Shown here: positions 1 through 60,871 of the stretch, piece after piece | How the letters are laid out: each line of letters opens with the position of its first letter | How positions within the stretch are numbered: position 1 is the stretch's first letter | From: a virus | IMG/VR virus record: IMGVR_UViG_3300006033_000003 | Length of the DNA: 60,871 nt | Direction: 5' to 3' (one strand) | Position numbers and translations under genes: made by a program | The notes under the pieces: generated by a model | Told to the model about the DNA's origin: nothing | Database searches by the model: none | The model's input: the letters and a program-made list of their open reading frames with translations, nothing else

Positions 1-120
1 GGGCGGATTGTTGACGGGGGCTGAGGATGGCTACTGAACGCATTGACATAGTCATCACTGAACGAGGTTCCCGGGTTGTTCAGCGGAACCTCCAGGACAT
101 CGGAGGGACGGCCCGGGCCG
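1..120. repeat. terminal overlap, exact copy of 60752-60871 (circular closure or terminal redundancy)
   Basis: The first 120 nt (gggcggattgttgacggggg...gcccgggccg) are identical to the last 120 nt. Gene order is continuous across the junction: the end of CDS 60338-60775 is followed by the tape-measure start. Confidence 0.95.
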
Positions 121-3100
121 CTTCGGGCGGGGTTGACTTCTTGAAACGAGCACTGGCGGGCTTGGGTGCCGCGCTGTCCGTTCGGGAGCTGGTCCGACTT
201 CTGGACACCTACACCAACCTGCAGAACCGCCTCCGCGCCACGGGCCTGGAGGGCCAGAAACTCGGGGCCGTGTACCAACAGTTGTTGGACGTGGCGAACT
301 CCACCCGATCCTCCCTGGAGGGGACGGTTGAGATGTACAGCCGAATGGCGCTGGCCGCGAAGGAGTTGGGCGTCAGCCAGCAGGAGGTCATCAACTTCAC
401 CAAGTCCCTGAACCAGGCGGTGAGCCTGTCCGGGGCGTCTGCGACCGAAGCCCAAGCGGCAATGATTCAGCTGTCTCAGGGCCTTGCCTCCGGTCGATTG
501 TCCGGGGACGAACTCCGAAGTGTGCTGGAACAGCTCCCGGTGGTGGCTGACGTCATCGCCAAGGAGTTGAAGGTCACGCGGGGCGAACTGAAGAAGATGG
601 GGGAGGACGGCAAGATCACCGCTGACGTGGTGATGCGCGCCTTCCGGAACGCCAAGACCGAACTGGCGGACCGCTTCGGCAAGTCCGTTCCGACCATCAG
701 CCAGTCCTTCCAGGTCCTGAAGAACAACGTCATCGACTTCGTTGGGCGTCTGGACACCGCCAGCGGCATCTCCGGGGTCCTCTCCCGGGGCCTCATGTTC
801 CTGGCCAACAACCTGGACACCATCGCCAAGGTGGTTGCTTCCGTGGCCGTGGCCTTCGGAGTCTGGGTGGGCATCCCCGCGCTGGTGAACCTGATCACCG
901 CTTCCGTGAACCGGCTCACCGCCGCGATCATGGCCAACCCCATCGGCTTCCTTGTTGTCGCCGCCACCGCCGCGATCACCGCCCTGACCCTGTTCCGGGA
1001 CGAAATCAACATGGGGGTGGACGACATCACGACCTTGGGCGACATGATGCGTGCAGTCGGGGAGGTCATCGGGGCTACCTTCGGACGCATCTGGGAGTGG
1101 GCCCAACAGACCTTCGGACCGCTGGTGCGGTTGGTCCAGGACGTTGTTGGTGAGATGGACATCAGCTTCATCGGAGTCCTCCGCGCCGTTGCCCGCTACG
1201 TGGACGGTGTCGTGGGCTTCTGGTCCGGAGCCTTCAACGTCATCGTGGCGCTGTTCCGAACCCTTCCCGCCGTGATTGGGGACCTGGTCACCCAGGGCCT
1301 GAACGTGGTGCTGGACAAAATCGGGACCTTCGTGAACTCCGCCGGTCAGCTCCTGAGCACCGTGACGGAGTTCGCGGGCCTGGGCAAGATTGCCGCCGTG
1401 GACCTGAAGCTGACCAACGAGAACGCCGGAGCCGCCGCCCGTCTTGGGACCGACTTGGGCAACGCCTTCTCGGAGGGTTGGAACTCCTCGAACTTCGCCC
1501 GGAACGCGCTGGACGGACTTACCACGCGTGCCCAGGAAATCGCACGGGAGCGCACGAAGGAAGCGCCCGCCGTGGACCTATCCCAGGCCGGTCCCCGCAC
1601 GGCTCCGCTGATGGACCCGGAGAAGCTGAAGAAGATGAAGGATGAGCTGGCCGGTGTCGTGGGCAAGTACGACAGCGTGTGGGCCGCTCAGGAGGAGGTC
1701 CGGAAATCCACCGACATCCTGAACAAGTCTGTTGCCGCCGGTCTGATCACTCGCAAACGCGCCAACGAGGTCATCGCGCTGATGAACCAACAGCTGCGCG
1801 ACCAGTTGGACCCGCTGGGGGCCGTGAACCGCGAACTGACCGACCAGCAGCGCCTCCTCGGGTTGAATTCGGACGCCCGCGAAATCGAGACGCAGGTGAT
1901 GACCATCGAGAAGGACTTGCGCCAGCAGGGCGTGAACCTGAACGAGAAGGAACTGGCGCAGCTCCGCGAACGCCTCACGCTCATCCAAGCGGAGACGAAG
2001 GCCGCTGAAGCCCGGAACCGGGTCATGGAAGCCGTCCTTGGGCCGCAGAAGGAGTTTGCCCAGGACCTCCAGGCCCTGAACGCCCTCCTGAAGTCCGGAG
2101 CGATCACCCAACAGCAGGCGAACGGATACATTGTTCAGTCGCAACAGGAACTGTTCGCAGGGACTTCCGCCGCCCAGGACGCCCTGGTGGCGAAGTACCA
2201 GCAAACCTTCGACCGCATCAAGCAGATGCGAGACGCGGACCTCATCAGCGAAACCCAAGCCAATCAGATGCGCCAGATGCAGGCGACTCAGATGGCCCGG
2301 GACCTGATGAACCTCCAGCTCCAGATGGCCCAGACCCGCCTTGAAATGGGTTCCGGGACCTGGGCGGACGCCGCGCTGGTGAGCCTGGGCAAGGTCCAGG
2401 AGGGCTTCACGACCTTCGAGGCCGGAGCCTCCCAGGCCATGGGCAACTTCTTCACGTCCTTCACGGACGGCTTCGCCAACTCGGTGGGCCGCGCCATCGT
2501 GTACTCGGAGGACCTGGGAGACGCCTTGGGCAACGTGGCCCGGGAAGCCGTGGCGGGGCTCATCTCCGCGCTGGTCAAGCTCGGGATTCAGTGGCTGGTG
2601 AACGCCGCCCTGGGTCAGACGCTGGCCGGAACTGCGCAGGCAACAACCGTTGCGATGTCCGCAGCTACGGGTACAGCGATTGCCGCCGCCTACGCTCCTG
2701 CTGCCGCTATGGCGTCCCTGGCGTCCTTCGGCGCCAACGCCGCGCCTGCCATGGCCGGTATCTCGGCAACGACCGCCCTGAGCGAGTCCCTGGCGCTGGC
2801 GTCCATGGTGGGCTTCAAGGACGGGGGCTACACGGGCGAAGGCGGAGTGAACCAAGTCATGGGCGTGGTCCACGGGAAGGAGTTTGTGATGAACGCCCAA
2901 GCGACCGCCGCGAACCGCCCCATGCTTGAAGCGATGAACCGGGGAGCCGTGGCCGTCTCGGGCGGAGGAACCGGCGGAGGAGCCCCCGTGAGCATCAGCA
3001 TCGAGAACTACGGGACCAGCAAGGACTTCGAGGTGCAGCGCCTGAGCGAAGGGGACATCAGGATCATCGCCCGCGATGAGGCCAAGTCCGTCATCCGGAA

Positions 3101-3197
3101 CGAAGCGCCCGCCGTCATCTCCGCCGAAATCAGCAACCCGAACAGCAGCGTGTCGAAGTCCCTGTCCAGGAACACGAACGCCCAACGGAGACGCTAA
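27..3197 (+). CDS. tail tape measure protein
   Basis: 1056-aa ORF immediately after the chaperone/frameshift pair and before the lambda M/L/K/I-J-like set. It has long helical Q/E/A/L-rich stretches, hydrophobic central segments and a Gly/Ala-rich C-terminal region. Confidence 0.85.
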   Translation: MATERIDIVITERGSRVVQRNLQDIGGTARAASGGVDFLKRALAGLGAALSVRELVRLLDTYTNLQNRLRATGLEGQKLGAVYQQLLDVANSTRSSLEGTVEMYSRMALAAKELGVSQQEVINFTKSLNQAVSLSGASATEAQAAMIQLSQGLASGRLSGDELRSVLEQLPVVADVIAKELKVTRGELKKMGEDGKITADVVMRAFRNAKTELADRFGKSVPTISQSFQVLKNNVIDFVGRLDTASGISGVLSRGLMFLANNLDTIAKVVASVAVAFGVWVGIPALVNLITASVNRLTAAIMANPIGFLVVAATAAITALTLFRDEINMGVDDITTLGDMMRAVGEVIGATFGRIWEWAQQTFGPLVRLVQDVVGEMDISFIGVLRAVARYVDGVVGFWSGAFNVIVALFRTLPAVIGDLVTQGLNVVLDKIGTFVNSAGQLLSTVTEFAGLGKIAAVDLKLTNENAGAAARLGTDLGNAFSEGWNSSNFARNALDGLTTRAQEIARERTKEAPAVDLSQAGPRTAPLMDPEKLKKMKDELAGVVGKYDSVWAAQEEVRKSTDILNKSVAAGLITRKRANEVIALMNQQLRDQLDPLGAVNRELTDQQRLLGLNSDAREIETQVMTIEKDLRQQGVNLNEKELAQLRERLTLIQAETKAAEARNRVMEAVLGPQKEFAQDLQALNALLKSGAITQQQANGYIVQSQQELFAGTSAAQDALVAKYQQTFDRIKQMRDADLISETQANQMRQMQATQMARDLMNLQLQMAQTRLEMGSGTWADAALVSLGKVQEGFTTFEAGASQAMGNFFTSFTDGFANSVGRAIVYSEDLGDALGNVAREAVAGLISALVKLGIQWLVNAALGQTLAGTAQATTVAMSAATGTAIAAAYAPAAAMASLASFGANAAPAMAGISATTALSESLALASMVGFKDGGYTGEGGVNQVMGVVHGKEFVMNAQATAANRPMLEAMNRGAVAVSGGGTGGGAPVSISIENYGTSKDFEVQRLSEGDIRIIARDEAKSVIRNEAPAVISAEISNPNSSVSKSLSRNTNAQRRR

Positions 3198-3670
3198 TGG
3201 ACAAGTTTCAAATCCCGCCCGACAGCGCGGGCTACTCGGTCACGGACGGCAAGGAGGTCATCGCCATTCAGCTGGACGGCGGTGCCGCCCGCTACCGCCG
3301 GGACATCCTCAACGCCAACTCGAAGGTCACTTGTCAGTGGTCCTTCGACCGCGATGAGTACCAGTACATGCGCTCATTCTACAAGACCGCAACCAGCAAC
3401 GGCTCCCTTCCGTTCCTGATCGACCTGGCGCTGGACGAACCCACCCTGACGGAGCACCAAGCCTACTTCGTCCCCGGGTCCGTGATGCTCCGGGAGCAGC
3501 GGGGCCATCTGTACGTGGTGTCCGCCGAACTGGACGTGAAGCCCATCCCGCGTGACGCCGCCTATGACGAAGGAGTGGTGATGATCTGGAGCAACTACGC
3601 TCCGGAGCCCGCCGTGTTCCTGAACGCCCTGGAGCAACTGGTCAACGTGGACCTCCCGGAGGCAATGTAA
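3197..3670 (+). CDS. minor tail protein (position of lambda gpM / distal tail)
   Basis: 157-aa ORF whose ATG overlaps the tape-measure stop (TAATG). The call rests on synteny only. Confidence 0.45.
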   Translation: MDKFQIPPDSAGYSVTDGKEVIAIQLDGGAARYRRDILNANSKVTCQWSFDRDEYQYMRSFYKTATSNGSLPFLIDLALDEPTLTEHQAYFVPGSVMLREQRGHLYVVSAELDVKPIPRDAAYDEGVVMIWSNYAPEPAVFLNALEQLVNVDLPEAM

Positions 3671-3671
3671 C

Positions 3672-4499
3672 ATGAGCCGCTTCAGTGAGTTCTTCCTCAA
3701 CTCCCGGTCCTCCGTGGTCCAGCTGGAACTGATCCAAATCAGCCACCCCAGCTTCTCGAAGGACTACCGCCTGGTGCGCAACGCGGTGAACGGGGTGACG
3801 GTGAACGGCTTGGGCCAGTACGGTCGAAACCTGTTCAACGTCTCCGCGTCCGACAACGTGGCTGGCTACTACATAAGCCATACGGGAACGCTGACGGCGG
3901 ACCCCAACTACAACACCACGGGGTTCATTCCCGTTCTACCGGGCCAGACCTACTCTGCCAGCTACAACAACATGAGGTCCTTCTATGGACCCAACAAGCA
4001 ATTTGTCACCGGAAACCCCCTGGGGAGCCCCGCAACCTTCACCGTTCCGGAGGGTTGCTATTGGGTTCGAGCTACGGTGTATGTGAGCTCTTGGTCCACG
4101 TTTGTGCTGGCGCAGGGCTCCTCCGCCGGGGACTTCACGCCCTGGGGTCAGGCCAGCTTCGACTACTACCCGATGAAGATTGAAAACAACGGAAGCCGGG
4201 ATGACCTGGATCAATCCTTCACCTTCTCCTGGGGTGACTTGGGCGAAGTCCTGCCGACCGAACTGGACCGCGTGGCCAGATCCGGGGGCTTCGGGTTCAA
4301 GCCTCAAGTTGTGTACCACACCTACAGGTCTGACGACACGACCGCTTCGCTGTTTGGGCCCGTGGTCATGGAGGTTGAATCCTTCGCCTTCAACAGGGAC
4401 GGCTCCACGTTCACGGCCAAGGCCCCTTCGCTGAACATCAACAAGACCGGGGAAATCTACACCCTGGAGCGGTTCCCGATGCTGCGAGGCTTCCTGTGA
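3672..4499 (+). CDS. minor tail protein (gpL/DUF1833-like) with an inserted carbohydrate-binding-like module
   Basis: The N-terminus (VVQLELIQISHPSF..YRLV) and C-terminus (FTFSWGDLG...FGFKPQVVYHTYRSDD...) look like a tail-tip protein. The middle ~110 aa (GYYISHTGTL..GFIPVLPGQTYSASY..FYGPNKQFV..TFTVPEGCYWVRATV) matches the module duplicated in CDS 7732-9087. Confidence 0.5.
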   Translation: MSRFSEFFLNSRSSVVQLELIQISHPSFSKDYRLVRNAVNGVTVNGLGQYGRNLFNVSASDNVAGYYISHTGTLTADPNYNTTGFIPVLPGQTYSASYNNMRSFYGPNKQFVTGNPLGSPATFTVPEGCYWVRATVYVSSWSTFVLAQGSSAGDFTPWGQASFDYYPMKIENNGSRDDLDQSFTFSWGDLGEVLPTELDRVARSGGFGFKPQVVYHTYRSDDTTASLFGPVVMEVESFAFNRDGSTFTAKAPSLNINKTGEIYTLERFPMLRGFL

Positions 4500-4852
4500 G
4501 CCTTGATTCCTTCTTTGATAGGCGGTACAATCGTGACACGTACAACTGTGCTCACTTTGCTGTGGAAGTGTGGGAAGCCCTGACTGGTCAGAATATCGCC
4601 CAGGAGCTGACCGGCTTCCTTCGGCCCGTTGCTGAACGAAGAACGGACCCCGGACTGCGCAGGACGTTCCGCAAGCTGACCGCTCCGGAGACGCCCTGCC
4701 TGGTCCTGATGCAGCGAAACCGGAGCACGCCGCACGTGGGGGTGTACGTTCGGGGGAACGTCATCCATATCCACGAGAACGGAGTTGAGTGCCTTCCCCC
4801 GGAGATTGCCACACGAGGGTTTGCCCGCATAGGATACTACACACCATGTTGA
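4496..4852 (+). CDS. tail tip NlpC/P60-like cysteine peptidase (lambda gpK C-terminal-like)
   Basis: GTG start overlaps the upstream TGA. Cys motif YNCAHFAVEVW, then His residues in TPHVGVYVRGNVIHIHENG, in the order expected for an NlpC/P60 catalytic Cys-His-His. Sits in the lambda K position. Confidence 0.6.
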   Translation: MSLDSFFDRRYNRDTYNCAHFAVEVWEALTGQNIAQELTGFLRPVAERRTDPGLRRTFRKLTAPETPCLVLMQRNRSTPHVGVYVRGNVIHIHENGVECLPPEIATRGFARIGYYTPC

Positions 4853-7716
4853 AACAAGTCACGCTTGCCCAAAACCCGCTGGAGCCGGACACCTGGACCC
4901 ACCACGAGGTGGAGGACGTGCGGGACTTCCTGATGACGGAGTTCAGTGAGTGGCCGTCCTCCGCCCGCATCTACCATGAGCGGGTGAGCGAGCAGGACGA
5001 TGTCACACCCGGGGACGAAGCCGGGATTGAGCGCCTGGGCAAACTCCCCGGGCCGTTCTACGTTGTGGTGTACCCGGCGGACCCCGTGACCATCATCATC
5101 GCGGTGGTGGCCGTTGTCGTGGTGGCCGCTGTGGTGCTCAAGCCCAGCATTCCGACTCCGACCCTGCGCAACACGCAGAACTCCTCCCCGAACAACGAGC
5201 TGTCCGACCGAACAAACAACCCGCGCCCCTTGGCCCGCATTCCGGACATCTTCGGCACGGTCCGATCCACTCCGGACCTTCTGGCCGTCCCGTACAAAGT
5301 GTACAAGGACCATGAGGAGGTGGAATATGCGTACATGTGTATTGGGCGGGGAAGCTATGACGTGAGCGACATCCGGGACGACAACACCCTGGTGGTGGAC
5401 ATCCCCGGAACGTCCGTGGAAGTCTATGGGCCCAACACCTCCCCGAACTCCGGCAGCGCCCCTCAGCTGCGCATCGGAACCGCGATCAACAAGCCCGTGT
5501 ATGACGTGGCCCGCTCGAATGCGGTCAACGGTCAAGTCCTCCGACCTCCGAATGATCAAAGCATCCGGGGGGTCAACAACATCTACTTTCAGGGACCCAA
5601 CCTCATCCGCACTTCCGCCTTCGACTTCACGGACAAGTTTGCCGCCGGTGACGTTCTGTACGTGACCGGAGCCGCCGTGTATCAGGCCTACATCAATCAG
5701 ACCAAGACGTTGTACGCCTACAGCAACGGCTTCCGCTTCGTCATCCCCAACAGCACGCTTCCTTCGGAGTACGCCACCGGAGCGGAGATTCAGCTGACGG
5801 GTGCGCTGTTTTCCGTGACGGACCCGGACGGCTTCTGGTCCAGCAGCTATGACCTCAGCGGGGTGTACACCATTGCCTCGAAGTCTCTGGAGACGGTGAC
5901 GGACCCCGAAGGAGGGGGCACGACCTACTATTGCCGCGTGGTCCTGAACTCCCCCGCCACGATCAACCCGCAGTGGAACAGCGTGGTTCAGGGGTCCTCC
6001 GCCTCCGTGGGCATTCGACTGTCCAGCGGAGCGGAGTTGTACAACCTCAACGGCACGTACACCGTCCTGTCCGTGGCGGACGACACGATCACGTTGTCCA
6101 ACCCCGCCGCTGTGAACAGCTACTGGAGCAGCCTGAGCACCTCCCCGAACCTTAGCCCGACCTTGTACACCACGGGCTCGAAGTGGGTTGGGCCGTTTGT
6201 CCTAGACAAGACCAATACCAGCGTGGTGGTTGCAAACTTCGTGGCCACCAACGGTCTGTACAAGGATGACGGGAAGAACCAGGTGCGCTTCGACGTGACC
6301 TTGGAGCTGGAGATCACCCCGATCAACGCGGACGGCTCCGTGCGCGGGGCGGTTCAGACCGCCCAGGCAACGGTGGAGGGTTCCGCCACCTTCCGCAGCA
6401 CGCGGGCCGTCACCCTGGAACTAGGTGTGAACAGCCCGGGCCGCGTGCGCGTAAGGGCACGCCGCGTGACGAACGCTGACCTGGCCTTCGAGGGTTCCGT
6501 GGTCGATGAGATCAAGTGGCGGGACGTGTACGCCTTCGCTCCGATTGGCGTGACGAACTTCGGGAACGTGACCACGGTCCAGGCCGTTACCTACGCAACC
6601 GCCGGAGCCCTGGCGCTGAAGGAGCGGAAGCTGAACATGCTGGTCACGCGCAAGTTGCCGGCCCGGGTGTCGGGTTCCAACTTCACTTCGGAGCTGTACC
6701 CCACAAACAAGGCGGAGGACATCCTGAGCTTTATCTGCCGGGACCCGTTCATTGGAAACCGCCGGGACTCCGAAGTTGACTATGACAACTTGTACAATAC
6801 GCTGAGTGAGGTCCGAAGCTATTTTGGGGCTGCTTCAGCCGGGGAGTTCAGCTACACCTTCGACTCCGACAACCTGAGCTTCGAGGAGACGGCCCAGATC
6901 ATCGCCAACGCTACCTTCTGCGTGGCCTATCGCCGGGGCTCCCTGATCAAGTTGAAGTTCGAGAAGGCGACCGACGATAGCATGCTGCTGTTCAACCACC
7001 GCAACAAGCTACCCGGCTCCGAACTGCGCACGGTCCGCTTCGGGAACCTGAACAACTACGATGGTGTGAGCCTCAGCTACGTCTCCCCGGATGACGATGC
7101 GTTGGTCACCTACTACATCCCGGAGAACCGCAGCGCGATCAACCCGCAGGAAATCGAGACGCTGGGCGTGCGCAACGGGCTCCAGGCCTACTTCCACGCC
7201 TGGAGGGCCTGGAACAAAATCCGCTACCAGAATATCATCAGCGAGTTTACCGCCACTCAGGAAGCGGACCTGCTGGTGCAGTCCGACCGCATACTCATCG
7301 CGGACAACACCCGGGGAACCACCCAGGACGGAGAAGTGGTTGGGCAGAACGTCCTTCAACTGGAGTTGTCGCAGCCGGTCCAGTTCACTTCCGGGGTCAA
7401 TTACACCATCTTCCTCCAGCACACGGACGGGACGGTGGAAAGCCTGGGCGTGACTTCGACGGCGGACCCGTACAAGGTTGTTTTGGCTCAAGCGCCGCGC
7501 CTTCCGCTGGCGCTGGACCCCTCCCTTTATGCGCGCACCGGCTTTATACTTATTGGTGACGATGAGCCCAGGGGCAGCGCCTTCCTGCTGGTTGAGAAGG
7601 AACCGCAGACCAACTTCACGTCCACCGTCCGGGCCGTGAACTATGATGCCCGCTACTACGGGCAGGACAAAGACTTCATCAACGGCGTGGTGAACGCGAA
7701 TGGCGTGCGCCTGTAA
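4846..7716 (+). CDS. tail tip / host specificity protein J-like with a fused gpI-like N-terminus
   Basis: ATG at 4846 overlaps the upstream stop. The N-terminal ~110 aa end in a hydrophobic run (FYVVVYPADPVTIIIAVVAVVVVAAVVL), as in lambda gpI. The ~850 aa that follow occupy the gpJ position. Confidence 0.6.
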   Translation: MLKQVTLAQNPLEPDTWTHHEVEDVRDFLMTEFSEWPSSARIYHERVSEQDDVTPGDEAGIERLGKLPGPFYVVVYPADPVTIIIAVVAVVVVAAVVLKPSIPTPTLRNTQNSSPNNELSDRTNNPRPLARIPDIFGTVRSTPDLLAVPYKVYKDHEEVEYAYMCIGRGSYDVSDIRDDNTLVVDIPGTSVEVYGPNTSPNSGSAPQLRIGTAINKPVYDVARSNAVNGQVLRPPNDQSIRGVNNIYFQGPNLIRTSAFDFTDKFAAGDVLYVTGAAVYQAYINQTKTLYAYSNGFRFVIPNSTLPSEYATGAEIQLTGALFSVTDPDGFWSSSYDLSGVYTIASKSLETVTDPEGGGTTYYCRVVLNSPATINPQWNSVVQGSSASVGIRLSSGAELYNLNGTYTVLSVADDTITLSNPAAVNSYWSSLSTSPNLSPTLYTTGSKWVGPFVLDKTNTSVVVANFVATNGLYKDDGKNQVRFDVTLELEITPINADGSVRGAVQTAQATVEGSATFRSTRAVTLELGVNSPGRVRVRARRVTNADLAFEGSVVDEIKWRDVYAFAPIGVTNFGNVTTVQAVTYATAGALALKERKLNMLVTRKLPARVSGSNFTSELYPTNKAEDILSFICRDPFIGNRRDSEVDYDNLYNTLSEVRSYFGAASAGEFSYTFDSDNLSFEETAQIIANATFCVAYRRGSLIKLKFEKATDDSMLLFNHRNKLPGSELRTVRFGNLNNYDGVSLSYVSPDDDALVTYYIPENRSAINPQEIETLGVRNGLQAYFHAWRAWNKIRYQNIISEFTATQEADLLVQSDRILIADNTRGTTQDGEVVGQNVLQLELSQPVQFTSGVNYTIFLQHTDGTVESLGVTSTADPYKVVLAQAPRLPLALDPSLYARTGFILIGDDEPRGSAFLLVEKEPQTNFTSTVRAVNYDARYYGQDKDFINGVVNANGVRL

Positions 7717-7731
7717 GCAAAGGAGAACGAA

Positions 7732-9087
7732 ATGGCAGTGATCACGAAACAGGAACTTGAGGACGCATCGGTTGATGCATACTCCTTGGAGCGGATTGTC
7801 AACGGTTCCGCCACCGAAAACGGAACCGGCCTGGTCACTACCCGACTGGGACAGCAAGTTAAGACAGTAGCCAAGATTGCTTCTGAGTTGGCAACTCAGG
7901 ACATCGGGGGGATGGCTGCTGCCCAAATAAATCAGCGAGTGGATGCTGTTCAGGCCGAACTGGACGCAGCCCCGATAGTGGCCCCGGGAAAAAACTTGCT
8001 GGACCACAGCGCCTCCTCGCTGGACACTATTCTCAACAGCGCCGGCAGTCTATCTACCCAGTCGGGTTGGGCCACTAGTTCGCATATTCCGGTGACCCCA
8101 AACACAACCCTGAGCGTAAACACTCAGCGGTTCTGTGCCGAGTACGATGCAAACAAGGTTTTCATTTCCGGGACCTTCTTTGATCCCGTATCCCCAGCAG
8201 CTCGGACATTCACGACCAACGCAAATACTCGGTTTTTGAGGGTCACTTACTCGAAAACCGCCAGCGTCCAGGTGGAGTACGGGAGCAGCGTCACGACCTA
8301 CGAAGCGTACAAAGAACGCGTGAGGGCTCCGGACGGAGGCCCGCTGCTGGCAGACAATACGGAAAACGTGCACCCGTCCTTGGTGAACGTAGTTGCGGAT
8401 ATTGCGACCAACCGCCAATATGGGGAGGATACCTATTTCAAACAAAAAGACCTTAAACTGGAAACCTCGAACCTCATTAAGGCTTTCAACATAGGCTACA
8501 TTCTGGGGGTGGGCGGAGCCCTGGCGGCACAGTCGGGTTGGAAAACTTCGGATTATGTGGCGGTAAGCCCCAGCACTTCCTACGCGATCAGCGTTGTACG
8601 GTTTTTGGCTTTTTATGATTCCAACAAGGTTCTTATTGGGACCCTGACAAGCCAAGACCCGCAAACGCAGTTGTCGGTTACTTCTCCATCAAACGCTGCC
8701 TTCATGAGGGTCACGGCGGGGGAGAACTCCTATCTGTACGCCAACCAAGGAACAACCCTGTCCGTTCCCGTGACTCACGTCCGGGCCTTTGAGCAGCTAT
8801 TCCTTCCGGAGCTGAGGGCCAGTTTGAGGGCTTGGATGCGTTCGGAGTCCTACACGGTGACCTCCACCATAACCTACCGCCCGGACGGCAGGCCCGTCTC
8901 TCCTTTGAATATTGTCTGGCCCAACGGGGCTACTGGGACACTGTCCCTGACCTACAACACGGACGGTACAGTGTCTGAACTGACAGCAACGCACGTTCTC
9001 AACGGTTTGTCCACTACGATTAAACAGCCCGCCATCACGTACACCAACGGGCTTCCGTCTCAGATTCCGGCCATCACCATTTTCTAA
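7732..9087 (+). CDS. tail fibre / receptor-binding protein with a tandemly duplicated CBM-like module
   Basis: Two internal repeats: SGWATSSHIPVTPNTTLSV..FCAEYDANKVFISG..TFTTNANTRFLRVTY and SGWKTSDYVAVSPSTSYAI..FLAFYDSNKVLIG..SVTSPSNAAFMRVTA. Has an SD (AAAGGAG) and sits downstream of the J-like gene. Confidence 0.55.
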   Translation: MAVITKQELEDASVDAYSLERIVNGSATENGTGLVTTRLGQQVKTVAKIASELATQDIGGMAAAQINQRVDAVQAELDAAPIVAPGKNLLDHSASSLDTILNSAGSLSTQSGWATSSHIPVTPNTTLSVNTQRFCAEYDANKVFISGTFFDPVSPAARTFTTNANTRFLRVTYSKTASVQVEYGSSVTTYEAYKERVRAPDGGPLLADNTENVHPSLVNVVADIATNRQYGEDTYFKQKDLKLETSNLIKAFNIGYILGVGGALAAQSGWKTSDYVAVSPSTSYAISVVRFLAFYDSNKVLIGTLTSQDPQTQLSVTSPSNAAFMRVTAGENSYLYANQGTTLSVPVTHVRAFEQLFLPELRASLRAWMRSESYTVTSTITYRPDGRPVSPLNIVWPNGATGTLSLTYNTDGTVSELTATHVLNGLSTTIKQPAITYTNGLPSQIPAITIF

Positions 9088-9104
9088 ACAGAACGAGGTC
9101 CACC

Positions 9105-12041
9105 ATGTCTCTCTTGTCTCCCACCCGCATCAAAGCAATGCCCGTCAACGAGCGGATGCAGCTTGTGTCCACCGCGACTTCGGCGGTGTACACCAACCTG
9201 AACGTCGAAATTCAAAAAGACCTCACCCTGGTGGTTGTCAACTCGAACTCCAACACGGACTACGCCGGGGCCACCCTTTCCCTTACCGGGACCAAGCTGA
9301 ATAACGCGGGAGGTTTTTGGTTCACCTCCGCCCTCTCCCCTATTCAGGGGGGGGAACTGACCAACAACGTGCTGTCTCTCAAGCGTGGAACCACCACCCT
9401 GAAGGTATCTTCGGTCAACCTGTCGGAGTACAAAACCATCCGCCTGGACGTTACTGGCACGGCAGACTCCACCGTGAACGTCTATGCTATCTGGGACGAT
9501 GCTGCCCCCCTGGGCGATTGGATCACAGTTAGCGCCTCCGCTCCTCTGTCCAAGTTCAAAACCACCGAAAAGAACTGGAAATTGACCATCATCCCCAAAG
9601 GGGTCGATGACAACAACTTGGTCCGCGTGTACACTACGAAAAACGGCGGGGTGTGGTCCAGCTCCGACCTTCTGTCCAAATACCCGCTGACGCAGGTGGA
9701 CAACTACGTGTACATCACCACCCCCACTGAAATCTACCTCAACAACATCTACCAACTGGCGGAAGTTCTGCTCATCGTGAGCTGCACAGGCACTGCGACC
9801 GCTGCCGTCAAGGTTGAGTCTCCGGACGAACCCGTGGATGCGTCGGAGTTCTACAAAAAGCTGTTCACCACTGCGGTGAACAGCGGTTCCGCTTACAATT
9901 TCGTTCCCGACCTGCGGGCAACCCACGTCCTGTGCCGGATTGACAGCACTCTGGTTTCTGGCGGGTCCGCCGTGGTCCACCTATACCCGCGAAGCACTGA
10001 CAATCTGTCTTTGTCTGCGTTGTTCAATGAGCCCGGGTCCTCCTCAGCTCCGTCCAACTCCGTCAGTATCACCACGAGCGACACACGCTACCTCTACCTG
10101 CCCCGGACCGTCCAGCTGGGCAAGGTTCACGCGGATTGCGTCATGACCGGCACCGGGAACTCGGTGCGGGTTTCGATGGCCAACTATTTTGGCGAACTGC
10201 CCAAGGCGGCGGAAGCTGCTGCCGGTGCTGTGACCTCCAACCTCTACTCGGGGGAGGGCTTCAGCGTCGATCGGCACGCAACTGCCCGGCAGTTTGCTGC
10301 TTACGAAAACTGGACGGCCAGCGTCAGTTTGTCGGACGTGCTCACCGTGTCGGTCGGCTCCAACTCCGCTCAAGTCTCACTTTCCGCTCTCCCGGGTTGG
10401 AAGTCGGGCGACACCATTGGCGCCATGGGCTTCATTCCCTACCGCCAGGGCGGCCCAACTGCCGCCAACTACAGCCGCGAAACCGCCATGCGGCTGTGTT
10501 TCTTCACGCGACTGGGCAACATTTACCACAACTACCCGGCTGCAGCTTCGGACGATTCGACCACTTCGGGGGGCATGGGGGCCTTCGACCTGTCTGCGGT
10601 CTATGAGCCCGTGGTATGGTCTGGCGGCACCGTGCTCTCGTCTGAGCGCATCCCGTCGAACAACCCCGCGTTGACGGCGGATGAGAAAAAGCTGTACCGC
10701 TACGAACCTGGTTTGCCTTCCTGGAACTACAACCAACACACGAACAACGTGGGCGGCCTGAAGGCGGACGGTTCCGCATATGGCGGTGGCGGACTGCCCC
10801 CGGTGATGGACAAAAACGGACTCAAGCTGATCCGGATGGTCCACCCGTTCGAGTTCGGAACCAATCCACAAGACGCATCCAAGCCCTACCAAATGTCGGG
10901 CTACCTGTCCAACCCCTTCTCGGTGAAGCCCAAGTGTACCATCTACACCCCCTACAACGGCCTCAACGTCTGCAAAAACGTAGTCTTGGGGACAACTGAC
11001 GGCGGACGTATCTGGGTGGTCCTCCACGAGTTGGGCTGCAACTCCGTCCAGGCCATCTGCGGCAACAATTTCGATTACTCCGCCGTTGGTGCTTACACGT
11101 CGGGCGCATTGTCAGTCGTGAAGCGCACCTACATTTATCCGACCTCCTCGGTGAAGGACCCGGTCAATTGCTTCCAGTACGCCGATCCTATCAGCGTCAC
11201 CGCGATCACGACCACCGGCGGCAAGGCTTCCGTCACTACCTCTACCCCCCACGGATTCACCACGGGCGACCTGATCTGTTTCAAGAAAAACAGCTCAGGC
11301 AATTACGACTTCCTGGAGAACAGCGTCACGGTCGGCAATGCCGCCGCCTTCTCCAGCAACAGTGCGGGTGATGGCCGCTTCTACCGCGTGAAGGTCACAA
11401 GCACCACCACGTTCGAGTTGCTCCAAAACTACAACGGGGTGGACGAGAAAATCGCCACCCATCACATCCATAGTAGCAACCCGGCGAAGGACGGCACCTT
11501 GATTTGCTGCGGGGAGAAGTACCCGGCGGGTTGGATCCTGTTTGTGCGTATCCCCCAAATTGATGATTTTGAATATTTCTACATCTACCAGTACCGCATT
11601 TCAAACCGTTATATTTTCCGGCTGAACAGCTCCGAAACGGCCATGCAGCGGGCGGTGGGTATGGTTTGGAGGGACGACCAAGAACAGACATTCTTGTTTG
11701 CTTCCGATGAGCAAAACATTGCCCCCCGGCCCGTGACTATTCCGGGACGGGATGCCGCTGCAGTCCCCAGTCGCAATACCGCTGGAGTGTTCTTGGGCAA
11801 AATGGCGGACATTGACGACATCACCAAAGCCTACGTGGTCTGCGAAATGGAGGAAGCCTCCCTGGGCCTCATAAATGCTCAAAACATGTTTGTAGTTGTC
11901 GGGATGTCTCGCAAAACCTACCTGTCTGCAGACGGAAAGAACTGGGTCAGCTTCCCGCTCATCTGCCAATACGTGGGGGAAAGCAACGGAGCCCTGTATC
12001 TTCGGGCAGACACCTACGTGTACCGCGTGACGAAAACTTGA
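9105..12041 (+). CDS. large tail-associated protein, possibly a beta-propeller (Asp-box-like motifs)
   Basis: 978-aa ORF, the last of the tail module. One good Asp-box-like motif (TTDGGRIW) and two degenerate ones (TKNGGVWS, SADGKNWV). No other motif recognised. Confidence 0.4.
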   Translation: MSLLSPTRIKAMPVNERMQLVSTATSAVYTNLNVEIQKDLTLVVVNSNSNTDYAGATLSLTGTKLNNAGGFWFTSALSPIQGGELTNNVLSLKRGTTTLKVSSVNLSEYKTIRLDVTGTADSTVNVYAIWDDAAPLGDWITVSASAPLSKFKTTEKNWKLTIIPKGVDDNNLVRVYTTKNGGVWSSSDLLSKYPLTQVDNYVYITTPTEIYLNNIYQLAEVLLIVSCTGTATAAVKVESPDEPVDASEFYKKLFTTAVNSGSAYNFVPDLRATHVLCRIDSTLVSGGSAVVHLYPRSTDNLSLSALFNEPGSSSAPSNSVSITTSDTRYLYLPRTVQLGKVHADCVMTGTGNSVRVSMANYFGELPKAAEAAAGAVTSNLYSGEGFSVDRHATARQFAAYENWTASVSLSDVLTVSVGSNSAQVSLSALPGWKSGDTIGAMGFIPYRQGGPTAANYSRETAMRLCFFTRLGNIYHNYPAAASDDSTTSGGMGAFDLSAVYEPVVWSGGTVLSSERIPSNNPALTADEKKLYRYEPGLPSWNYNQHTNNVGGLKADGSAYGGGGLPPVMDKNGLKLIRMVHPFEFGTNPQDASKPYQMSGYLSNPFSVKPKCTIYTPYNGLNVCKNVVLGTTDGGRIWVVLHELGCNSVQAICGNNFDYSAVGAYTSGALSVVKRTYIYPTSSVKDPVNCFQYADPISVTAITTTGGKASVTTSTPHGFTTGDLICFKKNSSGNYDFLENSVTVGNAAAFSSNSAGDGRFYRVKVTSTTTFELLQNYNGVDEKIATHHIHSSNPAKDGTLICCGEKYPAGWILFVRIPQIDDFEYFYIYQYRISNRYIFRLNSSETAMQRAVGMVWRDDQEQTFLFASDEQNIAPRPVTIPGRDAAAVPSRNTAGVFLGKMADIDDITKAYVVCEMEEASLGLINAQNMFVVVGMSRKTYLSADGKNWVSFPLICQYVGESNGALYLRADTYVYRVTKT

Positions 12042-12049
12042 GAACGGTA

Positions 12050-12077
12050 GAAGGCGGAGCGGAGGGGCTCCGCCTTC
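12050..12077 (+). terminator. GC-rich hairpin after the tail module (terminator-like, no U-tract)
   Basis: Perfect 11-bp stem GAAGGCGGAGC / GCTCCGCCTTC with a 6-nt loop, 9 nt after the stop of CDS 9105-12041. Confidence 0.4.
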
Positions 12078-12134
12078 CCCAAAGGAGGGGTGACGTTATA
12101 CAATACCGGAACTTTTGAAACGGAGAATCACCCC

Positions 12135-12497
12135 ATGTCCCTTACGCCCAAGGAAATCGAGGAGCTGGCCGTGTCCGCCGCGACACGTGCAGCCAAAGCC
12201 GAAGTTGAAGAAGCAGCGGAACGCGCCGCTGAAGCCGCCGCCCGAAAGGTGACGCTGACCCCGGACGAAGTGAGTCACATGGTGGCCGAAGCCGTCCGAC
12301 AGACCCTGATCCAGATGGGCATTGACATGTCCGACCCGCTGGCGATGCAGCGGGACTTCCAGCACCTTCGTCAATGGCGGGAGTCCGGGGAGGACCTGAA
12401 GAAGAAGGGCACCGTGGCCCTCCTCGGCATCTTCCTCTCGGGCCTAGGCACGCTGGTCCTCCTGGGCCTGAAGGAGTTTCTGAGCAAGGCCCCCTGA
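12135..12497 (+). CDS. hypothetical protein with a C-terminal transmembrane helix
   Basis: ATG preceded by GGAG (aaacggagaatcacccc). Ala/Glu-rich helical N-terminus; C-terminal TM segment VALLGIFLSGLGTLVLLGL. Confidence 0.55.
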   Translation: MSLTPKEIEELAVSAATRAAKAEVEEAAERAAEAAARKVTLTPDEVSHMVAEAVRQTLIQMGIDMSDPLAMQRDFQHLRQWRESGEDLKKKGTVALLGIFLSGLGTLVLLGLKEFLSKAP

Positions 12498-12813
12498 GCT
12501 GCGCTTACCTTCGACCGCGTGCGCTTACCTTCGGAGCTATCCCAAGCGCACGTAAGTTCCAGCCCCCGTGGGAATTACTTACCTTACTTGGGATACTTAC
12601 CTTGAAATGCGGTTCGCCCGATAAATCGGCGGGAGGCCCAGGGAAATCCTCCTGGGGCTTTCAAGGTAAGTAAGGTAAGTAAGTTAAGTAATAATAATAA
12701 TAAATATATATAAGTCTATGATTTTATGGAACTTCTGTGCGCTTACCTTTACAAGAAACTGACTGGTCGAAGGTAAGCGCAACGCTGTGTTTCTGGGCGT
12801 AAGGTAAGCGCAA
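12498..12813. repeat. AT-rich iteron / inverted-repeat island A (paralogue of 45811-46140)
   Basis: - Five copies of GAAGGTAAGCGC or its complement: 12501, 12521, 12739, 12769, 12800.
- Perfect 16-bp inverted repeat, 12501-12516 / 12765-12780.
- Perfect 15-bp inverted repeat, 12575-12589 / 12668-12682.
- Pure A/T run at 12689-12713.
- 54-bp block 12660-12713 identical to 45985-46038. Confidence 0.9.
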
Positions 12814-12820
12814 GTGTTCG

Positions 12821-12852
12821 GGCTTCCCTCGGAAGTCTCCCCGGGCTATACT
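12821..12852 (+). promoter_or_regulatory. promoter candidate, class 2 (GGCTTCCC-N18-TATACT)
   Basis: gGGCTTCCCtcggaagtctccccgggcTATACTtcttc. The extended -10 CTATACTTCTTC matches the class 1 sites. It lies 43 nt upstream of the SNF2 start. Confidence 0.55.
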
Positions 12853-12894
12853 TCTTCAGCCGAACCGAAACGCATTCAGAAAAGGAGTCCACGC

Positions 12895-14610
12895 GTGGAA
12901 TATCAGTTCAAGACCGCCCCCTTCAACCACCAGAAGGAGGAGTGGGAGCGCAGCCGGGAGGAAATCGCCCGGGGCATCTTCTGGGAACAGGGCACCGGGA
13001 AGTCCAAGCTGACCATCGACACCGCCTGCTGGCTGTGGCGCCGGGGCCTCATCGACGGGGTGCTGGTGGTCGCACCGAACGGGGTGCACCGCAACTGGAC
13101 TGAGAAGGAAATCCCGGATCACATACCGGACGAGGTGATTGGGCACGTCCGCGCCTTCCATTACCAGTCCCCCCGGGCGGACACGAAGTGGCACAAGCAG
13201 GCGGTCAAGGCCGTCATTGAGCACAAGGGCTTCGCGTGGCTGACCATCAGCTATGACGCCTTCACAACCGCCGCCGGGAAGCGTGCGCTGATCGACTTCT
13301 TCGACAAGCGCCGCCTCCTGTACGTCCTGGATGAGGCCCACTACATCAAGACCCCAACGGCGGAGCGCACCAAGTCCATCCTCCGCTCCGCGAAGTACGC
13401 CCCCTTCAGACGCATCCTGACCGGGACCCCGATTGCGCAGGGTCCCTTCGACGCCTACAGCCAGATCAAGTTCCTGTATGACGACTACTGGAAGAAGGCC
13501 GGGTTGGGCACCTTCACGGAGTTCAAGGCCCACTTCGGGGTGTTCGAGAAGGTCTGGAACCCGAACGTCACCCGCTCCTTCGACCCGGTGAAGCAACGCT
13601 GGGTGGACAGTGACGGCTCATACGTGGACGTGCTCAAGGGCTACCGCCGCCTGGACGAACTGAACGCCCTCCTGCAGCCCGTCTCCTCCCGCGTGACGAA
13701 GGATGACGTGCTGGACCTCCCGCCCAAGCTGTACAGCAAGCGCCCGTTCCCGATGACGGAGGAGCAGCGGAAGCTGTACCGCCAGATGAAGGATGAATTC
13801 ATCGTCTGGCTTGAGCTGGGCGGAGCGGAGAAGGAAGCCGCCGCCCTTCAGGGTTCCCTGCCGCTGGAGGACGCCTGCCCGACTTGTCACGGCAAGCGGG
13901 AGTTGGAGGTGGACGGCTACATCTACCCGTGCCCCGACTGCGCGGACACTCCGGACCTTGGGCAGAACGGCACCACCCCCGTCATCGCCGCGCTGGCCAT
14001 GACCCGGCTCCTCCGCCTTCAGCAGATCACCTGTGGGTATCTGCCCACGGACGATGAAAGTGAGCCCATGTACGTCATCCCGGGGACGAACCGCCGCCGG
14101 GAGCTGCTTTGCGACCTGGTTGAAGAAGCGCAGCACAAGGTTATTGTCTGGGCCCGGTTCCAGCTGGACATCACGCTCATCCTGGAGGAGCTGCGCCGCC
14201 GGGGCATCCGCGCCGTCCGCTATGACGGCCAGGTGAACGATGACGAACGGGCGGAGGCCAAAGCCCTGTTCCAAGGGGAGCGGACGCTGTATGACGGAGC
14301 GCAGGTGATTGGGCGGGAAGCCGTCCCGCCGGAGGAGCAGGCCAAGGTGTTCGTGGGCAACCCCGCCGCCGGGGCTACGGGCCTGACATTGACTGCCGCC
14401 AAGACCGTCATTTATTATTCCAACAGCTTCAAGTTGATCGACCGCCTACAATCGGAGGACCGCGCCCACCGCATCGGTCAGGACAACAGCGTGCTGTACA
14501 TCGACCTGGTGGCGGAGGACTCCGTGGATGAGAAGGTTGTCGAAGCCTTGAGAAACAAGTTCAATGTGGCGTCCCAGATCACTGGCGACCGCCTGAAGGA
14601 ATGGCTATGA
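12895..14610 (+). CDS. SNF2-family helicase/ATPase with an inserted zinc ribbon
   Basis: GTG at 12895 lies 7 nt after AAAGGAG; the track ORF extends further upstream to 12814. Motifs: GTGKS, DEAH (VLDEAHYIK), TGTPI, QSEDRAHRIGQ. A CPTCHGK...CPDC insertion sits between the two RecA-like lobes. Confidence 0.85.
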   Translation: MEYQFKTAPFNHQKEEWERSREEIARGIFWEQGTGKSKLTIDTACWLWRRGLIDGVLVVAPNGVHRNWTEKEIPDHIPDEVIGHVRAFHYQSPRADTKWHKQAVKAVIEHKGFAWLTISYDAFTTAAGKRALIDFFDKRRLLYVLDEAHYIKTPTAERTKSILRSAKYAPFRRILTGTPIAQGPFDAYSQIKFLYDDYWKKAGLGTFTEFKAHFGVFEKVWNPNVTRSFDPVKQRWVDSDGSYVDVLKGYRRLDELNALLQPVSSRVTKDDVLDLPPKLYSKRPFPMTEEQRKLYRQMKDEFIVWLELGGAEKEAAALQGSLPLEDACPTCHGKRELEVDGYIYPCPDCADTPDLGQNGTTPVIAALAMTRLLRLQQITCGYLPTDDESEPMYVIPGTNRRRELLCDLVEEAQHKVIVWARFQLDITLILEELRRRGIRAVRYDGQVNDDERAEAKALFQGERTLYDGAQVIGREAVPPEEQAKVFVGNPAAGATGLTLTAAKTVIYYSNSFKLIDRLQSEDRAHRIGQDNSVLYIDLVAEDSVDEKVVEALRNKFNVASQITGDRLKEWL

Positions 14611-14951
14611 GTAAAGTGTTTGTTGTACAGAATCAACACCGTTGGGACCGCGACAAGCAGCGGTTCGAGCCCAAATTTGATCTAACCCCGGCGGGGGAGT
14701 TCGGTGAGCTGGTGTATCTGCTCAGCCCAACCGCCGCGCCCTTCCGCCCGGAACCGATCATTCAGGAGCTGCGGGAGAAGCTGAAGGACTACCGGGAAGG
14801 GGACCACCTCCTGCTGGTGGGCAATCCGGTCCTCATCGGCTTCGCCGTCACGGTGGCCGCAGCCGCGAACGGGGGCCGCGTCTCCCTCCTTCAGTGGAGC
14901 GGGAAGGACCAACGCTACATCGCAGTGGAGGCCCAAAAACTCACTTCTTGA
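14607..14951 (+). CDS. hypothetical protein
   Basis: ATGA overlap with the SNF2 stop, with AAGGA 7 nt upstream. An alternative ATG lies at 14601. 114 aa, no motif recognised. Confidence 0.55.
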   Translation: MSKVFVVQNQHRWDRDKQRFEPKFDLTPAGEFGELVYLLSPTAAPFRPEPIIQELREKLKDYREGDHLLLVGNPVLIGFAVTVAAAANGGRVSLLQWSGKDQRYIAVEAQKLTS

Positions 14952-14985
14952 GGGGCTTTCCTTCTATACTTTTTCACCCTATACT
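14941..14985 (+). promoter_or_regulatory. tandem promoter candidates (two TATACT boxes)
   Basis: TCACTTCTTGaggggctttccttcTATACTttttcacccTATACTttcc. The first box (14965) pairs with a class 1-like TCACTTCTTG. The second (14980) lies exactly 26 nt from GGCTTTCC (14954), the class 2 spacing. Confidence 0.5.
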
Positions 14986-15018
14986 TTCCTCACTCAGTTC
15001 AGAAAAGGAGTCTCATCA

Positions 15019-15309
15019 GTGACACGCGAAACCTGCCCTTGTCCGGTCTGCTCAGGCACCGGACGCCTCCCCGCCGGGGACTACCGCTACAAGGCGGTCA
15101 CGGCGGGCTATGACCCGGAAACCGACACGCTGCCCTGCCGCAACTGCGGGGGCCAGACGATGTACGGACAGCCCACGGGTCAGTCCTTCCTCCGCGATGA
15201 TGGGACGCCCTGCACCCACGAGTACACGACCACCAACCTGGGGCGTTGTTACAACCGTTACACCTGCAAGCACTGCGGGTATTCCTACAGCATCGACAGC
15301 GGAGATTGA
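15019..15309 (+). CDS. zinc-ribbon protein (three CxxC pairs)
   Basis: GTG start 7 nt after AAAGGAG. CPCPVCSG, CRNCGG and CKHCGY motifs. Confidence 0.6.
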   Translation: MTRETCPCPVCSGTGRLPAGDYRYKAVTAGYDPETDTLPCRNCGGQTMYGQPTGQSFLRDDGTPCTHEYTTTNLGRCYNRYTCKHCGYSYSIDSGD

Positions 15310-15311
15310 TC

Positions 15312-15860
15312 ATGACCGACACCAGCGCATACCTTGAATTTGTTCAACCGCAAGCCTCCGGCTCCGGTGAACTCTCACAACTGTCCCTCCTCGCAGAGCA
15401 GCAGGCCGCAGCCGCCTCGAAGGTGGCGGACCTCGAAGCCCAGCTCAACGCCGCCCGGGAGGAGCTGAAGGACATCGCGGAACGTCAGGTGCCCGAACTG
15501 ATGGACCAGATTGGCGTGGCGGAGTTCAAGACCGCCTCCGGCCTGAAGATCAAGATTGACGAAACCATCCGCGCCTCTATCCCGAAGGCGAAGGCCCCGC
15601 TGGCCTTCGCGTGGCTCAAGGCGAACGGTCACGGCGGGCTGATCAAGCGTGTCGTGGCGGTTCAGTTTGGCAAGGGTGAGGACGAAAAGGCCGAAGCCCT
15701 CCACCGCCAGCTTGAGGAGCAGTACCCCGTGGAGGACAGCGCCGCCGTCCACCCCTCCACCCTGGCCGCTTTCGTCCGGGAGAAGCTGCGGGACGGTGAA
15801 GAACTCCCCCTGGACCTGTTCGGTGTCCACCGCCAACGCGTGGCCAAGATCGAGGTCTGA
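15312..15860 (+). CDS. hypothetical coiled-coil protein (recombination/replication module)
   Basis: ATG 8 nt after GGAG. N-terminal coiled coil (LAEQQAAAASKVADLEAQLNAAREELKD). Function not recognised. Confidence 0.55.
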   Translation: MTDTSAYLEFVQPQASGSGELSQLSLLAEQQAAAASKVADLEAQLNAAREELKDIAERQVPELMDQIGVAEFKTASGLKIKIDETIRASIPKAKAPLAFAWLKANGHGGLIKRVVAVQFGKGEDEKAEALHRQLEEQYPVEDSAAVHPSTLAAFVREKLRDGEELPLDLFGVHRQRVAKIEV

Positions 15861-15965
15861 CAACGATTCCCCAACCCTGGGTATGGGTGACGGCGGGACA
15901 GACCGCAACGGCTATTCGACCGGGGGCCGCTAAACATCCCGCTCATTTCAACAGGAGTATTCCAA

Positions 15966-16805
15966 ATGGCTACCAGCAAGAAAACCGAAACCAGCACCGA
16001 AGTCGCAGTGGCGAACCAGAACACCGCCATGGCGGAGTATGGCGCATATGCCGACTACGCCGGTGCGGGCTTCGAGAACCAGACCAGCGATGACTACAGC
16101 ATCCCGTTCCTCCAGATTCTGCAGGCCCTCAGCCCGCAGCTCCAGGAGAACGAAAGCCTGCGTCAAGGCATGATCCTCAACACCGTCACGGGCGAAATCT
16201 TCGAGGGCAAGGTGGGCATCGCCTTCGTCCCCGCAACGACCCAGCACGTGTACGTGGAGTGGAAGCCCCGCGATGCGGGCGGTGGCTTCGTGGGCATTCA
16301 CGAGCCGTCCAGCGATCTGGTCCGTCACTGCGTGGCCAACCAAGCCTTCGGTGACTACAAGACCCCGGACGGCAACGAGCTGATTGAGACGTTCTATGTG
16401 TATGGTGTCGCCATCGACGCCGATGAGAACGTGTCGCAAGCCGTCCTGGCCTTCTCCTCCTCGAAGATCAAGAAGTACAAGGGCTGGATGACGAAGGCCA
16501 AGACCATCCAGCTGCCGCTGCCGGATGGCCGCCGCATCCCGGCTCCGCTGTTCGCGCACAAGTACCGCCTCAAGACCGTCTCGGAGAAGAACAACAAGGG
16601 CCAGTTCTTCAACTGGGACATCTCCTTTGACGGCTCCAACGCCCTCGAAGCCCGCCTGCTCCCGGCTGACCCGCTGTTCCAGTCCGCCGTTGCGATCAAG
16701 ACCCTGATCGAGGGTGGCAAGGCCCGCGCCGCCTATGAGTCTCAGGCTCCCGGCTCCGCTGATGAAGGTGCGCAGGGTGCCGCTGGCGGCAAGCCCGTGT
16801 TCTGA
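15966..16805 (+). CDS. hypothetical protein, possibly ssDNA-binding or recombination-associated
   Basis: 279-aa ORF with an SD (caggag), followed by tandem terminators, which suggests abundant expression. It has a flexible Gly/Ala-rich tail ending ...GGKPVF, reminiscent of SSB-type C-terminal tails. The functional guess is weak. Confidence 0.3.
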   Translation: MATSKKTETSTEVAVANQNTAMAEYGAYADYAGAGFENQTSDDYSIPFLQILQALSPQLQENESLRQGMILNTVTGEIFEGKVGIAFVPATTQHVYVEWKPRDAGGGFVGIHEPSSDLVRHCVANQAFGDYKTPDGNELIETFYVYGVAIDADENVSQAVLAFSSSKIKKYKGWMTKAKTIQLPLPDGRRIPAPLFAHKYRLKTVSEKNNKGQFFNWDISFDGSNALEARLLPADPLFQSAVAIKTLIEGGKARAAYESQAPGSADEGAQGAAGGKPVF

Positions 16806-16827
16806 CCTCTCCCTGAAGGGCAGTTGC

Positions 16828-16885
16828 CCCGGGCTTCTCCTCCCTGGCCCGGGTTTTTGAGGGGGCCTTTGCGCCCCCTCTTTTT
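16828..16885 (+). terminator. tandem rho-independent terminators
   Basis: CCCGGGC-N12-GCCCGGG followed by TTTTT (16828-16858), then GAGGGGGC-N6-GCCCCCTC followed by TTTTT (16859-16885). Confidence 0.8.
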
Positions 16886-16908
16886 GTATCAGAAACGGAG
16901 AACCAAAA

Positions 16909-18117
16909 ATGAACGAAAGCACCAATTGGAGCCCTCAGCAACAGACCGCCTTGGACCGGGTTGGGCGTTGGCTGAAGGCGAAGGACAAGCCCGTGTTTCA
17001 GCTGGCGGGCTTCGCCGGAACCGGCAAGACCACCCTGGCGAAGCACCTGGCCGCAACCGTGAACGGCCCCGTGTACTTCGCCGCCTACACCGGGAAGGCC
17101 GCACACGTCCTCACGAAGTCCGGAGCGACCAACGTGAGCACGATCCACAAGCTCATCTACACGCCCAAGGACAAGTCCCAGCAGCGCCTGAAGGACCTCG
17201 AAGCGGAGCGGGCGAAGCTGCTCACCCACAAGCCTGTCCCGACCACGATGCTGGAGAAGGTCGAAGCCGCGATTCAGGCGGAGAAGATAAATCTGGCCCG
17301 CCCGATGTTCCAGCTCAACAGCGAAAGCCCCTTGTTGGGCGCAGCCCTCCTGGTGGTGGATGAGTATTCGATGATTGACACGCAGATGGGGGAGGACCTG
17401 CTCAGCTTCGGTTGCCCGATCCTTGCGTTGGGCGATCCGGGACAGCTCCCGCCCGTCCAGGGCACGTCCTTCTTCAGCGACAAGCCCGACATCCTCCTCA
17501 CGGAGATTCACCGCCAGGCCCGCGACAACCCCATCATCTGGATGTCGCAGGAGGTCCGCGAAGGCCGCGTGCTCCGCCCCGGTTCCTACGGCAGCAGCCG
17601 CGTGGTGCCCTACCAGCAGCTGCCGCGCGATGAACTCCGGTCTGTAGTCCTATCCACGGACCAGCTCCTGGTTGGCAGGAACGCCACGCGCATCACCTCC
17701 AACAGCCGCGCCCGGGAACTCCTCGGGCGGACAAACGCCCTGCCCCAGGCCGGTGACAAGCTGGTCTGCCTCCGGAACAACCACGAGGTTGGGCTGCTCA
17801 ACGGCCAACTCTGGAAGGCCCGGGCTGATTCCATCTTTGACGGGGACTATGTCCTGCTGGACATCGAAAGCGAAGAAGGGACCAAGGTTGACGTCAGCGC
17901 CCATCCCCACTACTTTCACGGCAACAAGCCGGAGTATTGGGAACGCAAGGACGCGGAGGAGTTTGATTATGGGTATGCCCTCACCGTCCACAAGTCCCAG
18001 GGCTCCCAGTGGAACAACGTCCTGCTGTTCGATGAGTGGTATGGGAAGGACCGCCGGCAGTGGTTGTACACCGCGATCACCCGCGCCGCCGAACGCATCG
18101 ACGTGGTGATGATGTAG
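16909..18117 (+). CDS. RecD/Dda-like SF1 DNA helicase
   Basis: Walker A GFAGTGKTT, Walker B LLVVDEYSMID, GDPGQLPPV, and the C-terminal ALTVHKSQGSQW motif typical of the RecD/AAA_30 + UvrD_C_2 architecture. Confidence 0.85.
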   Translation: MNESTNWSPQQQTALDRVGRWLKAKDKPVFQLAGFAGTGKTTLAKHLAATVNGPVYFAAYTGKAAHVLTKSGATNVSTIHKLIYTPKDKSQQRLKDLEAERAKLLTHKPVPTTMLEKVEAAIQAEKINLARPMFQLNSESPLLGAALLVVDEYSMIDTQMGEDLLSFGCPILALGDPGQLPPVQGTSFFSDKPDILLTEIHRQARDNPIIWMSQEVREGRVLRPGSYGSSRVVPYQQLPRDELRSVVLSTDQLLVGRNATRITSNSRARELLGRTNALPQAGDKLVCLRNNHEVGLLNGQLWKARADSIFDGDYVLLDIESEEGTKVDVSAHPHYFHGNKPEYWERKDAEEFDYGYALTVHKSQGSQWNNVLLFDEWYGKDRRQWLYTAITRAAERIDVVMM

Positions 18118-18139
18118 CCCAACACCCAGGAGTCCAGAT

Positions 18140-20014
18140 ATGATTACTACCCCTTTTCAGCAACTCAACCTTCAGGAGAAAACCAAGATGAATGGTCCAC
18201 AAGTGCCATATTCCCAAGAACTTCACGCACAGAAGTACCGTGGTGAGGGCGAGTCCTTCCGCGAAGCGATGAACCGGATTGCCGCCGCCCTGAAGGACGA
18301 TGACCGCCACTTCGCGGACTTCCGGGACGCCCTTCTGGGCATGCGCTTCCTCCCGGCGGGCCGCATCCAATCCGCGATGGGCTCCACCCGTCAAGTGACC
18401 CCGTACAACTGCTATGTCAGTGGCAAGATCAATGACAGCTTTGTGGACGGGGACGGCTCCATCATGGAACGCGCCGCCGAAGCCGCCGCCACGATGCGTA
18501 TGGGCGGAGGGATTGGCTATGACTTCAGCACGCTCCGTCCGCGTGGCGATCTGATCCGCAAGCTCCAGTCCCACTCCTCCGGCCCGGTCAGCTTCATGCA
18601 CATCTTCGACGCGATCTGCAAGTGCGTGGCCTCCTCCGGCCACCGCCGGGGAGCGCAGATGGGGGTCCTGCGCGTGGATCACCCGGACATCGAGGAGTTC
18701 ATTCACGCGAAGCAACCGGCCCGGGACGTTCAGCCCCTCTGGGATATGGTGGCCGCGCTGCCGGACGGCCCGGAGAAGCAACAACTGATCTTCTCCCTGC
18801 AGAATACCCTGCGCCTGACCGGCTTCAACGTCTCCGTGGCGATCACCGATGAGTTCATGGAAGCCGTTGCCGCTGGCAAGCCCTTCCCGCTGCGCTTCGA
18901 GGGCCGCGTGTACCGTGAAGTGGACGCCCGCGCCCTGTGGGAGTCGATCATGCGCGGAACCTGGGATTGGGCGGAACCCGGGGTGCTGTTCATCGACGCG
19001 ATCAACCGCATGAACAATTTGTGGTACTGCGAGACGATTGCCGCCACGAACCCCTGCGGTGAGCAACCCCTCCCGCCCTACGGTGCCTGCCTCCTGGGCT
19101 CCTTCAACCTGGTCCGCTACATCGTCCGGGACGGCTCCGGCAAGTTCGCCTTCGACTGGGACCAGTACAAGGAGGACATCCCCACCGTGGTTCGCGCCAT
19201 GGACAACGTGGTTGACCGCGCCATCTATCCGCTCCCGCAGCAGAAGAAGGAAGCCCACGACAAGCGCCGCATGGGCCTGGGCATTACCGGCCTGGCCAAC
19301 GCGGGCGAGGCCCTGGGCTTCCTGTACGGTTCCCCGGACTTCCTCCGCTTCGAGGCCCAAGTGCTCGACACTCTGCGTGACGAAACCTACCTGGCCAGCG
19401 CACACATCGCCCGTGACAAGGGCTCCTTCCCTATGTTCGACCGGGAGAAGTACCTGCAGGGTGAGTTCGTCAAGACCCTGCGTGAGGACGTTCGGGACGC
19501 TATCGCCCGCCACGGCATCCGCAACTCTCACCTGACCTCCATCGCCCCGACCGGCACCATCAGCCTCTGCGCTGACAACGTCTCCTCCGGCATTGAGCCT
19601 GTGTTCGCCTACAGCTTCGACCGTACCGTGGTGGAGTTCACCGGCCCCCGCGTGGAGACGGTTCACGACTACGGTGCCCGCGCCTTCGGGGTGAAGGGCA
19701 AGACCTGCGACCGCGTTACCGTCCAGGAGCACGTTGCCGCCCTGACGACCGCCGCCCAGCGTGTGGACAGCGCCGTCAGCAAGACCTGCAACGTGCCCTC
19801 GGACATCTCCTGGGAGGACTTCAAGAACGTGTACGTGAGCGCCTGGGAGGGCGGAGCGAAGGGCTGCACGACCTTCCGCTTGGGCGGGAAGCGCAGCGGC
19901 ATTCTTGTCGCCAAGGACGAAGGGGAGACGGGTGACGCCGGAGAAGCCCAGACGGAGGAACCGGCCAGCCAGTGTCGCATCGACCCGGCCACCGGACGCC
20001 GTGAGTGTGAGTAA
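18140..20014 (+). CDS. nrdJ: ribonucleotide reductase, probably class II (B12-dependent)
   Basis: TNPCGEQPL active-site loop, CLLGSFNL, C-terminal Cys pair (QCRIDPATGRRECE). No ATP-cone and no NrdB-like gene anywhere in the genome. An alternative ATG lies at 18188. Confidence 0.7.
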   Translation: MITTPFQQLNLQEKTKMNGPQVPYSQELHAQKYRGEGESFREAMNRIAAALKDDDRHFADFRDALLGMRFLPAGRIQSAMGSTRQVTPYNCYVSGKINDSFVDGDGSIMERAAEAAATMRMGGGIGYDFSTLRPRGDLIRKLQSHSSGPVSFMHIFDAICKCVASSGHRRGAQMGVLRVDHPDIEEFIHAKQPARDVQPLWDMVAALPDGPEKQQLIFSLQNTLRLTGFNVSVAITDEFMEAVAAGKPFPLRFEGRVYREVDARALWESIMRGTWDWAEPGVLFIDAINRMNNLWYCETIAATNPCGEQPLPPYGACLLGSFNLVRYIVRDGSGKFAFDWDQYKEDIPTVVRAMDNVVDRAIYPLPQQKKEAHDKRRMGLGITGLANAGEALGFLYGSPDFLRFEAQVLDTLRDETYLASAHIARDKGSFPMFDREKYLQGEFVKTLREDVRDAIARHGIRNSHLTSIAPTGTISLCADNVSSGIEPVFAYSFDRTVVEFTGPRVETVHDYGARAFGVKGKTCDRVTVQEHVAALTTAAQRVDSAVSKTCNVPSDISWEDFKNVYVSAWEGGAKGCTTFRLGGKRSGILVAKDEGETGDAGEAQTEEPASQCRIDPATGRRECE

Positions 20015-20023
20015 GTGAAGATT

Positions 20024-20073
20024 GGGCGGACAACTAGGGGTTTTCCCTACCCCAACAAAAAAGTTGTCCGCCC
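20024..20073 (+). terminator. long-stem hairpin after the RNR gene (terminator-like)
   Basis: Perfect 12-bp stem GGGCGGACAACT / AGTTGTCCGCCC around a 26-nt loop with an inner GGGG/CCCC hairpin. A T-rich sequence (actttacttttt) follows. Confidence 0.55.
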
Positions 20074-20076
20074 ACT

Positions 20077-20105
20077 TTACTTTTTCGCATGAATGGCACT
20101 ATACT
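20077..20105 (+). promoter_or_regulatory. promoter candidate, class 1 (TTACTT-N17-TATACT)
   Basis: cTTTACTTTTTCGcatgaatgGCACTATACTTCTTC. Shares the CTTTACTT..GCACTATACTTCTTC frame with 34835 and 40385. Heads the DNA-modification block. Confidence 0.65.
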
Positions 20106-20155
20106 TCTTCTCACGGTCGAACAACGAACCGCAACCCTCAGAAATGGAGCTCATC

Positions 20156-20821
20156 ATGAACACGATCACTTTCAACAACGTCAGCTACACCGAAGCCATC
20201 CTGAACAGCCTGTCCGGCCCCGCGCTGGTTGCCTTGTTCAACGCTGTCTCCGAAGCCCTGAAAACCGGCAAGCCGGTGACCCGCTTCGCTGACAAGAAGT
20301 CCGCCGTCAGCCGTACCTGGAAGCTGCTCGGTCAGCTCCCGGTCGAAGCCCCCGCAGCGGAAGTTGTTGAAGTAGTCGCAGAAGTGGTGACCGCTCCCAG
20401 CGTCCTCTCCAGCTGGGTGAATGGCCTGGTGGCTTCCTCGAAGAAGGAAACCCCTGTGAAAAAGAACGCCAAGCCCCGTGGCACCAACCTGACCCCTCCC
20501 GGCTTCGAGCCGATTGCCTGCCGCGAAGGTTCCAAGCAAGCCCTCCTCCTGGACATGCTGTCCCGCAAGAACGGCTCCACCATGGCCGAACTGATTGATG
20601 CCTTGTCCGGCGGCAACAAGCCTTGGACTGAGGCCACCGTCCGCTCCGGCTTCGGTTGGGACATGAAGCTCAAGGGCTACGGTGTTCACTCCTCCTTCGA
20701 CGCGGACGGCACGGAGCGATTCCACATCGTCCTTCCGGAGTGCGCCAAGGGCATCCCCGCCCACACCCCGCTGAAGGGCAAGGCGAAGGCGGACGCCCGC
20801 CAAGCCAAGCTGGCCGTCTGA
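20156..20821 (+). CDS. hypothetical protein, C-terminal winged-helix-like (DUF3489-like?) region
   Basis: ATG 8 nt after the conserved leader cagaaATGGAG. The C-terminal [36 protein letters not shown] resembles small wHTH domains. First gene after promoter 20077. Confidence 0.35.
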
Positions 20822-20867
20822 CAACAACACGCCCCGGGAAGCCGGGGCCTACACTGAGACTTGTACA

Positions 20868-21746
20868 ATGAGCCGAAACTACCCCCGCCTGGACATCGAG
20901 TCCTTTGGGCGACACCTGATCACCTCTGGGGACCTTGACCCGATCTACACCGCCCTAGTCCGGGCGGAGAAGGCCGGTGACTACTCCATCCCCCAACTCT
21001 GCCGCTGGATGGTCGCATACTGGTGTTACTACAACGCCGCCGTTGCGTCCTTCCTCAGTGAGAAGGAGGGCAATGACTTCTGGCACTGGATGATGGTCGC
21101 AGCAGAAAACGCGGAGGAAACCCCCGTGGGAGGACGCTGGCCACGCGGACATGAGCGCCGCCACTTCCGCGCAGCGATTGCGGTCAACGCTGTATCGTCC
21201 CTCCAGAAGCGGTACGCGGAGCGCCCGGAGAACTTCGTGCTATACGTGGGAGCCCGCGCAACGGAGGAGGAGCGCCTGCCCTTCCGGACCGTCTCGAACC
21301 GCGCCCAGGAGCACAACGGCTTCGGACCGTGGATTGGCTTCAAGATTGCGGACATGATGGACCGCGTGATGGAGGTCCCGGTTGACTTCGACAACGCCGC
21401 CGTGTTCATGTTCAAGGACCCGGAGAAGGCCGCGATGATGCTGTGGCAGCTCCGGGAGGGCCACAAGTACCCGGAGAACGCGAAGCCCAAGCGGGAGGTC
21501 ATCCTGAACGGGGTGGCGCAGTACCTGATTGGGCACTTCGCGGACCTCGAAGCCCCGCCCCTGTCCGACCGTCCGGTGAACATCCAGGAGGTGGAGACGG
21601 TCCTGTGCAAGTGGAAATCCCACATGAATGGACACTACCCCCTCTGGAACGACACCCGGGAGATCAACACCGGACTCGAACCCTGGGCCGCTTCGTGCCC
21701 CGCCGCCCGCGCCTTCCTCCACCACATGCCCAAGGAGCAATCATGA
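20868..21746 (+). CDS. aGPT-pyrophosphorylase-like DNA base hypermodification enzyme (second paralogue)
   Basis: All-helical 292-aa protein. It shares with CDS 24898-25833 the motif G-x-G-P-(W/F)-x7-D ([16 protein letters not shown] versus IGWGPFMAYEVVTDLRH). It sits in an operon with the PLP, radical SAM and kinase genes. Confidence 0.5.
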
Positions 21747-22582
21747 TAGTCAACAACACCCCGCTCGAAGTCCACAACCTCCGGGGCGTCCCCGTCATCG
21801 TCAAGCGTGAGGACCTTTGCGCCCCGCTGCCGGGTCCGTCCTTCAGCAAGATACGGGGCGTGGTGGCCCACATCAAGAACCGCCCTGAACAAGTCATCGG
21901 GGTCCTGGACACCTATCACTCGAAGGCCGGACACGCGGTGGCCTACGTCTGCAACCAACTCGGACGCAAGTGCGTGGACTTCTGGCCCCGCTACAAGAAG
22001 GACGGGAACGCGGACGCCCCGCGCATCCAGCAGCAACGTGCCCGCCAACTGGGGGCGGACCTGGTGGACCTTCCGGCGGGCCGCTCCGCCGTGCTGTACC
22101 ACGGAGCGCGCAAGCGGCTGATGGACGGCTATGCGAACGGGTACTTGATGCCCAACGCCCTGAAGCTGCCGGAGTCGATCACGGAGAACGCTGCGGAAGC
22201 CCTGCGCACCGCTCCGGACCTCCCGGGCGAAGGCACCCTGATTCTGTCCATCAGCTCCGGGACGGTTGCCGCCGGGGTCCTCCTGGGCTTCAAGCAGGCC
22301 GGTATCCTGGACGGGTATGACGTCATTCTGAACATGGGCTACAGCCGCAGTCAGGACTCCACCCGCGCCTACATCGAACGTGCCGCCGGGATTCAGCTGA
22401 CGGAGCGTGTCCGCTTCGTGGATGAGGGCTACAACTACGCGGACGCCGCGCCCAGCAGCGTCTCCGTTCCGTTCCCGTGCAACCCCTACTATGACCAGAA
22501 GGCGTGGAACTGGCTCCAGAAGCCGGAGAACCTCGAACCGCTGGCGGGCAAGCCCATCGTGTTCTGGAACATCGGAGACTGA
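21743..22582 (+). CDS. PLP-dependent enzyme, fold type II (ACC deaminase / TrpB-like)
   Basis: ATGA overlap start; the track ORF 21443 is an upstream extension. VKREDL...PSFSKIRG (candidate PLP lysine) and a phosphate-binding loop [10 protein letters not shown]. Confidence 0.6.
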
Positions 22583-22585
22583 GCC

Positions 22586-22759
22586 ATGGGCTATCCGAAG
22601 GGACGCCAGCGCACGGAGGAGCAGAAGCGTGCGCACTCGGAGCGGATGAAGGGCCGGGTGTTCACGGAGGAGCACCGCCGGAAGATGTCAGAAGCCGCGA
22701 AGGCCCGGTGGGACCGCGCCCGGGGCATCGAACCTCCGGAAAACACTTGTTCCAACTAG
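22586..22759 (+). CDS. 57-aa NUMOD3-repeat DNA-binding mini-protein (not in the ORF track)
   Basis: MGYPKGRQRTEEQKRAHSERMKGRVFTEEHRRKMSEAAKARW carries two NUMOD3-like repeats (G+x2TEEx+x+xSE). These normally form the DNA-binding tail of GIY-YIG/HNH homing endonucleases. No nuclease domain is present. Confidence 0.5.
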   Translation: MGYPKGRQRTEEQKRAHSERMKGRVFTEEHRRKMSEAAKARWDRARGIEPPENTCSN

Positions 22760-22785
22760 ACTTCTTCACACCACCCCTCTATACT
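22758..22785 (+). promoter_or_regulatory. promoter candidate (AGACTTCTTC-N-TATACT)
   Basis: tAGACTTCTTCacaccacccctcTATACTTTTTC, 27 nt upstream of the radical SAM start. Confidence 0.45.
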
Positions 22786-22811
22786 TTTTCAGCTACTTCA
22801 GGAGAATCGAA

Positions 22812-24278
22812 ATGCAAAGTGAACACGACCACAACCAGTGGCTCGAACAGACAACCGGAGAAGAAGCCCAGGAGGCTTACAAGTTCTTCATGCGCCCGGA
22901 CCCGAACCAACGGGAGTTCCTGGGCCCAATCGAGGAGGAGGATGACCCGCTGACCGGCATGCGTGCGAAGTTCCGCATGGCGAAGGTGGGCATGGTCCGC
23001 AACGCCCCCGATGAGTCCAAGAAGGAGGTGAAGGTGTACCTGGGCTTCAATGACAAGACCTACGTGCCCCATATCCGCATCCCGAACGCGAAGCCGCTGC
23101 AGGGTTGGTACCAGGACAAGCACAACGACAAGCAGGGGAGCCGTCCGCGTCCTTGCTTCACGGAAGCCGTCCTGACGGAGCCATATGGGGGCTACTGCAC
23201 CGTGGGTTGTGCCTTCTGCTACGTCAACAGCGGGTTCCGGGGTTATCGGGGCTCTGGCCTCATCAGCGTGCCGATGAACTACGGTGACCAGGTCCGCGCC
23301 CAGCTGTCCAAGGTCCATACTTCCGCCGCCGGTTACTTCTCCAGCTTCACGGACCCGTTCCTGCCGATTGAGGAGGTGTACCACAACACGCAACGCGGGG
23401 CGGAGGAGTTCGACCGCGTGGGCCTTCCCGTGTTCTTCCTCTCCCGCCTTCACTACCCTGATTGGGCCTTCGACCTCCTGAAGCGCAACCGCTACAGCTA
23501 TGCCCAGAAGTCCCTCAACACGGGCAACGATGCGGATTGGCACAAGCTGTCCCCCGGGGCTATCTCCCTTCAAGCCCACCTGGACGAAATCCGGGAGCTG
23601 CGCCGCCACGGCATCTACACCTCCATTCAGGTGAACCCGGTGGTGCCCGGGATTACCCCGCACGAGGACATCCGCCGCTTGTTTGAGCGCCTGGCCGAAG
23701 TCGGCAACAACCACGTCATCGTCAAGTTCGTGGAAGCCGGGTACAGCTGGGCACCCGCGATGGTGGAGCGCCTTCACAAGCGGTTCGGAGCGGAGCGGGC
23801 CGGGAAGTTCCAGGCCCTGTTCACGGAGAACCAGGCCGGAGCCCAGCGCACAATCGTCCAATCTTACCGCATCGAAGCCCACACACTGTACCAGAAGTGG
23901 GCCACCGAACTCGGGATGACCTACGCCACGTGCTATGAGTACGCGAAGGGCGAAGGCGGTGGTGGTTGGCAGAGTGTGGGCCGTCAATTCACGACCGCTG
24001 ACCAGTGCCACGGCCAGAAGGTCCCGATGTTCACGCGCAAGGACTTGTCCGACAACTTCGAGGAGGTGGGAGCCTGCCCGCCGTCCGGTTGTCTGTACTG
24101 CGCCCCGGAGGATGCGAAGCCGGAAGACAAGCTGAAAGGCCGTTGTGGTTCGGAAGTGTTCGGAGCCGCCCGCGCCCTTCGCGCCCCTGACTTCAAGTAC
24201 GTGGCGGGACCCGATGAGGAACAGCCCGACCGTATCAAGAAGAAGCTGCAAGCCATCAAGGTGGTGGTCCAGCAATAA
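22812..24278 (+). CDS. radical SAM enzyme (spore-photoproduct-lyase / DNA-photolyase-like)
   Basis: Cx3Cx2C cluster CTVGCAFCY near residue 135. 488 aa, SplB-like context (GGYCTVGCAFCYVNSG...ISVPMNY). Confidence 0.75.
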   Translation: MQSEHDHNQWLEQTTGEEAQEAYKFFMRPDPNQREFLGPIEEEDDPLTGMRAKFRMAKVGMVRNAPDESKKEVKVYLGFNDKTYVPHIRIPNAKPLQGWYQDKHNDKQGSRPRPCFTEAVLTEPYGGYCTVGCAFCYVNSGFRGYRGSGLISVPMNYGDQVRAQLSKVHTSAAGYFSSFTDPFLPIEEVYHNTQRGAEEFDRVGLPVFFLSRLHYPDWAFDLLKRNRYSYAQKSLNTGNDADWHKLSPGAISLQAHLDEIRELRRHGIYTSIQVNPVVPGITPHEDIRRLFERLAEVGNNHVIVKFVEAGYSWAPAMVERLHKRFGAERAGKFQALFTENQAGAQRTIVQSYRIEAHTLYQKWATELGMTYATCYEYAKGEGGGGWQSVGRQFTTADQCHGQKVPMFTRKDLSDNFEEVGACPPSGCLYCAPEDAKPEDKLKGRCGSEVFGAARALRAPDFKYVAGPDEEQPDRIKKKLQAIKVVVQQ

Positions 24279-24331
24279 CCCCCGGGCGGGGCTCCGGCTC
24301 CGCCCACCCTCAACTGAAATGGAGAATCAAG

Positions 24332-24886
24332 ATGAAGTACATCAACGTGCGGGGCTGTAACGGCTCCGGCAAGACTACCCTGCTGCGCAGCCTCGCAACC
24401 GATTCGCTGTGCCGCGTCTCGAACGCGAACATGGGCGACCTTCACAAGCCCATCCCCGTCACCTACTGCCCGGGCGGCATCGCCATCATCGGTGACTACA
24501 CGCCCGCCGCCGCCGGTTCTACCACCGCTGGCCTGGACCGTATCAAGACCCAAGCCGCCGCCAAGGCCGTCATCGAGTTCGTGGGCAAGGACCCGGGGGT
24601 GAAGGCCGTCCTGTTCGAGGGCGTGGTGGTCAGCACCATCTACGGTCCGTGGCAGGAGTGGTCGAAGGCGAACGGCGGGATGATCTGGGCCTTCCTGGAC
24701 ACCCCGCTCCAGACCTGCCTGGAGCGCATCCAGGTTCGCAACGGCGGGAAGCCGATCAAGGAGGACCAGGTGGCCGACAAGCACCGCACCATCGCCCGGG
24801 TCCGCGACAAGGCCCTGGCCGACAAGGAAACCGTGCTGGACCTGCCCTGGCAGGACGCCCGCGCCGCCCTCCTGGCCGTCATCTGA
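24332..24886 (+). CDS. P-loop kinase, candidate 5-hydroxymethyl-dU DNA kinase
   Basis: N-terminal Walker A VRGCNGSGKTTLL. 184 aa. Lies directly between the radical SAM gene and the aGPT-Pplase-like gene. Confidence 0.55.
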   Translation: MKYINVRGCNGSGKTTLLRSLATDSLCRVSNANMGDLHKPIPVTYCPGGIAIIGDYTPAAAGSTTAGLDRIKTQAAAKAVIEFVGKDPGVKAVLFEGVVVSTIYGPWQEWSKANGGMIWAFLDTPLQTCLERIQVRNGGKPIKEDQVADKHRTIARVRDKALADKETVLDLPWQDARAALLAVI

Positions 24887-24897
24887 GGAACCCAGAC

Positions 24898-25833
24898 ATG
24901 AGCACCCCGCGTCTCAACGACATCGCCGCCTTCATGAAGGCCCGGCACGACATCTACCTGGACCGCAAGGCCGGGAAGCCCGGACCCTGGACCACTGACC
25001 CGGTCCTCCGTGATGGGCGGTTCTGCAACATCTTCCGCGAACTGGACACGGTCACGATCTGGGTTGACCAGAACATCCGGAAGCCCTACGCGGGCCACGA
25101 ACATCTTTGGCTGATGCTGGCGCTGGCCCGCTACATCAACTGGCCCGATACCCTGGCCACGCTCATCGAAGCGCCCGGGGCCTGGCCCAGCCATGAGGAC
25201 TTCGCGCCGGAGAACGTCACGGAGGTTCTTGCCGCCAAGGCTTCCTTCGGGGACAAGGTGTACACCGGGGCGTACATGATCCGGGCGGAGTCCGACACCG
25301 CCAAGGAGTGGTACAGCTGGAGCAAGCACCGCTACATCGCGGAAATCGTGATTGGGCGTCTGTGGGAGGACCGCGCCGCATTCGTGGAAGTCCTCGAAGG
25401 CAAGCGCCAAGCCTCCCTGGAGCAGGTCTGGAAGTTGTTTCAGGAGCCCCGCTACATCGGTTGGGGGCCGTTCATGGCCTATGAAGTGGTGACGGACCTC
25501 CGCCACACCCGCTACCTTCGTCACGCCCCGGACATCTATTCATGGGCCAACGCCGGTCCCGGAGCGATCCGGGGACTGAATCGCCTGTATGGGCGGAACC
25601 TCGAAGCGAAGCCCCGCCCGGAGCAGACCAACCGTGAAATGTACGATTTGAGGCTTGACCTCTGTGTGGTGGACGATCCGGGATTCATGCAGACTTTTGG
25701 CCCGTTGGGTCCCCGCTTCGAGATGAGGGACGTGGAGCACTCCCTGTGTGAGTTCGACAAGTATGAACGGGTGCGCCTGGGCGAAGGGAAGATGCGCACG
25801 AAGTATGACTGGCGCAAGGCAACAACCATCTGA
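24898..25833 (+). CDS. aGPT-pyrophosphorylase clade-1-like DNA base hypermodification enzyme
   Basis: The ATG at 24898 begins MSTPRLNDIAAFMKARHDIYL..KPGPWTTDPVLRDGRFCNIFRELDTVT, the N-terminal signature I associate with this family, followed by GWGPFMAYEVVTDL. The track ORF 24649 is an upstream extension. Confidence 0.65.
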   Translation: MSTPRLNDIAAFMKARHDIYLDRKAGKPGPWTTDPVLRDGRFCNIFRELDTVTIWVDQNIRKPYAGHEHLWLMLALARYINWPDTLATLIEAPGAWPSHEDFAPENVTEVLAAKASFGDKVYTGAYMIRAESDTAKEWYSWSKHRYIAEIVIGRLWEDRAAFVEVLEGKRQASLEQVWKLFQEPRYIGWGPFMAYEVVTDLRHTRYLRHAPDIYSWANAGPGAIRGLNRLYGRNLEAKPRPEQTNREMYDLRLDLCVVDDPGFMQTFGPLGPRFEMRDVEHSLCEFDKYERVRLGEGKMRTKYDWRKATTI

Positions 25834-25848
25834 GAAACGGAGAACGAA

Positions 25849-26409
25849 ATGGCAACTGTTCGCATCAACACTTACATGAAGGAGACGGTGGTGCGCCGTC
25901 TCATGAATCACGCCTTCGAGGAGCGGAAGAAGGCCCTGCAGGCTGAGTGGTACGCCCTCGGGGACGCCGTGTACAAGGACCTGTACCCGGAGGAAGTCCT
26001 GACCAAGATGAAGGCGATGCCCGCCGGGTTCCTTCCGATGGACGATGACGTGCGCGTGTCCTTCGGGGGAGACTTCACCCGCGTGTACTTCGGGGAGAAC
26101 CGCCTGCTGTCCTATGGGCACCGCTCGAACGCCGCCCGTGTGTATGACAGCAAGCACCCCCTGTCCGTCCGTCATGACGCCTACCGCAAGGCCAATGACC
26201 AGCTGACGGAGGAGGAGCGCAAGGCGGAGTCCTCCACCAAGGCGATCCTGGACAGCGTCACCACGCTCAAGAAGCTGATTGAGACCTGGCCGGAGGTGGA
26301 GCCCTTCGTTGAGGACTTCAAACAAACCGCCACGGGCCGCTATCTCCCCGCGCTGCCCGTCCAAGACCTGAACGCCCGCCTGGGCCTGCCCAAGAAGGAA
26401 GCAAAATGA
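25849..26409 (+). CDS. hypothetical protein, co-operonic with the modification genes (Nmad-type?)
   Basis: 186-aa ORF with an SD (acggagaacgaa), wedged between the Pplase-like and TS-like genes. No catalytic motif recognised. Confidence 0.5.
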   Translation: MATVRINTYMKETVVRRLMNHAFEERKKALQAEWYALGDAVYKDLYPEEVLTKMKAMPAGFLPMDDDVRVSFGGDFTRVYFGENRLLSYGHRSNAARVYDSKHPLSVRHDAYRKANDQLTEEERKAESSTKAILDSVTTLKKLIETWPEVEPFVEDFKQTATGRYLPALPVQDLNARLGLPKKEAK

Positions 26410-27458
26410 AAGTCATCAAAGCACGCAACGCCCACCAAGCCCTTCCCGAAGCCCTGTATCAGCTGGCCAACGAAGGGGTGGAGCGCGACAGCCGCAATGG
26501 TCCCGTCCGGATGTTCCCGGAGCCAGTGACCACGGTGTACCTCCGCCCTGCGGAGCGGGTGATGTTCTGGGCGGAGCGGGACTGCAACCCCTTCTTCCAC
26601 CTGATCGAAAGCCTCTGGATGCTGGCGGGACGCCGTGATGTGGACTACGTGGCCCGCTACGTGAAGCGCATGCGCACCTACTCGGATGACGGGGTGACGT
26701 TCCACGGGGCTTACGGGTTCCGCTGGCGCAGGTTCTTCTTCGATGACCAACTGCCCAAGATCATCGACGCCCTGAAGGCGAACCCGGATGACCGCCGCCA
26801 AGTCCTGTCGATGTGGGACACGGACGCGGACCTGGGCCGTCAAGGCAAGGACCTCCCCTGCAACCTACAGGCCGTGTTCCAAGTGGCTTCGGACGGACGC
26901 CTGGACATGATGGTGACGAACCGCTCCAACGACATGATCTGGGGAGCCTACGGGGCCAACGCCGTCCACTTCAGCTACCTCCACGAGTACGTGGCCCGCT
27001 CCGTGGGCGTCCCGCAGGGCATCTACCGCCAAGTGTCCGCCAACTTCCACGCCTACAAGGACGTGCTGGAGAAGGTTGCGCCTCTGGCGGACTACGCCCC
27101 GGACCCGCTGACCGGAGCGCCCACCCCGGACCCCTACGCCAGTGCCGCCGTGGAGCCCTTCCCGCTGATGACCCTGGGCCGGTATGAATGGGACGCGGAG
27201 CTGAAGATGTTCATGGAAGAACCGGACGCCCTGGGCTTCCGTGACCCCTTCTTCCGCCGTGTCGCCATCCCGATGTCCCGGGCTCACGCCGCCTATCAGC
27301 GCAAGGACTTCGACGGGGCAATGGACCTCCTCCGGGACGTGGCCGCGTCCGATTGGAAGCTGGCCGCAATCGAGTGGATTGAGCGCCGCCGCGCCGCGCA
27401 CGAAGCCCGCAAGGCACGTGCGATGGATGACGGGGTGGACTACGGTACAGGGGAGTGA
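26406..27458 (+). CDS. thymidylate synthase homologue, predicted dUMP hydroxymethylase
   Basis: Aligns by eye to ThyA: DRRQVLSMWD (RRxxxSxWN), DLPCNLQAVFQV (catalytic Cys), NRSNDMIWGAYGANAVHF (QRSxDxxLGxPFN, with the uracil-specifying Asn kept), ANFHAY (GDxHxY). Confidence 0.7.
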   Translation: MKVIKARNAHQALPEALYQLANEGVERDSRNGPVRMFPEPVTTVYLRPAERVMFWAERDCNPFFHLIESLWMLAGRRDVDYVARYVKRMRTYSDDGVTFHGAYGFRWRRFFFDDQLPKIIDALKANPDDRRQVLSMWDTDADLGRQGKDLPCNLQAVFQVASDGRLDMMVTNRSNDMIWGAYGANAVHFSYLHEYVARSVGVPQGIYRQVSANFHAYKDVLEKVAPLADYAPDPLTGAPTPDPYASAAVEPFPLMTLGRYEWDAELKMFMEEPDALGFRDPFFRRVAIPMSRAHAAYQRKDFDGAMDLLRDVAASDWKLAAIEWIERRRAAHEARKARAMDDGVDYGTGE

Positions 27459-27460
27459 TC

Positions 27461-28093
27461 ATGGGCAGCATAGCATCCAAAATCCGTGACGCGGAGCTGG
27501 AAGCGGAAGCTGCCCGGGAGCGGGTTCAGCGCCCGCTCCTGACGCGCCTGGCCGCTACCCGGGAAGCCGGGACCGTCCGCCGCTGCCATATTGTCCCCCA
27601 CCACGGCCAATACAATATCGCCCAACACAGCTACGGGGCTGTCAGCCTCCTCCTGCTGCTCCACCCGAAGCCGTCCCTGAAGTTGATCAAGGCCGTCCAG
27701 TGGCATGACGTTGCGGAACGCTGGTTGGGCGATGTCCCGGCCCCCGCGAAGTGGACGCACACGGAACTGGGCGAAGCCTATGAGCGGGCGGAGGAGGAGC
27801 TGCTGAAGCGCCTTGGGCTGTTCGGGGAACTGACGGACCTCGAAGTGGCCTGGTTGAAGGCCGTGGACACCCTCGAACTCTGGCTGTGGTGCCGGGAAGA
27901 AGAAGCCCTGGGCAACGCCGCCGTCACGCCGATGCGCCGCGCATGCGAGAAGGTGACGGAGAAGCACCAGCTGGAGGGTAGCCTGCCCGCGATTGCCGCG
28001 CAGCTCTATGATGCTCTGCGTCAATACCCCCACAAGCGTCTCTCGGACTTCTTCGAGGACGTGGAACCCTACCTGCAAGGAGAAACCAAATGA
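27461..28093 (+). CDS. HD-domain phosphohydrolase (YfbR-like 5-prime deoxynucleotidase)
   Basis: HxxxxAQHS ... WHDVAERWLGDVPAPAK matches the H...HD...D pattern of YfbR-type dNMP nucleotidases. An alternative GTG start lies at 27455. Confidence 0.6.
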   Translation: MGSIASKIRDAELEAEAARERVQRPLLTRLAATREAGTVRRCHIVPHHGQYNIAQHSYGAVSLLLLLHPKPSLKLIKAVQWHDVAERWLGDVPAPAKWTHTELGEAYERAEEELLKRLGLFGELTDLEVAWLKAVDTLELWLWCREEEALGNAAVTPMRRACEKVTEKHQLEGSLPAIAAQLYDALRQYPHKRLSDFFEDVEPYLQGETK

Positions 28094-28470
28094 GCGTGAA
28101 CGAGAAGCAAGTTGGCGGTGAGCACTACCGCTCGAAGGTCCAGCACTGGGACTATGTGGAGCTGAACGGGCTCCGCTACACCGAAGGCTGCGCCACGAAG
28201 TACGCCACCCGGAACCGGAAGAAGGGCCAACAGCGCCAGGACCTGGAGAAGGCGATTCACTACGTGGAGAAGGTCCAGGACCTCCATCGCAACGGCTACC
28301 TCCACCCCCGGACGGCTCCGATGGTTGTCAGCCTGGTGGACTTCGTTGAGTCGAATGAGCTGACGGAGAACGAAGCCGAAGTGGTGCGCATCTTGACCTA
28401 CTGGGAAGCGGACCCGGAGCTGACCCGCGCCCTCGAAATCCTCCGCGAAATGATCGAGGAGCTGAACTGA
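28090..28470 (+). CDS. DUF3310-like protein
   Basis: GGEHYRSKVQHWDYVE..EGCATKYATRNRKKG..QDLEKAIHYVEK matches my memory of the DUF3310 pattern (HY..iE..KY..R...K..DLeKA.hY). Confidence 0.45.
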   Translation: MSVNEKQVGGEHYRSKVQHWDYVELNGLRYTEGCATKYATRNRKKGQQRQDLEKAIHYVEKVQDLHRNGYLHPRTAPMVVSLVDFVESNELTENEAEVVRILTYWEADPELTRALEILREMIEELN

Positions 28471-30443
28471 TGCAGCAGCCCCTGTTCACTGTAGCGGAAA
28501 GCTACTGGCAACCCCCGAAGCTGGACAGCCTCCCCTCCTGGGAGGGGGCGAAGCGGGTGGCCGTGGACTGCGAAACCCGGGACCCGGACCTGCGCAAGCT
28601 GGGACCGGGAGCGGGACGCCGCCCGAACAGCTACATCACCGGCATCAGCTTCGCAATCGAGGACGGCCCGGGGGCATATCTCCCGATCCGCCATGACGGC
28701 GGGGACAACCTCCCGGTGGAAGCCGTCCTGCGCTACCTTCGGGACCAGGCCGCTGTCTTCAAGGGCGACATCGTGGGGGCCAACCTCCCGTATGACCTGG
28801 ACTTCCTGGCGGGAGACGGGATTGAATTCAAGTCCGCCCGCTTCTTCCGGGACATCCAGATTGCTGACCCGCTGATCTGCGAGTTGTACGACAGCTACAG
28901 CATGCAGTCGATTGCCCAGCGTTGGGGCTTCTCCGGCAAGGATGAGGAGCTGCTGCGCCTTGCCGCCCAGGACTACAAGATTGACCCGAAGAAGGACATG
29001 TGGATGCTCCCGGCCCGCTTCGTGGGGGCCTACGCGGAGGAGGACACCCGCCTGCCGCTGAACATCCTGCGCCGCCAGGAGCGGGAGATTGATGAGCAGA
29101 ACCTCTGGGACGTGTACAACCTGGAGTCGAAGTTGCTGCCGGTCCTGACGAAGCTGCGCCGCCGGGGCGTCCGCATCGACCTGGACCGACTGGACATGAT
29201 CGACCGTTGGGCACTGGAGCAGGAGACGGAAGCCCTGGCGCAGGTGAAACATCTCACGGGCATCGCCGTCCGCGTGGGCGATGTCTGGAAGCCGGAGACG
29301 ATTGCGCCCGCGCTGGAGCACATCGGGGTCAAGCTGAAAAAGACCTCCCAAGGCAAGCCCAACATCGACAAGGAGCTGCTGGCCAGCATCAAGCACCCCG
29401 TGGCGGACGCCCTCGAACGCGCCCGGAAGGTGAACAAGCTGCGCACGACCTTCGGGCAATCCGTCCGGGACCACATGGTGAACGGAAGGCTGCACTGTAC
29501 CTTCAACCAGCTGCGCCGCCAGAAGGACGATGAAGCGGACGGAACCGCCGGAGCCGCCTATGGGCGACTGTCCTGCGAGCACCCGAACCTTCAGCAGCAA
29601 CCGGCCCGCGATGAGTTCGCCACGATGTGGCGGGCCATCTACCTCCCGGAGGAAGGGGAGCAGTGGGCGTCCAACGACTATTCCCAGCAGGAGCCCCGGA
29701 TGGCGGTGCACTATGCGTGTCTGGCCCGCGATCTGATTGGTCACAACGCCTGGGAGAAGGCGATTGAGGCCCGTGACAAGTACCGGAACGACCCGAACAC
29801 TGACAACCACCAGATGATGGCGGACATGGCGGGGATCAAGCGCAAGGACGCCAAGGAAATCTACTTGGGCCTGTCCTACGGGATGGGCGGAGCGAAGATG
29901 TGCCGGAAGCTGGGCCTGCCGACGATGACGGCGGTGCGCGGACCTCGGGGCCAGACCTTCGACGTAAACAGCGAAGAAGGAGCCCGACTGGCGGAGCAGG
30001 GAGCCCGCCGGTGGGAAGCCGCTGGGCCGGAAGGGCAAGCCCTCCTGGACACCTTCGACCGCCGCGTGCCCTTCATCAAGAAGCTGGCCAAGGCTTGCGA
30101 AGCCCGGGCGAAGGCGGTGGGCTACATCACCACGTTGTCCGGACGCCGCTGCCGCTTCCCGAAGGACGCTGAGGGCAACTTTGACTGGACTCACAAGGGC
30201 CTGAACCGCCTGATCCAGGGCTCCTCCGCTGACCAGACCAAGATGGCGATGGTGGCCTGCGCGGAGGCCGGGTTGGACATCATCATCCAGGTTCACGATG
30301 AAATCGCCTTCAGCGTGAAGTCGAAGGACGAAGCCGAACACGCCGCCCACATCATGCGTACCTGCACGCCGCTCGAACTCCCTTCAAAAGTTGATGTGGA
30401 GATGGGCGTGAGCTGGGGTCATTCCATGGGGTTCGAGGGATGA
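28470..30443 (+). CDS. family A DNA polymerase with 3-prime-5-prime exonuclease domain
   Basis: Exo I VAVDCETRD. Motif A DYSQQEPRM, motif B RKDAKEIYLGLSYGMG, motif C IIQVHDEIAF. Confidence 0.9.
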   Translation: MQQPLFTVAESYWQPPKLDSLPSWEGAKRVAVDCETRDPDLRKLGPGAGRRPNSYITGISFAIEDGPGAYLPIRHDGGDNLPVEAVLRYLRDQAAVFKGDIVGANLPYDLDFLAGDGIEFKSARFFRDIQIADPLICELYDSYSMQSIAQRWGFSGKDEELLRLAAQDYKIDPKKDMWMLPARFVGAYAEEDTRLPLNILRRQEREIDEQNLWDVYNLESKLLPVLTKLRRRGVRIDLDRLDMIDRWALEQETEALAQVKHLTGIAVRVGDVWKPETIAPALEHIGVKLKKTSQGKPNIDKELLASIKHPVADALERARKVNKLRTTFGQSVRDHMVNGRLHCTFNQLRRQKDDEADGTAGAAYGRLSCEHPNLQQQPARDEFATMWRAIYLPEEGEQWASNDYSQQEPRMAVHYACLARDLIGHNAWEKAIEARDKYRNDPNTDNHQMMADMAGIKRKDAKEIYLGLSYGMGGAKMCRKLGLPTMTAVRGPRGQTFDVNSEEGARLAEQGARRWEAAGPEGQALLDTFDRRVPFIKKLAKACEARAKAVGYITTLSGRRCRFPKDAEGNFDWTHKGLNRLIQGSSADQTKMAMVACAEAGLDIIIQVHDEIAFSVKSKDEAEHAAHIMRTCTPLELPSKVDVEMGVSWGHSMGFEG

Positions 30444-30679
30444 ACCTGTCAGAAGCCGAACGGGAAGCCCTCCGTTGGGCCCAAAACGGGGAGCTGGTGA
30501 GCCGCATCCCGGACCGGACGGAGCGGGGCCTGTTTGGGCAAGTCGAAGCCCCGGGCCGCGCTGTGTTCCGAAAGCTGATGAAGCTGGGGTTGCTGTTCGA
30601 GACGGAGGAGGACGGGGACTGGACGCCCGCCTTGGGCCTGACGAAGGAAGGCGAAACCCTGCTGAAGGAGTTGGAATGA
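30440..30679 (+). CDS. hypothetical protein
   Basis: 79-aa ORF, ATGA-coupled to the polymerase gene. Confidence 0.5.
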   Translation: MNLSEAEREALRWAQNGELVSRIPDRTERGLFGQVEAPGRAVFRKLMKLGLLFETEEDGDWTPALGLTKEGETLLKELE

Positions 30680-30990
30680 AATTTTGTTACCAATGTGACG
30701 CGCAGGTCACGTATTTGTTCGCGGACGCACGCTGCGCAAAGTGCACCCGCTTGACCCCGGAGGAAGTCCGGGGAGAACCGAAGGAGAACGACATGCGTGA
30801 GCGCCAAGAAAACACGGTGGACATCGAGTGCCAAGTGAAGCGGGAGACGGAGAAGGCCCTGCTGATCGACCACGGCGGTGAGCAGGAGGTCTGGATGCCC
30901 AAGTCCCAGGTCCGCAACGTGGTGAAGGGTCCGAAGTTCGTGACCCTGACGGTCACGGAGTGGATTGCCAACGAGAAGGGGCTGCTGTGA
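30676..30990 (+). CDS. zinc-ribbon protein
   Basis: ATGA-coupled start. CYQC...CAKC N-terminal ribbon, then a small beta-rich domain. Confidence 0.5.
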   Translation: MKFCYQCDAQVTYLFADARCAKCTRLTPEEVRGEPKENDMRERQENTVDIECQVKRETEKALLIDHGGEQEVWMPKSQVRNVVKGPKFVTLTVTEWIANEKGLL

Positions 30991-31451
30991 TCACGCGCCA
31001 AGAAAAGTGGGACATGCGCTATGTCCGCCTGGCCCAGGAGGTCGCAACCTGGAGCAAGGACCCGTCCACAAAGGTGGGAGCCGTCCTGGTTCGCCCGAAC
31101 AACTCCGTGGCGTCCACCGGCTTCAACGGCTTCCCGCCCGGACACAACGATCACCCGAAGTTGTACGCGGACCGCGCCTACAAGTATCAGCACGTTGTAC
31201 ATGCTGAAATCAACGCCATCGAGTTCCTGACAGGGGAGACGCCGCACGGGTTCACGCTCTATACTTCTTTTCCCTGCTGTCCGAACTGTATGGAAGCCGC
31301 CGCGAAGGCGGGGGTGACCACTGTCGTGTTCCCTCCCATCCGGTTCGAGGGCAAGGACCAACAGTGGATTGACGAGTGGAACGCCCGCATTGACCAGTCA
31401 CTCGAAGTGGCCCGCCGCTTCGACATCAAGGTGAGGTGGGTGGGTGTCTGA
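30987..31451 (+). CDS. dCMP deaminase
   Basis: HAEINAI and PCCPNCMEAAAKAGV zinc-binding motifs. VGAVLV. GTGA-coupled start. Confidence 0.85.
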   Translation: MITRQEKWDMRYVRLAQEVATWSKDPSTKVGAVLVRPNNSVASTGFNGFPPGHNDHPKLYADRAYKYQHVVHAEINAIEFLTGETPHGFTLYTSFPCCPNCMEAAAKAGVTTVVFPPIRFEGKDQQWIDEWNARIDQSLEVARRFDIKVRWVGV

Positions 31452-31842
31452 AGCCGCGATGTGGGACGCCCTCCGCCCGGTGATCAAGCACCTTGATCCC
31501 GTGCGCGTGGAGAACCCCGCTGGGCCGGGGACTCCGGACGTCAACTACATCGAGGGTTGGGTGGAGCTGAAATATGCGGAGCAGTGGCCCCCACGGGGCG
31601 GACCGCTTCGGATTGATCACTTCACCCAACAGCAACGGGTCTGGCTCACCCAACGCCGGCATGCCGGCGGGCGGGCCTTCCTTCTCCTGAAGGTTGGCGA
31701 GAATGAATGGTTGCTGTTCGACGGAGCGGTGGCCGCGAAGGTCCTGGGCCACGTGGAGCAGGACAAATTGTACCGGGCGTGCCTGGCCCGCTGGACCAGG
31801 AAGCCCAAGACTGAGGAGATTTGTAGATGGCTGCAGAACTGA
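31444..31842 (+). CDS. VRR-NUC / PD-(D/E)xK nuclease
   Basis: GTPDVNYIEGWVELKY (D...ExK) followed by FTQQQRVWL...GGRAFLLL, the VRR-NUC pattern. Confidence 0.6.
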   Translation: MSEAAMWDALRPVIKHLDPVRVENPAGPGTPDVNYIEGWVELKYAEQWPPRGGPLRIDHFTQQQRVWLTQRRHAGGRAFLLLKVGENEWLLFDGAVAAKVLGHVEQDKLYRACLARWTRKPKTEEICRWLQN

Positions 31843-32156
31843 CGTTGAGCCGGGGGGAAGCCCTCCTGGTTGAGCGCCGCCGCCGGGGCCTGAATCAGGT
31901 CCTGGCCGCTGGTGAGTGGAAGGTCCACCCGGACAAGTACCGGGAGTGGGAAGCGGACCGCCGGGACGATACCCCGGAGGTGGGGGTGGGCGAACTGAAG
32001 CCGCATGAGGTTTGCTATCTGAAGCGCCGCCGCTCGGGCAAGACCCAGCGCGAAATCGCCGCTGCCCTTGGGCTGACCCGCCTGTGGGTGATCATGATGG
32101 AGGACGGCAAGGCCCCCGTGGACCGGCTTGTTGAGTATTGGGGAGCCAACGCATGA
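31827..32156 (+). CDS. helix-turn-helix DNA-binding protein
   Basis: SGKTQREIAAALGLTRLWVIMMEDG is an XRE-like HTH. Confidence 0.55.
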   Translation: MAAELTLSRGEALLVERRRRGLNQVLAAGEWKVHPDKYREWEADRRDDTPEVGVGELKPHEVCYLKRRRSGKTQREIAAALGLTRLWVIMMEDGKAPVDRLVEYWGANA

Positions 32157-34594
32157 ACCGTTTTGGGGAGGAGTTCACCAAGCCGCGCCCCCTTCCGGAG
32201 CACGACACGCAAGCCGCCGTCCGCTTCCTGAAGCGGTGGTGCCCAGAAGGTCCCTGGGTTCTCACGTCCATCATCCCGGACGGCAAGACCGACACCAGAA
32301 CCTTCCAACCGGACGCCTGGCGAGAAGCCGCTGAATGGATTGAGTCCAACCAGGGCAAAAACAACGTGTACTTCCACGTCAACCCGGTCCGCCGGTCGAT
32401 GACGGTGAAGGCCAGCAAGGAGGACATTGCCCGCCTGTCCTGGCTCCACGTTGACATCGACCCCCGCGCCGGGGAGGACTTCGAGGAGGAGCGTGCCCGC
32501 GCCCTCCGGATGCTGAAGGAGTACACGCCCAAGCCCACCGTCATCGTTGACTCGGGCGGAGGCTTCCAGGGCTTCTGGAGGCTGTCCCCGTCCGAACGTC
32601 TGGAGATCAACGGGAGCATCACCAAGGCCCAGGAGTTGGAAGCCTTCAACATCCAGCTGGAGAAGGTTTTTCAAGCGGACCACTGCCACAACGTGGACCG
32701 CATCATGCGCCTTCCGGGCACGATCAACATGCCGACCGCGAAGAAGCGCAAGAAGGGCCGCTGGCCCGCGCTGGCCACGCTGGTTGAGTGGACTGACGTC
32801 AGCTACCCGATTGAGCAATTCACCGCCGCGCCCCGCGTCCAGATGTCGGAGCCCGGACTGGCGGGCGGACGCCCGAAGGTGAAGATCACAGGCAACGTCC
32901 CGGACATCGGGACGGAGGAGCTGAAGGACTGGGCGAACGAACACGGCAAGGCCATCAGCGATCACTGCCTGGCCCTCATCGCCACGGGCCAGGACCCGCT
33001 GGACCCGACCAAGTACCCCTCCCGCTCCGAAGCCTTGTTCAAGGTCTGCTGCGATCTGGTCCGGGCGGAGGTTCCTGATGAGATGATCTTTGCGGTGATC
33101 ACGGGCTCCAACGAGATTGCCACCAGCGTCAGAGACAAGCCGAACTGGGAAGCCTACGCCCTGCGCCAGATCGAACGGGCGAAGGAGGAAGCGATTGACC
33201 CGATGCTGCGCAAGCTCAACGAGAAGCACGCAGTCATCAGCGACATTGGTGGGAAGTGCCGCATCATATCGGAGGTGATGGACCTGTCCCTGAACCGGAC
33301 CAAAATCAGCAAGCAGTCCTTCGAGGACTTCCGCAACCGCTACCGCCACATCAAGGTGGTGGTTGGGCACTCGGAGGACGGACGCCCGATTGAGAAGGCC
33401 GCTGGTGCCTTCTGGATTGATCACCCTCAGCGCCGACAGTATGAGACAATTCTGTTCGCCCCGGGCCGGGAGACGGAGGACGCCTACAACCTGTGGCGGG
33501 GCTTCGCGTGCAACTCCCTGCCGGGCCGCAAGCATGAATCCTTCCTCCTCCACGTGCGCGACAACGTGTGCTCGGGAAACCCGGAGCACTACAACTACCT
33601 GGTGGGCTGGATGGCCCGGATGATCCAACACCCGGACGGCCCGGGGGAAGTGGCCGTGGTCCTTCGCGGGAAGCGGGGCACTGGCAAGTCCTTCTTCGCC
33701 AAGATTCTCGGGGCGATGTTTGGGCGTCACTTCCTTCAGGTGTCGGACTCGAAGCACCTGGTGGGCTCCTTCAACGCCCACCTCCGCGATACGGTCCTGC
33801 TGTTCGGTGATGAGGCATTCTTCGCCGGGGACAAGAAGCACGAAAGCGTGCTCAAGACCCTGATCACGGAGGAGCACCTGGTCATCGAAGGGAAGGGCGT
33901 GGACGCCGAAGCCGCGCCCAACTACGTCCACCTGGTCCTGGCCTCGAACGAGGACTGGGTGGTGCCCGCCGGTCTGGATGAGCGCCGCTTCTTTGTCATG
34001 GAGGTGGGGGACGGGAAGAAGCAGGATCACGGCTATTTCAAGGCCATCAAGGATGACCTGGATGACGGTGGCCTGGAGAACTTGTTGCACTACCTGATGA
34101 CCTATGACCTCAGCGCCTTCGAGGTCCGTCAGGTGCCGCAGACCGCCGCGCTGCAGGACCAGAAGATCATGAGCATGGCCCCGGAAGTCCAGTGGATGTA
34201 TGAGAAGCTGTGGGAAGGCCGGATGCTCAAGACCGACCAGGACTGGAAGGGCCGCGTGCTGAAGGAAAGCCTGTACAACGACTACATCAACGACCTCCGG
34301 GACCAAGGCCGGAACTTCCGCCTGAGCCAGACCAGCTTCGGCAAGTTCCTGGCCCGCTCCTTCCCGCCGGGGTGGCCGAAGTCGAAGCAGGAGATGGTGG
34401 ACGTGCCCTGGGTGAATGAACACGGCTTCGAGGTCATGATCAAGAAGCGGGCATATGTGTACCACCTCCCCTCCTTGTCGGAGGTCCGGGCGTATTGGGA
34501 CGCGCAGATGGGCGGACCCTTCGACTGGCCCCGGGTGGACCCGCTTCAGGAAAGTCTGAGCGAACCGCCCAAGAAGGACGCGCCGCCGTTCTGA
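32153..34594 (+). CDS. bifunctional primase-polymerase / SF3 helicase
   Basis: ATGA-coupled ATG with a GGGGAG SD. N-terminal prim-pol signature (HVDIDPR, VDSGGGFQGFW). C-terminal Walker A LRGKRGTGKSFF and Walker B VLLFGDEAF (D5/P4-like). Confidence 0.85.
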   Translation: MNRFGEEFTKPRPLPEHDTQAAVRFLKRWCPEGPWVLTSIIPDGKTDTRTFQPDAWREAAEWIESNQGKNNVYFHVNPVRRSMTVKASKEDIARLSWLHVDIDPRAGEDFEEERARALRMLKEYTPKPTVIVDSGGGFQGFWRLSPSERLEINGSITKAQELEAFNIQLEKVFQADHCHNVDRIMRLPGTINMPTAKKRKKGRWPALATLVEWTDVSYPIEQFTAAPRVQMSEPGLAGGRPKVKITGNVPDIGTEELKDWANEHGKAISDHCLALIATGQDPLDPTKYPSRSEALFKVCCDLVRAEVPDEMIFAVITGSNEIATSVRDKPNWEAYALRQIERAKEEAIDPMLRKLNEKHAVISDIGGKCRIISEVMDLSLNRTKISKQSFEDFRNRYRHIKVVVGHSEDGRPIEKAAGAFWIDHPQRRQYETILFAPGRETEDAYNLWRGFACNSLPGRKHESFLLHVRDNVCSGNPEHYNYLVGWMARMIQHPDGPGEVAVVLRGKRGTGKSFFAKILGAMFGRHFLQVSDSKHLVGSFNAHLRDTVLLFGDEAFFAGDKKHESVLKTLITEEHLVIEGKGVDAEAAPNYVHLVLASNEDWVVPAGLDERRFFVMEVGDGKKQDHGYFKAIKDDLDDGGLENLLHYLMTYDLSAFEVRQVPQTAALQDQKIMSMAPEVQWMYEKLWEGRMLKTDQDWKGRVLKESLYNDYINDLRDQGRNFRLSQTSFGKFLARSFPPGWPKSKQEMVDVPWVNEHGFEVMIKKRAYVYHLPSLSEVRAYWDAQMGGPFDWPRVDPLQESLSEPPKKDAPPF

Positions 34595-34604
34595 GGACGA
34601 CACG

Positions 34605-34817
34605 ATGAGCGAGACGCTGGAGGCAACGAAGCGGGAGTTGGAGGCTGCGGGCATCGCCTTCAGCGTGGAGTTGGGCAAGCGGCACTACAAGGTCCGCTTC
34701 CAGGTCCGGGGCAAGCCGTGTATGGTCACGTGCTCCCGGACCTCCTCCGACCATCGCGCCGCCCTCAACGCCCGCCTTCAGGTCCGCCGGGAAATCCGCC
34801 GCGCCCTGGAGGGGTGA
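34605..34817 (+). CDS. hypothetical protein
   Basis: 70-aa ORF with a GAGGA SD. Confidence 0.5.
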   Translation: MSETLEATKRELEAAGIAFSVELGKRHYKVRFQVRGKPCMVTCSRTSSDHRAALNARLQVRREIRRALEG

Positions 34818-34834
34818 TTATTTTCTTTGACACT

Positions 34835-34863
34835 TTACTTCTTCGGGTTTTCCGCACTATACT
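34835..34863 (+). promoter_or_regulatory. promoter candidate, class 1 (TTACTT-N17-TATACT)
   Basis: CTTTACTTCTTCGGGttttccGCACTATACTTCTTCG. Near-identical over ~40 nt to 40381-40420. Confidence 0.65.
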
Positions 34864-34891
34864 TCTTCGCACCACAACACGGAGATTGCAA

Positions 34892-35122
34892 ATGAACACC
34901 TGCCTCAACCTTCTGGCCCGCTTCGGTGAGTTCCTGCTCAAGGGCTTCCTGGGCCTGATCATCTTCACCGCCCTGGTCTTCGCCCTCTGGGACTTCATGA
35001 ACCTTCCCGAAGTCGAAATCAGCCACGCCTCCGGCCAGTGCGTGCGTGTCGTGTACGCGGACGGCAAGACCGGAAGCTGTAACAAACTCCCCGAACGCTT
35101 CGACCGCGTTTGGGTCCAGTGA
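34892..35122 (+). CDS. small membrane protein
   Basis: 76 aa. TM segment FLLKGFLGLIIFTALVFALW. First gene after promoter 34835. Confidence 0.55.
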   Translation: MNTCLNLLARFGEFLLKGFLGLIIFTALVFALWDFMNLPEVEISHASGQCVRVVYADGKTGSCNKLPERFDRVWVQ

Positions 35123-35156
35123 TCAATTTTCATCAACCTCAGAAATGGAGCTCAAC

Positions 35157-36338
35157 ATGACCAACATCGTATTCCGCAACAAGGGCGTCATCGACCCGAA
35201 AAGCATCACCACCTTCGGGGTGTCCTCGAAGGAGAACGCCGGGGCCATCGGCTTCTTCGGCACGGGCCTGAAGTACGCCATTGCCATCCTCCTGCGCGAA
35301 GGCTGCACCATCTCCATCTACGCCGGGACGAAGGCCATGCACTTCGGGGTGAAGCGGGAGAAGGTCCGCGTGGACAACTTCGAGTTCGTGACGATGAACG
35401 CGAAGCGCCTGGGCTTCACGACTGAGCTGGGCAAGACCTGGGAGATGTGGCAAGCCTTCCGCGAACTCTACTGCAACTGCCTGGACGAAGCGGGGGAAGC
35501 CTTCGAGACTTCCGAAGTGCCGGAGCCCGCCGCCGGGGAGACGATGATTGTGGTGAGCGGGGACCGCTTCATGGATGCGTGGTCCAACCGCTCGGAGACG
35601 GTCCTGAACACGGAGCCGTTCCTGGTCCACGAAGGCGTGAAGGTCCACCCGGGCCGCTCCAACTTCGTGTACTATCGCGGGGTGCGTGCCTACCGCCTCA
35701 GCACCCCTTCGATGTTCACCTACAACATCCAGCGCAAGGTGGACCTGACGGAGGACCGCACGATCAAGTACAGCTGGGACATCGACCACGCGGTGAAGCG
35801 GGCCTGGATGGAGTCTGAAGACAACAACCTGATCCACCGCGCCGTGACGGCTCCGCAAGGGGCCTATGAGCACCACCTCAGCTTCGAGGGCGTCCTGCCC
35901 AGTCAGGCCTTCCTCGGGACCGTCTCCCGGTTGGCCCGCGCCTTCGACCCGCACCTGAACCGCTCCGCGATGGAGGCCTGCCGCATCTGGATGATGGACC
36001 AGCTCCACGACACCACGAAGGTGGAACTGTCCGCGCTGGAGTCCGCCCGCCTCGAACGCGCCAAGACCTTCTGCGCCCGCATCGGCTATCCTGTGGGGGA
36101 GTACCCGATTGTGGTGAGCGAGTTCCTGGGCGAAGAAGTCCTGGGCCGCGCCCATGAGGACACGATCTACATCAGCAAGCGGACGCTGATGATGGGGACG
36201 AAGATGCTGGCGGGCACCCTGATCGAGGAGTTCCTGCACCTCCGCCACCACCTGCGCGATTGCGACCGCACCATGCAAAACTTCCTGATGGACGCCATCG
36301 TGTCCTTGGGCGAACAACTGACAGGAGAACCACTGTGA
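35157..36338 (+). CDS. hypothetical 393-aa protein (G-rich loop GFFGTGLKYA; function unknown)
   Basis: ATG after the conserved leader cctcagaaATGGAGctcaac. Motifs noted: IGFFGTGLKYAIAILL, RELYCNCLDEAGE, C-terminal EEFLHLRHH. No confident family assignment. Confidence 0.6.
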   Translation: MTNIVFRNKGVIDPKSITTFGVSSKENAGAIGFFGTGLKYAIAILLREGCTISIYAGTKAMHFGVKREKVRVDNFEFVTMNAKRLGFTTELGKTWEMWQAFRELYCNCLDEAGEAFETSEVPEPAAGETMIVVSGDRFMDAWSNRSETVLNTEPFLVHEGVKVHPGRSNFVYYRGVRAYRLSTPSMFTYNIQRKVDLTEDRTIKYSWDIDHAVKRAWMESEDNNLIHRAVTAPQGAYEHHLSFEGVLPSQAFLGTVSRLARAFDPHLNRSAMEACRIWMMDQLHDTTKVELSALESARLERAKTFCARIGYPVGEYPIVVSEFLGEEVLGRAHEDTIYISKRTLMMGTKMLAGTLIEEFLHLRHHLRDCDRTMQNFLMDAIVSLGEQLTGEPL

Positions 36339-36682
36339 TCAAGAACCAAACTATCAACCTGCGCGGGGACGCCCTCGAAGCCGCCCGCGCCGTTCACCAA
36401 CTCCACCTCGAAGCGCACGCCCGCCGCGAAGCCCTCCAGAAGGAGTTTCAGGACCGTCTCGAAGGCATGGGCCGGGAGTACGCGGAGCTGCTGAAGAACG
36501 CCTGGGGCACGCTCCTCGAAGCCTCCGGGCTCCCGGGTGCGGAGCTGGGCCAGTGGGAGCTGGATGCCACTTACCTTCGGGACCACCAGTGCGCCTTCCT
36601 GAAGCGCAACGAACCGGAGGAGACGGGCGAAGCGCCCAACATCGCGGACCTGCTTCAGGCCGCTATCTCCGTGAAGCACTGA
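36335..36682 (+). CDS. hypothetical protein
   Basis: GTGA-coupled start with a GGAG SD. 115 aa. Confidence 0.5.
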   Translation: MIKNQTINLRGDALEAARAVHQLHLEAHARREALQKEFQDRLEGMGREYAELLKNAWGTLLEASGLPGAELGQWELDATYLRDHQCAFLKRNEPEETGEAPNIADLLQAAISVKH

Positions 36683-36686
36683 GATC

Positions 36687-36944
36687 ATGAACCGCCTGTC
36701 CATCGCCCTGCTGATTCTCGCCAGCTCCGCCGCATTTGCGGAGCCCGGACGATATACCGCCCAGGATACCATCCGCGCTGCGGCAATCGGCACCTATTCT
36801 GCGCGACTGGCCCCGCCGGTCCGCGTGAAGGAAGTCCGGGGCGTCCGGGCTTCCAACAACCTTCCCGCGACATTCGACCGGCTGGAGTGCCGCGTGGACA
36901 ATTTCAATCAGCTGATCTGCCAACAACGGAGAACGACACCATGA
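36687..36944 (+). CDS. small secreted protein (signal peptide)
   Basis: MNRLSIALLILASSAAFA-EP is a typical Sec signal peptide with an AxA cleavage site. Confidence 0.55.
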   Translation: MNRLSIALLILASSAAFAEPGRYTAQDTIRAAAIGTYSARLAPPVRVKEVRGVRASNNLPATFDRLECRVDNFNQLICQQRRTTP

Positions 36945-37342
36945 TGGAAACACAACAAAGTATCACCGCCTGGGCTGAGGGGACCTTCGGGCCGTCTCAC
37001 CCGGCGGTGATTGCGGCACGCATGAACAAGGAAGTGGCGGAGCTGGTCAGTGGCCTGGCCGCTCACGCCCGTCTCGAAGTCTCCGACATCGAACCGACCG
37101 CCCTGGACGCCCTCCGGGAGGAGTGCGCGGACGTGGGCGTGATGCTGTTCCAAGTCTGCGAGAAGCTGGGCATGAACCTTCAGACCGGCATCAACTACAA
37201 GATGGCGGTGAACCGCTCCCGCGTCTGGGCGAAGTCCGCCACCGGGGACTTCCAGCACGTGGACACCCCGCGCCGCGCAGGCAGGTGCGACCGGACCGGC
37301 TGCAACTACCCCGAAGGCGAATGCGCGGGAGGCTGCAAATGA
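36941..37342 (+). CDS. MazG-like nucleoside triphosphate pyrophosphohydrolase
   Basis: NKEVAELV...LREECADVGVMLF gives the ExxE...ExxD metal-binding motifs of all-alpha NTP-PPases. Cys-rich C-terminal tail. Confidence 0.6.
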   Translation: MMETQQSITAWAEGTFGPSHPAVIAARMNKEVAELVSGLAAHARLEVSDIEPTALDALREECADVGVMLFQVCEKLGMNLQTGINYKMAVNRSRVWAKSATGDFQHVDTPRRAGRCDRTGCNYPEGECAGGCK

Positions 37343-37815
37343 GCACCACGATCAACGGAGTGACGGTGCGCTTGGGCCGCTCGGAGGACGATTGGCGCAA
37401 GTACGTGATCACGGTGCAGATGAAGTCCCTGCGCCAACCCGGTCTGAAGGCCAGCAACGACATCGACCCGGGGGTGGCTTCGGGAACCGACCACCTGCTG
37501 AAGCTGATTGCCGCTGCGGGGGCCGCTTGCGCGGAGTACCTGGGCGAAAAGTACAACGAACCACAGGACCCCGGGGCCGCGTCCCGGGACGCCCTCCGCG
37601 CCTTCCAGGAGGAGTGCCACTTGCTCAAGGCCCTGGCGAAGGACCTGCCCGCGAAGCTGAAGCGCCTTGCCCATCATCTCAGCGTCCTGACCTCCACGGA
37701 GGTCGAAGCCGTCCGCCGCATGCAGTGGCTGGTCGATCATCAACAACAGCTCACCCAGAAGGAGGTCCAGTGGATCAACGAGAAGGTGGGCGCACTCCAC
37801 GGAGCACAACTGTGA
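37339..37815 (+). CDS. hypothetical protein
   Basis: ATGA-coupled. 158 aa. Confidence 0.5.
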   Translation: MSTTINGVTVRLGRSEDDWRKYVITVQMKSLRQPGLKASNDIDPGVASGTDHLLKLIAAAGAACAEYLGEKYNEPQDPGAASRDALRAFQEECHLLKALAKDLPAKLKRLAHHLSVLTSTEVEAVRRMQWLVDHQQQLTQKEVQWINEKVGALHGAQL

Positions 37816-38114
37816 CCGCCATCCCATCCAACAACGTGTTTCACGGCTTCTTCGGGACCGTGGCGCTGAAGAAGGGGAGCGAAGGAGCGGAGAAGGAAGG
37901 GCACCGCGCCTTCCACGCGATTGCCTCCGCCGTCCCGGACGCGAAGCCGGAGGAGGTCCGCAACTTCCGGGACAGCCCCTATGGGCGTCACGTGGCGGAT
38001 GAGCACCTGTCCGGCCATACCGTGGAGAAGCAACTGGAGTTCCGCCGTGCCCGCTTCCTGCGACACTTTGCGGAGATTCAGCGCCAGACCGCTGCCGGGA
38101 AGTTCGATGATTGA
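37812..38114 (+). CDS. hypothetical protein
   Basis: GTGA-coupled. 100 aa. Confidence 0.45.
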   Translation: MTAIPSNNVFHGFFGTVALKKGSEGAEKEGHRAFHAIASAVPDAKPEEVRNFRDSPYGRHVADEHLSGHTVEKQLEFRRARFLRHFAEIQRQTAAGKFDD

Positions 38115-38337
38115 GGACCCGCTGCGGGACTTCCCGGAGGACGCCCGGGGACCGCTCCGGCGGTTGGCCTTCGCCATCTTCCACCAGTCCTTCGTGCAGG
38201 CGGTGGTGGAGTCCCGGGAGCGGGCCGCTGGCATCGACCCTACCGCCCCGGGGAACGCCGCCGGGGACTGGGATGCGCTGGAGAAGTCCTTGGGCAAGGA
38301 AGCGGTGGACCGACTCCGCCGGGGAGAACCGCTGTGA
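38107..38337 (+). CDS. hypothetical protein
   Basis: The ATG at 38107 overlaps the upstream gene end. 76 aa. Confidence 0.4.
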   Translation: MIEDPLRDFPEDARGPLRRLAFAIFHQSFVQAVVESRERAAGIDPTAPGNAAGDWDALEKSLGKEAVDRLRRGEPL

Positions 38338-38999
38338 TGATCAACCAATGTGACGGGTGCCGCGCCGGGATGCCCCTCAACGCCTTCCGCCTTCACGTGG
38401 GAGCGGACGGCAAACCCCATATGGCTTGTTGCCGACATTTGTACAAAAAGGAGAACGCCGTGGTGTATGACAGCTTGATGATTGACCTGGAGACGATGGG
38501 GACGGGACCGAACGCCGCCGTGATCCAATTGGGGGCCGTGGCCTTCAACAGCGTGAACGGGCTGACGGACCCGGACGGGATGAGCCGTGATATTGACCTC
38601 CATAGCTCGGTGCTGTTGGGCGGAGAAGTCGATGCCCCTACCGTTCAATGGTGGCGGGACCGGGGAGGCCTGGAGCTGAAAAACCCGGTGCCCCTTCGCG
38701 CTGCGCTGCTGGAGTTGGCTGCTTGGGTGAAGAACCTCCCGAAGTTGGAGCGGGTCTGGAGCCAGGGGGCGAACTTTGACGTGCCCATCCTTGAGGGGTA
38801 CTATCGGAGGGCGGGCCTGGAATGTCCGTGGCCGTACTATGCCGCCCGGGACACCCGGACGGTGTATGACCTGGCGAAGGAGCGGGGCTGGAAGAAGCCG
38901 GAGGACTCGAAGGCGAAACACGAAGCCCTGATGGATTGCCTGATCCAGACGAAGTGCCTGCTCAACGCGCTGCGCTTCCTCCGGGAGCCGAAGGAATGA
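38334..38999 (+). CDS. DEDDh 3-prime-5-prime exonuclease with an N-terminal Cys-rich extension
   Basis: LMIDLETMG (Exo I), ANFDVPIL (Exo II), HEALMDC (Exo III, H-x4-D). N-terminal CDGC...CC. Confidence 0.7.
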   Translation: MMINQCDGCRAGMPLNAFRLHVGADGKPHMACCRHLYKKENAVVYDSLMIDLETMGTGPNAAVIQLGAVAFNSVNGLTDPDGMSRDIDLHSSVLLGGEVDAPTVQWWRDRGGLELKNPVPLRAALLELAAWVKNLPKLERVWSQGANFDVPILEGYYRRAGLECPWPYYAARDTRTVYDLAKERGWKKPEDSKAKHEALMDCLIQTKCLLNALRFLREPKE

Positions 39000-39304
39000 G
39001 GAAACCCCGGAAGGGGGAGCTGATCTGCACGTGTGGTGCGTATCGGTTCCCCCACCGCTTCGGGGGCGGACGCTGCACGGGGTTCTACATCGTGGAGCAG
39101 TATTGGGAGAACCACTATGGAAGCGGGGATTGTACGCACTGCAACTCCTGCAACCGGACGGAGGCCGTGCCCTACTGCGAAGTGGTCACCGGCGGGGAGT
39201 CCGTGCGGGAGTGCCCCGCGTGGCAAGAATTTGTGGCCTTCAACGAAATCAAGTTGAAAGCAAACCGAAGGGAGGAGAAGCGAGGGCAGATGAGATTGAC
39301 GTGA
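38996..39304 (+). CDS. Cys-rich hypothetical protein
   Basis: 102 aa with 9 Cys (CTCG, CTG, CTHCNSC, CEV, CPAW). ATGA-coupled. Confidence 0.45.
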   Translation: MRKPRKGELICTCGAYRFPHRFGGGRCTGFYIVEQYWENHYGSGDCTHCNSCNRTEAVPYCEVVTGGESVRECPAWQEFVAFNEIKLKANRREEKRGQMRLT

Positions 39305-39474
39305 GCAGTGAGCGGATTCAACACGAAACGGACCGCGCAGTGGACAACATCCGGAAGGCCGCTGCGGAACTCCCGCCGGGGGAGCCCGGGGATTGCGAGT
39401 TGTGTGGGGAGTGGAGCGGACGGCTGATCATGGGCGCGTGCGCTCCGTGCCGGGACCGCTTCAAGCTGCCATGA
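39301..39474 (+). CDS. TraR/DksA-type C4 zinc-finger protein
   Basis: 57 aa, GTG start. CELCGEWSGRLIMGACAPCRDRF matches the CxxCGxxI...R...CxxC pattern of phage TraR-family proteins. Confidence 0.5.
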   Translation: MSSERIQHETDRAVDNIRKAAAELPPGEPGDCELCGEWSGRLIMGACAPCRDRFKLP

Positions 39475-39689
39475 AGCTCCTGTGCTGGTTGGGCCTACAC
39501 CGCTGGCGGGAGTTCGGATACAGCCTGCTGGTGATCTACGCCTCCCGGAACCGAAGCGCCCGAAGTCGATTGGGCCGGGAGTCCCACGAATGCTGTGAGC
39601 GGTGTGGGAAATACAGGACGGTGACGACCTTCCGGAGCCGGACAGCGGAAAGAAAATGGAAAAAAGTTGTACAAGGGGCTTCCCGCTGA
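39471..39689 (+). CDS. hypothetical protein (N-terminal hydrophobic segment, CCxxC)
   Basis: ATGA-coupled. 72 aa. Confidence 0.4.
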   Translation: MKLLCWLGLHRWREFGYSLLVIYASRNRSARSRLGRESHECCERCGKYRTVTTFRSRTAERKWKKVVQGASR

Positions 39690-39708
39690 CAACTTTTGGC
39701 ACTATACT
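39677..39708 (+). promoter_or_regulatory. promoter candidate, class 2 (GGCTTCCC-N18-TATACT)
   Basis: gGGCTTCCCGctgacaacttttggcaCTATACTTCTTT. The G of GGCTTCCC lies exactly 26 nt before TATACT, as at 12821, 14954 and 53559. Confidence 0.55.
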
Positions 39709-39752
39709 TCTTTACACGGTCGCACTGACCGGAACAGAAATGGAGAACCGAA

Positions 39753-40358
39753 ATGAGCCGCACCCCTGACTTCTACATCGACCGCGCCAACGCCGCCTTC
39801 GCCTTGGGCTTCACCTCAAAGTCCGCACAGAAGTCCGCCACGGACGATCTGAACCGCGCCCACGAAGCCTGCTGCCAAGACATCCAGAACCTGGTGCTGG
39901 TCATCGACCGGGACGCCCGGACGGAAGCCCACAACAACGTGTATTGGGGCTTGGCTGACCTTCACGTGTGGAAGCCCAAGCACTCCGCGCTGGTCCTGGG
40001 CACCTTCCCGGAAGCTGAACCGACCGTGCGCGTGATCGAACAGCTGGTGGACCTCCGCGCCGTGATCAAAGCCGCCCCCGTGGTGAAGGCGGAGCGGAAC
40101 CCGAACGCTGAACGCGAAGCCGCCGTGACCAAGTCCGTCCGTGAGATCATGGAACTGCGCAAGGCCCAATACGCCCACGGGCTGAAGCTGCACGACCTGT
40201 TCGAGGGGCTCCCGGTCCACGCGAACGTCCACGTGGTCACGAACCAACACGGCACCACCTTCCTCCGCGCCTTCTACTACATGGCAGGCGTCCTCACCCC
40301 GCTGAACGTCATCCTGGCCGTTCTTCAGGAGAAGGCCCGCGAAGCCGAAGGGAAGTGA
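39753..40358 (+). CDS. hypothetical protein
   Basis: 201 aa. Leader acagaaATGGAGaaccgaaATG. Confidence 0.6.
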   Translation: MSRTPDFYIDRANAAFALGFTSKSAQKSATDDLNRAHEACCQDIQNLVLVIDRDARTEAHNNVYWGLADLHVWKPKHSALVLGTFPEAEPTVRVIEQLVDLRAVIKAAPVVKAERNPNAEREAAVTKSVREIMELRKAQYAHGLKLHDLFEGLPVHANVHVVTNQHGTTFLRAFYYMAGVLTPLNVILAVLQEKAREAEGK

Positions 40359-40384
40359 AGCCGAAGCGGGGACTTGTCCACGCT

Positions 40385-40413
40385 TTACTTCTTCGGGTCC
40401 CTCGCACTATACT
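40385..40413 (+). promoter_or_regulatory. promoter candidate, class 1 (TTACTT-N17-TATACT)
   Basis: CTTTACTTCTTCGGGtccctcGCACTATACTTCTTCG. Confidence 0.65.
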
Positions 40414-40447
40414 TCTTCGACCGTAAACACAGAAATGGAGCTGCATT

Positions 40448-40729
40448 ATGCACATCAACTTCAACGCCTCCCCGGAGGACTCCGCGCTGATCGACAAGAT
40501 CGTGGACCGCGCTGAGGCAATCTACACCCGTCAGTCCGCGCCCTTCGACCGCCTGAGCGTGGCGATGGACGTGACGGCCACGCACCTGAACGGTTGCCCC
40601 CTCCAGCTCCAGAAGTTCCTGGACGCCGATGACTTCAACTTCGCGCATGACTTGGTGGGCATCGTCAACCACATGGACCGCTCCACCGGCCAACTCACCC
40701 GTTGCTTCCTGCCCCGGTGCTCAGCATGA
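40448..40729 (+). CDS. hypothetical protein
   Basis: 93 aa. Leader acagaaATGGAGctgcattATG. Confidence 0.55.
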   Translation: MHINFNASPEDSALIDKIVDRAEAIYTRQSAPFDRLSVAMDVTATHLNGCPLQLQKFLDADDFNFAHDLVGIVNHMDRSTGQLTRCFLPRCSA

Positions 40730-41130
40730 CCCGCATCAACGTGATTGAGCCGTCCCGCCTGTCCGATCAGCACCTGGGGGCGGAGTACCGGGAGCTGCCC
40801 CGCGTGTTCGGTCTGGTCCGGGACGCTATCCGCCGGGGCGAACGTCCGACCGACCCCCGGAACCCGCAGCAGTACCTGCTCGGAGCTGGGCACGTGCGGT
40901 TCTTCTACCCCCGGCTGGGCTACCTCCTGGAACGCTATCTGCGGCTGTGCGAGGAATGCCGGAGCCGGGGCCGCGCCGTGAACTTCGGGAACCCGACCGA
41001 CCTGATCAGCGGCATACCGGCGGACTGGTTCGGGTACTGGACCCCGGACGCCTCCGCTGAACAACTCAACATCGACCGTATCAACCAACGAGGAGGCCTG
41101 CGCCGTGTCCAACCCCAAGCTCAAGTTTGA
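40726..41130 (+). CDS. denV: pyrimidine dimer DNA glycosylase (T4 endonuclease V homologue)
   Basis: [32 protein letters not shown]...[10 protein letters not shown] closely follows T4 EndoV ([32 protein letters not shown]...LGAGHVTFFY), including the N-terminal Thr2 and the catalytic Glu context. Confidence 0.9.
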   Translation: [134 protein letters not shown]

Positions 41131-41434
41131 AATCCTGGAGGAGAAGGTCACGACCTCCCGCCAGGGCGTCACCTTTCACCGCACCGAACGCTGTATGCGC
41201 TTCAAGGTCCGCTTCACCATCGAGTCCGATGCGTACAAGTTCCAGTGCCGCGCCTTCTCGGAGGTCTGGAACCCGGACGAACTGAAGTGGAACCGCGTCC
41301 ACTACCTCCCCGCCTCTGAGATGAAAACCCCGGAGGGCCTGGACTCCTACCCGAAGGGAACCGGCACGGACCGCAAGCACTTCCTGGCGGACCACAAGGC
41401 CCTGGCGAAGATGACGTGGGAGGTCCTGCTGTGA
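41105..41434 (+). CDS. hypothetical protein
   Basis: GTG start. 109 aa. Confidence 0.45.
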   Translation: MSNPKLKFEILEEKVTTSRQGVTFHRTERCMRFKVRFTIESDAYKFQCRAFSEVWNPDELKWNRVHYLPASEMKTPEGLDSYPKGTGTDRKHFLADHKALAKMTWEVLL

Positions 41435-41724
41435 GCCACGGAACCTACGTTGGGCCCATCGCCCATCTTCAGGGAAAGTCCGCGCTGCTCCAACCATGCC
41501 ACGCCCTTCGGGATTGCGTGTTGGCGCAGTTCGATGACCGGGAGCTGACGCGGAGCGGGAAGCCCATGCCCCAACTCACGGTCCTGGACTATGAGCCGCA
41601 CGCCCGCTTCCCCACTGAACAATTGGTGGACTACCCGAAGCCCCCGGCGGACGCCCTGGGCTTCGGTTGGCACGCCTTTCAGGCTTCGGACTTCGAGGAG
41701 GACCGCAATGAAACCGACTCCTGA
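41431..41724 (+). CDS. hypothetical protein
   Basis: GTGA-coupled. 97 aa. Confidence 0.45.
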   Translation: MSHGTYVGPIAHLQGKSALLQPCHALRDCVLAQFDDRELTRSGKPMPQLTVLDYEPHARFPTEQLVDYPKPPADALGFGWHAFQASDFEEDRNETDS

Positions 41725-42205
41725 ACAACTTCTGGAAGTGGCCCGGGAGACGGGCCTGCGGGGCTTCCTCCACGGAGTGAGCGCCACGGACGCCCGGGAC
41801 CTCCTGGGCCGGTTCGTCCAGGCCCTTCAGGCGAAGTTCCCGCCGGTGGACTACCTGTGTGAGTTGCACCGCTTCAAGCTGTCCTTCAACCGCTCCGGCT
41901 TCACCGGAGCCTTGGGCAACTTCCGTCACCAGCTGGATGGGCGCTGGGTGGATTTGGTCCCGGCGGAGAACGATGCGCACATGTACCTTCTCCCCGGGAG
42001 CCGTCCCGAACTCGAACTGGCGCACGGGGTTCACTACACGGAGCGGAAGTTGGTGGAGGGCGTCCTGCGCAACATGAAACAGCAGAACCTCGGATGGCAC
42101 CGCCGCCCCCGTTGGGCCGTGATCACGCAGGTGTTCGGGGTGGGCTCCGGAGTGGCGCACGGTATCTGCCTGGAGTTTGGCTATGACCCGGAGGAAATGA
42201 TATGA
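41708..42205 (+). CDS. hypothetical protein
   Basis: 165 aa. ATG at 41708 within track ORF 41591. Confidence 0.5.
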   Translation: MKPTPEQLLEVARETGLRGFLHGVSATDARDLLGRFVQALQAKFPPVDYLCELHRFKLSFNRSGFTGALGNFRHQLDGRWVDLVPAENDAHMYLLPGSRPELELAHGVHYTERKLVEGVLRNMKQQNLGWHRRPRWAVITQVFGVGSGVAHGICLEFGYDPEEMI

Positions 42206-42579
42206 GCGGAGCTGCTGATTGGGTGGAGTCCGCCCTGAAGCGGAAGCTGACCGACTTCCAACGGATTGCCGTGACCCTCATCTGCCAAGCCCAAGGGTGT
42301 GGACCCTATGACTTCTCACGGACCTTCGAGACGGCTGACTGGGAGTTCGGGCGGGGCGTCCGCTTCACCATCTACCCCTTCCGCCTGAGCACCTTCGACT
42401 CGAACTGCCTGACCCAACTGGTCATCGGAGCCCATGAGCACGCGGTGCGGGTGGAAATCGAGCCGTGTAACTTCCGGCACCTGCGGGTGATCATACACCC
42501 CCGGGAGCGGGAAGGACAAATTCATCAACGCCACCCCACCATTGAACAAGCGGTGGCCAACTATCGCAAAGGAGCTTGA
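42202..42579 (+). CDS. hypothetical protein
   Basis: ATGA-coupled. 125 aa. Confidence 0.5.
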   Translation: MSGAADWVESALKRKLTDFQRIAVTLICQAQGCGPYDFSRTFETADWEFGRGVRFTIYPFRLSTFDSNCLTQLVIGAHEHAVRVEIEPCNFRHLRVIIHPREREGQIHQRHPTIEQAVANYRKGA

Positions 42580-42580
42580 G

Positions 42581-42958
42581 ATGGCAACAAAAGCTAAACG
42601 TGTCAACTTCATGAAGGTGACGCTGTGGACGGAGACGATGCGGGCTGACTTCGAGGGTCCCCTGTCCGCATGCATCGCGGACGCCATCATGTACGTGAGC
42701 AACCGGGAGAAGCGGGAGCGTATCCTGAAACTCATGACGGAGACGCACCAGAAGATGTGCCGCCGGGAGGACGAAGCGAACCGCCCGAAACCCCCGGAGC
42801 ACGACCTGTACCGGACCGGAGACGAAGGAGCCCCGGACGCGATCAAGGACCGCAACGGGGAAGTGGTCCTGGTCCTGGTCCTGAGCCTCTGCCGCTGCTG
42901 CGGGAAGGGCGAAGCGCAGCTGCTCGACACCCCTTGCCCCGGACCGAAGGAGGCTTGA
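42581..42958 (+). CDS. hypothetical protein (C-terminal CRCCG..C motif)
   Basis: ATG 8 nt after AAAGGAG. 125 aa. Confidence 0.5.
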   Translation: MATKAKRVNFMKVTLWTETMRADFEGPLSACIADAIMYVSNREKRERILKLMTETHQKMCRREDEANRPKPPEHDLYRTGDEGAPDAIKDRNGEVVLVLVLSLCRCCGKGEAQLLDTPCPGPKEA

Positions 42959-42959
42959 A

Positions 42960-43172
42960 ATGGCCAACATGTCATATTGCCGCTTCGAGAACACGGTGCC
43001 GGACTTCGTGGATTGCACGGAGCATATTGAGGACGAACTCAGCGAGACGGAGGACCGCTACAGGAAAACCCTGATCAACGGCTGCGCGGACGTGTTCGAC
43101 ATGCTGGGCGTGACCTATGACCGGGACGCCCTGGAGGACGCTATGCAACGCCTGAAGCGGAGGGAGGGATGA
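42960..43172 (+). CDS. hypothetical protein
   Basis: 70 aa. GAAGGAGG SD. Confidence 0.5.
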   Translation: MANMSYCRFENTVPDFVDCTEHIEDELSETEDRYRKTLINGCADVFDMLGVTYDRDALEDAMQRLKRREG

Positions 43173-43408
43173 GCCCCGGGGAACTCCGACGCCTGTGTGG
43201 AGAAGCGGACTGGGTGACGCTGGTCCTTCCGCGCAAGGCCCCGCCCGCCGGGTACGGAGTACGCCTGTTGAACCGGACCGGACCCGTGGGCGAAATCCTG
43301 AACGTGAAGGAACTCCCGGACGGCTCCTGCGAAGTGTGCGCCCGCTTCGAGTCCGCCGCCGTCCTCACGACCCTCAACCAACTGGAGGCTGCAGCCAATG
43401 GCAAATAA
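43169..43408 (+). CDS. hypothetical protein
   Basis: ATGA-coupled. 79 aa. Confidence 0.45.
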   Translation: MSPGELRRLCGEADWVTLVLPRKAPPAGYGVRLLNRTGPVGEILNVKELPDGSCEVCARFESAAVLTTLNQLEAAANGK

Positions 43409-43880
43409 CAAGAAACCGCGCAAGAAGTACCGCCCGAAGCCGAAGTTGTTGAATGCGATGGAGTACGTCACCGAAGGCGTGAGCCTGCTCAGCTGCCAAG
43501 AAGGCTACCTGGTGGACCGTCAACTGAAGAACCAACTGGCCTTCGGAGCCGCGCTGACCGGGCGGGCTTCCTTCGCGGACCTGACCACGCTGATCACCGC
43601 TCACGCGATTGCGGACGCCTTCTGGGCGATGGGCCGGGGGCGGGAGTACAAGGACATCCTGATCAGGTCTCAAGTGGCGCTGCGAGAAGTCTGGGACCGG
43701 CTGAAGGCCACGGGCCGCAGTACGCTCCGGGCTCCGGAGCTGCAAGCCTTCCGGGACCTCCTGGAACTACACGATGCGATGATGGAAGTGGCGACCGTCA
43801 ACGATATGGAACAAGCCATCAAACTAGCAAAGGACAAGAAACGTGCTGAGCAAAACAAGCGCCCAAAAGCGCATTCATGA
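43398..43880 (+). CDS. hypothetical protein (basic N-terminus)
   Basis: 160 aa. MANNKKPRKKYRPKPK N-terminus. Confidence 0.5.
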   Translation: MANNKKPRKKYRPKPKLLNAMEYVTEGVSLLSCQEGYLVDRQLKNQLAFGAALTGRASFADLTTLITAHAIADAFWAMGRGREYKDILIRSQVALREVWDRLKATGRSTLRAPELQAFRDLLELHDAMMEVATVNDMEQAIKLAKDKKRAEQNKRPKAHS

Positions 43881-44259
43881 ACGGCTGTGTCGGTTCGTCC
43901 GCACCCGCTATGAGCTGATCAAGCCCAAGGGGGTGAGGGGCGTGTTCAACTTCCGCTGCTTCGAGAACGCGGTGCAGTACGCCCACGACCACCCCGGCCA
44001 CGAAGTGATCGAGGTGATCTACATTGACAACGGGGACCCGATTCTGCATTATGTCAACTTCCTCCCGGAGTCCGGGGAGTACGTGGAAACGACCCTGGGC
44101 TGGCGGGCGGAGCACCTGGAATACTACCGCGTGCGCCGCATTCACCCGGACGATTGGAAGCACATTCACGCGGAGTTCGACCGTGCGCTGACCTCCTGGA
44201 CGGAGGAGTGGGCCACGTGGTGGGAACGCAAGGTGCTGAACGTGACGAGGGTTGTATGA
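43843..44259 (+). CDS. hypothetical protein
   Basis: 138 aa. GTG start is uncertain; it overlaps the upstream gene by 38 nt. Confidence 0.45.
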   Translation: MLSKTSAQKRIHERLCRFVRTRYELIKPKGVRGVFNFRCFENAVQYAHDHPGHEVIEVIYIDNGDPILHYVNFLPESGEYVETTLGWRAEHLEYYRVRRIHPDDWKHIHAEFDRALTSWTEEWATWWERKVLNVTRVV

Positions 44260-44273
44260 ACAAGGAGAAAACC

Positions 44274-44687
44274 ATGACTGACTTGCCACATTACCGCGTC
44301 CAGGGCTCCCTGGAACCCGAAGGACTCCTGATCAAGGCGGAGAAGTACCGCGTGGTGAAGGAGACGCCCAAGGGCTACTGGGTGGTGGGACCCTACGCAC
44401 CGACCTGGTTGACCGTGGAAGAACTCCGCAAGCGCAAGTTCGCCAAGTGGGTGAGCAAGAACTCCGGAAAGCGCCTGTGCTACCCGGACATCACCAGCGC
44501 CGTCCGCAGCTTCCTCATGCGGAAGAAGCGCCAAGTGTCGATGCTGAAACTACAACTGGAGCAGGCTGAGACGGCTTTGGAGAAGGCGGAGCTGTACGAA
44601 AAGGCAACCGCTGAGGAATTGCTGAAAGGGGTCAACATTGGCCCGATACCTTCTCACGACAATCTTGTATGGGACTACCTGACATGA
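44274..44687 (+). CDS. hypothetical protein
   Basis: ATG 7 nt after AAGGAG. An alternative ATGA-coupled start lies at 44256. Confidence 0.5.
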   Translation: MTDLPHYRVQGSLEPEGLLIKAEKYRVVKETPKGYWVVGPYAPTWLTVEELRKRKFAKWVSKNSGKRLCYPDITSAVRSFLMRKKRQVSMLKLQLEQAETALEKAELYEKATAEELLKGVNIGPIPSHDNLVWDYLT

Positions 44688-44812
44688 GCTGCTGCAACCA
44701 CAACTGCCGACAAGGCCGTGACTGTCCGAACCGGAAGCCGCGCCGCCTCCCCCGCTCCGTTCTGCTCCTGGGCGTCCTCTGGGCCGTCCTCCTCACTTGG
44801 TACCTGCTATGA
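44684..44812 (+). CDS. 42-aa Cys-rich membrane mini-protein (not in the ORF track)
   Basis: MSCCNHNCRQGRDCPNRKPRRLPRSVLLLGVLWAVLLTWYLL. Coupled by ATGA overlaps at both ends, so it fits the operon phasing. Confidence 0.4.
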   Translation: MSCCNHNCRQGRDCPNRKPRRLPRSVLLLGVLWAVLLTWYLL

Positions 44813-45174
44813 CATTCCGCGTCCCTGAGAAGTTCCGCGTGCGCACTGGCCGCATTGCGTCTGACGAAACCTTCGGCAACAACGGAGCCTTCGAGCTATT
44901 GCTGAAGACCCCGGGCAAGCCCCGGCTGTTCGCCATCGCCTCTGATCAGGCCGGTTGGGAACACGTGTCAGTCTCCCGGAAGGACCGCTGCCCGACCTGG
45001 GATGAGATGTGCGCGGTCAAGGACCTGTTCTGGACGGAGGAGGACGCCGTGGTGCAATTCCACCCGCCCCGCTCCAACTACGTGAACAACCACCCCTTCT
45101 GCCTCCACCTCTGGAAGCCCGCTGATGGGAGCCTGCTGCTGCCGCCGTCCATCCTGGTAGGATATACCACATGA
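44809..45174 (+). CDS. hypothetical protein
   Basis: ATGA-coupled. 121 aa. Conserved-looking core GWEHVSVS..RCPTWDEMC..HPP. Confidence 0.5.
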   Translation: MTFRVPEKFRVRTGRIASDETFGNNGAFELLLKTPGKPRLFAIASDQAGWEHVSVSRKDRCPTWDEMCAVKDLFWTEEDAVVQFHPPRSNYVNNHPFCLHLWKPADGSLLLPPSILVGYTT

Positions 45175-45812
45175 CGCACTCCTTCTCCTCCCTCCAACAG
45201 TTCCGCCAGTGCCCGCACCTGTACTTCCGGCTGCGCATCGCCCGGGACGTGACGATGGAGGAGACGGAGGAAGCCCGCCGGGGCGTCCGCGTCCACGCCC
45301 AGCTGAAGGACCGCCTGAAGAAGGGGAGCCCGCTGCCCCCGGAGCTGACGGACGCGGAACGCCTCTGCGCCCAACTCGAACGGATTGCCCAACGCAGCGA
45401 TCCGATGCGCGTGGAGGAGGAACTGCGGGCCGGAGACTTCGCGGGCAAACTGGACGTGGCCCTCATCGCGGAACGCGCCGCACTGGTGGTGGACTGGAAA
45501 ACCGGCAAGCCCCACGCGGACCCGGACCAACTGAAGATGTACGCCCTGCTCACGTTCGAGAACTTCCCCCGCGTGGACGAAGTGGTGGGCAAGTACGTCT
45601 GGCTGTCCACCGGGGAGATCACCACGCACAAGTTCCTCCGGGCGGACCTCGAAGCACTGCGCACGGAGTTCGAGACCACGGTGGGCGAAATCGCACGGGC
45701 GGAGGCCGAAGGCTACTGGTCACAACGTGGCAACCCCGCCTGTCCCCGGTGCCCCGTACTGGAATGCCGGTTCAACACGTCCCGGGATGCCCGCCCCGCG
45801 CCCCTGTTCTGA
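45171..45812 (+). CDS. Cas4/RecB-like PD-(D/E)xK exonuclease with Fe-S cysteines
   Basis: N-terminal Cys (FRQCPHLYF), DVALI...VVDWKTGK (D...DxK), QLKMYAL (QxxxY), C-terminal CPRCPVLEC. Confidence 0.7.
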   Translation: MTHSFSSLQQFRQCPHLYFRLRIARDVTMEETEEARRGVRVHAQLKDRLKKGSPLPPELTDAERLCAQLERIAQRSDPMRVEEELRAGDFAGKLDVALIAERAALVVDWKTGKPHADPDQLKMYALLTFENFPRVDEVVGKYVWLSTGEITTHKFLRADLEALRTEFETTVGEIARAEAEGYWSQRGNPACPRCPVLECRFNTSRDARPAPLF

Positions 45813-46140
45813 AGGTAAGCGTGCGCTTGGGGTTACCAGATTTTCAGGAATGAAGGTAAGCGCACGTAAGTCCTTGATCCGCTTGGGCTTTTATTATTAT
45901 TACTTACCTTACTTGGGTTACTTGGGTTGAAAAGAACTTCGCCCGACAAATCGACCGGAGGCCCAGCAGAAGTCCTCCGGCAAATTCAAGGTAAGTAAGG
46001 TAAGTAAGTTAAGTAATAATAATAATAAATATATATAAAGGGTTGATTTTATGGACTTTTTGTGCGCTTACCTTTACAAGATTTTGACTGTGTGAAGGTA
46101 AGTAAAAACTGGTCAAACCAAGCGGAAGGTAAGCGCAGTG
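45811..46140. repeat. AT-rich iteron / inverted-repeat island B (paralogue of 12498-12813)
   Basis: GAAGGTAAGCGC-type 12-mers at 45811, 45852, 46064 (rc), 46094, 46125. Inverted repeat 45900-45914 / 45993-46007. Colinear with island A at a constant offset of 33325 nt across 45900-46105. 54-bp identical block at 45985-46038. Confidence 0.9.
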
Positions 46141-46205
46141 CCTCCTTGGGCATCGGCAGACCGCCGCGCTGCCTGAAATCTTGTATTCGCGGGCGAGACA
46201 CCGCC

Positions 46206-46237
46206 GCCTTGTCCTGAACACACCCTCCCGCTATACT
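46206..46237 (+). promoter_or_regulatory. promoter candidate (TTGTCC-N17-TATACT) heading the packaging/structural module
   Basis: gccTTGTCCtgaacacaccctcccgcTATACTcttg. About 65 nt upstream of terS. Confidence 0.45.
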
Positions 46238-46300
46238 CTTGTCAACATTGTCCCTGGGCGTGAGGCCCCGGGACGTTCAGACATGTCGAAGGAGGACGTG

Positions 46301-46822
46301 ATGTCCAAACCGATTCAGAAGATGAAGCCGAAGCCCCCCGTGGAGTTCACGGAGGAGCGCAAAATTCAATACCTGCACCACCTGCGCCAGACGGGCCTTG
46401 TGTACCGCGCTGCCGAACTGGTGGGCATCGAGCCGGGGACCGTCTCGAAGCACCGGAAGGTTGACCCGGAGTTCGATGAGGCCTGCGAGATTGCGAAGCA
46501 GATGTGGGTGGACGAAGTGCTGGTGGCGGAAGCCGTCCGCCGCGCCACCAAGGGAACCTCCAAGCCGATCCTGGGCGGGAAGTTCAAGGACGAAATCGTG
46601 GCCTATGAGCAGGTGTACAGCGACAGCCTCATGGCCATGCTTCTCCGCGCCAACCGGGGTGAGTTCAAGGACAAGGACCTGTCCGGGGGCGGAGCCTACA
46701 GCAACGCCGGGGCCGGGGTCCTGATCATTCCCGCGTCTCCGGACGGCTTGAGCCAGTGGCAGGAGAAGTTCGGTGAGTTGGCGAAGGGGACGCACGGGCG
46801 TCCGGAGGGGGAGAAGAAATGA
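46301..46822 (+). CDS. terS: terminase small subunit
   Basis: ATG 7 nt after AGGAGG. HTH-like YLHHLRQTGLVYRAAELVGIEPGTVSKHRK. Directly precedes terL and is coupled to it. Confidence 0.65.
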   Translation: MSKPIQKMKPKPPVEFTEERKIQYLHHLRQTGLVYRAAELVGIEPGTVSKHRKVDPEFDEACEIAKQMWVDEVLVAEAVRRATKGTSKPILGGKFKDEIVAYEQVYSDSLMAMLLRANRGEFKDKDLSGGGAYSNAGAGVLIIPASPDGLSQWQEKFGELAKGTHGRPEGEKK

Positions 46823-48351
46823 ACGCCCCCATTGTCGCCGTCCCGGCCCGTCCGGACTACCCGATTGAGTGGCGTGAGGTGGACAAGGGGGAGCTGCGCG
46901 GGTTCTACGTGGACCCGACCACGGGCAAGGAGCACGAAGCCACCTGGTGTCCGCAGTACGGGAGCCAGCTGGCCTTCCTCCAGGCCACGCCCATCTTCGA
47001 GGTCCTGTATGAGGGGACGCGGGGACCGGGCAAGACCGATTGCTTGCTGATGGACTTCCTCCAGCACGTGGGGAAGGGTTACGGGAGCGAATGGCGGGGC
47101 ATCCTGTTCCGTCAGACGTACCCGCAGTTGTCGGACGTGATCAACAAAACCACCAAGTGGTTCCGCAAGATTTTCCCGATGGCCCGCTACAACAAGGTGG
47201 AGCACAAGTGGACCTTCCCCGGCGGGGAGGAGCTGCTGCTGCGCCACATGAAGTCCCCGGACGATTATTGGAACTACCACGGCCACGCATACCCGTGGAT
47301 TGGCTGGGAAGAACTCTGCAACTGGGCGGATGACAAGTGCTACACGGTCATGATGTCGTGCTGCCGCTCCACGAAGCCCGGGATGCCCCGCTGCTACCGC
47401 GCAACCACCAACCCCTACGGGCCTGGGCACAACTGGGTCAAGTCCCGGTTCCGCCTTCCGCACTACCGGGGCAAGGTGATCACGGACGCGATGCGAGACG
47501 GGGAGCGGGAGCCGCCGCGTGTCGCCATCCACGGTTCCATCTATGAGAACCAAATCCTGCTCCACGCTGACCCGGAGTATATCAGCAAGATTCGAGCCGC
47601 CGCCCGGAACCCCTCCGAACTCGCAGCCTGGCTCCACGGTTCCTGGGACATCATCGCCGGGGGCATGTTCGATGACCTGTGGCGGGGCGAAGTCCACGTG
47701 GTTCCGTCCGTCCCGCTCCACCTCATCCCGAAGCGGTGGAAGATTGACCGCAGCTTCGACTGGGGCAGCTCCAAGCCCTTCGCCGTCCTGTGGTGGGCGG
47801 AGTCCAACGGTGAGCCGTTCGAGTACCAGGGCCGCGTGTACGGGCGGGTGAAGGGCGATCTGTACCTGATCCAGGAGTGGTATGGCTGGAACGGAACGCG
47901 CAACGAAGGTGTGCGGATGCTGGCCAGCGATGTCGCCCAGGGCGTGAAGGACCGGGAGGAGGACTGGGACCTGACGGCCCGCGTCCGTCCCGGCCCCGCT
48001 GACTCCGCCATCTATGACGTGGAGAACGGCAACAGCATCGCCGTGGACATGGAGAAGAAGGGCGTGCGCTGGACGCCCGCTGACAAGGGTCCGGGCTCCC
48101 GGAAGCAAGGTTGGGAGCAGATACGCAAGATGCTGAAGGGGGCCTGTCCTCCGCCCGGGGGCGGACTTCGGGAGACGCCCGGCATGTTCATCTTCGACTG
48201 GTGTCAGCAGACCCTGGAGACGCTGCCCGTGCTCCCCCGGGACGACAAGGACCTGGATGACGTGGACACGGACGCTGAGGACCACATCGGGGACGCGATG
48301 CGCTACCGTGTACGCAAGAAGCTGCGTGGTGTCAAGCAATCGGAGATGTAA
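46819..48351 (+). CDS. terL: terminase large subunit
   Basis: Walker A-like YEGTRGPGKTD and an ATPase/nuclease two-domain length of 510 aa. Canonical position before the portal. Confidence 0.85.
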   Translation: MNAPIVAVPARPDYPIEWREVDKGELRGFYVDPTTGKEHEATWCPQYGSQLAFLQATPIFEVLYEGTRGPGKTDCLLMDFLQHVGKGYGSEWRGILFRQTYPQLSDVINKTTKWFRKIFPMARYNKVEHKWTFPGGEELLLRHMKSPDDYWNYHGHAYPWIGWEELCNWADDKCYTVMMSCCRSTKPGMPRCYRATTNPYGPGHNWVKSRFRLPHYRGKVITDAMRDGEREPPRVAIHGSIYENQILLHADPEYISKIRAAARNPSELAAWLHGSWDIIAGGMFDDLWRGEVHVVPSVPLHLIPKRWKIDRSFDWGSSKPFAVLWWAESNGEPFEYQGRVYGRVKGDLYLIQEWYGWNGTRNEGVRMLASDVAQGVKDREEDWDLTARVRPGPADSAIYDVENGNSIAVDMEKKGVRWTPADKGPGSRKQGWEQIRKMLKGACPPPGGGLRETPGMFIFDWCQQTLETLPVLPRDDKDLDDVDTDAEDHIGDAMRYRVRKKLRGVKQSEM

Positions 48352-48409
48352 GCCTTGCCCGGGGACGGTCCCCGGGCGAAAATACTGAAATTGTTGAAGG
48401 AGAACGAAC

Positions 48410-48736
48410 ATGGCGCAACTGCCGACTTTCAAGCGGGGGGACACCTTCCGCCTGGCCTGTACACACAAGGTGGACGGTTCGCCCGCGTCCGTCTCCGCCC
48501 TCACGATCCGCTCCCAAATCCGCACCGACACGGACGTGCTGGTGACGGCCCTGACGGCGGACCTCCTCCCCCAGGACACGAACCCTGGGCAGTTCGTCCT
48601 TCGCCCGTCTCCTTCGGACCTGACCACGGGGTGGCCGACCGGGATTCACAACCTGGACATCGAGCTGACCCTCAACGGGGTTGTCCGCTCCTCTGAAACC
48701 GTACAACTGCCAGTGGCGAAGGACATCACGACATGA
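48410..48736 (+). CDS. hypothetical protein (small beta-rich, Ig-like?)
   Basis: 108 aa with an SD. Lies between terL and the fibre-like gene. Confidence 0.5.
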   Translation: MAQLPTFKRGDTFRLACTHKVDGSPASVSALTIRSQIRTDTDVLVTALTADLLPQDTNPGQFVLRPSPSDLTTGWPTGIHNLDIELTLNGVVRSSETVQLPVAKDITT

Positions 48737-49833
48737 GCACCACTCTCGAACTCACGCTGCAGCCGTCCACGATCACGATTGAGGTGGGCATCGCAAGCAT
48801 CCCCGTGGCGGAGGTCCCGCCCAATCCGCTGGTCCGGTCCGTCCGCTTCGACACCGGCAACCCGATCCCCGTCACGCAGCCCGGGGAGGCAACCTGGAAC
48901 CCGGCGGAGCGGACGCTGGACGTGAACTTGGGCAACGGGGTCATCGGCCAGTTGTTCAAGGAAGCGCACATTGACGTGTACAACGACACGGGAGCCGCCC
49001 TGGTGGACGGGGACGTGGTGGGCTTCGCCGGGGTGAACTCCCCCACCATCCTTCCCAAGGCCGCGAAGGTCGCAGCCACTCACGACTTCCAACCCCTGTA
49101 CCTCATCGGCCTGGTCACGGAGACTATCACCCCTGGGGCGTCCGGAGCCGTCACGCTCCTGGGCAAGGTCCGGAACATCGACACGACCGGGGCCGCGTCC
49201 GGGGAGACGTGGAGCCTGGCGCAACCGCTGCTGTACCTCCACCCCTCCGTCCCGGGACGCCTGACCAACGTGGAGCCCGCCCCGCCCCATCCGTCCATCC
49301 CTGTCGCCGCGCTGCTGAAGGTGAGCGCAACGGAGGGCGTCCTGCTGGTTCGCCCGACCCTCCCCCAGCGTCTGTTCTTCGGTTCCTTCAGCTCCTCGCA
49401 ATCTCAGACCGCCGCGCTGGTGAATCACGCCTATCCGGTGACGTTGAACCACTCGGACATCGAAGCAGGGGTGGTTCGGGACCCGGTGAACACCTCCCGG
49501 CTGAAGGTCCTGCGTGCCGGCTTGTACAACGTCCAGTTCAGCCTTCAGGTGACCAAGTCCTCCTCCTCGCAGGGGTTCTTGTACCTCTGGCCCAAGGTGA
49601 ATGGCCAATCCGTGGCCAATACAGCCACCAAGGTGGCCATCGAAGGCAACGGCACGTGTATCGTCCCGGCTTGGAACTTCTTGTTCAGCCTCAACAAGGA
49701 CGATTATGTGGAGCTGTACTGGTCTGTCACCGATACTTCCATCAGCCTCCTGGCCGCTCCCGCGTCCGCTGACCCGACCTTGTGGCCCGCCACGCCTTCC
49801 GCTATCCTCACGGTGACGCAGGCCAACCAATAA
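48733..49833 (+). CDS. fibre-like protein with a C1q/TNF-like C-terminal jelly-roll
   Basis: The C-terminal ~140 aa follow the C1q-head pattern (FFGSFSS...LKVLRAGLYNVQFSLQV...LYLWPKVNGQSV...NFLFSLNKDDYVELYW...ILTVTQ). The call is by eye only. Confidence 0.4.
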   Translation: MSTTLELTLQPSTITIEVGIASIPVAEVPPNPLVRSVRFDTGNPIPVTQPGEATWNPAERTLDVNLGNGVIGQLFKEAHIDVYNDTGAALVDGDVVGFAGVNSPTILPKAAKVAATHDFQPLYLIGLVTETITPGASGAVTLLGKVRNIDTTGAASGETWSLAQPLLYLHPSVPGRLTNVEPAPPHPSIPVAALLKVSATEGVLLVRPTLPQRLFFGSFSSSQSQTAALVNHAYPVTLNHSDIEAGVVRDPVNTSRLKVLRAGLYNVQFSLQVTKSSSSQGFLYLWPKVNGQSVANTATKVAIEGNGTCIVPAWNFLFSLNKDDYVELYWSVTDTSISLLAAPASADPTLWPATPSAILTVTQANQ

Positions 49834-49848
49834 CCAAAGGACACGATC

Positions 49849-51480
49849 ATGAGCCAACAGAACAAAGACCCGAAAAGCCCCGCAACGACCTCCGCCGCCT
49901 ATGACGCGATGGCCCCGCGCTGGCACCTGATGGAAGCCCTCTTGGGCGGAACGGAGACCATGCGCGCCGCCGGGGAGACGTACCTGCCCCGCCACTCGGA
50001 GGAGACGGACAAGGGCTATGAGGAACGCCTCAACAGCGCCGTCCTCCTCAACATGGTGAGCCAGACGCTGGACACCCTCAGCGGCAAGCCCTTCAGTGAG
50101 GACATGAAGATGGAGGACGTGCCGGAGATCATGGAGGACTCCGTGCTGGATGACGTGGACCTCCAAGGCAACGACCTTGCGGTGTTCTGCCGCCGTTGGT
50201 TCCGGGAGGGCATGGCCAAAGCCTTCGCCCACGTGCTCATCGACTTCCCCCGGCCCGCGCCCCGGGAGGACGGACAGCCGCGCACGCTGGCGGATGACCG
50301 GGCGGAAGGCCTGCGCCCGTACTGGGTGATGATCAAGCCGGAGTGCGTGCTGTTCGCCCGCTCCGACATCATCAACGGTGTCGAAGTCCTCCAACACGTC
50401 CGCGTCATGGAAACGTACACGGAGCAGGACGGCTTCGCGGAGGTGGAGAAGCAACGCATCAGGGTCCTGGAGCCCGGGCGGGTTCAACTCTGGGAGCTGG
50501 TGAAGGCGAAGGGCGGCAAGGAGGATTGGGCCGTGGTCGATGAGTGGCAGACCGGCCTGACCTACATCCCGCTGGTCACGTTCTACGCCCAACGGGACGG
50601 CTTCATGTACGGGAAGCCGCCGCTGATGGACCTGGCTCACCTCAACGTGGCTCATTGGCAATCGACCTCCGACCAACGCCACATCCTCACCGTCACCCGC
50701 TTCCCGCTCCTGGCCTGTTCGGGGGCGTCCGGGGAAGATGGTGACCCCGTGGTCATCGGCCCGAACAAGGTGCTGTACAACCCGGACCCGGCGGGCCGGT
50801 TCTACTACGTGGAGCACGGCGGTCAGGCGATCAAGGCGGGCCGCGATGACCTCCACGACCTGGAAACCCAAATGGCGGGTTACGGGGCGGAGTTCCTGAA
50901 GAAGCGCCCGGGCGGAACGACCGCCACCGCCCGCGCCCTGGACAGCGCCGAAGCCTCCAGCGATCTGGCCGCGATGGTGGGTGTGTTCGAGGACGCCGTG
51001 GCCCAAGCCCTGGACATCACTGCCGAATGGATGCGCCTGGGCTCCGAAGGCGGAAGCATCGAGCTGGTTAAGTCCTTCCAGGTGGAGGAGAAGGACCAAG
51101 TGGGGCTCCAGGCCCTTCAAGCCGCCCGCGACAAGCGGGACATCAGCCGCAAGTCCTACCTCGAAGCCCTGCGCATGCGCGGCATTCTTCCGGAGGACTT
51201 CGATGAGGAGGAGGACTGGGAAGAACTCATGGAGGAGACCAGCCAAGCCATGGGCGCAGCGGGCCTGGACCTCAACCCCGGGGACCTCGAAGGCGGAACC
51301 CGTCCGCCGATGGAGGACGAAGTGGATGAGGAGGACCTGCCGGAGTACAAGCGCCTGAAGGCGGAGAAGGACCGCCTGAAGAAGATGGAGGAGACGGATG
51401 AGCTCAAAGAGGAGCTGGCCAACATCCAAGCCCAGATTGACGCGATGACGGCCCGCCGCCGCGCCGCTGGAGGTGCCTGA
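49849..51480 (+). CDS. portal protein
   Basis: 543 aa. N-terminal ...ETYLPRHSEE..GYEERLNSAVLLNMVSQTLDTLSGKPF pattern, acidic C-terminus, positioned before the head morphogenesis gene. Confidence 0.8.
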   Translation: MSQQNKDPKSPATTSAAYDAMAPRWHLMEALLGGTETMRAAGETYLPRHSEETDKGYEERLNSAVLLNMVSQTLDTLSGKPFSEDMKMEDVPEIMEDSVLDDVDLQGNDLAVFCRRWFREGMAKAFAHVLIDFPRPAPREDGQPRTLADDRAEGLRPYWVMIKPECVLFARSDIINGVEVLQHVRVMETYTEQDGFAEVEKQRIRVLEPGRVQLWELVKAKGGKEDWAVVDEWQTGLTYIPLVTFYAQRDGFMYGKPPLMDLAHLNVAHWQSTSDQRHILTVTRFPLLACSGASGEDGDPVVIGPNKVLYNPDPAGRFYYVEHGGQAIKAGRDDLHDLETQMAGYGAEFLKKRPGGTTATARALDSAEASSDLAAMVGVFEDAVAQALDITAEWMRLGSEGGSIELVKSFQVEEKDQVGLQALQAARDKRDISRKSYLEALRMRGILPEDFDEEEDWEELMEETSQAMGAAGLDLNPGDLEGGTRPPMEDEVDEEDLPEYKRLKAEKDRLKKMEETDELKEELANIQAQIDAMTARRRAAGGA

Positions 51481-52688
51481 TGCCTACCAGCAATGAGGAG
51501 TACCGTGACGCCGCCCTCCGCCACCAGGTTGGCCTGCGCCGGTACACGGCGGGGCTGAACAAGCGCATCGCCGCCCTCCTGGAGAAGGCGGACGCGGAGC
51601 TGACGCAGAAGCTGAAGGACCGCCTGGCCCGGTTCGAGGGGAAGCCGTTGGACTACACCGGGGAGCGGTGGAAGGCCCTCCTGGCCGACATCAAGGACGC
51701 CCGCGCCGTGGCCCTGGCGGAGTTCCGCGCCACGGTCCGGGAGGAGTTGGGCCAGCTTGCGCCGATGGAAGCCGCCCGGGAAGTCTCCGTGCTTCAGTCC
51801 GCGATCCCGATTGAGGTCAGCTTCGCCGCCGTGGCCGCTGACCAGCTTCGGGCTATCGTCTCCGCCCAACCCTTCCAAGGCCGGTTGCTCAACGACTGGT
51901 TCAAGACCCTGGAGCAGGTGGACCAACAGCGCCTTGTACAAGCCATTCAACTCGGGATGACGCAAGGGGAGCCCATTGAGGACATCGTGCGCCGTGTCGT
52001 GGGCACTCGCAAGAACAACTACACGGACGGCATCCTGTCAATGACCCGGCGGGACGCCCAGGCAATCGTCCGGACGGCGGTGAACCATGTGTCCAACACG
52101 GCCCGCAACTACGTCTGGGACGCGAACAGTGACGTGATCACCGCCCGCATCTGGACTTCCACGCTGGACGGGCGGACCTCCGCTGTTTGTCGCGCCCGGG
52201 ACGGCCACGGGGCTCCGGTTGGGGACAACCCGCTGCCGGAGGGCGTCCCGCCGCTCAAGCCCGCGAACGCGAAGCCGCCCGCTCACATCAACTGCCGGTC
52301 CGTCATGGTGGCGTACATCGACGGGGTTGGGCTGGTGGGGCAGCGCCCGACCGTGGTGGACACCCGAACGCCCAAGGGACGTGAGGTGGACTTCCGGGCG
52401 GAAGCGAAGGCCCGGGGTGTGTCCATTCAGGACGTTCGGAAGGAATGGGCGGAGCGGAACGTGGGCCGGGTTCCCGCCGCAACCACATATCAGGACTTCT
52501 TGTCACGTCAGTCCGCGTCCTTCCAGGATGAGGTCCTGGGCAAGACCAAGGGGGCCTTGTTCCGCAAGGGCGGGCTGACCGTGGACAACTTCGTGGACCG
52601 GGCCGGGAATGAGCTGACGCTGGAACAGCTGGCCGCTACCCGTCCGGAAGCCTTCCGCAAGGCAGGCCTTGACCCTGAAAAGTTCTGA
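51480..52688 (+). CDS. head morphogenesis protein (Mu F / SPP1 gp7 family)
   Basis: WTSTLDGRTSAVCRARDG motif and a downstream ...HINCRS motif typical of this family. Confidence 0.75.
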   Translation: MPTSNEEYRDAALRHQVGLRRYTAGLNKRIAALLEKADAELTQKLKDRLARFEGKPLDYTGERWKALLADIKDARAVALAEFRATVREELGQLAPMEAAREVSVLQSAIPIEVSFAAVAADQLRAIVSAQPFQGRLLNDWFKTLEQVDQQRLVQAIQLGMTQGEPIEDIVRRVVGTRKNNYTDGILSMTRRDAQAIVRTAVNHVSNTARNYVWDANSDVITARIWTSTLDGRTSAVCRARDGHGAPVGDNPLPEGVPPLKPANAKPPAHINCRSVMVAYIDGVGLVGQRPTVVDTRTPKGREVDFRAEAKARGVSIQDVRKEWAERNVGRVPAATTYQDFLSRQSASFQDEVLGKTKGALFRKGGLTVDNFVDRAGNELTLEQLAATRPEAFRKAGLDPEKF

Positions 52689-52756
52689 GGCTACAATATG
52701 ACGGTGCGTGACGCACAACACTGGCGGGTGATCCGCTGATACTTGAGGACAACATC

Positions 52757-53530
52757 ATGGAATTTGAATTCACTCCGGTCGAAACCATCGACAAGGTCCC
52801 GGAGCAGTTCCGGGGCATCTACAAACAAAGCGATGACGGCAAGTTCGTGCCGGACGAAGCCTACAAGGGCATTGTGGAGGCTGTGACCGGCCTGAACCGC
52901 TCCCTGAAGGCCGCACGCGCTGAAGCGAAGGCGAAAACCCCGGTGGACCTGAGCCCGCTGGCCGACTTCGGCAAGACCCCGGAGGAAATCAAGGCCGGTA
53001 TCAGCAACAAGATCAAGGAACTCCAGGACCAATTGGCCGCTGGTGGCGAAGCGAAGCTGAACCTGGACAAGGTCCGCTCCGATCTGGCCGCAGCCCACGC
53101 CAAGGACCTCGAAAAGACCAACGCCCGCACCACCGCCCTCCAGAACCAACTGTATGGGCTGCTGGTGGAGAACTCGGCAACCACCGCCGTGGCTGAAATG
53201 AAGGGCGTCCCGGAACTCCTCCTGCCCTTCATCAAGAACCAGGTGAAGGTGGTGGAGCAGGACGGTGAATTCAAGGTGTTTGTGGTGGACGGAGCCGGTG
53301 ACCAACGCTACTCGGGTGTGACCGGCCAACCGATGACCATCAAGGAGCTGGTGGCGGAGATGAAGGCCAACGAAAAGTATGGCCGCTTGTTCGAGTCGGA
53401 AGCCCCGGCGGGCGGTGGTATGCCGCCCCGTGGCGCCGCTCAACCTCCGCGCCAGCAGGGCAAGGTCCTCAGCGCCAACGAGAAGATTGCCGCAGGCCTG
53501 GCCAAGGGCAACTTCCGCCGGGGCCGCTGA
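52757..53530 (+). CDS. scaffolding protein
   Basis: Helical, K/E/A-rich 257 aa immediately upstream of the capsid gene. Confidence 0.6.
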   Translation: MEFEFTPVETIDKVPEQFRGIYKQSDDGKFVPDEAYKGIVEAVTGLNRSLKAARAEAKAKTPVDLSPLADFGKTPEEIKAGISNKIKELQDQLAAGGEAKLNLDKVRSDLAAAHAKDLEKTNARTTALQNQLYGLLVENSATTAVAEMKGVPELLLPFIKNQVKVVEQDGEFKVFVVDGAGDQRYSGVTGQPMTIKELVAEMKANEKYGRLFESEAPAGGGMPPRGAAQPPRQQGKVLSANEKIAAGLAKGNFRRGR

Positions 53531-53538
53531 TCCCACGA

Positions 53539-53566
53539 GGGAAGCCGGAACGCGCCCCGGCTTCCC
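53539..53566 (+). terminator. hairpin after the scaffold gene (3-prime arm doubles as the promoter -35)
   Basis: Perfect 10-bp stem GGGAAGCCGG / CCGGCTTCCC with an 8-nt loop. Weak U-tract. Confidence 0.45.
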
Positions 53567-53590
53567 TTGTCAGAAAATTGGCGCTATACT
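53559..53590 (+). promoter_or_regulatory. promoter candidate, class 2 (GGCTTCCC-N18-TATACT) for the capsid gene
   Basis: cGGCTTCCCTtgtcagaaaattggcgCTATACTTCC. Followed by a ~130-nt leader before the capsid ATG. Confidence 0.55.
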
Positions 53591-53721
53591 TCCGACACTT
53601 TTGGTGAAAAGCCAAATGCGAGGGCCAGCAGGAGTGATTCCGGGGCCGCAGCGAACTCCGCGTGACGCGGGACTGGGCTGAAACCTACTGAATCAACAAC
53701 CTTACCTTTGGAGAAACCATC

Positions 53722-54654
53722 ATGGCTTCCGTGACCCTTGCAGAATCGGCCAAACTGGCCCAAGACGAACTGGTTGCTGGTGTGATCGAGAACATCATCA
53801 CCGTCAACCGCATGTTCGATGTCCTCCCCTTCGACGGCATCGAAGGCAACAGCCTGGCCTACAACCGTGAGAACGTCCTCGGTGACGTGATCATGGCTGG
53901 TGTCGGCACGACCTTCTCTGGTGCCTCCGCCGGCAAGGCCGCTGCGACCTTCACCAAGGTCAACTCGAACCTGACCACCATCATGGGTGATGCCGAAGTG
54001 AACGGCCTGATCCAGGCCACCCGCTCGGGCGATGGCAACGACCAGACCGCCACCCAGATCGCATCCAAGGCGAAGTCCGCTGGCCGCAAGTTCCAGGACC
54101 AGCTGATCAACGGCACCGGCACCGGCAACGAGTTCGCGGGCCTGATCCAGCTGTGCGCCTCCGGCCAGAAGGCCGCAACGGGTGCCAACGGTTCGCAGCT
54201 GTCCTTCGCCATCCTGGACGAACTCCTGGACCTGGTGGTTGACAAGGACGGTGAGGTGGACTACATCACCATGCCCGCCCGTACCCTGCGCAGCTACAAA
54301 GCCCTGCTGCGCGCCCTGGGCGGTGCCTCGGTGAACGAAGTGGTTGAGCTGCCCAGCGGTGCGGAAGTCCCGGCCTACAGCATGGTGCCGATCTTCCGCA
54401 ACGACTACATCCCGGTCAACCAGACCAAGGGCACCGGCACCGGCGCAACCACGATCTTCGCGGGCACGCTGGATGACGGCTCTCGCACCCACGGCATCGC
54501 CGGTCTGACCGCCGCGAACGCCGCCGGCATCCAAGTTGTGGATGTGGGTGAAGCGGAGAACGCTGACGAGCACATCTGGCGCGTCAAGTGGTACTGCGGC
54601 CTGGCGCTGTTCAGCGAGAAGGGCCTTGCCGCTGCCGATGGCATCCTGAACTGA
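53722..54654 (+). CDS. major capsid protein
   Basis: 310 aa. N-terminal ...AQDELVAGVIENIITVNRMFDVLPFDGIEGNSLAYNRE pattern typical of HK97-fold coat proteins. Has its own promoter, and a strong terminator follows. Confidence 0.8.
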   Translation: MASVTLAESAKLAQDELVAGVIENIITVNRMFDVLPFDGIEGNSLAYNRENVLGDVIMAGVGTTFSGASAGKAAATFTKVNSNLTTIMGDAEVNGLIQATRSGDGNDQTATQIASKAKSAGRKFQDQLINGTGTGNEFAGLIQLCASGQKAATGANGSQLSFAILDELLDLVVDKDGEVDYITMPARTLRSYKALLRALGGASVNEVVELPSGAEVPAYSMVPIFRNDYIPVNQTKGTGTGATTIFAGTLDDGSRTHGIAGLTAANAAGIQVVDVGEAENADEHIWRVKWYCGLALFSEKGLAAADGILN

Positions 54655-54695
54655 TGCCTGGGTCCTCCTCCCGGAGGGCTTGAGCCTCAGCCGGA

Positions 54696-54732
54696 GGGCG
54701 GACGGGTCACTGAGACTTGTCCGCCCTTTTTT
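54696..54732 (+). terminator. rho-independent terminator
   Basis: GGGCGGAC-N15-GTCCGCCC followed by TTTTTT. Confidence 0.85.
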
Positions 54733-54755
54733 GCTTAACAACCTGGAGCACATAC

Positions 54756-55316
54756 ATGTCCACTGTCAAAACCACCTTTGTCCTCACCGGCCCCCTCGCA
54801 GGCCAAACCGTCAACCTGGGCAGCTTGCCTTACCGCTTCGCGGAGGGCCGCACCACCATCATCGCCCCGGTGGAGGAGATGCCCCTGCACGCCCAGTTCC
54901 TCGAACGCAACTGGCAGGCTTACCCGGAAGGACACGACGCCCTGAAGGAGACCAACGATGGCCAGCGTGATATTCAATCGGACCCCGCAGGGGCTTCGGG
55001 CGACCTACAGCCCAACGGGGAAGGGGCTGCGCCCGGTACAGACGCCGCTGCCAGCGAAGGCGATGCTGGCCCCGAAGCCGTCAACGAAGCCGGAGGACTG
55101 GAACCCGAAGGGGACGGACAAGCGCCGCAGCTGAACGAGAAGCTGCGCAAAGCCGTCCGGGGCCTGGACCCGGCTGACGACAGCCACTGGACGAAGGAAG
55201 GCAAGCCCGCGATGACCGCCGTTGAGAAGCTGTATGGCTCCTCCGGCCTGACCCGCGCTGACGTGGACGCCGCCGCCCCGGGCTTCACCCGGGAGAAGGC
55301 GAAAGCTGCTGTTTGA
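54756..55316 (+). CDS. hypothetical virion-associated protein (decoration?)
   Basis: 186 aa with a GGAG SD. Acidic Gly/Ala/Pro-rich linker in the middle. Confidence 0.45.
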   Translation: MSTVKTTFVLTGPLAGQTVNLGSLPYRFAEGRTTIIAPVEEMPLHAQFLERNWQAYPEGHDALKETNDGQRDIQSDPAGASGDLQPNGEGAAPGTDAAASEGDAGPEAVNEAGGLEPEGDGQAPQLNEKLRKAVRGLDPADDSHWTKEGKPAMTAVEKLYGSSGLTRADVDAAAPGFTREKAKAAV

Positions 55317-55343
55317 TCAACCCAACCTCGAAGGAGCCTCATC

Positions 55344-55511
55344 ATGAAAAAGTCCGGAACCACCGCAGCCACAGCCGCGAAGATGGCCGCAGCAACGAAG
55401 TCCGCCCGCTCGGGTCCCTCGAACAAGAACGTGGTGACTGGTGCGACCCGCAAGCCCGCGCCCAAGGGTCCGACCGCCCCGATCAAGGGCATGGACAAGG
55501 GCGGGGTGTAA
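55344..55511 (+). CDS. 55-aa basic Ala/Lys-rich mini-protein (not in the ORF track)
   Basis: MKKSGTTAATAAKMAAATKSARSGPSNKNVVTGATRKPAPKGPTAPIKGMDKGGV with an AAGGAG SD. Its stop abuts the Rz start. Confidence 0.4.
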   Translation: MKKSGTTAATAAKMAAATKSARSGPSNKNVVTGATRKPAPKGPTAPIKGMDKGGV

Positions 55512-55512
55512 A

Positions 55513-56043
55513 GTGCTCCCCCTTCCCGGACTGAGCACGCTCCAGCGCCACGCGCTGACGTTCCTCCTGGGCGTCCTGCTGCTCGCAGCGGTGGCCCTGG
55601 GGGGTTATCTGTACGGGACGGGGAAAACAGCGGAGAAGGCAGCGGAGCGGGAGCACACGCTGCTGTCTCAGCTCACCGAAGCCAACGAGAAGAACCGTGA
55701 ACAGGAGAAGGCCCATGAACAGCGTGTCGCAGACCTCCGGGCGGAGTTTGCCCGCTCGAACGCGGAAGCCCGGGAACGGGATGCGCGCACTGTGGCTGAC
55801 CTTCGCGCTGGCAATCAGCGGTTGCGCCTCCAAGTCACCTCTTGTCGTGCAGCCGAACCCGATACACCTGGAGGACCCGCCGCCGGAGCTGATGGAACCC
55901 GAACAGCCGAACTTGCGCCAGAGACTGCAGCAGCTCTCTGGTCCATCGCCGCTGACGGTGACCGCGCCATCCGAAAGCTCACCGCCCTCCAAGACTGGGC
56001 CCGAAGCGCAGTGACCCTGTGCGGAAGCCAAGGAGCTGAATGA
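55513..56043 (+). CDS. Rz: i-spanin (Rz-like)
   Basis: GTG start. N-terminal TM LTFLLGVLLLAAVALGGYLY, then a coiled-coil periplasmic domain (RVADLRAEFARSNAEARERDARTVADLRAGNQRLRLQ). Confidence 0.75.
   Translation: MLPLPGLSTLQRHALTFLLGVLLLAAVALGGYLYGTGKTAEKAAEREHTLLSQLTEANEKNREQEKAHEQRVADLRAEFARSNAEARERDARTVADLRAGNQRLRLQVTSCRAAEPDTPGGPAAGADGTRTAELAPETAAALWSIAADGDRAIRKLTALQDWARSAVTLCGSQGAE
55781..56014 (+). CDS. Rz1: o-spanin (Rz1-like), fully embedded in Rz in the +1 frame
   Basis: MRALWLTFALAISGC has a lipobox with Cys15. The mature part is Pro-rich (PNPIHLEDPPPELMEPEQP). Confidence 0.75.
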   Translation: MRALWLTFALAISGCASKSPLVVQPNPIHLEDPPPELMEPEQPNLRQRLQQLSGPSPLTVTAPSESSPPSKTGPEAQ

Positions 56044-56426
56044 TGTACGTCCTGAGCAAGAAGTCCCTGGACCGCCTCACCGGAGTTCACCCGGACCTGG
56101 TGCGTGTCGTGAAGCGGGCTATTGAAATCACGCCCGTGGACTTCGCGGTGCTGGAGGGCGTCCGCTCGAAGTCCCGCCAGGAACAGCTGGTCAAGGCCGG
56201 AGCCTCCCAGACCATGAACAGCCGTCACCTCACGGGGCACGCGGTGGACCTGGGCGCATACGTCTCCGGCTCCGTCCGTTGGGACTGGCCGCTGTACTAC
56301 AAGATTGCGGACGCCGTGAAGCAAGCCGCCGCTGAGTTGGGCGTCCCGATTGAATGGGGCGGAGACTGGCGGAAGTTCAAGGACGGCCCGCACTTCCAAC
56401 TGCCTCACAAGGAGTACCCGGCATGA
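56040..56426 (+). CDS. endolysin, peptidase M15 (VanY / L-alanyl-D-glutamate peptidase type)
   Basis: SRHLTGHAVDL and DGPHFQL provide the H-x6-D...H zinc ligands. Confidence 0.8.
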   Translation: MMYVLSKKSLDRLTGVHPDLVRVVKRAIEITPVDFAVLEGVRSKSRQEQLVKAGASQTMNSRHLTGHAVDLGAYVSGSVRWDWPLYYKIADAVKQAAAELGVPIEWGGDWRKFKDGPHFQLPHKEYPA

Positions 56427-56638
56427 AACAAGTGCTTGTTGACAACTGGCGGAACGCCTGGAAGTGGTTGAGCGTTCAGCTGGCCGTCCTCCTGGTGGTT
56501 CTGGATGTCCTGGCGGAAAGCCTCCCGGCGGTGGCCGCTTACCTTCCCGAAGGTTGGGTGAAGTGGCTGGGCCTTGCGATCATCGTGGGACGGGTTCTGA
56601 ACCAGACCCGCGCCGCCCAAGCGACCGGGAGCAACTGA
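56423..56638 (+). CDS. holin (two TM segments)
   Basis: 71 aa, ATGA-coupled to the endolysin. TM1 WLSVQLAVLLVVLDVLA, TM2 WLGLAIIVGRVL, charged C-terminus. Confidence 0.6.
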   Translation: MKQVLVDNWRNAWKWLSVQLAVLLVVLDVLAESLPAVAAYLPEGWVKWLGLAIIVGRVLNQTRAAQATGSN

Positions 56639-56639
56639 C

Positions 56640-57158
56640 ATGGGCCTGACCGTTCAAGACAGCAACGGCTCCGTGGCGGGGGCGAACGCCTACATCACGG
56701 TGGAGGAGTTCAAGACCTACCACACGGACCGGGGCAACGCCTTCTCCTCCTTCACGGACCCGCAGATTGCGTCCGCGATCATCCGCGCCACCGACTACCT
56801 GGACCAGCGGTTCAACTTCGTGGGCAAGCGCCTACAAGGCCGGAACCAGTCCACGGAGTGGCCCCGGTATGACGCCTGGGATCGTGACGACTACGCCATC
56901 AATGGTATCCCCGGTGAGGTGAAGGAAGCCACGGCGGAGTACGCCCTGCGCGCACTGAGTGCCGCCCTGAATCCCGATCCGGAGCGGGACGGAACCGGGG
57001 CCGCTATCGCCGCGAAGTCCGAAAGCGTGGGCCCAATCAGTGAGTCCGTCACTTACGTCTCGGGCTCCGTGTTCACCATGCCCAAGTACCCGGCAGCGGA
57101 CCAGCGCCTGATCAAGGCGGGCCTGACGCGGACCGGCGGAACGGTGCTGAGGGGCTGA
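56640..57158 (+). CDS. head-tail connector / adaptor (gp6-like)
   Basis: ...ANAYITVEEFKTYHTDRGN...IIRATDYLDQRF pattern and position. Confidence 0.55.
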   Translation: MGLTVQDSNGSVAGANAYITVEEFKTYHTDRGNAFSSFTDPQIASAIIRATDYLDQRFNFVGKRLQGRNQSTEWPRYDAWDRDDYAINGIPGEVKEATAEYALRALSAALNPDPERDGTGAAIAAKSESVGPISESVTYVSGSVFTMPKYPAADQRLIKAGLTRTGGTVLRG

Positions 57159-57162
57159 CAGC

Positions 57163-57531
57163 ATGGCACGGTTTGACTCCGCTATCGCGCTGGCCAAGCG
57201 CCTGATCACGAAGAACGGTCAGGCCGTGACCCTGCGCACGTTCACCCAGGTCGAAGGGACGGACCCGAACAAGCCCTGGAAGCCCGGGGGCAAGGTTCAA
57301 CAGGACCTTCCGGCGGTGGCCGTGTTCTTGGACTATGAACAGAAGTACGTGGACGGGGACACCGTGCGGATGGGTGATCAACGGGTGTTCATGCCCGCTT
57401 CGGGCCTGACCGCCGCGCCGGAGGTCGATGGCATGGTGCTCCGGGGTTCGGAGGAGTGGAAGATCATCACCATCAAGCCCTTGAACCCGAACGGTCAACA
57501 GATCATGTATGAATTGCAGGTGCGCCAATGA
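57163..57531 (+). CDS. head closure / head-tail joining protein
   Basis: 122 aa. Size, position and beta-rich pattern resemble SPP1 gp16 / HK97 gp9-type proteins. Confidence 0.45.
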   Translation: MARFDSAIALAKRLITKNGQAVTLRTFTQVEGTDPNKPWKPGGKVQQDLPAVAVFLDYEQKYVDGDTVRMGDQRVFMPASGLTAAPEVDGMVLRGSEEWKIITIKPLNPNGQQIMYELQVRQ

Positions 57532-57980
57532 CCCTTCCGACCTTCGACAGCGCACGTGACGAAATCCTTGGGCTGTTTCACACCTACTGGACCGCCCAGA
57601 CGCCCGCGATCAACGACAGCAAGCCCGTTCACGTGGAGTGGCCCGGGATGGACTCCGGGAACCCTCCGCCCGCTTCGGAGCCCTGGGCACGGGTAACAAT
57701 CCGCCACGGGGCTTCCCGCCAGCTGACGTTCGGACCCACGGGCCAGCGCCGCTTCCTCCGCCCCGGCTTGATCACTGTACAACTATTCACGCCCCTGTCC
57801 TCCGGCAACGGGTTGTCTTTTGCTGAAAAACTCGGGATAATCGCCCGGGACGCCTTTGAAGGGCGAAGCACGGACAGTGGCATTTGGTTCCGCAACGCCC
57901 GCCTCCAGGAAATCGGACCGGACGGGGAGTGGTACCAGATGAACCTGACTGTGGAGTTTCAATATGACGAGGTTCGATGA
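57528..57980 (+). CDS. tail terminator-like protein (gpU/DUF4128-like)
   Basis: 150 aa directly upstream of the major tail protein. ...PWARVTIRHG...GLITVQLFTP...WYQMNLTVEFQYDE pattern. Confidence 0.5.
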   Translation: MTLPTFDSARDEILGLFHTYWTAQTPAINDSKPVHVEWPGMDSGNPPPASEPWARVTIRHGASRQLTFGPTGQRRFLRPGLITVQLFTPLSSGNGLSFAEKLGIIARDAFEGRSTDSGIWFRNARLQEIGPDGEWYQMNLTVEFQYDEVR

Positions 57981-58011
57981 GAACCTCAACGCCCTTTGAC
58001 TGGAGAAAATC

Positions 58012-59547
58012 ATGGCAAACAAAATCGACTCGAATGTGACCGGCCTCCGCTATGCGGAGGAGGAAAGCATCAAGACCCTTCCCGCTTCGCCGGTCTGGCA
58101 TCCCCTGGAGCCCAACAGCTACAAGGATTTTGGCGGTCAGACTACCCTGATGGCCCGCAATCCCATCAACGCTTCGCGCCAACGCAAGAAGGGCGTGATC
58201 ACTGACCTGGACGCCTCCGGTGGCTTCGTCCAGGACCTGACCCAGAACAACCTGACCCGCCTCCTGCAGGGCTTCTTCTTCGCCGCGATCCGCGAAAAGC
58301 TGACCAACCGTCCGATGAACGGGACGGCCATCAACTTCTCCAGCGTCACCGGCTCCACCAAGACCTACGCACTGGCCTCCGGAAGTCTCGGCAGTCAAGC
58401 CGTGGCGGGCGACCTGGTGGTGCTGTCGGGCTTCTCGCAATCGGCCAACAACGGCCTGAAGAACGTGGCCAGCAGCACGGCCACCAACCTGGTGGTGACT
58501 CAGACGGCGGTGGACGAAACCCCGACCAGCTCCGCCAAGTTTCAGAAGGTGGGCGTGCAGCTGGGTTCCGCTGAATTCAACATCGACGTGTCCACGGCCA
58601 GCTACCCGCGCCTGACCCGCGTGTCGGGCACGAAGGACCTCACGACCCTGGGCCTGATCCCGGGCGAATGGGTGTTCATCGGCGGAGACGCCGCCGCAAC
58701 GAAGTTCACCACCGCCGCCAACAACGGCTTCGCCCGCGTCCGCGCCGTCACTTCCACCTACCTGGAATTTGACAAGACCGCCGGGACGATGGTGAACGAA
58801 ACCGGCACCGGCAAGACCATCCAGCTGTTCTTCGGCAACGTCCTGCGCAACGAGAAGGACCCGACCCTGATCAAGCAGCGCAGCTACCAGCTGGAGCGTA
58901 CCCTGGGCCAGGACTCGAACGGCACCATGTCGGAGTACCTGCTGGGTGCGGTCCCGAACGAGCTGAGCATGTCGATCAAGCAGGCCGACAAGATCACTGT
59001 GGACATGTCCTTCGTGGCGGTGGATCACCAACAGCGCAGCGGAGCGGACGGCTTGAAGGCCGGCACCCGTCCGGAGAACGTGGACGCCCCCGCGTTCAAT
59101 ACCTCCTCGGACTTCAGCCGCATCAAAATGCACCTGATCACCGCCGGAACGACGAACCCCAACCCGCTGTTCGCCTTCCTGACGGAGCTGGAGCTGACGA
59201 TCAACAACAACGTGTCGCCCACGAAGGCGGTGGCCGTCCTCGGAGCCTTCGACGTGACCGCAGGCACCTTCGAGGTGGGCGGCAACATCACCGCCTACTT
59301 CGCGGACATCGCCGCCGTCCAAGCCGTCCGCAACAACCAGGACGTGGCCCTGGACCTGGCGGTGGTGAAGGCGAACGCGGGCATGGTCTGGGACATCCCG
59401 CTCATCTCCTTGGGCGATGGACGCCTGAACGTGGAGCAGGACAACCCGATCACCCTGCCGCTGTCCGTGGAGGCTGCTGAGAGCACCTTTGGCTACACGC
59501 TACAGCTGAATGAATTCCCTTACCTTCCGACTGCCGCTGACGTATAA
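58012..59547 (+). CDS. major tail protein
   Basis: 511-aa ORF preceding the chaperone/frameshift pair and the tape measure. No sheath or baseplate genes are present, so a siphovirus-type tube is expected. Confidence 0.6.
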   Translation: MANKIDSNVTGLRYAEEESIKTLPASPVWHPLEPNSYKDFGGQTTLMARNPINASRQRKKGVITDLDASGGFVQDLTQNNLTRLLQGFFFAAIREKLTNRPMNGTAINFSSVTGSTKTYALASGSLGSQAVAGDLVVLSGFSQSANNGLKNVASSTATNLVVTQTAVDETPTSSAKFQKVGVQLGSAEFNIDVSTASYPRLTRVSGTKDLTTLGLIPGEWVFIGGDAAATKFTTAANNGFARVRAVTSTYLEFDKTAGTMVNETGTGKTIQLFFGNVLRNEKDPTLIKQRSYQLERTLGQDSNGTMSEYLLGAVPNELSMSIKQADKITVDMSFVAVDHQQRSGADGLKAGTRPENVDAPAFNTSSDFSRIKMHLITAGTTNPNPLFAFLTELELTINNNVSPTKAVAVLGAFDVTAGTFEVGGNITAYFADIAAVQAVRNNQDVALDLAVVKANAGMVWDIPLISLGDGRLNVEQDNPITLPLSVEAAESTFGYTLQLNEFPYLPTAADV

Positions 59548-59605
59548 TCAGAGGGGCGGGGCTCCGGCCCCGCTCCCTTGATCACACCATTTGGAGAAAC
59601 AGAGA

Positions 59606-60064
59606 ATGAGCCTGTACAAGCAGTTCAAGACCGACGAAGCCCTGGAAACAGACGGCATCTGGATCGAATACGGCACCACGGACGCGGGCCAACCGATCCG
59701 CATCAAGATTGCCCGCGCCGGTGGTCGCAACACCGCCTTCTCGAAGGCCCTGGAACGCGCCACCCGCCCGTACCGCAAGGCAATCCAGACCGGCACGCTG
59801 GACAACAAGACCGCCGACAACCTGTACAAGGACGTGTTCGCGGAAACCGTTGTGTTGGGCTGGGTCAACGTGGAGGACCAGGACGGCAAGGCGATGGAGT
59901 TCACGAAGGAGAACGTGGTCAAGCTGTTCAACGACCTTCCCGACCTGTTCAACGACCTCCGCGAACAAGCTGCCAACGTGGCGCTGTTCCGCGAAGAAGT
60001 CCTGGAGAATGACTTGGGAAACTCTGGCAAGTCCTCTGCTACGGGTTCGAGCAAGGGCCGGTAG
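59606..60064 (+). CDS. tail assembly chaperone (lambda gpG analogue)
   Basis: ATG after GGAG. 152 aa, acidic. Contains the slip site near its 3-prime end. Confidence 0.7.
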   Translation: MSLYKQFKTDEALETDGIWIEYGTTDAGQPIRIKIARAGGRNTAFSKALERATRPYRKAIQTGTLDNKTADNLYKDVFAETVVLGWVNVEDQDGKAMEFTKENVVKLFNDLPDLFNDLREQAANVALFREEVLENDLGNSGKSSATGSSKGR

Positions 60065-60354
60065 AACAGAAGATCATCGAGCAGTGTATGCGGTTCGGGC
60101 TACCTCTACCCGACCGCATCCAGAATGCTCCGGAGCTGAACCTTGGGCTTGAGCTGTTCTACATCGGATTTTTGGAGTTGACGTCATGTAGGCAAGTGGG
60201 TATGGGCATCGGTCCGATCACCAACCTGTCCATGATGGACTACTGTGACAGGAACGGTATTGTGGGCGAGCAGCGGGAGGACTTCCTGTGGATACTCCCC
60301 CGGCTTGACCACAAGTACCTTGAGTGGAGCGCCGCCCGTGCCAAGTCTAAATGA
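59606..60354 (+). CDS. tail assembly chaperone frameshift product (lambda gpGT analogue)
   Basis: Joins 59606-60022 to the -1 frame (60022-60354; track ORF 60088-60354 is its 3-prime part). This is the conserved arrangement upstream of tape-measure genes. Confidence 0.6.
60016..60022 (+). other. programmed -1 ribosomal frameshift heptamer G GGA AAC
   Basis: X XXY YYZ is in phase with the chaperone frame (ttG GGA AAC). The -1 frame has a TGA at 60010-60012 and is then open to 60354. Confidence 0.65.
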
Positions 60355-60775
60355 TTTCAGCCGCCGCATCACCGTTCGAGGACGCGGGATTGCGGAGAAC
60401 ACCGACCGATTGGTGCGCAAGGTTGCCCTTGCCGCAGACCAAGCCGTTGTGATGGGCACCCCGGTGGATACTGGGCGTGCCCGTTCCAACTGGATTGCTC
60501 AGATTGGTTCCGCTTCCTCCGGAACCATTGAGCCCTACGCGCCCGGAGAAGCCGGGAGCACCGCCGGGGCGAACTCCCAAGCCGCTATTGACCAAGCCGA
60601 AGCGGTCATCTCAGGGTACAATAATGGCCAGGAGATTCACATCACCAACAACCTCCCGTACATCCAACGCCTGAATGACGGGTACTCCGCCCAAGCCCCC
60701 GCGAACTTCGTGGAGCAGGCAGTGGCGGAGGCAGCGCAGGTTGTCCAGTTCGGGCGGATTGTTGACGGGGGCTGA
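60338..60775 (+). CDS. HK97 gp10-like neck/tail component
   Basis: ...ADQAVVMGTPVDTGRARSNWIAQIG... is the PxDTGxLRxS-type motif of the HK97 gp10 family. The GTG start is uncertain. The gene ends 2 nt before the tape-measure ATG (60778, equivalent to 27). Confidence 0.5.
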   Translation: MPSLNDFSRRITVRGRGIAENTDRLVRKVALAADQAVVMGTPVDTGRARSNWIAQIGSASSGTIEPYAPGEAGSTAGANSQAAIDQAEAVISGYNNGQEIHITNNLPYIQRLNDGYSAQAPANFVEQAVAEAAQVVQFGRIVDGG

Positions 60776-60871
60776 GGATGGCTACTGAACGCATTGACAT
60801 AGTCATCACTGAACGAGGTTCCCGGGTTGTTCAGCGGAACCTCCAGGACATCGGAGGGACGGCCCGGGCCG
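60752..60871. repeat. terminal overlap, exact copy of 1-120
   Basis: See feature 1-120. Confidence 0.95.

Follow-up and report, generated by a model that had tools for sequence, protein, structure and literature searches.

What does a long, AT-rich and repetitive stretch without genes do between the tail genes and the replication genes of a YuA-like phage? The window analysed here, i.e. the whole stretch of 60,871 nucleotides in the IMG/VR virus record IMGVR_UViG_3300006033_000003, is the complete circular genome of a YuA-like siphophage of the family Mesyanzhinovviridae, with the coding on one strand. A first-pass annotation, made from the letters alone, had pointed to a 316-bp gap with short repeats in both orientations, nested inverted repeats and an A/T run, and had offered a replication origin, a multi-site operator or enhancer and a terminase recognition region as readings. 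The sequence features that it listed are all present, with correct coordinates and sequences, and they are far above chance.

A palindromic module at two junctions of the genome

The gap is one of two paralogous copies of a palindromic, dyad-symmetric non-coding module of about 320 bases, here called island A, the partner being island B. The two islands lie at the two junctions between the genome halves, where tail genes meet replication genes (island A) and accessory genes meet packaging genes (island B).

12498-12894: island A, the whole intergenic region from the stop of the gp01-like gene (TGA 12495-12497) to the start of the SNF2 helicase gene (GTG 12895)
45813-46300: island B, paralogous to island A and flanked by a PD-(D/E)XK nuclease gene and the small terminase gene
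12895-14610, + strand: SNF2-family helicase gene, the first gene of the replication/DNA-metabolism arm

The length of the gap has to be corrected from 316 to 397 bp because the helicase most likely starts at GTG 12895, judging by homology to the start of YuA gp02, but its rank holds: no other non-coding stretches are as large as islands A and B, since the apparent gaps near 20.8 and 24.3 kb turn out to be coding. The islands also contain the two 60-bp windows of lowest GC content in the genome (0.15 and 0.17, the next lowest being 0.28), and the clustered 11-mers of the whole genome are island motifs only, i.e. iteron-like clusters are confined to the two islands. Each island is a nested imperfect palindrome over its whole length. 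As single-stranded DNA, island A folds with -80.6 kcal/mol as compared to -40.5 kcal/mol for shuffled sequences (z = -10.7), and for island B the z value is -6.6.

The module is present in all lineages of related phages examined. Its architecture upstream of the SNF2 helicase gene is kept in relatives whose helicase identity is as low as 49%, another copy precedes the small terminase gene in every relative examined, and the module stands at both junctions irrespective of the class of the downstream gene. In relatives at 56-95% helicase identity the intergenic gap has about 400-440 bp, and nested inverted repeats with lineage-specific arms persist to 56%. The repeat arms differ among lineages, but both sides change together, and within a lineage the variants of the two islands and of their left and right flanks go together (YuA has GGG, the window ACC and Bordetella phage CN2 AGG), while more distant relatives have unrelated arms. 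Epa43 (49% helicase identity) possesses analogous islands, with the central segment inverted between the two; motifs that its island arms might share with dispersed promoters were sought and none were found. Twenty-six near-invariant bases, a microsatellite of constant length but free sequence, and repeats 20, 31 and 41 bp apart that change in concert across both islands are features that promoters alone need not have, and they speak against a purely transcriptional reading.

A long imperfect palindrome that is present twice could be a selfish or neutral repeat of the MITE or REP kind that was duplicated inside the genome and is itself functionless, and there are signs of gene conversion that would agree with it: a shared block is identical in both islands, the hairpin of island A in L018 is identical to that of B-type islands, and the repeat variant can switch from one close relative to the next. 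Such an origin is nevertheless very improbable, as every lineage examined, a different subfamily among them, has exactly two copies, always at the orthologous junctions, as several blocks are under strong purifying selection where the surrounding coding DNA is about 80% identical, and as phage and bacterial genomes outside the YuA-like family contain no dispersed copies. The matches in bacterial genomes were unrelated TAAGG-type microsatellites, plus one metagenome bin in which two contigs carry YuA-type islands. In a blastn comparison of the window with YuA, similarity is missing for about 10 kb to the left of island A and about 6 kb to the left of island B, and it resumes at the helicase start after island A and, after island B, about 260 bp inside the small terminase gene. 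The islands may mark a boundary for the exchange of genome modules.

Outer repeats, inner arms and centre

Read from left to right, island A and the corresponding parts of island B contain the following elements.

12501 (-), 12521 (-), 12739 (-, one mismatch), 12769 (+) and 12800 (+, one mismatch): copies of the 12-mer GAAGGTAAGCGC in island A
45811, 45852, 46064 and 46125: copies of the 12-mer in island B
12500-12513 and 12520-12533, + strand: two direct copies of TGCGCTTACCTTCG with a spacing of 20 bp, the outer arms of the palindrome on its left side
12518-12552: left hairpin, CGTGCGCTT, a 17-nt loop and AAGCGCACG, homologous to YuA 417-468
12574-12607, + strand: inner left arm, a promoter-like module directed rightward, with TTACTT at 12575 and 12584
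12613-12628, + strand: conserved 16-mer TTCGCCCGATAAATCG
12630-12658: central GC hairpin at the apex of the palindrome, CGGGAGG ... CCTCCTG
12659-12692, - strand: inner right arm with three 9-bp repeats, AAGGTAAGT, AAGGTAAGT and AAGTTAAGT
12689-12713: pure A/T low-complexity tract, (TAA)n and then TATATA
12712-12734, + strand: weak hairpin R1, directly 3' of the A/T tract
12738-12781: right hairpin R2, whose 12-bp stem TGCGCTTACCTT / AAGGTAAGCGCA is perfect and whose loop has 20 nt
12800-12812, + strand: distal right copy TAAGGTAAGCGCA, 31 bp after the preceding copy
12822-12860, + strand: phage-specific promoter, GGGCTTCCCTCGG-N12-GGGCTATACTTCTTCA, aligning with YuA P003
45938-45953: 16-mer of island B
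from 45988: 9-bp repeats of island B running into the A/T tract, within a 77-column stretch that is identical to island A
46209-46237: sigma-70-like promoter TTGTCC-17-TATACT of island B, homologue of YuA P014

The five copies of the 12-mer that had been assigned to island A, in either orientation, were found at their positions. At up to two mismatches, GAAGGTAAGCGC has 21 matches in the window as compared to 3.9 +/- 2.0 in shuffled sequences. The idea that it is restricted to the two islands holds for all five exact copies, which lie within island A or B, and for 9 of the 12 copies at up to one mismatch, the other three being found outside. The 8-mer AAGGTAAG occurs 21 times (0.5 expected), 17 times inside the two islands. 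The outer inverted repeat is perfect as claimed, although its true length is 17 bp and not 16 bp (12500-12516 / 12765-12781). At the position that is aligned to TGCGCTTACCTTCG, YuA has TGCGCTTGGG, and the corresponding place in CN2 is occupied by TGCGCTTAGG. The direct repeats have spacings of 20, 31, 31 and 41 bp, and the 3' arm of R2 can pair also with the copies at the far left. The left hairpin, R1 and R2 are found in 25 of 25 distinct islands, with differing stem sequences. The hairpin at the R1 position of island B and of YuA island B ends in TTTTT, which is terminator-like. An intrinsic terminator has a GC-rich hairpin with a short loop and a U-run, whereas the loops here have 17-32 nt, and no hairpin in islands A and B or in the YuA islands passed a strict scan for intrinsic terminators, R1 included.

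The inner elements are arranged around the centre. The perfect 15-bp inverted repeat (12575-12589 / 12668-12682) was confirmed and forms the centre of a longer repeat of 34 nt with 85% complementarity (12574-12607 / 12659-12692), and both small hairpins, the series of 9-bp units from 12663, the pure A/T run at 12689-12713 and the TATACT at 12847-12852 were all found as well. Candidates for a -10-like element of the inner left arm are TACCTT (12598-12603) or TGAAAT (12603-12608). [quoted passage not shown] This hexamer occurs 17 times in the genome, 12 times in the islands: eleven copies, all pointing inward, are in the inner arms, and one further copy of island B (46100) lies right of the right arm. 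Three copies sit 23 nt upstream of TATACT in dispersed phage-specific promoters.

The 16-mer follows the pattern TTC[GT]CCCGAYAAATCG in islands A and B as well as in each Yuavirus-type island that was retrieved, and it is degenerate in relatives at 56-73% helicase identity; TTCGCCCGATAAATCG would either form the 5' end of the transcript from the rightward promoter or serve as a site for protein binding. The central hairpin varies between 26 and about 65 nt among lineages, its fold has a z of -2.1 in island A and is not significant in YuA, and island A has a G.T pair where island B has C:G. The 9-bp repeat block is invariant save one G/T position in 25 unique islands, but as these were retrieved using the motif of the block itself, this invariance is circular evidence; near-identical blocks that do not depend on the motif retrieval are present in L047, L077, L067, CN2 and L118. 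The A/T tract keeps a length of about 24 nt and varies in sequence, relatives having (AAG)n, (TATC)n or (TA)n.

Promoters and RNA ends

In YuA, the direct homologues of islands A and B are the regions gp01|gp02 (413-839) and gp49|gp50 (32840-33498), respectively; their elements come in the same order, and the window islands align with them element by element. The GenBank record of YuA (NC_010116; Ceyssens et al. 2008) contains sigma-70 promoters from a promoter trap inside both regions, with a -35 at 509-514 and a -10 at 532-537 in the first and a -35 at 33048-33053 and a -10 at 33071-33076 in the second. In both YuA regions it is the left inner arm that holds this promoter, and the inner left arm of island A is homologous to the first of them. 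By ONT-cappable-seq, a start P002 was found in YuA at 612 on the minus strand, with a transcription unit from 612 to 411, termination sites T003 and T004 at 471 (+) and 411 (-), and a start P003 at 814, whereas these data contain neither the rightward start nor, for YuA island B, a start in the leftward direction (Putzeys et al. 2024, PMC10914365). A check of the sequence revealed that the 50 nt upstream of P002 are the reverse complement of the 9-bp repeats and that the 3' ends at 471 (+) and 411 (-) are just beyond the hairpin GCGCTTGGG...CCCAAGCGC. As YuA RNAs from both strands end just beyond it, the left hairpin is somehow linked to 3'-end formation. In gp01|gp02, P002 sits at the 9-bp repeats and the RNA 3' ends at the left hairpin, with P003 following, and in gp49|gp50 the promoter that follows is P014. 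The two phages differ in the flanking repeat (TGCGCTTACC in the lineage of the window, TGCGCTTGGG in YuA), in the central hairpin (26 nt versus about 65 nt), in the microsatellite ((TAA)n in both window islands, (AAG)n and (TATC)n in YuA), and in the inner inverted repeat that, unlike in YuA, is perfect over 15 bp.

By homology to P003 and P002, transcription is predicted to start near 12860 and, leftward, near 12649. The site at 12822-12860 has the properties of a YuA-type phage-specific promoter, with TATACTTCTTCA as -10 and GCTT..C..TCGG upstream, and belongs to a class with about 10 sites in the window; the TATACT had rightly been read as a promoter, being part of the homologue of P003, for which the start at 814 has been mapped. 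The convergent pair itself is seen in YuA, by the promoter trap on the + strand and the minus-strand start at 612. The inner arms of the window are homologous to those of YuA and mirror-symmetric, but their -10-like hexamers (TGAAAT/TGAAAA rightward, TGAAAG/TGAATT leftward) differ and are poorly conserved, and neither inner promoter of the window islands passes a scan for the sigma-70 consensus. A sigma-54 promoter at 12728-12743 (TGGAAC...TGCGC) was considered and rejected, as the spacing from GG to GC is 9 or 11 nt and not 10, and as it is not conserved in YuA.

With a probability of about one half, island A is a transcription boundary and switch between the genome halves, made of face-to-face promoters and flanking hairpins, and among the readings first offered, it is the multi-site operator or enhancer that comes closest to direct evidence, namely the promoters, the leftward start and the RNA 3' ends of YuA. 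The inner inverted repeat would be the promoter pair, each promoter being based on TTACTT arrays, and the two would fire toward each other across the 16-mer and the GC hairpin, from opposing starts predicted to be about 40 bp apart here and about 67 bp in YuA. The rightward promoter would be recognised by the host RNA polymerase alone, whereas the leftward promoter would belong to a phage-specific class and yield a non-coding antisense RNA of about 150-200 nt over the rightward promoter. The outer repeats, addressed as iterons before, would pair locally to hairpins on either flank at which the transcripts of both strands end, and it is proposed that the transcription of one half is kept out of the other half because of these ends. 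The phage-specific promoter with TATACT at 12847 would then restart transcription into the helicase operon, and leftward firing, through collision or occlusion, would silence the early promoter that is directed rightward. Work on YuA has demonstrated the promoter that fires rightward, the start of the leftward RNA, the 3' ends at the left hairpin and the promoter downstream, all of which are transferred to the window by homology, while a role in interference, a role in insulation and any protein that binds the repeats are what we infer.

The same data have to be compared with the view that the island core is a gene for a small RNA of about 120 nt on the + strand, from the promoter in the left arm to hairpin R1, with the 16-mer and the GC hairpin at the 5' end and then a single-stranded, A/G/U-rich, ARN-like stretch; such an RNA may, for example, bind Hfq or another protein. 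In its favour, the promoter trap of YuA gave activity on the + strand, R1 comes after the A/T tract, with a T-run at its end in B-type islands, most triplets of the repeat block fit A-purine-N, and the central and R1 stems have changes compatible with G.U pairs, which favours the + strand. It is nevertheless improbable, as the YuA data report neither a + strand start nor a 3' end at these places, the core RNA of YuA folds no better than shuffled sequences, the (TATC)n variant breaks the ARN pattern, and the inversion in Epa43 and the dyad symmetry are left unexplained; moreover, Rfam 15 gave no match, neither for the whole window at the gathering threshold nor for 12400-12950 at E <= 1. A structured RNA of the put/nut kind was dropped because the fold from the 16-mer to the hairpin has a z of about 0 in YuA and of only -2.1 in island A, the Epa43 inversion being a further argument against it. 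Genes for tRNA or tmRNA were searched for and none were found.

Replication, packaging and the meaning of the module

A function of the islands as phage replication origins (oriA and oriB) is compatible with the transcriptional role and is a serious alternative, though less probable than the boundary and switch. The lineage-specific 10-12-mers in both orientations would be candidate iterons for the binding of an initiator, the three 9-bp repeats and the A/T microsatellite would be the region for assembly and unwinding by an SF3 primase-helicase, and the face-to-face promoters would activate or prime the origin, or control it by antisense RNA in analogy to RNA I and RNA II of ColE1. Repeat clusters of at least three copies in non-coding DNA, as expected for iteron origins, are present (five in A, four in B), and they are adjacent to an A/T tract. 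In YuA, too, the islands are the only iteron-like clusters and the two spots of lowest GC, and in Epa43 they are within the top three; there are two copies per genome, the repeat variants are concerted within a lineage, and the spacings of 20, 31, 31 and 41 bp come near to full turns of the helix. In the A/T tract it is the length that is conserved and not the sequence, as is expected if easy unwinding matters, and the inverted central segment of Epa43 implies that the orientation relative to the genes is immaterial. Two genes for possible participants in replication are encoded elsewhere:

32138-34594, + strand: primase-helicase, candidate initiator, with a weakly RepB-primase-like N-terminus and a P4-family/NrS-1-like SF3 helicase domain
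31827-32156, + strand: small HTH_31 (Xre-type) protein, overlapping the primase-helicase start by 19 bases

The primase-helicase is 84% identical to that of YuA, and its C-terminus is winged-helix-like according to the structure prediction, with a domain at about residues 680-790 that is predicted as helix-strand-helix-helix-strand-strand with a pLDDT of 82 by AlphaFold if an alignment of 47 sequences is used, as compared to 42 with the single sequence; the C-terminal fragment alone returned one protein when used as homologue query. For this putative DNA-binding domain, a Foldseek search against the PDB gave no significant match, the best, non-significant hits being a Cdc6 winged helix (E = 0.078) and a replication terminator protein (E = 0.084). 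The HTH_31 protein, 70% identical to YuA gp25, is a candidate for the binder of the lineage-specific repeats.

Further points argue against origins. The minimum of the cumulative GC skew, a weak criterion for phages, is away from the islands (27.7 kb here, 15.3 kb in YuA). Where the left iteron pair lies, RNA 3' ends have been mapped beyond the hairpin, and this coincidence indicates a role at the RNA level. No similar sequence was found in a plasmid collection, and the literature yielded no replication data for members of the Mesyanzhinovviridae. A DnaA box was considered as well and rejected, as the reverse complement of the 16-mer shares only TTATC with it. A more specific version, in which the islands are twin origins of a new type, is rather unlikely: the promoters would give a primer or activator and an antisense RNA across the GC hairpin, beside an assembly site of the SF3 primase-helicase on the three-unit 9-bp repeat and the microsatellite of constant length, and flanking iterons that evolve fast would determine the specificity of each lineage.

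As for a terminase recognition (pac) region where headful packaging starts, such sites typically contain repeated motifs and A/T DNA with an intrinsic bend, and island B is directly upstream of the small terminase gene. This reading is extremely improbable because an equivalent module precedes the helicase gene, about 33 kb away, so that the site would not be unique. Mapped promoters and RNA ends explain these sequences, and the family has been reported to be circularly permuted, without a defined genome start (PMC11946847).

The YuA signals are known one by one from published work, and it is their architecture as a single module that is drawn together here; the literature searched, which did not include Ceyssens et al. 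2008, contained no description of a duplicated palindromic module. Switches with face-to-face promoters are known from coliphage 186 (pR/pL), P2 (Pe/Pc) and ColE1 (RNA II/RNA I). By analogy, the islands would resemble these in having promoters on opposite strands tens of bp apart, transcripts that would overlap at their 5' ends and a hairpin in the overlap, but there are no genes on the leftward strand, there are two modules per genome, and a pair of repressors was not identified. Origins that depend on SF3 or primase-helicase initiators include P4 ori/crr, the SaPI origins, in which iterons flank an AT-rich stretch, and the two SPP1 origins oriL and oriR. Here the likeness would be in short repeats of both orientations that flank an easily melted tract, in two separated cis regions and in a P4-family primase-helicase, but the repeats of the islands also form hairpins at transcript ends, the islands are not adjacent to the primase-helicase gene, being 19 kb upstream and 11 kb downstream of it, and an origin role is putative. 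T7 and T4 origins consist of a promoter plus a DNA unwinding element, and in the islands a promoter is likewise followed by an A/T-rich unwinding tract within about 50-100 bp, in a phage with a family-A DNA polymerase; unlike in T7 and T4, the promoters would be read by the host RNA polymerase and convergent, the tract has only 25 bp, and an R-loop or primer is putative.

YuA-like phages are common on Pseudomonas, Bordetella and Stenotrophomonas and are under consideration for therapy. One conserved cis module, present twice per genome, unites the scattered published data on YuA promoters and RNA ends, and it supplies precise targets for work on origins, protein binding and promoter interference. 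Should it prove to be an origin or a switch, the module would be a helpful component for the engineering of YuA-like phages, and if the reading as twin origins is true, one cis module would couple the switch from early to late transcription to the initiation of replication throughout the Mesyanzhinovviridae.

Structure and duplication of the islands

The repeats, hairpins and A/T tract that the first-pass annotation had listed for island A are all real on a recount of the sequence, but its extent of 12498-12813 (316 bp) was too short, and the island reaches from 12498 to 12894, with the most likely GTG start of the SNF2 helicase gene at 12895. The outer perfect inverted repeat is present with 17 bp instead of 16 bp, and the perfect 15-bp inverted repeat is the core of a longer 34-nt repeat, the inner arms, with 85% complementarity. 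Every exact copy of the flanking 12-mer or iteron falls, as had been presumed, within island A or a second island at 45.8-46.1 kb (island B, before the small terminase gene terS). With up to 2 mismatches the 12-mer has 21 matches in the window against 3.9 expected, and AAGGTAAG is likewise present 21 times where 0.5 would be expected, 17 times inside the islands. Among 11-mers, none but the island motifs form clusters in the genome; the other recurrent AT-containing 11-mer, CTATACTTCTT, is that of the dispersed phage promoter. Two apparent gaps elsewhere proved coding, and the islands are thus the two largest non-coding stretches, as claimed before; they are also the two lowest-GC 60-bp windows (0.15 and 0.17).

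Folded as a single strand, island A forms one long hairpin of -80.6 kcal/mol, compared with -40.5 +/- 3.8 kcal/mol for shuffled sequences (z = -10.7), while z is -6.6 for island B. Together with the nested inverted repeats, this single hairpin makes island A an imperfect palindrome, nested and about 320 bp long, and therefore more than a set of repeats. Over their full length including the flanks, islands A and B align with 75% column identity, and a stretch of 77 columns, from TTCAAGG through the A/T tract, is identical. It is most improbable that the module is a pac site, because one copy precedes the helicase gene and defined termini are reportedly lacking in this phage family.

The island family and what is conserved in it

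Close kin of the window are members of Yuavirus (family Mesyanzhinovviridae), and IMG/VR contigs at loci L007, L013 and L018 are about 90-93% identical to it. The Pseudomonas phage YuA is collinear with the window, and its genes for replication, packaging and the head are about 80% identical to it in nucleotides. It has homologous islands at both equivalent junctions, before the gp02 helicase (gp01|gp02) and before the gp50 small terminase (gp49|gp50). A 59,446-bp contig and two metagenomic contigs likewise have two islands per genome. Pattern scans of IMG/VR recovered 25 distinct islands; since two of the island motifs were themselves the search patterns, the constancy among these islands is in part circular, but it holds outside the set, because the islands of Bordetella phage CN2 and locus L118, reached by other routes, have near-identical versions of both motifs.

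Elements of the islands in their common order
1: left repeats
2: CTTA(CC/GG)TTACTT region
3: TTC[GT]CCCGAYAAATCG
4: GC hairpin, 26 nt in the window lineage, about 65 nt in YuA
5: AAGGTAAGTAAG[GT]TAAGTAAGTTAAG
6: microsatellite, about 24 nt
7: ATATA
8: two hairpins
9: left repeats in inverted copy
10: promoter

The microsatellite is constant in length and free in sequence, being (TAA)n, (AAG)n, (TATC)n or (TA)n. The flanking repeat varies with the lineage, being TGCGCTTGGG in YuA, TGCGCTTACC in the window and TGCGCTTAGG in CN2, and its variant can differ at one and the same site even between the window and L007, which are about 93% identical across that locus. Conservation among related phages, a point that the first-pass annotation had raised, is borne out: relatives with helicase identities of 73, 68, 62 and 56% still have a gap of 400-440 bp with nested inverted repeats, the arms of which differ in sequence and stay complementary. 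In Stenotrophomonas phage Sonora, the arms TACTTCACTTACTCCG / CGGAGTAAGTGAAGTA are 100% complementary at a distance of 204 nt, and another relative (L120) has TACTCCCTTTACTT / AAGTAAAGGGAGTA. Epa43, a phage of another subfamily whose helicase is 49% identical, has analogous islands ahead of its helicase gene and ahead of an ORF pair at the terminase position. Its repeats have no sequence kinship to those of the window, and the central 126 bp shared by its islands are 87% identical in opposite orientation (L081 12236-12360 versus 42897-43021). What selection keeps is thus the dyad symmetry and the duplication. With orthologous positions and such strong conservation, a palindromic repeat without function is very unlikely. 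Unlike in Epa43, the islands of the window and YuA are direct repeats, and recombination between them could split the genome into two circles.

A possible transcription boundary or replication origin

In the GenBank record of YuA, a sigma-70 promoter of medium activity is annotated within each island, based on the promoter trap of Ceyssens et al. 2008; these promoters are located in the left inner arm. In the ONT-cappable-seq study of Putzeys et al. 2024 (PMC10914365), the start P002, classed as a phage promoter, lies at 612 on the minus strand of YuA, leftward non-coding units span 612-411 and 612-60, RNA 3' ends lie at 471 (+) and 411 (-), and the start P003, at 814, follows GGGCTATACTTCC. 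A check of the sequence shows that the 50 nt ahead of P002 correspond, in reverse complement, to the 9-bp repeats and (AAG)n. Counting back from the P002 start puts TTACTT near -33 and TAAACT near -14, the geometry of the phage-specific promoters. Both 3' ends are just past the hairpin GCGCTTGGG...CCCAAGCGC, and their position thus looks hairpin-dependent, unlike a roadblock before a bound protein.

TTACTT occurs 17 times in the window. Twelve occurrences are in the islands, 11 of them in the inner arms and all aimed at the centre, with one more in island B (46100) to the right of the right arm; three are 23 nt ahead of the TATACT of dispersed phage promoters, and two are elsewhere. About ten dispersed promoters belong to the YuA phage-specific class (CTTTACTTCTTCGG-N9-CACTATACTTCTTC), which in YuA requires a phage factor; those at 14965 and 14980 overlap in tandem.

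Starts of TATACT in dispersed promoters
14965, + strand
14980, + strand
20100, + strand
22780, + strand
31260, + strand
34858, + strand
39703, + strand
40408, + strand
53585, + strand

The module may be a transcription boundary and a switch between the genome halves that makes antisense non-coding RNA, to which we give a probability of about one half. The inner inverted repeat would be a face-to-face promoter pair, the outer iterons would pair locally into the hairpins L (12518-12552) and R2 (12738-12781), and a promoter at 12822-12860 would restart transcription. Hairpins L and R2 recur in 25 of 25 islands with varying stems. That the island instead contains a small-RNA gene on the + strand is unlikely. 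Against a boundary and switch, the -10-like hexamers are not kept in the window lineage and fail consensus scans, the rightward start is absent from the YuA ONT-cappable-seq, and a terminator scan found no canonical terminator hairpins in the islands. Promoters alone also leave unexplained 26 near-invariant bases, the constant length of the microsatellite and the helically spaced repeats, which vary in concert.

Just these features are predicted for an origin, and it is possible, if tentative, that the islands are replication origins, which would be compatible with a transcriptional role. Among the phage proteins is a primase-helicase that contains a P4-family/NrS-1-like SF3 domain. The C-terminal domain of this protein is modelled at pLDDT 82 with a predicted winged-helix order; its best Foldseek matches, the Cdc6 winged helix and the replication terminator protein, were not significant (E about 0.08). 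Precedents are P4 ori/crr, the SaPI origins, SPP1 oriL/oriR and the T7 and T4 origins, which combine a promoter with an unwinding element in T7 and T4. GC skew, however, does not single out the islands.

Genome context

The first 100 bases of the window recur at its end (1-100 = 60772-60871; 200 bases do not), which makes the window a complete genome, assembled as a circle of about 60.7 kb. Its large genes are all on the + strand, on which A exceeds T throughout. The cumulative GC-skew minimum is at about 27.7 kb, and in YuA at about 15.3 kb, homologous places close to the genes for thymidylate synthase and DNA polymerase. In blastn against YuA, no match of at least 300 bp was found at 2251-12878 (about 10 kb left of A) or 40370-46565 (about 6 kb left of B), and similarity returns at the helicase start and about 260 bp into terS, respectively. 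The islands thus lie on mosaic boundaries, and they might serve as linkers in recombination. The first repeat of island B is where a PD-(D/E)XK nuclease gene (45171-45812) ends, and its TGA stop overlaps GAAGGTAAGCGT by two bases. Four homologues of the SNF2 helicase (P0151, P0152, P0155, P0190) have 867-878 aa compared with the usual ~570. Two of them (P0152, P0155) contain a LAGLIDADG_3 domain, and this points to insertion of an intein or homing endonuclease into the gene that adjoins island A. Contigs DYKZ01000001/2 (111.8 and 81.4 kb; L085, L088, L091, L097), from a metagenome bin labelled Anaerolinea thermophila, have YuA-like islands of A and B type and are probably phage binned with a bacterium, possibly assembled as a concatemer. 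A 21-mer of the 9-bp repeats is found also in plain (TAAGG/TAAGT)n microsatellites of unrelated bacteria (among them Peribacteraceae, Patescibacteria and Streptomyces; L083-L101), which have none of the other island elements and probably no relation to it.

Individual promoters and RNA ends have already been published for YuA; in the literature searched, a duplicated, family-wide palindromic module with co-varying arms and a possible origin role is not described. The module belongs with phage intergenic control or origin regions. The window has a 5-hmdU DNA kinase gene at 24649-25833 (Pfam HMUDK_hel, E = 1.5e-53), and thymidines are probably hypermodified in this phage as in M6; such a hypermodification, if present, would strongly affect the A/T-rich islands.

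Follow-up and report, generated by a model that had tools for sequence, protein, structure and literature searches.

An M6-type thymidine hypermodification cassette, with 5-(2-aminoethyl)-2'-deoxyuridine as its expected product, in the genome of an M6/YuA-like siphophage

The M6 pathway to 5-(2-aminoethyl)-2'-deoxyuridine (5-NedU) has been reconstituted step by step in vitro (Lee et al., NAR 2021/22, PMC8989533). As that study reports it, the gp54 kinase generates 5-phosphomethyl-dU (5-PmdU); gp51, a clade-2 "Pplase" shown experimentally to be a glycine:DNA transferase, converts it into N-alpha-glycinylthymidine (N-alpha-GlyT); the radical SAM isomerase gp53, whose function is thereby established, yields the C-alpha isomer and exposes a primary amine; and gp52, a fold-type II PLP enzyme shown experimentally to be a decarboxylase, then acts on C-alpha-glycinylthymidine to give 5-NedU. 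By the same account, gp55 is dispensable for N-alpha-GlyT formation in M6 lysates, and the role of gp58 as a dUMP hydroxymethylase is assigned by homology (Lee et al. PNAS 2018, PMC8989533). A matching cassette has been described for M6-like phages (PMC9476957), and the crystal structure of PaMx11 gp46 defines the transferase active site (PMC11472151).

The window, by which we mean the whole 60,871-nucleotide stretch of viral DNA analysed here (IMG/VR record IMGVR_UViG_3300006033_000003), is an M6/YuA-like siphophage genome of ~61 kb that shares ~80% nucleotide identity with deposited phages, M6 included, and ~93% with two contigs from metagenomes; its source is a relative of M6 with no earlier deposit. 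We consider it very probable that positions 20077-28093 (Table 1) constitute an M6/YuA-like thymidine hypermodification cassette, with 5-NedU expected at part of the thymines. The ten ORFs listed in a first-pass annotation are all present on the + strand with unchanged coordinates, and each of its family calls agrees with a Pfam profile search, the Radical_SAM and NUMOD3 matches falling under their gathering scores. Comparison with M6 found orthologues in shared order: the genes at 20156-28093 pair one-to-one with gp49, gp51-gp56, gp58 and gp59, at 61-86% protein identity except for Nmad5, and the order and pairing extend downstream to gp61 and gp62. Synteny, orthology and conserved catalytic residues thus bear out the annotated M6-type post-replicative cluster. 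Its claim to novelty fares differently: the cluster is genuine but already well understood, a gene-for-gene counterpart of the M6 pathway, and the core enzyme roles are covered by the published M6 work (PMC8989533), among them that of the PLP enzyme, posed as an open point and answered there as decarboxylation.

Table 1. Features of the cassette and its flanks, with M6 counterparts
Feature	Coordinates	Strand	M6 counterpart (protein identity)	Evidence or context
Ribonucleotide reductase	18140..20014	+	gp46 (86%, for the portion within the compared M6 locus)	Pfam Ribonuc_red_lgC 6e-107; upstream neighbour of block
Strong RNA hairpin, then T-rich tract	20015..20080	+		directly 3' of the reductase stop codon
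Promoter-like bipartite motif	20075..20110	+		at head of block
DUF3489 winged-helix protein	20156..20821	+	gp49 (61%)	Pfam DUF3489 8.6e-08; phrog_7790 1.1e-73
Amino acid:DNA transferase	20868..21746	+	gp51 (86%)	Pfam ADDT PF18724 1.7e-44
Fold-type II PLP-dependent decarboxylase of C-alpha-glycinylthymidine	21743..22582	+	gp52 (73%)	Pfam PALP 1.5e-10
NUMOD3 ORF, 57 aa	22586..22759	+		Pfam NUMOD3 9e-04, slightly under gathering score
Promoter-like bipartite motif, second copy	22756..22790	+		repeat family D3; immediately 5' of radical SAM gene
Radical SAM N-alpha- to C-alpha-glycinylthymidine isomerase, SPL-like	22812..24278	+	gp53 (76%)	Pfam Radical_SAM 1.3e-05
5-Hydroxymethyluracil DNA kinase (5-HMUDK), P-loop	24332..24886	+	gp54 (83%)	Pfam HMUDK_HMUD1 PF18748 3.6e-18
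HMUDK_hel / aGPT-Pplase clade 1 protein	24898..25833	+	gp55 (72%)	Pfam PF18723 6.5e-54
Nmad5 family protein, 186 aa	25849..26409	+	gp56 (38%)	Pfam Nmad5 PF18757 1.2e-31
Predicted pyrimidine hydroxymethylase, thymidylate synthase superfamily	26406..27458	+	gp58 (78%)	Pfam Thymidylat_synt 1.9e-21
HD-domain YfbR-like deoxynucleotide phosphohydrolase	27461..28093 (start 27455/27461)	+	gp59 (74%)	YfbR-like 7.7e-08; HD_3 3e-05
DUF3310 protein, 126 aa	28090..28470	+	gp61 (76%)	Pfam DUF3310 1.7e-06
Family A DNA polymerase	28470..30443	+	gp62 (86%)	PF00476 found on L003 orthologue
dCMP deaminase	30960..31451	+		Pfam dCMP_cyt_deam_1 2.3e-18

The RNA hairpin downstream of the reductase gene (dG -36 kcal/mol, z -6.7, with equally good folding in 0 of 200 shuffles) coincides with inverted repeat I1 and, together with its T-rich tract, forms a terminator-like edge of the block. 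The bipartite motif at the head, CTTTACTTTTTC-N12-CTATACTTCTTC, is sigma70-like (TTTACT / 18 nt / TATACT) and matches the + strand of the whole window 12 times against 0.72 expected; with its second copy inside the block, what had been described as one promoter-headed unit contains two promoter-like elements. Nor does the block lie directly upstream of the DNA polymerase, as had been supposed, since the DUF3310 gene separates the HD gene from it.

We propose that dUMP, supplied by the dCMP deaminase and by the ribonucleotide reductase as a source of dNDP, would be converted to 5-hmdUMP by the thymidylate-synthase-like enzyme, that the HD phosphohydrolase would bias the nucleotide pool, and that the phage polymerase would build 5-hmdU into DNA from 5-hmdUTP. 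The P-loop kinase would then phosphorylate 5-hmdU in DNA to 5-PmdU; the transferase, through Cys247 and Glu243, would expel the phosphate via an exocyclic methylene intermediate and add the alpha-amine of glycine, giving N-alpha-GlyT; the radical SAM enzyme would isomerize this to C-alpha-GlyT, exposing the primary amine; and the PLP enzyme, through Lys36, would decarboxylate it to 5-NedU, a modification that would keep restriction endonucleases off the phage DNA. The post-replicative steps were demonstrated on the M6 orthologues, and we infer them for the window because its proteins share 73-86% identity with these and retain the catalytic residues. The kinase keeps its Walker A motif (GCNGSGKTT), the PLP enzyme keeps Lys36 in SFSKIRG, and the radical SAM protein shares with gp53 both CTVGCAFC (a CxxxCxxC motif) and every C-terminal cysteine.

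The transferase belongs to the former aGPT-Pplase clade 2, and crystal structures are available for close homologues, its PDB matches including 25qc_A (4.6e-180) and PaMx11 gp46 (8z2m, 4.3e-92). It retains 11 of the 12 gp46 active-site residues, among them the E243/T244/C247 triad and the glycine ligands D24, W155 (gp46 W146) and K159 (gp46 K150), and is predicted to be a glycine:DNA transferase. Because the checked catalytic and glycine-binding residues are nearly all conserved, 5-NedU is the expected base, and the conservative expectation of 5-(2-aminoethyl)-dU voiced at first pass is supported by M6 orthology as well. The retention of the cassette at 88-98% protein identity in the two metagenome relatives counts as evidence of selection.

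A different final base made on the same scaffold, from another amino acid or amine or by other radical SAM/PLP tailoring, is conceivable because these two proteins match the tested M6 enzymes at only 76% and 73% identity, a divergence of 24-27%; AADT homologues of other phages are reported to take serine, putrescine or 1,3-diaminopropane instead (PMC13458397; PMC8989533), and comparison with the metagenome relatives marks the cassette as a hot spot of gene flux. We nevertheless consider such a product improbable: the D24, W and K that contact glycine in PaMx11 gp46 are all kept, the transferase shares 86% identity with M6 gp51 and ~55% with its PaMx11 counterpart, which uses glycine, the radical SAM/PLP pair is M6-specific and the block contains no extra tailoring enzyme. 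It is harder still to believe that the thymidylate synthase homologue is an ordinary one, so that the phage would make no 5-hmdU and the cluster would be inactive or work on another substrate. The Pfam family and the retained catalytic Cys (DLPCN) and uracil-type Asn would fit ThyA too, but the protein scores well under all seven NCBIfam ThyA equivalog cut-offs (for example, 84 bits against 174.55 and 70 against 327). Its best PDB sequence match is the CMP 5-hydroxymethylase MilA (3.5e-17, residues 46-301), which has Asp at the base-specifying position occupied here by Asn and aligns over the core and C-terminal extension, whereas ThyA matches the core only. Its orthology to gp58 of M6, whose DNA bears a 5-hmdU-derived base, also argues against plain ThyA, as does the dedicated 5-hmdU DNA kinase, which would be left without a substrate. 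The sequence points to a dUMP hydroxymethylase, and we predict this role.

Profile searches placed both helical enzymes in former aGPT-Pplase families (ADDT and HMUDK_hel, previously aGPT-Pplase1), as annotated, but these are separate Pfam families, and no mutual resemblance that would make the two proteins paralogues was detected by BLASTP (E = 1.8) or hhalign (probability <1%). The question of why two are present is answered in part: the transferase is characterised in the literature, the HMUDK_hel protein is not. Most likely, we infer, the latter binds DNA and partners the kinase in a Cys-dependent manner. Among 99 diverse homologues (34-55% identity to the query), C284 and K288 are invariant, Glu285 is conserved in 99% and a G-P-G-x-x-R-G motif, which forms a hairpin in the all-alpha AF2 model (pLDDT 94.4), is near-invariant. 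These conserved residues and the confident model, whose highest, non-significant Foldseek matches are HhH glycosylases, could also suit a second Cys-dependent DNA base enzyme that acts on 5-PmdU or 5-hmdU rather than a passive kinase partner, and that might choose the modified sites or turn unmodified 5-hmdU into thymine. Locally, its VEHSLCEF is similar to VETVLCKW, the catalytic motif of the transferase, and the route from 5-hmdU to thymidine in such phages is described as unknown by Lee et al. (PNAS 2018). We view this idea as tentative and rather unlikely: the similarity to the transferase is non-significant by the two measures above, Foldseek found no PDB match at E 0.001 and no transferase structure among the best 50 matches listed, every M6 step reconstituted in PMC8989533 ran without gp55, and Pfam curators class the family as the kinase's helical domain. 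A kinase partner remains our preferred reading.

Three proteins of the block had been left unassigned. One is the DUF3489 winged-helix protein, conserved in M6, accessory to the block and possibly DNA-binding or regulatory. The NUMOD3 ORF matches PHROG homing-endonuclease families, was not found in M6 in the cluster comparison, is 95% conserved in L003/L004 and occupies the slot in which phage FBPa53 has a 137-aa NUMOD3+HNH protein; it is the remnant of a small NUMOD3+HNH homing endonuclease and lies outside the pathway. The "unknown" 186-aa protein is by Pfam a member of the Nmad5 family, its fold matching solely other phage Nmad5 proteins; with 54-55% identity to YuA-type proteins but 38% to M6 gp56, and not found in the 93%-identical L003/L004, it is an accessory, variable gene.

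Salmonella ViI, Delftia PhiW-14, Bacillus SP10 and Acinetobacter SH-Ab 15599, as described, share with the window a general logic in which dUMP hydroxymethylase leads to 5-hmdU DNA, 5-HMUDK phosphorylates it and AADT/Pplase2 carries out transfer; their nucleophiles differ (serine, putrescine, glutamate, 1,3-diaminopropane), they use other tailoring enzymes or none, and they lack synteny with the window. The 5-AcNmdU cluster of Pseudomonas phage PaMx11 (gp46-gp49) has the first two post-replicative steps, 5-HMUDK and glycine:DNA transferase, in common with it, but is reported to tailor N-alpha-GlyT by a flavin-dependent lyase and an acetyltransferase, where the window has a radical SAM isomerase and a PLP decarboxylase. 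The uncultured L003 (JGI 3300015608, Ga0182413_103362) and L004 (ENA ERZ27282949), ~93% identical in nucleotides over window positions 16000-33000, share the cassette down to the NUMOD3 ORF; unlike the window they lack Nmad5 and carry additional ORFs of 195 and 68 aa, a PAPS-reductase-family gene ahead of the polymerase, and two genes for N6/N4 methyltransferases. From M6 the window differs by lacking gp47, gp48, gp50, gp57 and gp60, by its additional NUMOD3 ORF between the PLP and radical SAM genes and by its YuA-type Nmad5, yet the M6 5-NedU cluster (gp51-gp54 with gp55, gp56, gp58 and gp59) matches it in order, orientation and the polymerase downstream, with the checked catalytic residues conserved and the expected product in common.

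The thymidine-hypermodification cluster of the window is real and closely orthologous to that of phage M6, whose pathway has been solved experimentally. All ten ORFs described in the first-pass annotation are present on the + strand at the coordinates given there, and reciprocal BLAST relates the block to M6 one-to-one with gene order kept. The M6-type cassette order, amino acid:DNA transferase (AADT)-PLP-radical SAM (rSAM)-kinase-Pplase1-(Nmad5)-hydroxymethylase-HD, with DNA polymerase A lying downstream, is thereby recovered; in the M6 record the genes of this locus, gp49 (HTH), gp50-gp61, and gp62 (DNA polymerase), all run in one direction, and the AN14 and SN1 annotations give them the names Pplase, PLP, rSAM, kinase, Pplase, and TS-like. 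Pfam assigns the two Pplase-like proteins to ADDT (PF18724) and HMUDK_hel (PF18723), so both fall within the aGPT-Pplase families, as had been claimed. M6 gp47, gp48, gp50, gp57, and gp60 have no counterpart in the window by tblastn: M6 carries gp47 and gp48 between the ribonucleotide reductase (RNR) and HTH genes (M6 locus, 1283-1937), whereas both are absent at window 20014-20156. The gp48 counterpart in AN14 is annotated as a uracil-DNA glycosylase. A PADLOC scan of the six least-characterized proteins in or next to the block returned no matches.

Genes and promoter-like half-sites of the window, with Pfam evidence and M6 orthologues
Feature	Window position	Strand	Evidence or context	M6 orthologue	Protein identity
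Ribonucleotide reductase (RNR)	18140-20014	+	flanks block
DUF3489 protein	20156	+	Pfam	gp49	61%
Amino acid:DNA transferase, ADDT PF18724	20868	+	Pfam 1.7e-44, 152.7 bits vs gathering score 26.2	gp51	86%
PALP (PLP enzyme)	21743	+	Pfam 41.3 bits vs gathering score 35	gp52	73%
NUMOD3 ORF, 57 aa	22586-22759	+	Pfam, weak
Radical_SAM	22812	+	Pfam 25.9 bits, below gathering score 29.5; CTVGCAFC present	gp53	76%
5-hmdU DNA kinase, P-loop, PF18748	24332	+	Pfam 3.6e-18, 66.2 bits vs gathering score 27	gp54	83%
HMUDK_hel PF18723, formerly aGPT-Pplase clade 1 (Pplase1)	24898-25833	+	Pfam 6.5e-54	gp55	72%
Nmad5, 186 aa	25849-26409	+	Pfam 1.2e-31	gp56	38%
Thymidylat_synt	26406	+	Pfam	gp58	78%
YfbR-like HD hydrolase	27455/27461	+	Pfam	gp59	74%
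Gene 28090	28090			gp61	76%
Gene 28470	28470			gp62	86%
dCMP deaminase	30960-31451	+	flanks block
Promoter-like half-sites	12846, 14964, 20075/20099, 22756/22779, 31259, 34833/34857, 39702, 40383/40407	+

Functions for gp51-gp54 come from published work on M6. In Lee et al. (NAR 2021/22, PMC8989533), gp54 phosphorylates 5-hmdU in DNA in vitro; gp51 (aGPT-Pplase2) is a glycine:DNA transferase that requires a conserved Cys and a neighboring Glu and proceeds through an exocyclic methylene intermediate to N-alpha-glycinylthymidine (N-alpha-GlyT, 315 Da); the radical SAM enzyme gp53 acts as an isomerase, shifting the linkage from N to C-alpha; and gp52 is a PLP-dependent decarboxylase, with Lys36 as the predicted Schiff-base residue, which accepts only the isomerized product and yields 5-(2-aminoethyl)-2'-deoxyuridine (5-NedU, 271 Da). 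The lysate mix of that study also contained gp55, which proved dispensable for N-alpha-GlyT formation. What a fold-type II PLP enzyme does in such a cluster, a puzzle raised by the first-pass annotation, is already answered there by the decarboxylase assignment of gp52 (PMC8989533). In M6 DNA, ~30% of thymidines are replaced by 5-NedU (PMC5889632).

Residue-level comparison extends this orthology to the active sites. The PaMx11 glycinyltransferase active site is described by crystal structures with DNA and glycine (PMC11472151), and a YuA Pplase2 structure has been reported in a 2026 paper (PMC13458397). Transferase 20868 matches PDB entries 25qc_A (4.6e-180) and 8z2m, PaMx11 gp46 (4.3e-92), and residue mapping finds 11 of the 12 gp46 active-site residues kept, including the metal/catalytic triad E243/T244/C247 and the glycine ligands D24, W155, and K159; the sole altered residue, K261 to N, is common to M6 gp51. 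Because the glycine ligands are among the conserved positions, glycine is the expected co-substrate. The PLP enzyme, encoded next to the transferase, keeps Lys36 within SFSKIRG; the SPL-like radical SAM enzyme keeps CTVGCAFC (CxxxCxxC) and a second Cys-rich cluster site, with every C-terminal cysteine of gp53 retained; and the kinase keeps the Walker A motif GCNGSGKTT of gp54. Searches of PDB sequences with the PLP and radical SAM proteins returned no matches. The base made by this phage, in place of a fraction of the T, is very probably 5-NedU, which bears out the conservative reading of the first-pass annotation. Many type II restriction enzymes should fail to cut the phage DNA, and an altered nanopore signal would also be expected at thymine positions. 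The cluster raises no new question of DNA chemistry.

The thymidylate synthase (TS) homologue 26406 falls far short of every NCBIfam equivalog cut-off for thymidylate synthase (its best scores are 84.4 bits where the cut-off is 174.55, and 70.2 where it is 327), which argues against a canonical ThyA identity. Its best solved sequence relative is the pyrimidine hydroxymethylase MilA (3.5e-17), in an alignment that spans residues 46-301, C-terminal extension included, whereas the matches to ThyA are weaker and confined to the core. The catalytic Cys and the uracil-type Asn had been recognized from the start; the Cys is indeed kept, and the Asn replaces the Asp of the cytosine-specific MilA. Taken together, the missed ThyA cut-offs, the relationship to MilA, the retained Cys, and the Asn-for-Asp exchange support the sequence-based prediction of a uracil-specific hydroxymethylase.

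The presence of two divergent Pplase-like paralogues, the other puzzle raised at the outset, is resolved in part: one is the characterized transferase, and the second, Pplase1 (24898), belongs to a different Pfam family. Pplase1 shows no significant similarity to AADT PF18724: Pfam reports PF18723 only, BLASTP against the window AADT gives E = 1.8, and hhalign, run with a profile of 99 sequences against the transferase, returns a probability of <1%. The BLASTP and hhalign alignments comprise just 17-22 residues around the Cys motif (VEHSLCEF / VETVLCKW) and are not significant, so paralogy of the two proteins was not demonstrable. Pplase1 belongs to a large family, with 3551 clusters reached at E <= 0.001 in a search of 50%-identity representatives. 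Among 99 aligned members, each 34-55% identical to the query, Cys284, Lys288, Asp212, Arg16, Asp50, and Arg78 are invariant, Glu285 is 99% conserved, and a G-P-G-x-x-R-G hairpin is near-invariant. The AF2 model is all-alpha and confident (pLDDT 94.4); Foldseek against the PDB found nothing at E <= 0.001, its top, nonsignificant matches being OGG1-type HhH glycosylases (E 0.12, TM 0.29), the best 50 matches listed did not include the transferase entry 8z2m, and a sequence search of the PDB gave no match. The family probably has a fold without a solved relative and is probably enzymatic.

Our best guess is that Pplase1 binds DNA and partners the kinase in a Cys-dependent manner. In SP10, a kinase is reportedly fused to a Pplase1-type helical domain. 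PMC8989533 mentions a C-terminal deletion of SP10 gp186 that leaves only the kinase domain. Seven long Pplase1-family proteins scanned for kinase fusions had none, showing HMUDK_hel only, plus one weak HhH-GPD match. A rather unlikely alternative, in view of the invariant Cys284 and Lys288 together with the HhH-like G-P-G hairpin still worth naming, is that Pplase1 itself acts on DNA bases as an enzyme of the pathway and is not a passive kinase appendage. Such an enzyme could, for example, choose the 5-hmdU sites to be phosphorylated or turn unmodified sites into thymine, a conversion called unknown in a 2018 paper. If true, this role would apply to all M6-like phages, beyond the one described here. 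The questions posed by Pplase1, Nmad5, and the DUF3489 protein (the M6 gp49 orthologue) are common to the whole M6-like group and not specific to the window.

The 186-aa protein listed as unknown in the first-pass annotation belongs to the Nmad5 family and varies more than any other gene of the cassette, with 54-55% identity to the YuA/Bordetella-phage type and 38-40% to the M6 type. It is missing from two metagenome contigs close to the window, L003 (JGI 3300015608) and L004 (ENA ERZ27282949), in which the TS homologue comes straight after the Pplase1 gene (L003 10945-10961). Being polymorphic and absent from these relatives, Nmad5 is therefore an accessory component and not a core step; the near-relative comparison shows that it is dispensable. 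Stx-converting, Vibrio, and other phages carry homologues as well. The predicted fold, a small sheet surrounded by two long helices (pLDDT 83.5), has no match in the PDB and in BFVD matches only Nmad5 proteins, which come from many unrelated phages. A single functional report was found for the family, a Tmn-escape mutation in Dhillonvirus nmad5, which assigns it no biochemical role. The NUMOD3 ORF between the PLP and radical SAM genes is 95% conserved in L003 and L004 and matches the N-terminal part of the 137-aa NUMOD3+HNH endonuclease that phage FBPa53 encodes in this slot (locus positions 4001-4414); only the NUMOD3 part was found in ORF 22586, with no HNH nuclease domain. A role in the pathway was rejected on the basis of this equivalence and the absence of the ORF from M6. 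It looks like a homing-endonuclease relic, decayed in appearance yet conserved in near relatives. Comparison with these relatives marks the cassette as a hot spot for the insertion and decay of small genes.

The description of the block as promoter-headed holds insofar as a full copy of a promoter-like motif lies at its head (20075-20110), but there are two such elements, the second (22756-22790) preceding the radical SAM gene. The motif, cTTTACTTCTTC-N12-CTATACTTCTTC, is bipartite and sigma70-like (TTTACT / 18 nt / TATACT). Its half-site pattern was found 12 times in the window where chance predicts 0.72, and every occurrence is on the + strand. Almost all copies precede an RBS and a start codon, most of them by 25-45 nt and with the RBS cagaaa(a)ggag; the copy at 31259 is within the dCMP deaminase ORF. 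The recurrent motif is probably the phage's own conserved set of early or middle promoters. The copy at the head of the block adjoins a strong hairpin directly after the RNR stop codon (20015-20080; dG -36 kcal/mol, z -6.7). At ~39660-39700, an inverted repeat similar to the RNR hairpin, AAAAAAGTTGT...ACAACTTTT, precedes the half-site at 39702. Both hairpin-motif pairs look like terminator-promoter modules.

Megablast of the block and of a 24.5-kb structural region matched only Pseudomonas aeruginosa Yuavirus-type phages and their relatives (M6, YuA, Rocky, PC1, Aergia, SN1, and Bordetella phages), at ~80-81% identity over 46-77% of the query, and found no closer deposited phage. The metagenome contigs L003 and L004 are closer, at ~93% nucleotide identity across window 16000-33000, and a 6.7-kb ENA contig encodes a Pplase1 protein 98% identical to that of the window. 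In and around its cassette, L003 carries genes without a window counterpart (5070-5657, 7493-7699, 13001-13804, and 17070-18757); the extras of the near relatives comprise a 195-aa ORF without a family match, a 68-aa ORF, a PAPS-reductase-family protein, encoded immediately before the DNA polymerase, and two N6/N4 DNA methyltransferases. These genes may provide further DNA-modification functions. At ~61 kb and 63% G+C, the window represents a new, undeposited member of the M6/YuA-like group, whose hypermodifying phages infect mostly Pseudomonas, and thus adds a divergent genome, ~80% identical to M6, to a well-characterized family of DNA-hypermodifying phages.

Follow-up and report, generated by a model that had tools for sequence, protein, structure and literature searches.

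Face-to-face (convergent) promoter switches such as pR/pL are known from coliphages 186 and P2. Paired cis elements lie downstream of two early promoters in lambda (nutL/nutR) and HK022 (putL/putR). The T4 origins ori(uvsY) and ori(34) combine a promoter with an unwinding element, and the ori/crr pair of P4 is a two-locus system. The pac site of P1 consists of short-repeat clusters flanking a central region.

The closest described counterparts of the present locus are two intergenic regions of phage YuA, which lie before the gp02 helicase gene (400-860) and before gp50, the terS gene (32840-33500; NC_010116). Regions homologous to both islands of this study, A and B, are already annotated in that phage. 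Promoters were recovered by promoter trap on fragments 489-568 and 33014-33160, and their -35/-10 signals fall within what are termed left arms below (Ceyssens et al. 2008, as given in the GenBank annotation). By ONT-cappable-seq, a start (P002) was mapped at 612(-), with the right arm as its promoter (bioRxiv 10.1101/2023.10.13.562163, supplement; Putzeys et al. 2024). Transcripts from P002 extend from 612 to 411 and from 612 to 60, starts at TATACT promoters were found at 814(+) (P003) and 33417(+) (P014), and each strand has a 3' end, at 471(+) and 411(-), that falls beyond the upstream inverted repeat by 5-7 nt (bioRxiv 10.1101/2023.10.13.562163). The YuA infection maps contain no rightward start in either left arm, and no start or end within the arms or hairpins of island B. 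The paralogy of the two YuA regions and their concerted evolution are undescribed in the literature examined, where the 2008 YuA paper was represented by its GenBank annotation and its citation in PMC10914365, and a full-text literature search with the core sequence returned nothing relevant. Phage relatives are reported to have circularly permuted genomes that lack a defined start (PMC11946847). In phage LUZ19, not in YuA, an antisense promoter has been proposed to block elongation into the early genes on the circularised genome (PMC10914365).

Results

The sequence under study, referred to here as the window, is a viral stretch of 60,871 nt, and the genome was taken as a circular assembly of 60,751 bp. 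A first-pass annotation had described two gap-free, colinear copies at a constant offset of 33325 nt. This was borne out by a repeat search, in which island A (12574-12777) aligned with island B (45899-46102) over 204 nt without gaps; by direct count, 37 positions were mismatched (81.9% identity). The same count reproduced the 54-bp identical core that had been reported, at 12660-12713 in A and 45985-46038 in B. This is the longest identical run, and a run of at least 54 nt, given 37 randomly placed mismatches, has a probability of approximately 1e-4. According to the mismatch list, the box TGTGCGCTTACCTTTACAAGA, also claimed to be identical, is the same at 12736-12756 and 46061-46081. At the same offset outside the repeat, identity was 24-31% over 200 nt on each side. 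The two islands were the lowest-GC 400-nt segments of the genome (0.51 and 0.50, vs approximately 0.63).

In terS/terL and the helicase gene, the genome was approximately 80% identical to those of Pseudomonas Yuavirus phages. As stated previously, it is a one-strand genome, every long ORF that tiles it lying on the plus strand. The islands had also been called its only two module boundaries, which was overstated, as other intergenic promoter regions are present, e.g. at approximately 20.1, 34.8, 39.7 and 40.4 kb. Island A follows the last tail/lysis-side gene and precedes the SNF2 helicase gene, and island B lies between accessory genes and terS, both of them positions of YuA-type intergenic regions. 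Island A heads the SNF2 helicase and replication genes; island B heads terS and the virion genes. The terS gene is annotated as such in YuA and in Bordetella phage FP1. Both islands were found at the same syntenic sites in all nine relatives from which both regions were recovered (48-95% protein identity), and the same pair was present in the nearest metagenomic relative. The repeat was confirmed as genuine, with two copies of a probable control region of approximately 330 bp, each containing predicted promoters and hairpins and each heading one gene block. The features of the two islands and of the relevant genes are presented in Table 1.

Table 1. Coordinates of island features and associated genes in the window
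Feature	Position	Strand	Sequence or signals	Basis or remark
A, further GCGCTTACC boxes	12501, 12521	-		
A, upstream box hairpin	12517..12553		GTGCGCTT ... AAGCGCAC	fold, -19.9 kcal/mol
A, left arm	12574..12607	+	TTACCT 12579-12584, 17 nt, TTGAAA 12602-12607	inverted repeat
A, counterpart of TTCGCCCGACAAATCG box	12613-12628		GATAAATCG	
A, predicted leftward start of right arm	~12650	-		
A, right arm and AT tract	12659..12713	-	TTAACT 12687-12682, 17 nt, TTGAAA 12664-12659	homology to YuA P002
A, downstream box hairpin	12738..12781		GCGCTTACCTT / AAGGTAAGCGC, 11-bp perfect stem	fold and covariation
A, one further box	12800-12811			
Promoter before SNF2 helicase gene	12847..12860	+	TATACTTCTTC	aligns with YuA P003, start 814(+)
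SNF2 helicase gene	12895-14610			after island A; helicase domains found
HTH_31 protein gene	31827-32153			homologue of YuA gp25 ('putative repressor')
RepB-primase/DUF5906 helicase gene	32138-34591			primase and SF3-type helicase fusion
B, extra box	45814-45822		GGTAAGCGT	by the upstream box hairpin
B, upstream box hairpin	45819..45867		GCGCTTGGG (45823-45831) and GGTAAGCGC (45855-45863)	RNA fold, -21.4 kcal/mol, z -2.9
B, left arm	45891..45932	+	9-mers TTACTTACC / TTACTTGGG / TTACTTGGG at 45900-45926	inverted repeat
B, promoter-like pair of left arm, rightward		+	TTACCT 45904-45909, 17 nt, TTGAAA 45927-45932	
B, conserved box	45938..45953	+	TTCGCCCGACAAATCG	directly after the left-arm -10
B, central GC-rich hairpin	45955..45980		CCGGAGG-loop-CCTCCGG, conserved loop motif GCCCAG	fold
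B, right arm	45984..46016	-	GGTAAGTAA, GGTAAGTAA, GTTAAGTAA	
B, predicted promoter of right arm, leftward		-	TTAACT 46012-46007, 17 nt, TTGAAT 45989-45984	predicted start ~45975(-)
Identical block	45985..46038		right arm and AT tract (TAA)5 A (TA)4 A	54 bp
B, AT-rich microsatellite tract	46014..46038			upstream of leftward promoter, UP-element position
B, downstream box hairpin	46063..46137		GCGCTTACCTT (46064-) pairs with AAGGTAAGCGC (-46136)	RNA fold, -27.6 kcal/mol, z -3.2
B, inner partner	46094-46105		GAAGGTAAGTAA	within the downstream box hairpin
Promoter before terS	46209..46244	+	TTGTCC, 17 nt, TATACT (46232-46237)	promoter scan; predicted start ~46244
terS, small terminase gene	46298..46822	+		first gene after B; 48-88% aa identity to loci preceding the large terminase in relatives

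The YuA intergenic regions 400-860 and 32830-33510 (NC_010116) could be aligned with islands A and B, respectively, one box after another. The order of elements was the same in YuA, namely boxes, left arm, CGCCCGAYAAATCG box, GC hairpin, right arm, microsatellite, box hairpin and TATACT promoter, and this homology together with the shared order across the island places both among the YuA-type control regions (Yuavirus/Mesyanzhinovviridae). The YuA regions differ in sequence (23-83% identity to the islands here, depending on the segment), in having a longer central hairpin region, and in AT tracts that are unlike between islands, (AAG)5 in A and (TATC)5 in B, whereas both islands here contain (TAA)5. 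The functional evidence comes by homology, the islands being approximately 60-80% identical.

The left arms of A and B aligned with the -35/-10 signals given in the annotation of YuA promoter-trap fragments 489-568 and 33014-33160, respectively. A consensus promoter scan of the islands reported only TTGTCC-17-TATACT downstream of B; the arm hexamers (TTACCT/TTGAAA and TTAACT/TTGAAT) are poor consensus matches, below the threshold of the scan. The arm promoters do match the layout of YuA P002, TTAACT-17/18-TTAAAC/TAAACT. A TATACT had been noted after each island, and is present at 12847 and 46232. The promoters inferred there by the first-pass annotation correspond to the mapped YuA starts P003 and P014, the one before terS aligning with P014 (upstream sequence ...CACGCTATACTCGCGGCA). 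The positional homologue of the B upstream hairpin in YuA island A (416-464) has the mapped 3' ends 471(+) and 411(-) alongside it; no transcript ends were mapped at the corresponding position in YuA island B. Because no starts or ends were mapped in the YuA B arms and hairpins, the functions of the B arms and B hairpins rest on paralogy with A, and the lack of B-arm starts in these maps might indicate that the island B promoters are weak, conditional or silent.

Matches to the GAAGGTAAGCGC motif with at most one mismatch numbered 12 in the whole window (0.17 expected), and nine of them were inside the two islands. Five such sites had been listed for B, of which those at 45811, 45852, 46064(-) and 46125 had at most one mismatch and that at 46094 (GAAGGTAAGTAA) had two. 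The left-hand B sites are indeed opposite in orientation to those of A, which lie on the minus strand at 12501 and 12521. Overlooked at that stage was that most of these 'sites' are halves of hairpin stems, and that the arms appear to be promoters facing each other.

A MAFFT alignment of 33 distinct islands was prepared, with 14 paired A/B islands displayed. For the downstream box hairpin, 80% of the cells of the stem were paired across 14 islands, and seven of the 11 pairs had changed on both sides. The covariation score of this stem was 0.38 vs 0.22 in shuffled controls, none of 500 shuffles reached 0.38, and slid registers gave at most 46% pairing. Covariation in an inverted repeat would also be expected of a palindromic protein-binding site. 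Together the two arms make up a large palindrome, which folds well as DNA (z -5.3 and -7.2), but across 18 islands its pairing (77%) was no better than that of shuffles, 110 of 500 of which reached 77%, and its variable triplets were without compensation. This lack of covariation argues that the arms are inverted copies of one motif, and the large palindrome was rejected as a selected cruciform or hairpin.

A terminator scan found no terminator-like site in either island. As the box hairpins are without a U-tract (T run), the mapped YuA 3' ends may reflect processing or non-canonical termination. Rfam searches found nothing on island B with E values of up to 1 and nothing in the whole window that reached the gathering score, and no tRNA was found. 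Other candidate features were also rejected. A small ORF, MDFLCAYLYKILTV from 46051 and MELLCAYLYKKLTGRR from 12726, is similar between the islands, but its frame is broken in YuA (MAFLPA-stop) and it is missing in other relatives. A possible IHF site at AATCAACCCTTTA on the minus strand of B had, when checked by eye, no conserved counterpart in island A or YuA.

The TTCGCCCGACAAATCG box had a close variant in all 14 paired islands displayed, and in further relatives. The stem sequence of the central hairpin differs by lineage, with GCCCAR kept. The AT tract is built of different units among relatives, (TAA)n, (AAG)n or (TATC)5, and its length is kept, the last TATAxx lying 18-21 nt past GTTAAG in 15 of 19 variants. 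A role of the tract as the spacer of a rightward TATAAA promoter was suggested by this constant distance, but a usable -35 is missing, and the YuA maps show no rightward start there. A DnaA-trio-like reading of (TAA)n/(AAG)n clashes with the (TATC)5 variants.

Among the collected relatives, no part of the island was better conserved than the right arm (approximately 30 nt), which argues for strong constraint. The right-arm 21-mer AAGTAAGKTAAGTAAGTTAAG was the pattern used for searching and extracting islands, so its presence in all collected islands is recurrence and not independent conservation. In the central segment, A and B were 58% identical within this genome and 100% identical within that of the nearest relative, vs 23-25% to the YuA orthologues; paralogues within a genome were more alike than orthologues between genomes. 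Within four genomes, A/B identity of the right-arm segment was 100, 92, 94 and 89%; YuA, M6 and a third close relative gave 70-72%. In each of the nine genomes with both islands, A and B had an identical stretch of 27-86 nt in common, its extent differing by genome, and the flanks of the copies have diverged and are alignable with their own orthologues only. In island A, much of the part to the right of its centre is of B type. Blocks of such differing extent indicate that gene conversion has occurred repeatedly, in addition to the near invariance of the right arm. Function or ongoing gene conversion had been offered as explanations of the conserved core, and the gene conversion part is strongly supported by the A/B identity patterns. 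Selection and mutual copying keep the two islands alike, and the rest of the 54-bp block was probably homogenised recently by gene conversion between them.

Discussion

We consider it probable that island B is a paralogue of island A, and that each is a transcription-control region of approximately 330-400 bp heading one gene block. Shared transcription control was the closest of the four options offered by the first-pass annotation, as experiments detected promoters in the homologous regions of YuA and mapped starts and ends of transcripts to them. From left to right, hairpins with GCGCTTNNN / NNNAAGCGC box stems would end or protect transcripts from either side. Two inverted arrays of 9-bp TTACTTNNN repeats would then act as promoters facing each other across a GC-rich hairpin of approximately 50 bp, the left arm firing rightwards and the right arm leftwards, with the AT microsatellite at the UP-element position. 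A second box hairpin would follow, and the TATACT promoter would drive the downstream genes. In this circularly permuted genome, whose genes all run one way, the hairpins and the opposing leftward promoter would insulate each block from the read-through of the preceding block, which would let the two gene blocks be timed separately. The present analysis shows the homology and anatomy of the islands, the covariation of the box hairpin and the concerted evolution; promoter activity and transcript ends are carried over from the YuA experiments, and we infer that the islands act as insulators, that the AT tract serves as an UP element and that the B arms are active promoters.

As in the 186/P2 convergent switches and with the LUZ19 antisense promoter P001 (PMC10914365), two promoters face each other at short distance and an antisense transcript would oppose all genes. 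Here, a single repeat array, present in two inverted copies, forms both promoters; each genome has two such modules, and the phage relatives are virulent. Lambda nut and HK022 put share with the islands a conserved box and hairpin element found twice per genome just past a promoter. However, the islands have no similarity to boxA/boxB or put RNAs and no Rfam match, the loop motif GCCCAR is without a known partner, and no rightward YuA start was mapped, so that the element may not be transcribed rightward.

It is possible, if doubtful, that the boxes and 9-mers are operators for a phage DNA-binding regulator of both blocks, the inverted repeats being palindromic operators and not RNA hairpins. 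The phage does encode an HTH protein, the HTH_31 protein, which would be a candidate. The presence of at least nine GAAGGTAAGCGC-type boxes in the two islands, far above the chance expectation, is consistent with such a role, as is the pattern of the variable triplet and flank of the box, which differ by lineage (ACC/GGG, AGG/GGG, GAC) and are common to A and B within a genome. On the other hand, those triplets are mismatched between the two arms, the half-site spacing of 17 to 50 nt is unusual for operators, and the position of the YuA 3' ends just outside the upstream inverted repeat on both strands fits an RNA hairpin.

We regard as unlikely a role of the islands as a pair of replication origins, or as one origin with a cis-acting partner in the manner of P4 ori/crr, although this would be compatible with the role in transcription. 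The inverted 9-mer arrays would be iterons for a phage initiator, e.g. the RepB-primase/DUF5906 helicase, the AT microsatellite the unwinding element, and the arm promoters a source of transcriptional activation or of an R-loop primer, in the way known from ori(uvsY) and ori(34) of T4. Arrays of short repeats, in both orientations, adjoin the 25 bp with the highest AT content in a genome of 63% GC, the AT tract length is conserved despite a changing repeat unit, and island A is directly upstream of the replication genes of a phage that encodes a fusion of primase and SF3-type helicase. In addition, the same (AAGTAAGTT)n array with an AT tract recurs in phage contigs of 40-48% GC, where it adjoins SNF2 helicase genes. 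The T4 and P4 origins likewise have a promoter and an AT-rich tract, short repeats common to two distant loci and a primase-helicase gene, but the AT tract here is upstream, not downstream, of the one mapped promoter. The arrays are already accounted for by the mapped YuA promoter and transcript start with which they coincide, the second copy lies before terS, and no covariation favours a cruciform. The cumulative GC skew, which is confounded by the one-strand genes, has no turn at 12.7 or 46.0 kb and its minimum is at approximately 25-27 kb.

A role of island B as the pac site of the small terminase in headful packaging, with A as a second or decoy site, appears very improbable. Island B alone is in the usual pac neighbourhood, immediately upstream of terS, and its short-repeat clusters around a central region resemble the P1 pac site. 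Against this, every relative has a copy that is just as well conserved 33 kb away, ahead of the helicase gene, the relatives are described as circularly permuted with no defined genome start, and the elements are already explained by mapped promoters and transcript ends. A MITE-like mobile element inserted twice, for which the inverted-repeat arms and the two copies might speak, and an assembly artefact were both excluded, as each genome has only two copies, syntenic in all nine relatives with both regions and with flanks alignable with orthologues only, the nearest metagenomic relative carries both, the 21-mer core was absent from Pseudomonas and other plausible host genomes and occurred only in 19 unrelated MAG contigs, and the out-of-family matches were arrays of other phages or simple repeats.

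Returning to transcription control, a broader proposal, to which we give little weight, is that the island is an ancient, self-homogenising cis-module of a wide group of one-strand siphoviruses (38-65% GC), acting as a directional insulator and timing switch or doubling as paired transcription-activated origins, with gene conversion keeping the copies matched to one trans-acting factor. Its architecture may be one of facing promoters made from inverted arrays of one 9-bp repeat across a hairpin, flanked by hairpins of the same box.

When genes run one way on a circularly permuted genome, read-through from block to block must be stopped, and the mechanism has rarely been worked out. The islands give concrete coordinates for a candidate boundary element in the YuA group; some phages of this group are used in Pseudomonas phage-therapy cocktails. 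In a virulent-type phage, the islands are also a clear example of two non-coding regions evolving in concert over a distance of 33 kb, which implies frequent intragenomic recombination. The 54-bp direct repeat is a potential deletion hotspot, with a bearing on genome stability and engineering.

Anatomy of the duplicated region

A repeat search of the window returned a 204-nt ungapped direct repeat with a spacing of 33325 nt, comprising island A (12574-12777) and island B (45899-46102). By direct count, the copies differed at 37 positions (81.9% identity), and their longest identical run was 54 nt (12660-12713 = 45985-46038); with 37 mismatches placed randomly, a run of at least 54 nt is seen about once per 10^4 trials. 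Beyond these 204 nt, the copies shared only 24-31% identity when compared without gaps at that offset. No stretch of the genome was lower in GC than the two islands, and the box GAAGGTAAGCGC, with at most one mismatch, was matched 12 times in the window against 0.17 expected, nine matches lying inside the islands. The repeat with its identical core, described in the first-pass annotation, was thus borne out, as was the inversion of the left-hand boxes of B relative to those of A, and the 33.3-kb and 27.4-kb sub-circle sizes were arithmetically correct. The island B feature is real and non-random.

The simplest reading of the exact repeat of the window ends (1-120 = 60752-60871) is that a circular assembly overlaps itself, giving a genome of 60,751 bp; a comparable 127-bp assembly repeat was reported for the related phage Lydia (PMC11946847). 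Every gene tiling the genome is on the + strand. Across terS/terL and the helicase gene, Yuavirus phages of Pseudomonas (YuA, M6, MP1412 and many others) were ~80% identical to the window, and no closer relative was found in the phage collection searched. A metagenomic viral contig of 33.8 kb was the nearest relative, with amino-acid identities of 95% (helicase) and 88% (terS).

In a MAFFT alignment, 33 distinct islands from YuA, M6, Chuck, Bordetella phage FP1 and IMG/VR contigs matched element by element. From left to right, these elements were boxes GCGCTT(ACC/GGG/GAC/AGG), partly inverted; three TTACTTNNN 9-mers forming the left arm; the box TTCGCCCGAYAAATCG; a GC-rich hairpin, or two, in which the loop GCCCAR is conserved; three NNNAAGTAA 9-mers forming the right arm, with GTTAAG at its end; an AT-rich microsatellite; a second inverted box pair; a TATACT promoter; and the first gene of the block. 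The YuA intergenic regions showed the anatomy of the window, and the islands of the two genomes were syntenic and conserved, with the same element order. In two relatives (L058 and L069), an additional ORF starting MMNPTGIYLITHRASGKRYVGKS... separated the TATACT promoter of island A from the helicase gene, at ~700 nt ahead of the helicase match; on visual inspection it resembles a GIY-YIG homing endonuclease. In a third (L063), the helicase match began at residue 28 and was preceded by unrelated coding sequence.

Promoters and transcript ends

The homologous regions of YuA are already known as annotated promoters and have been transcript-mapped, and by this homology island B is judged functional, as the second copy of a control region. 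The YuA record (NC_010116) carries two promoter-trap promoters of 'medium activity, clear -35/-10', at 489-568 before the helicase gene gp02 and at 33014-33160 before terS gp50; the left arm holds the rightward promoter detected in this trap. Transcript data were taken from the supplementary tables of an ONT-cappable-seq study (bioRxiv 10.1101/2023.10.13.562163, preprint of PMC10914365). There, the minus-strand start P002 at 612 gives rise to 'antisense' transcripts 612->411 (201 nt) and 612->60. The sequence upstream of P002 was checked and is the right arm of YuA island A read leftwards (TTAACT, 17-18 nt, TTAAAC/TAAACT); the right arm, on the transcript map of YuA island A, is therefore a promoter firing against all genes. 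For the arms of YuA island B, these tables list no mapped transcript start. The starts P003 (814+) and P014 (33417+) correspond to the TATACT promoters downstream of YuA islands A and B. In YuA, the left-arm promoter is active without phage proteins and the TATACT promoter is grouped with the phage-specific promoters.

The mapped YuA 3' ends T004, at 471(+), and T003, at 411(-), fell 5-7 nt outside either end of the upstream box hairpin GCGCTTGGG...CCCAAGCGC (YuA 416-464). The boxes, previously regarded as 'sites', are therefore better read as the two halves of hairpin stems marking transcript ends on both strands.

Features of the islands, their neighbours and related arrays in phage contigs
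Feature	Position	Strand	Details
Small ORF	12090-12497	+	left neighbour of island A
SNF2 helicase gene	12895-14610	+	right neighbour of island A
PD-(D/E)XK nuclease gene	45171-45812	+	left neighbour of island B
terS	46298-46822	+	right neighbour of island B
Predicted left-arm promoter, island A	12579-12607	+	TTACCT-17-TTGAAA, aligned to YuA
Predicted left-arm promoter, island B	45904-45932	+	TTACCT-17-TTGAAA, aligned to YuA
Predicted leftward promoter, island A	12687-12659	-	TTAACT-17-TTGAAA, aligned to YuA
Predicted leftward promoter, island B	46012-45984	-	TTAACT-17-TTGAAT, aligned to YuA
TATACT, predicted promoter downstream of A / B	12847 / 46232	+	aligned to YuA P003 / P014
AT tract, A / B	12689-12713 / 46014-46038		upstream of leftward promoter -35, directly adjoining
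(AAGTAAGTT)n arrays	L093 3240-3450; L110		40% GC
(AAGTAAGTT)n arrays	L094/L099/L113		48% GC
(AAGTAAGTT)n array	L104 4280-4500		38% GC
(AAGTAAGTT)n array	L114 10850-11000		65% GC

Promoter-like + strand repeats TTTACTTCTTCGG-N8-CACTATACTTCTTC were also present at 20072-20128, 34830-34886 and 40380-40436. They match the YuA 'phage promoters' P010, P012 and P013, for which starts were mapped, yet which were inactive without phage factors; their halves resemble a direct repeat TWTACTTCTTC with 22 nt spacing. Further copies of TATACTTCTTC were found at 12847, 14965, 22780, 31260 and 39703.

The unit of the AT tract was (TAA)n, (AAG)n or (TATC)5 depending on the lineage, and the last TATAxx lay 18-21 nt past GTTAAG in 15 of 19 distinct variants. 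Units were swapped between lineages, with length constant within ~2 nt in most variants. From its position, the tract may act as an UP element of the leftward promoter; neither this reading nor any other explanation so far fully accounts for the length constraint.

Hairpins and palindrome

Box pairs were predicted to fold into 8-13-bp stems. For the downstream box hairpin, 80% of cells were paired among 14 diverse islands, with changes on both sides in 7 of 11 pairs; its covariation score (0.38 versus 0.22 in shuffles) was reached by none of 500 shuffles, and registers shifted by 1-3 columns gave at most 46% pairing. Together the two arms form a large palindrome, which folded well as DNA (z -5.3 and -7.2). 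Its pairing across 18 islands (77%) was equalled by shuffled controls (110/500), and in these islands the right arm was nearly invariant, the left arm variable, and the variable triplets without compensation. A selected cruciform was therefore rejected, the symmetry being attributed to one motif used in both orientations. Two similar mini-ORFs, MELLCAYLYKKLTGRR and MDFLCAYLYKILTV (12726-12776 / 46051-46095), overlap the downstream box hairpin and differ by two synonymous TTG/CTG changes; they are probably not coding, as the frame is unconserved in YuA and distant relatives.

Constraint and gene conversion

The right-arm 21-mer AAGTAAGKTAAGTAAGTTAAG was present in every collected island, including that of a 67-kb contig whose terS is 48% identical, but as it served as the search pattern this represents recurrence and not independent conservation. 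The far lower variability of the right arm than of the left arm in the alignment points to strong constraint. Within genomes, A/B identity of the central segment was 58% in the window and 100% in the nearest relative, and between the window and its YuA orthologues 23-25%. For the right arm plus microsatellite, A/B identity was 100, 92, 94 and 89% within four genomes, and 70-72% in YuA, M6 and a genome closely related to these two. Right of the AT tract, island A of the window was 52% identical to YuA B versus 35% to YuA A. An identical A/B block of 27-86 nt occurred in all nine genomes with both islands recovered, always including the right arm and varying in extent. Chuck island B has the (AAG) tract typical of island A, and both islands of an FP1-like genome have (TATC)5. 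Paralogues more alike within genomes, with varying block extents, indicate that gene conversion has acted repeatedly between A and B, in short tracts. The 54-bp identity is thus ascribed to right-arm constraint together with concerted evolution of the surrounding sequence; function and gene conversion had been offered as alternatives, and both contribute.

Proposed role and alternative explanations

On this circularly permuted genome, whose genes all run one way, each island would separate two gene blocks. The hairpins would halt or trim transcripts coming from both sides; the leftward promoter would counter read-through from the block before, yielding a short antisense RNA with its 3' end at the upstream hairpin; and the left-arm promoter (host sigma-70 type) and the TATACT promoter would start the next block. 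The same logic was proposed for a LUZ19 antisense promoter by the authors of the YuA transcript map (PMC10914365). Insulation, a role for the central hairpin and activity of the island B arms are our inferences.

Boxes acting as operators for a phage regulator are compatible with the lineage-specific box variants common to A and B; hairpins are favoured by the irregular half-site spacing and by the RNA ends mapped in YuA. The HTH_31 protein and the RepB-primase/DUF5906 (SF3-type) helicase, whose YuA homologues are gp25 ('putative repressor') and gp26, are candidates for trans-factors acting on the islands; the gene of the former (31827-32153) overlaps the start of that of the latter (32138-34591). 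Short repeats laid out with an AT tract, and the RepB-primase/DUF5906 gene in the genome, keep replication origins alive as a reading, but GC skew was uninformative. Only its position speaks for island B as a pac site; an equally conserved copy precedes the helicase gene, and related phages have been described as permuted, with no fixed start to the genome (PMC11946847). Any of these readings could coexist with the transcription role.

A MITE-like element inserted twice is excluded, as the islands are syntenic everywhere and the 21-mer core was matched in no plausible host genome, the hits being confined to 19 unrelated MAG contigs. The 21-mer AAGGTAAGTAAGKTAAGTAAG occurred several times within single MAGs unrelated to the phage (L075, L084 and L085, Peribacteraceae; L076, L079, L082 and L088, Anaerolinea), where it may belong to a simple-repeat family particular to those MAGs. 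An assembly artefact as the source of the identity is excluded by the same two islands in the nearest relative and by orthologue-specific flanks.

Distribution of the module

In the accessible literature, no description appears to exist of the two regions as paralogues, of their evolution in concert, of face-to-face promoters built from one repeat, or of the boxes as hairpin halves. Arrays of (AAGTAAGTT)n beside an AT/TA tract, accompanied by inverted partner repeats and by hairpins of the same box, were found in phage contigs differing widely in base composition. Two contigs (40% and 48% GC) had the array upstream of an SNF2 helicase gene, and a third (38% GC) had it upstream of a 206-aa and 522-aa ORF pair in the terS/terL position. 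The comparison with those phages covers these genes, and the arrays suggest that the module predates the Yuavirus group and extends beyond it.
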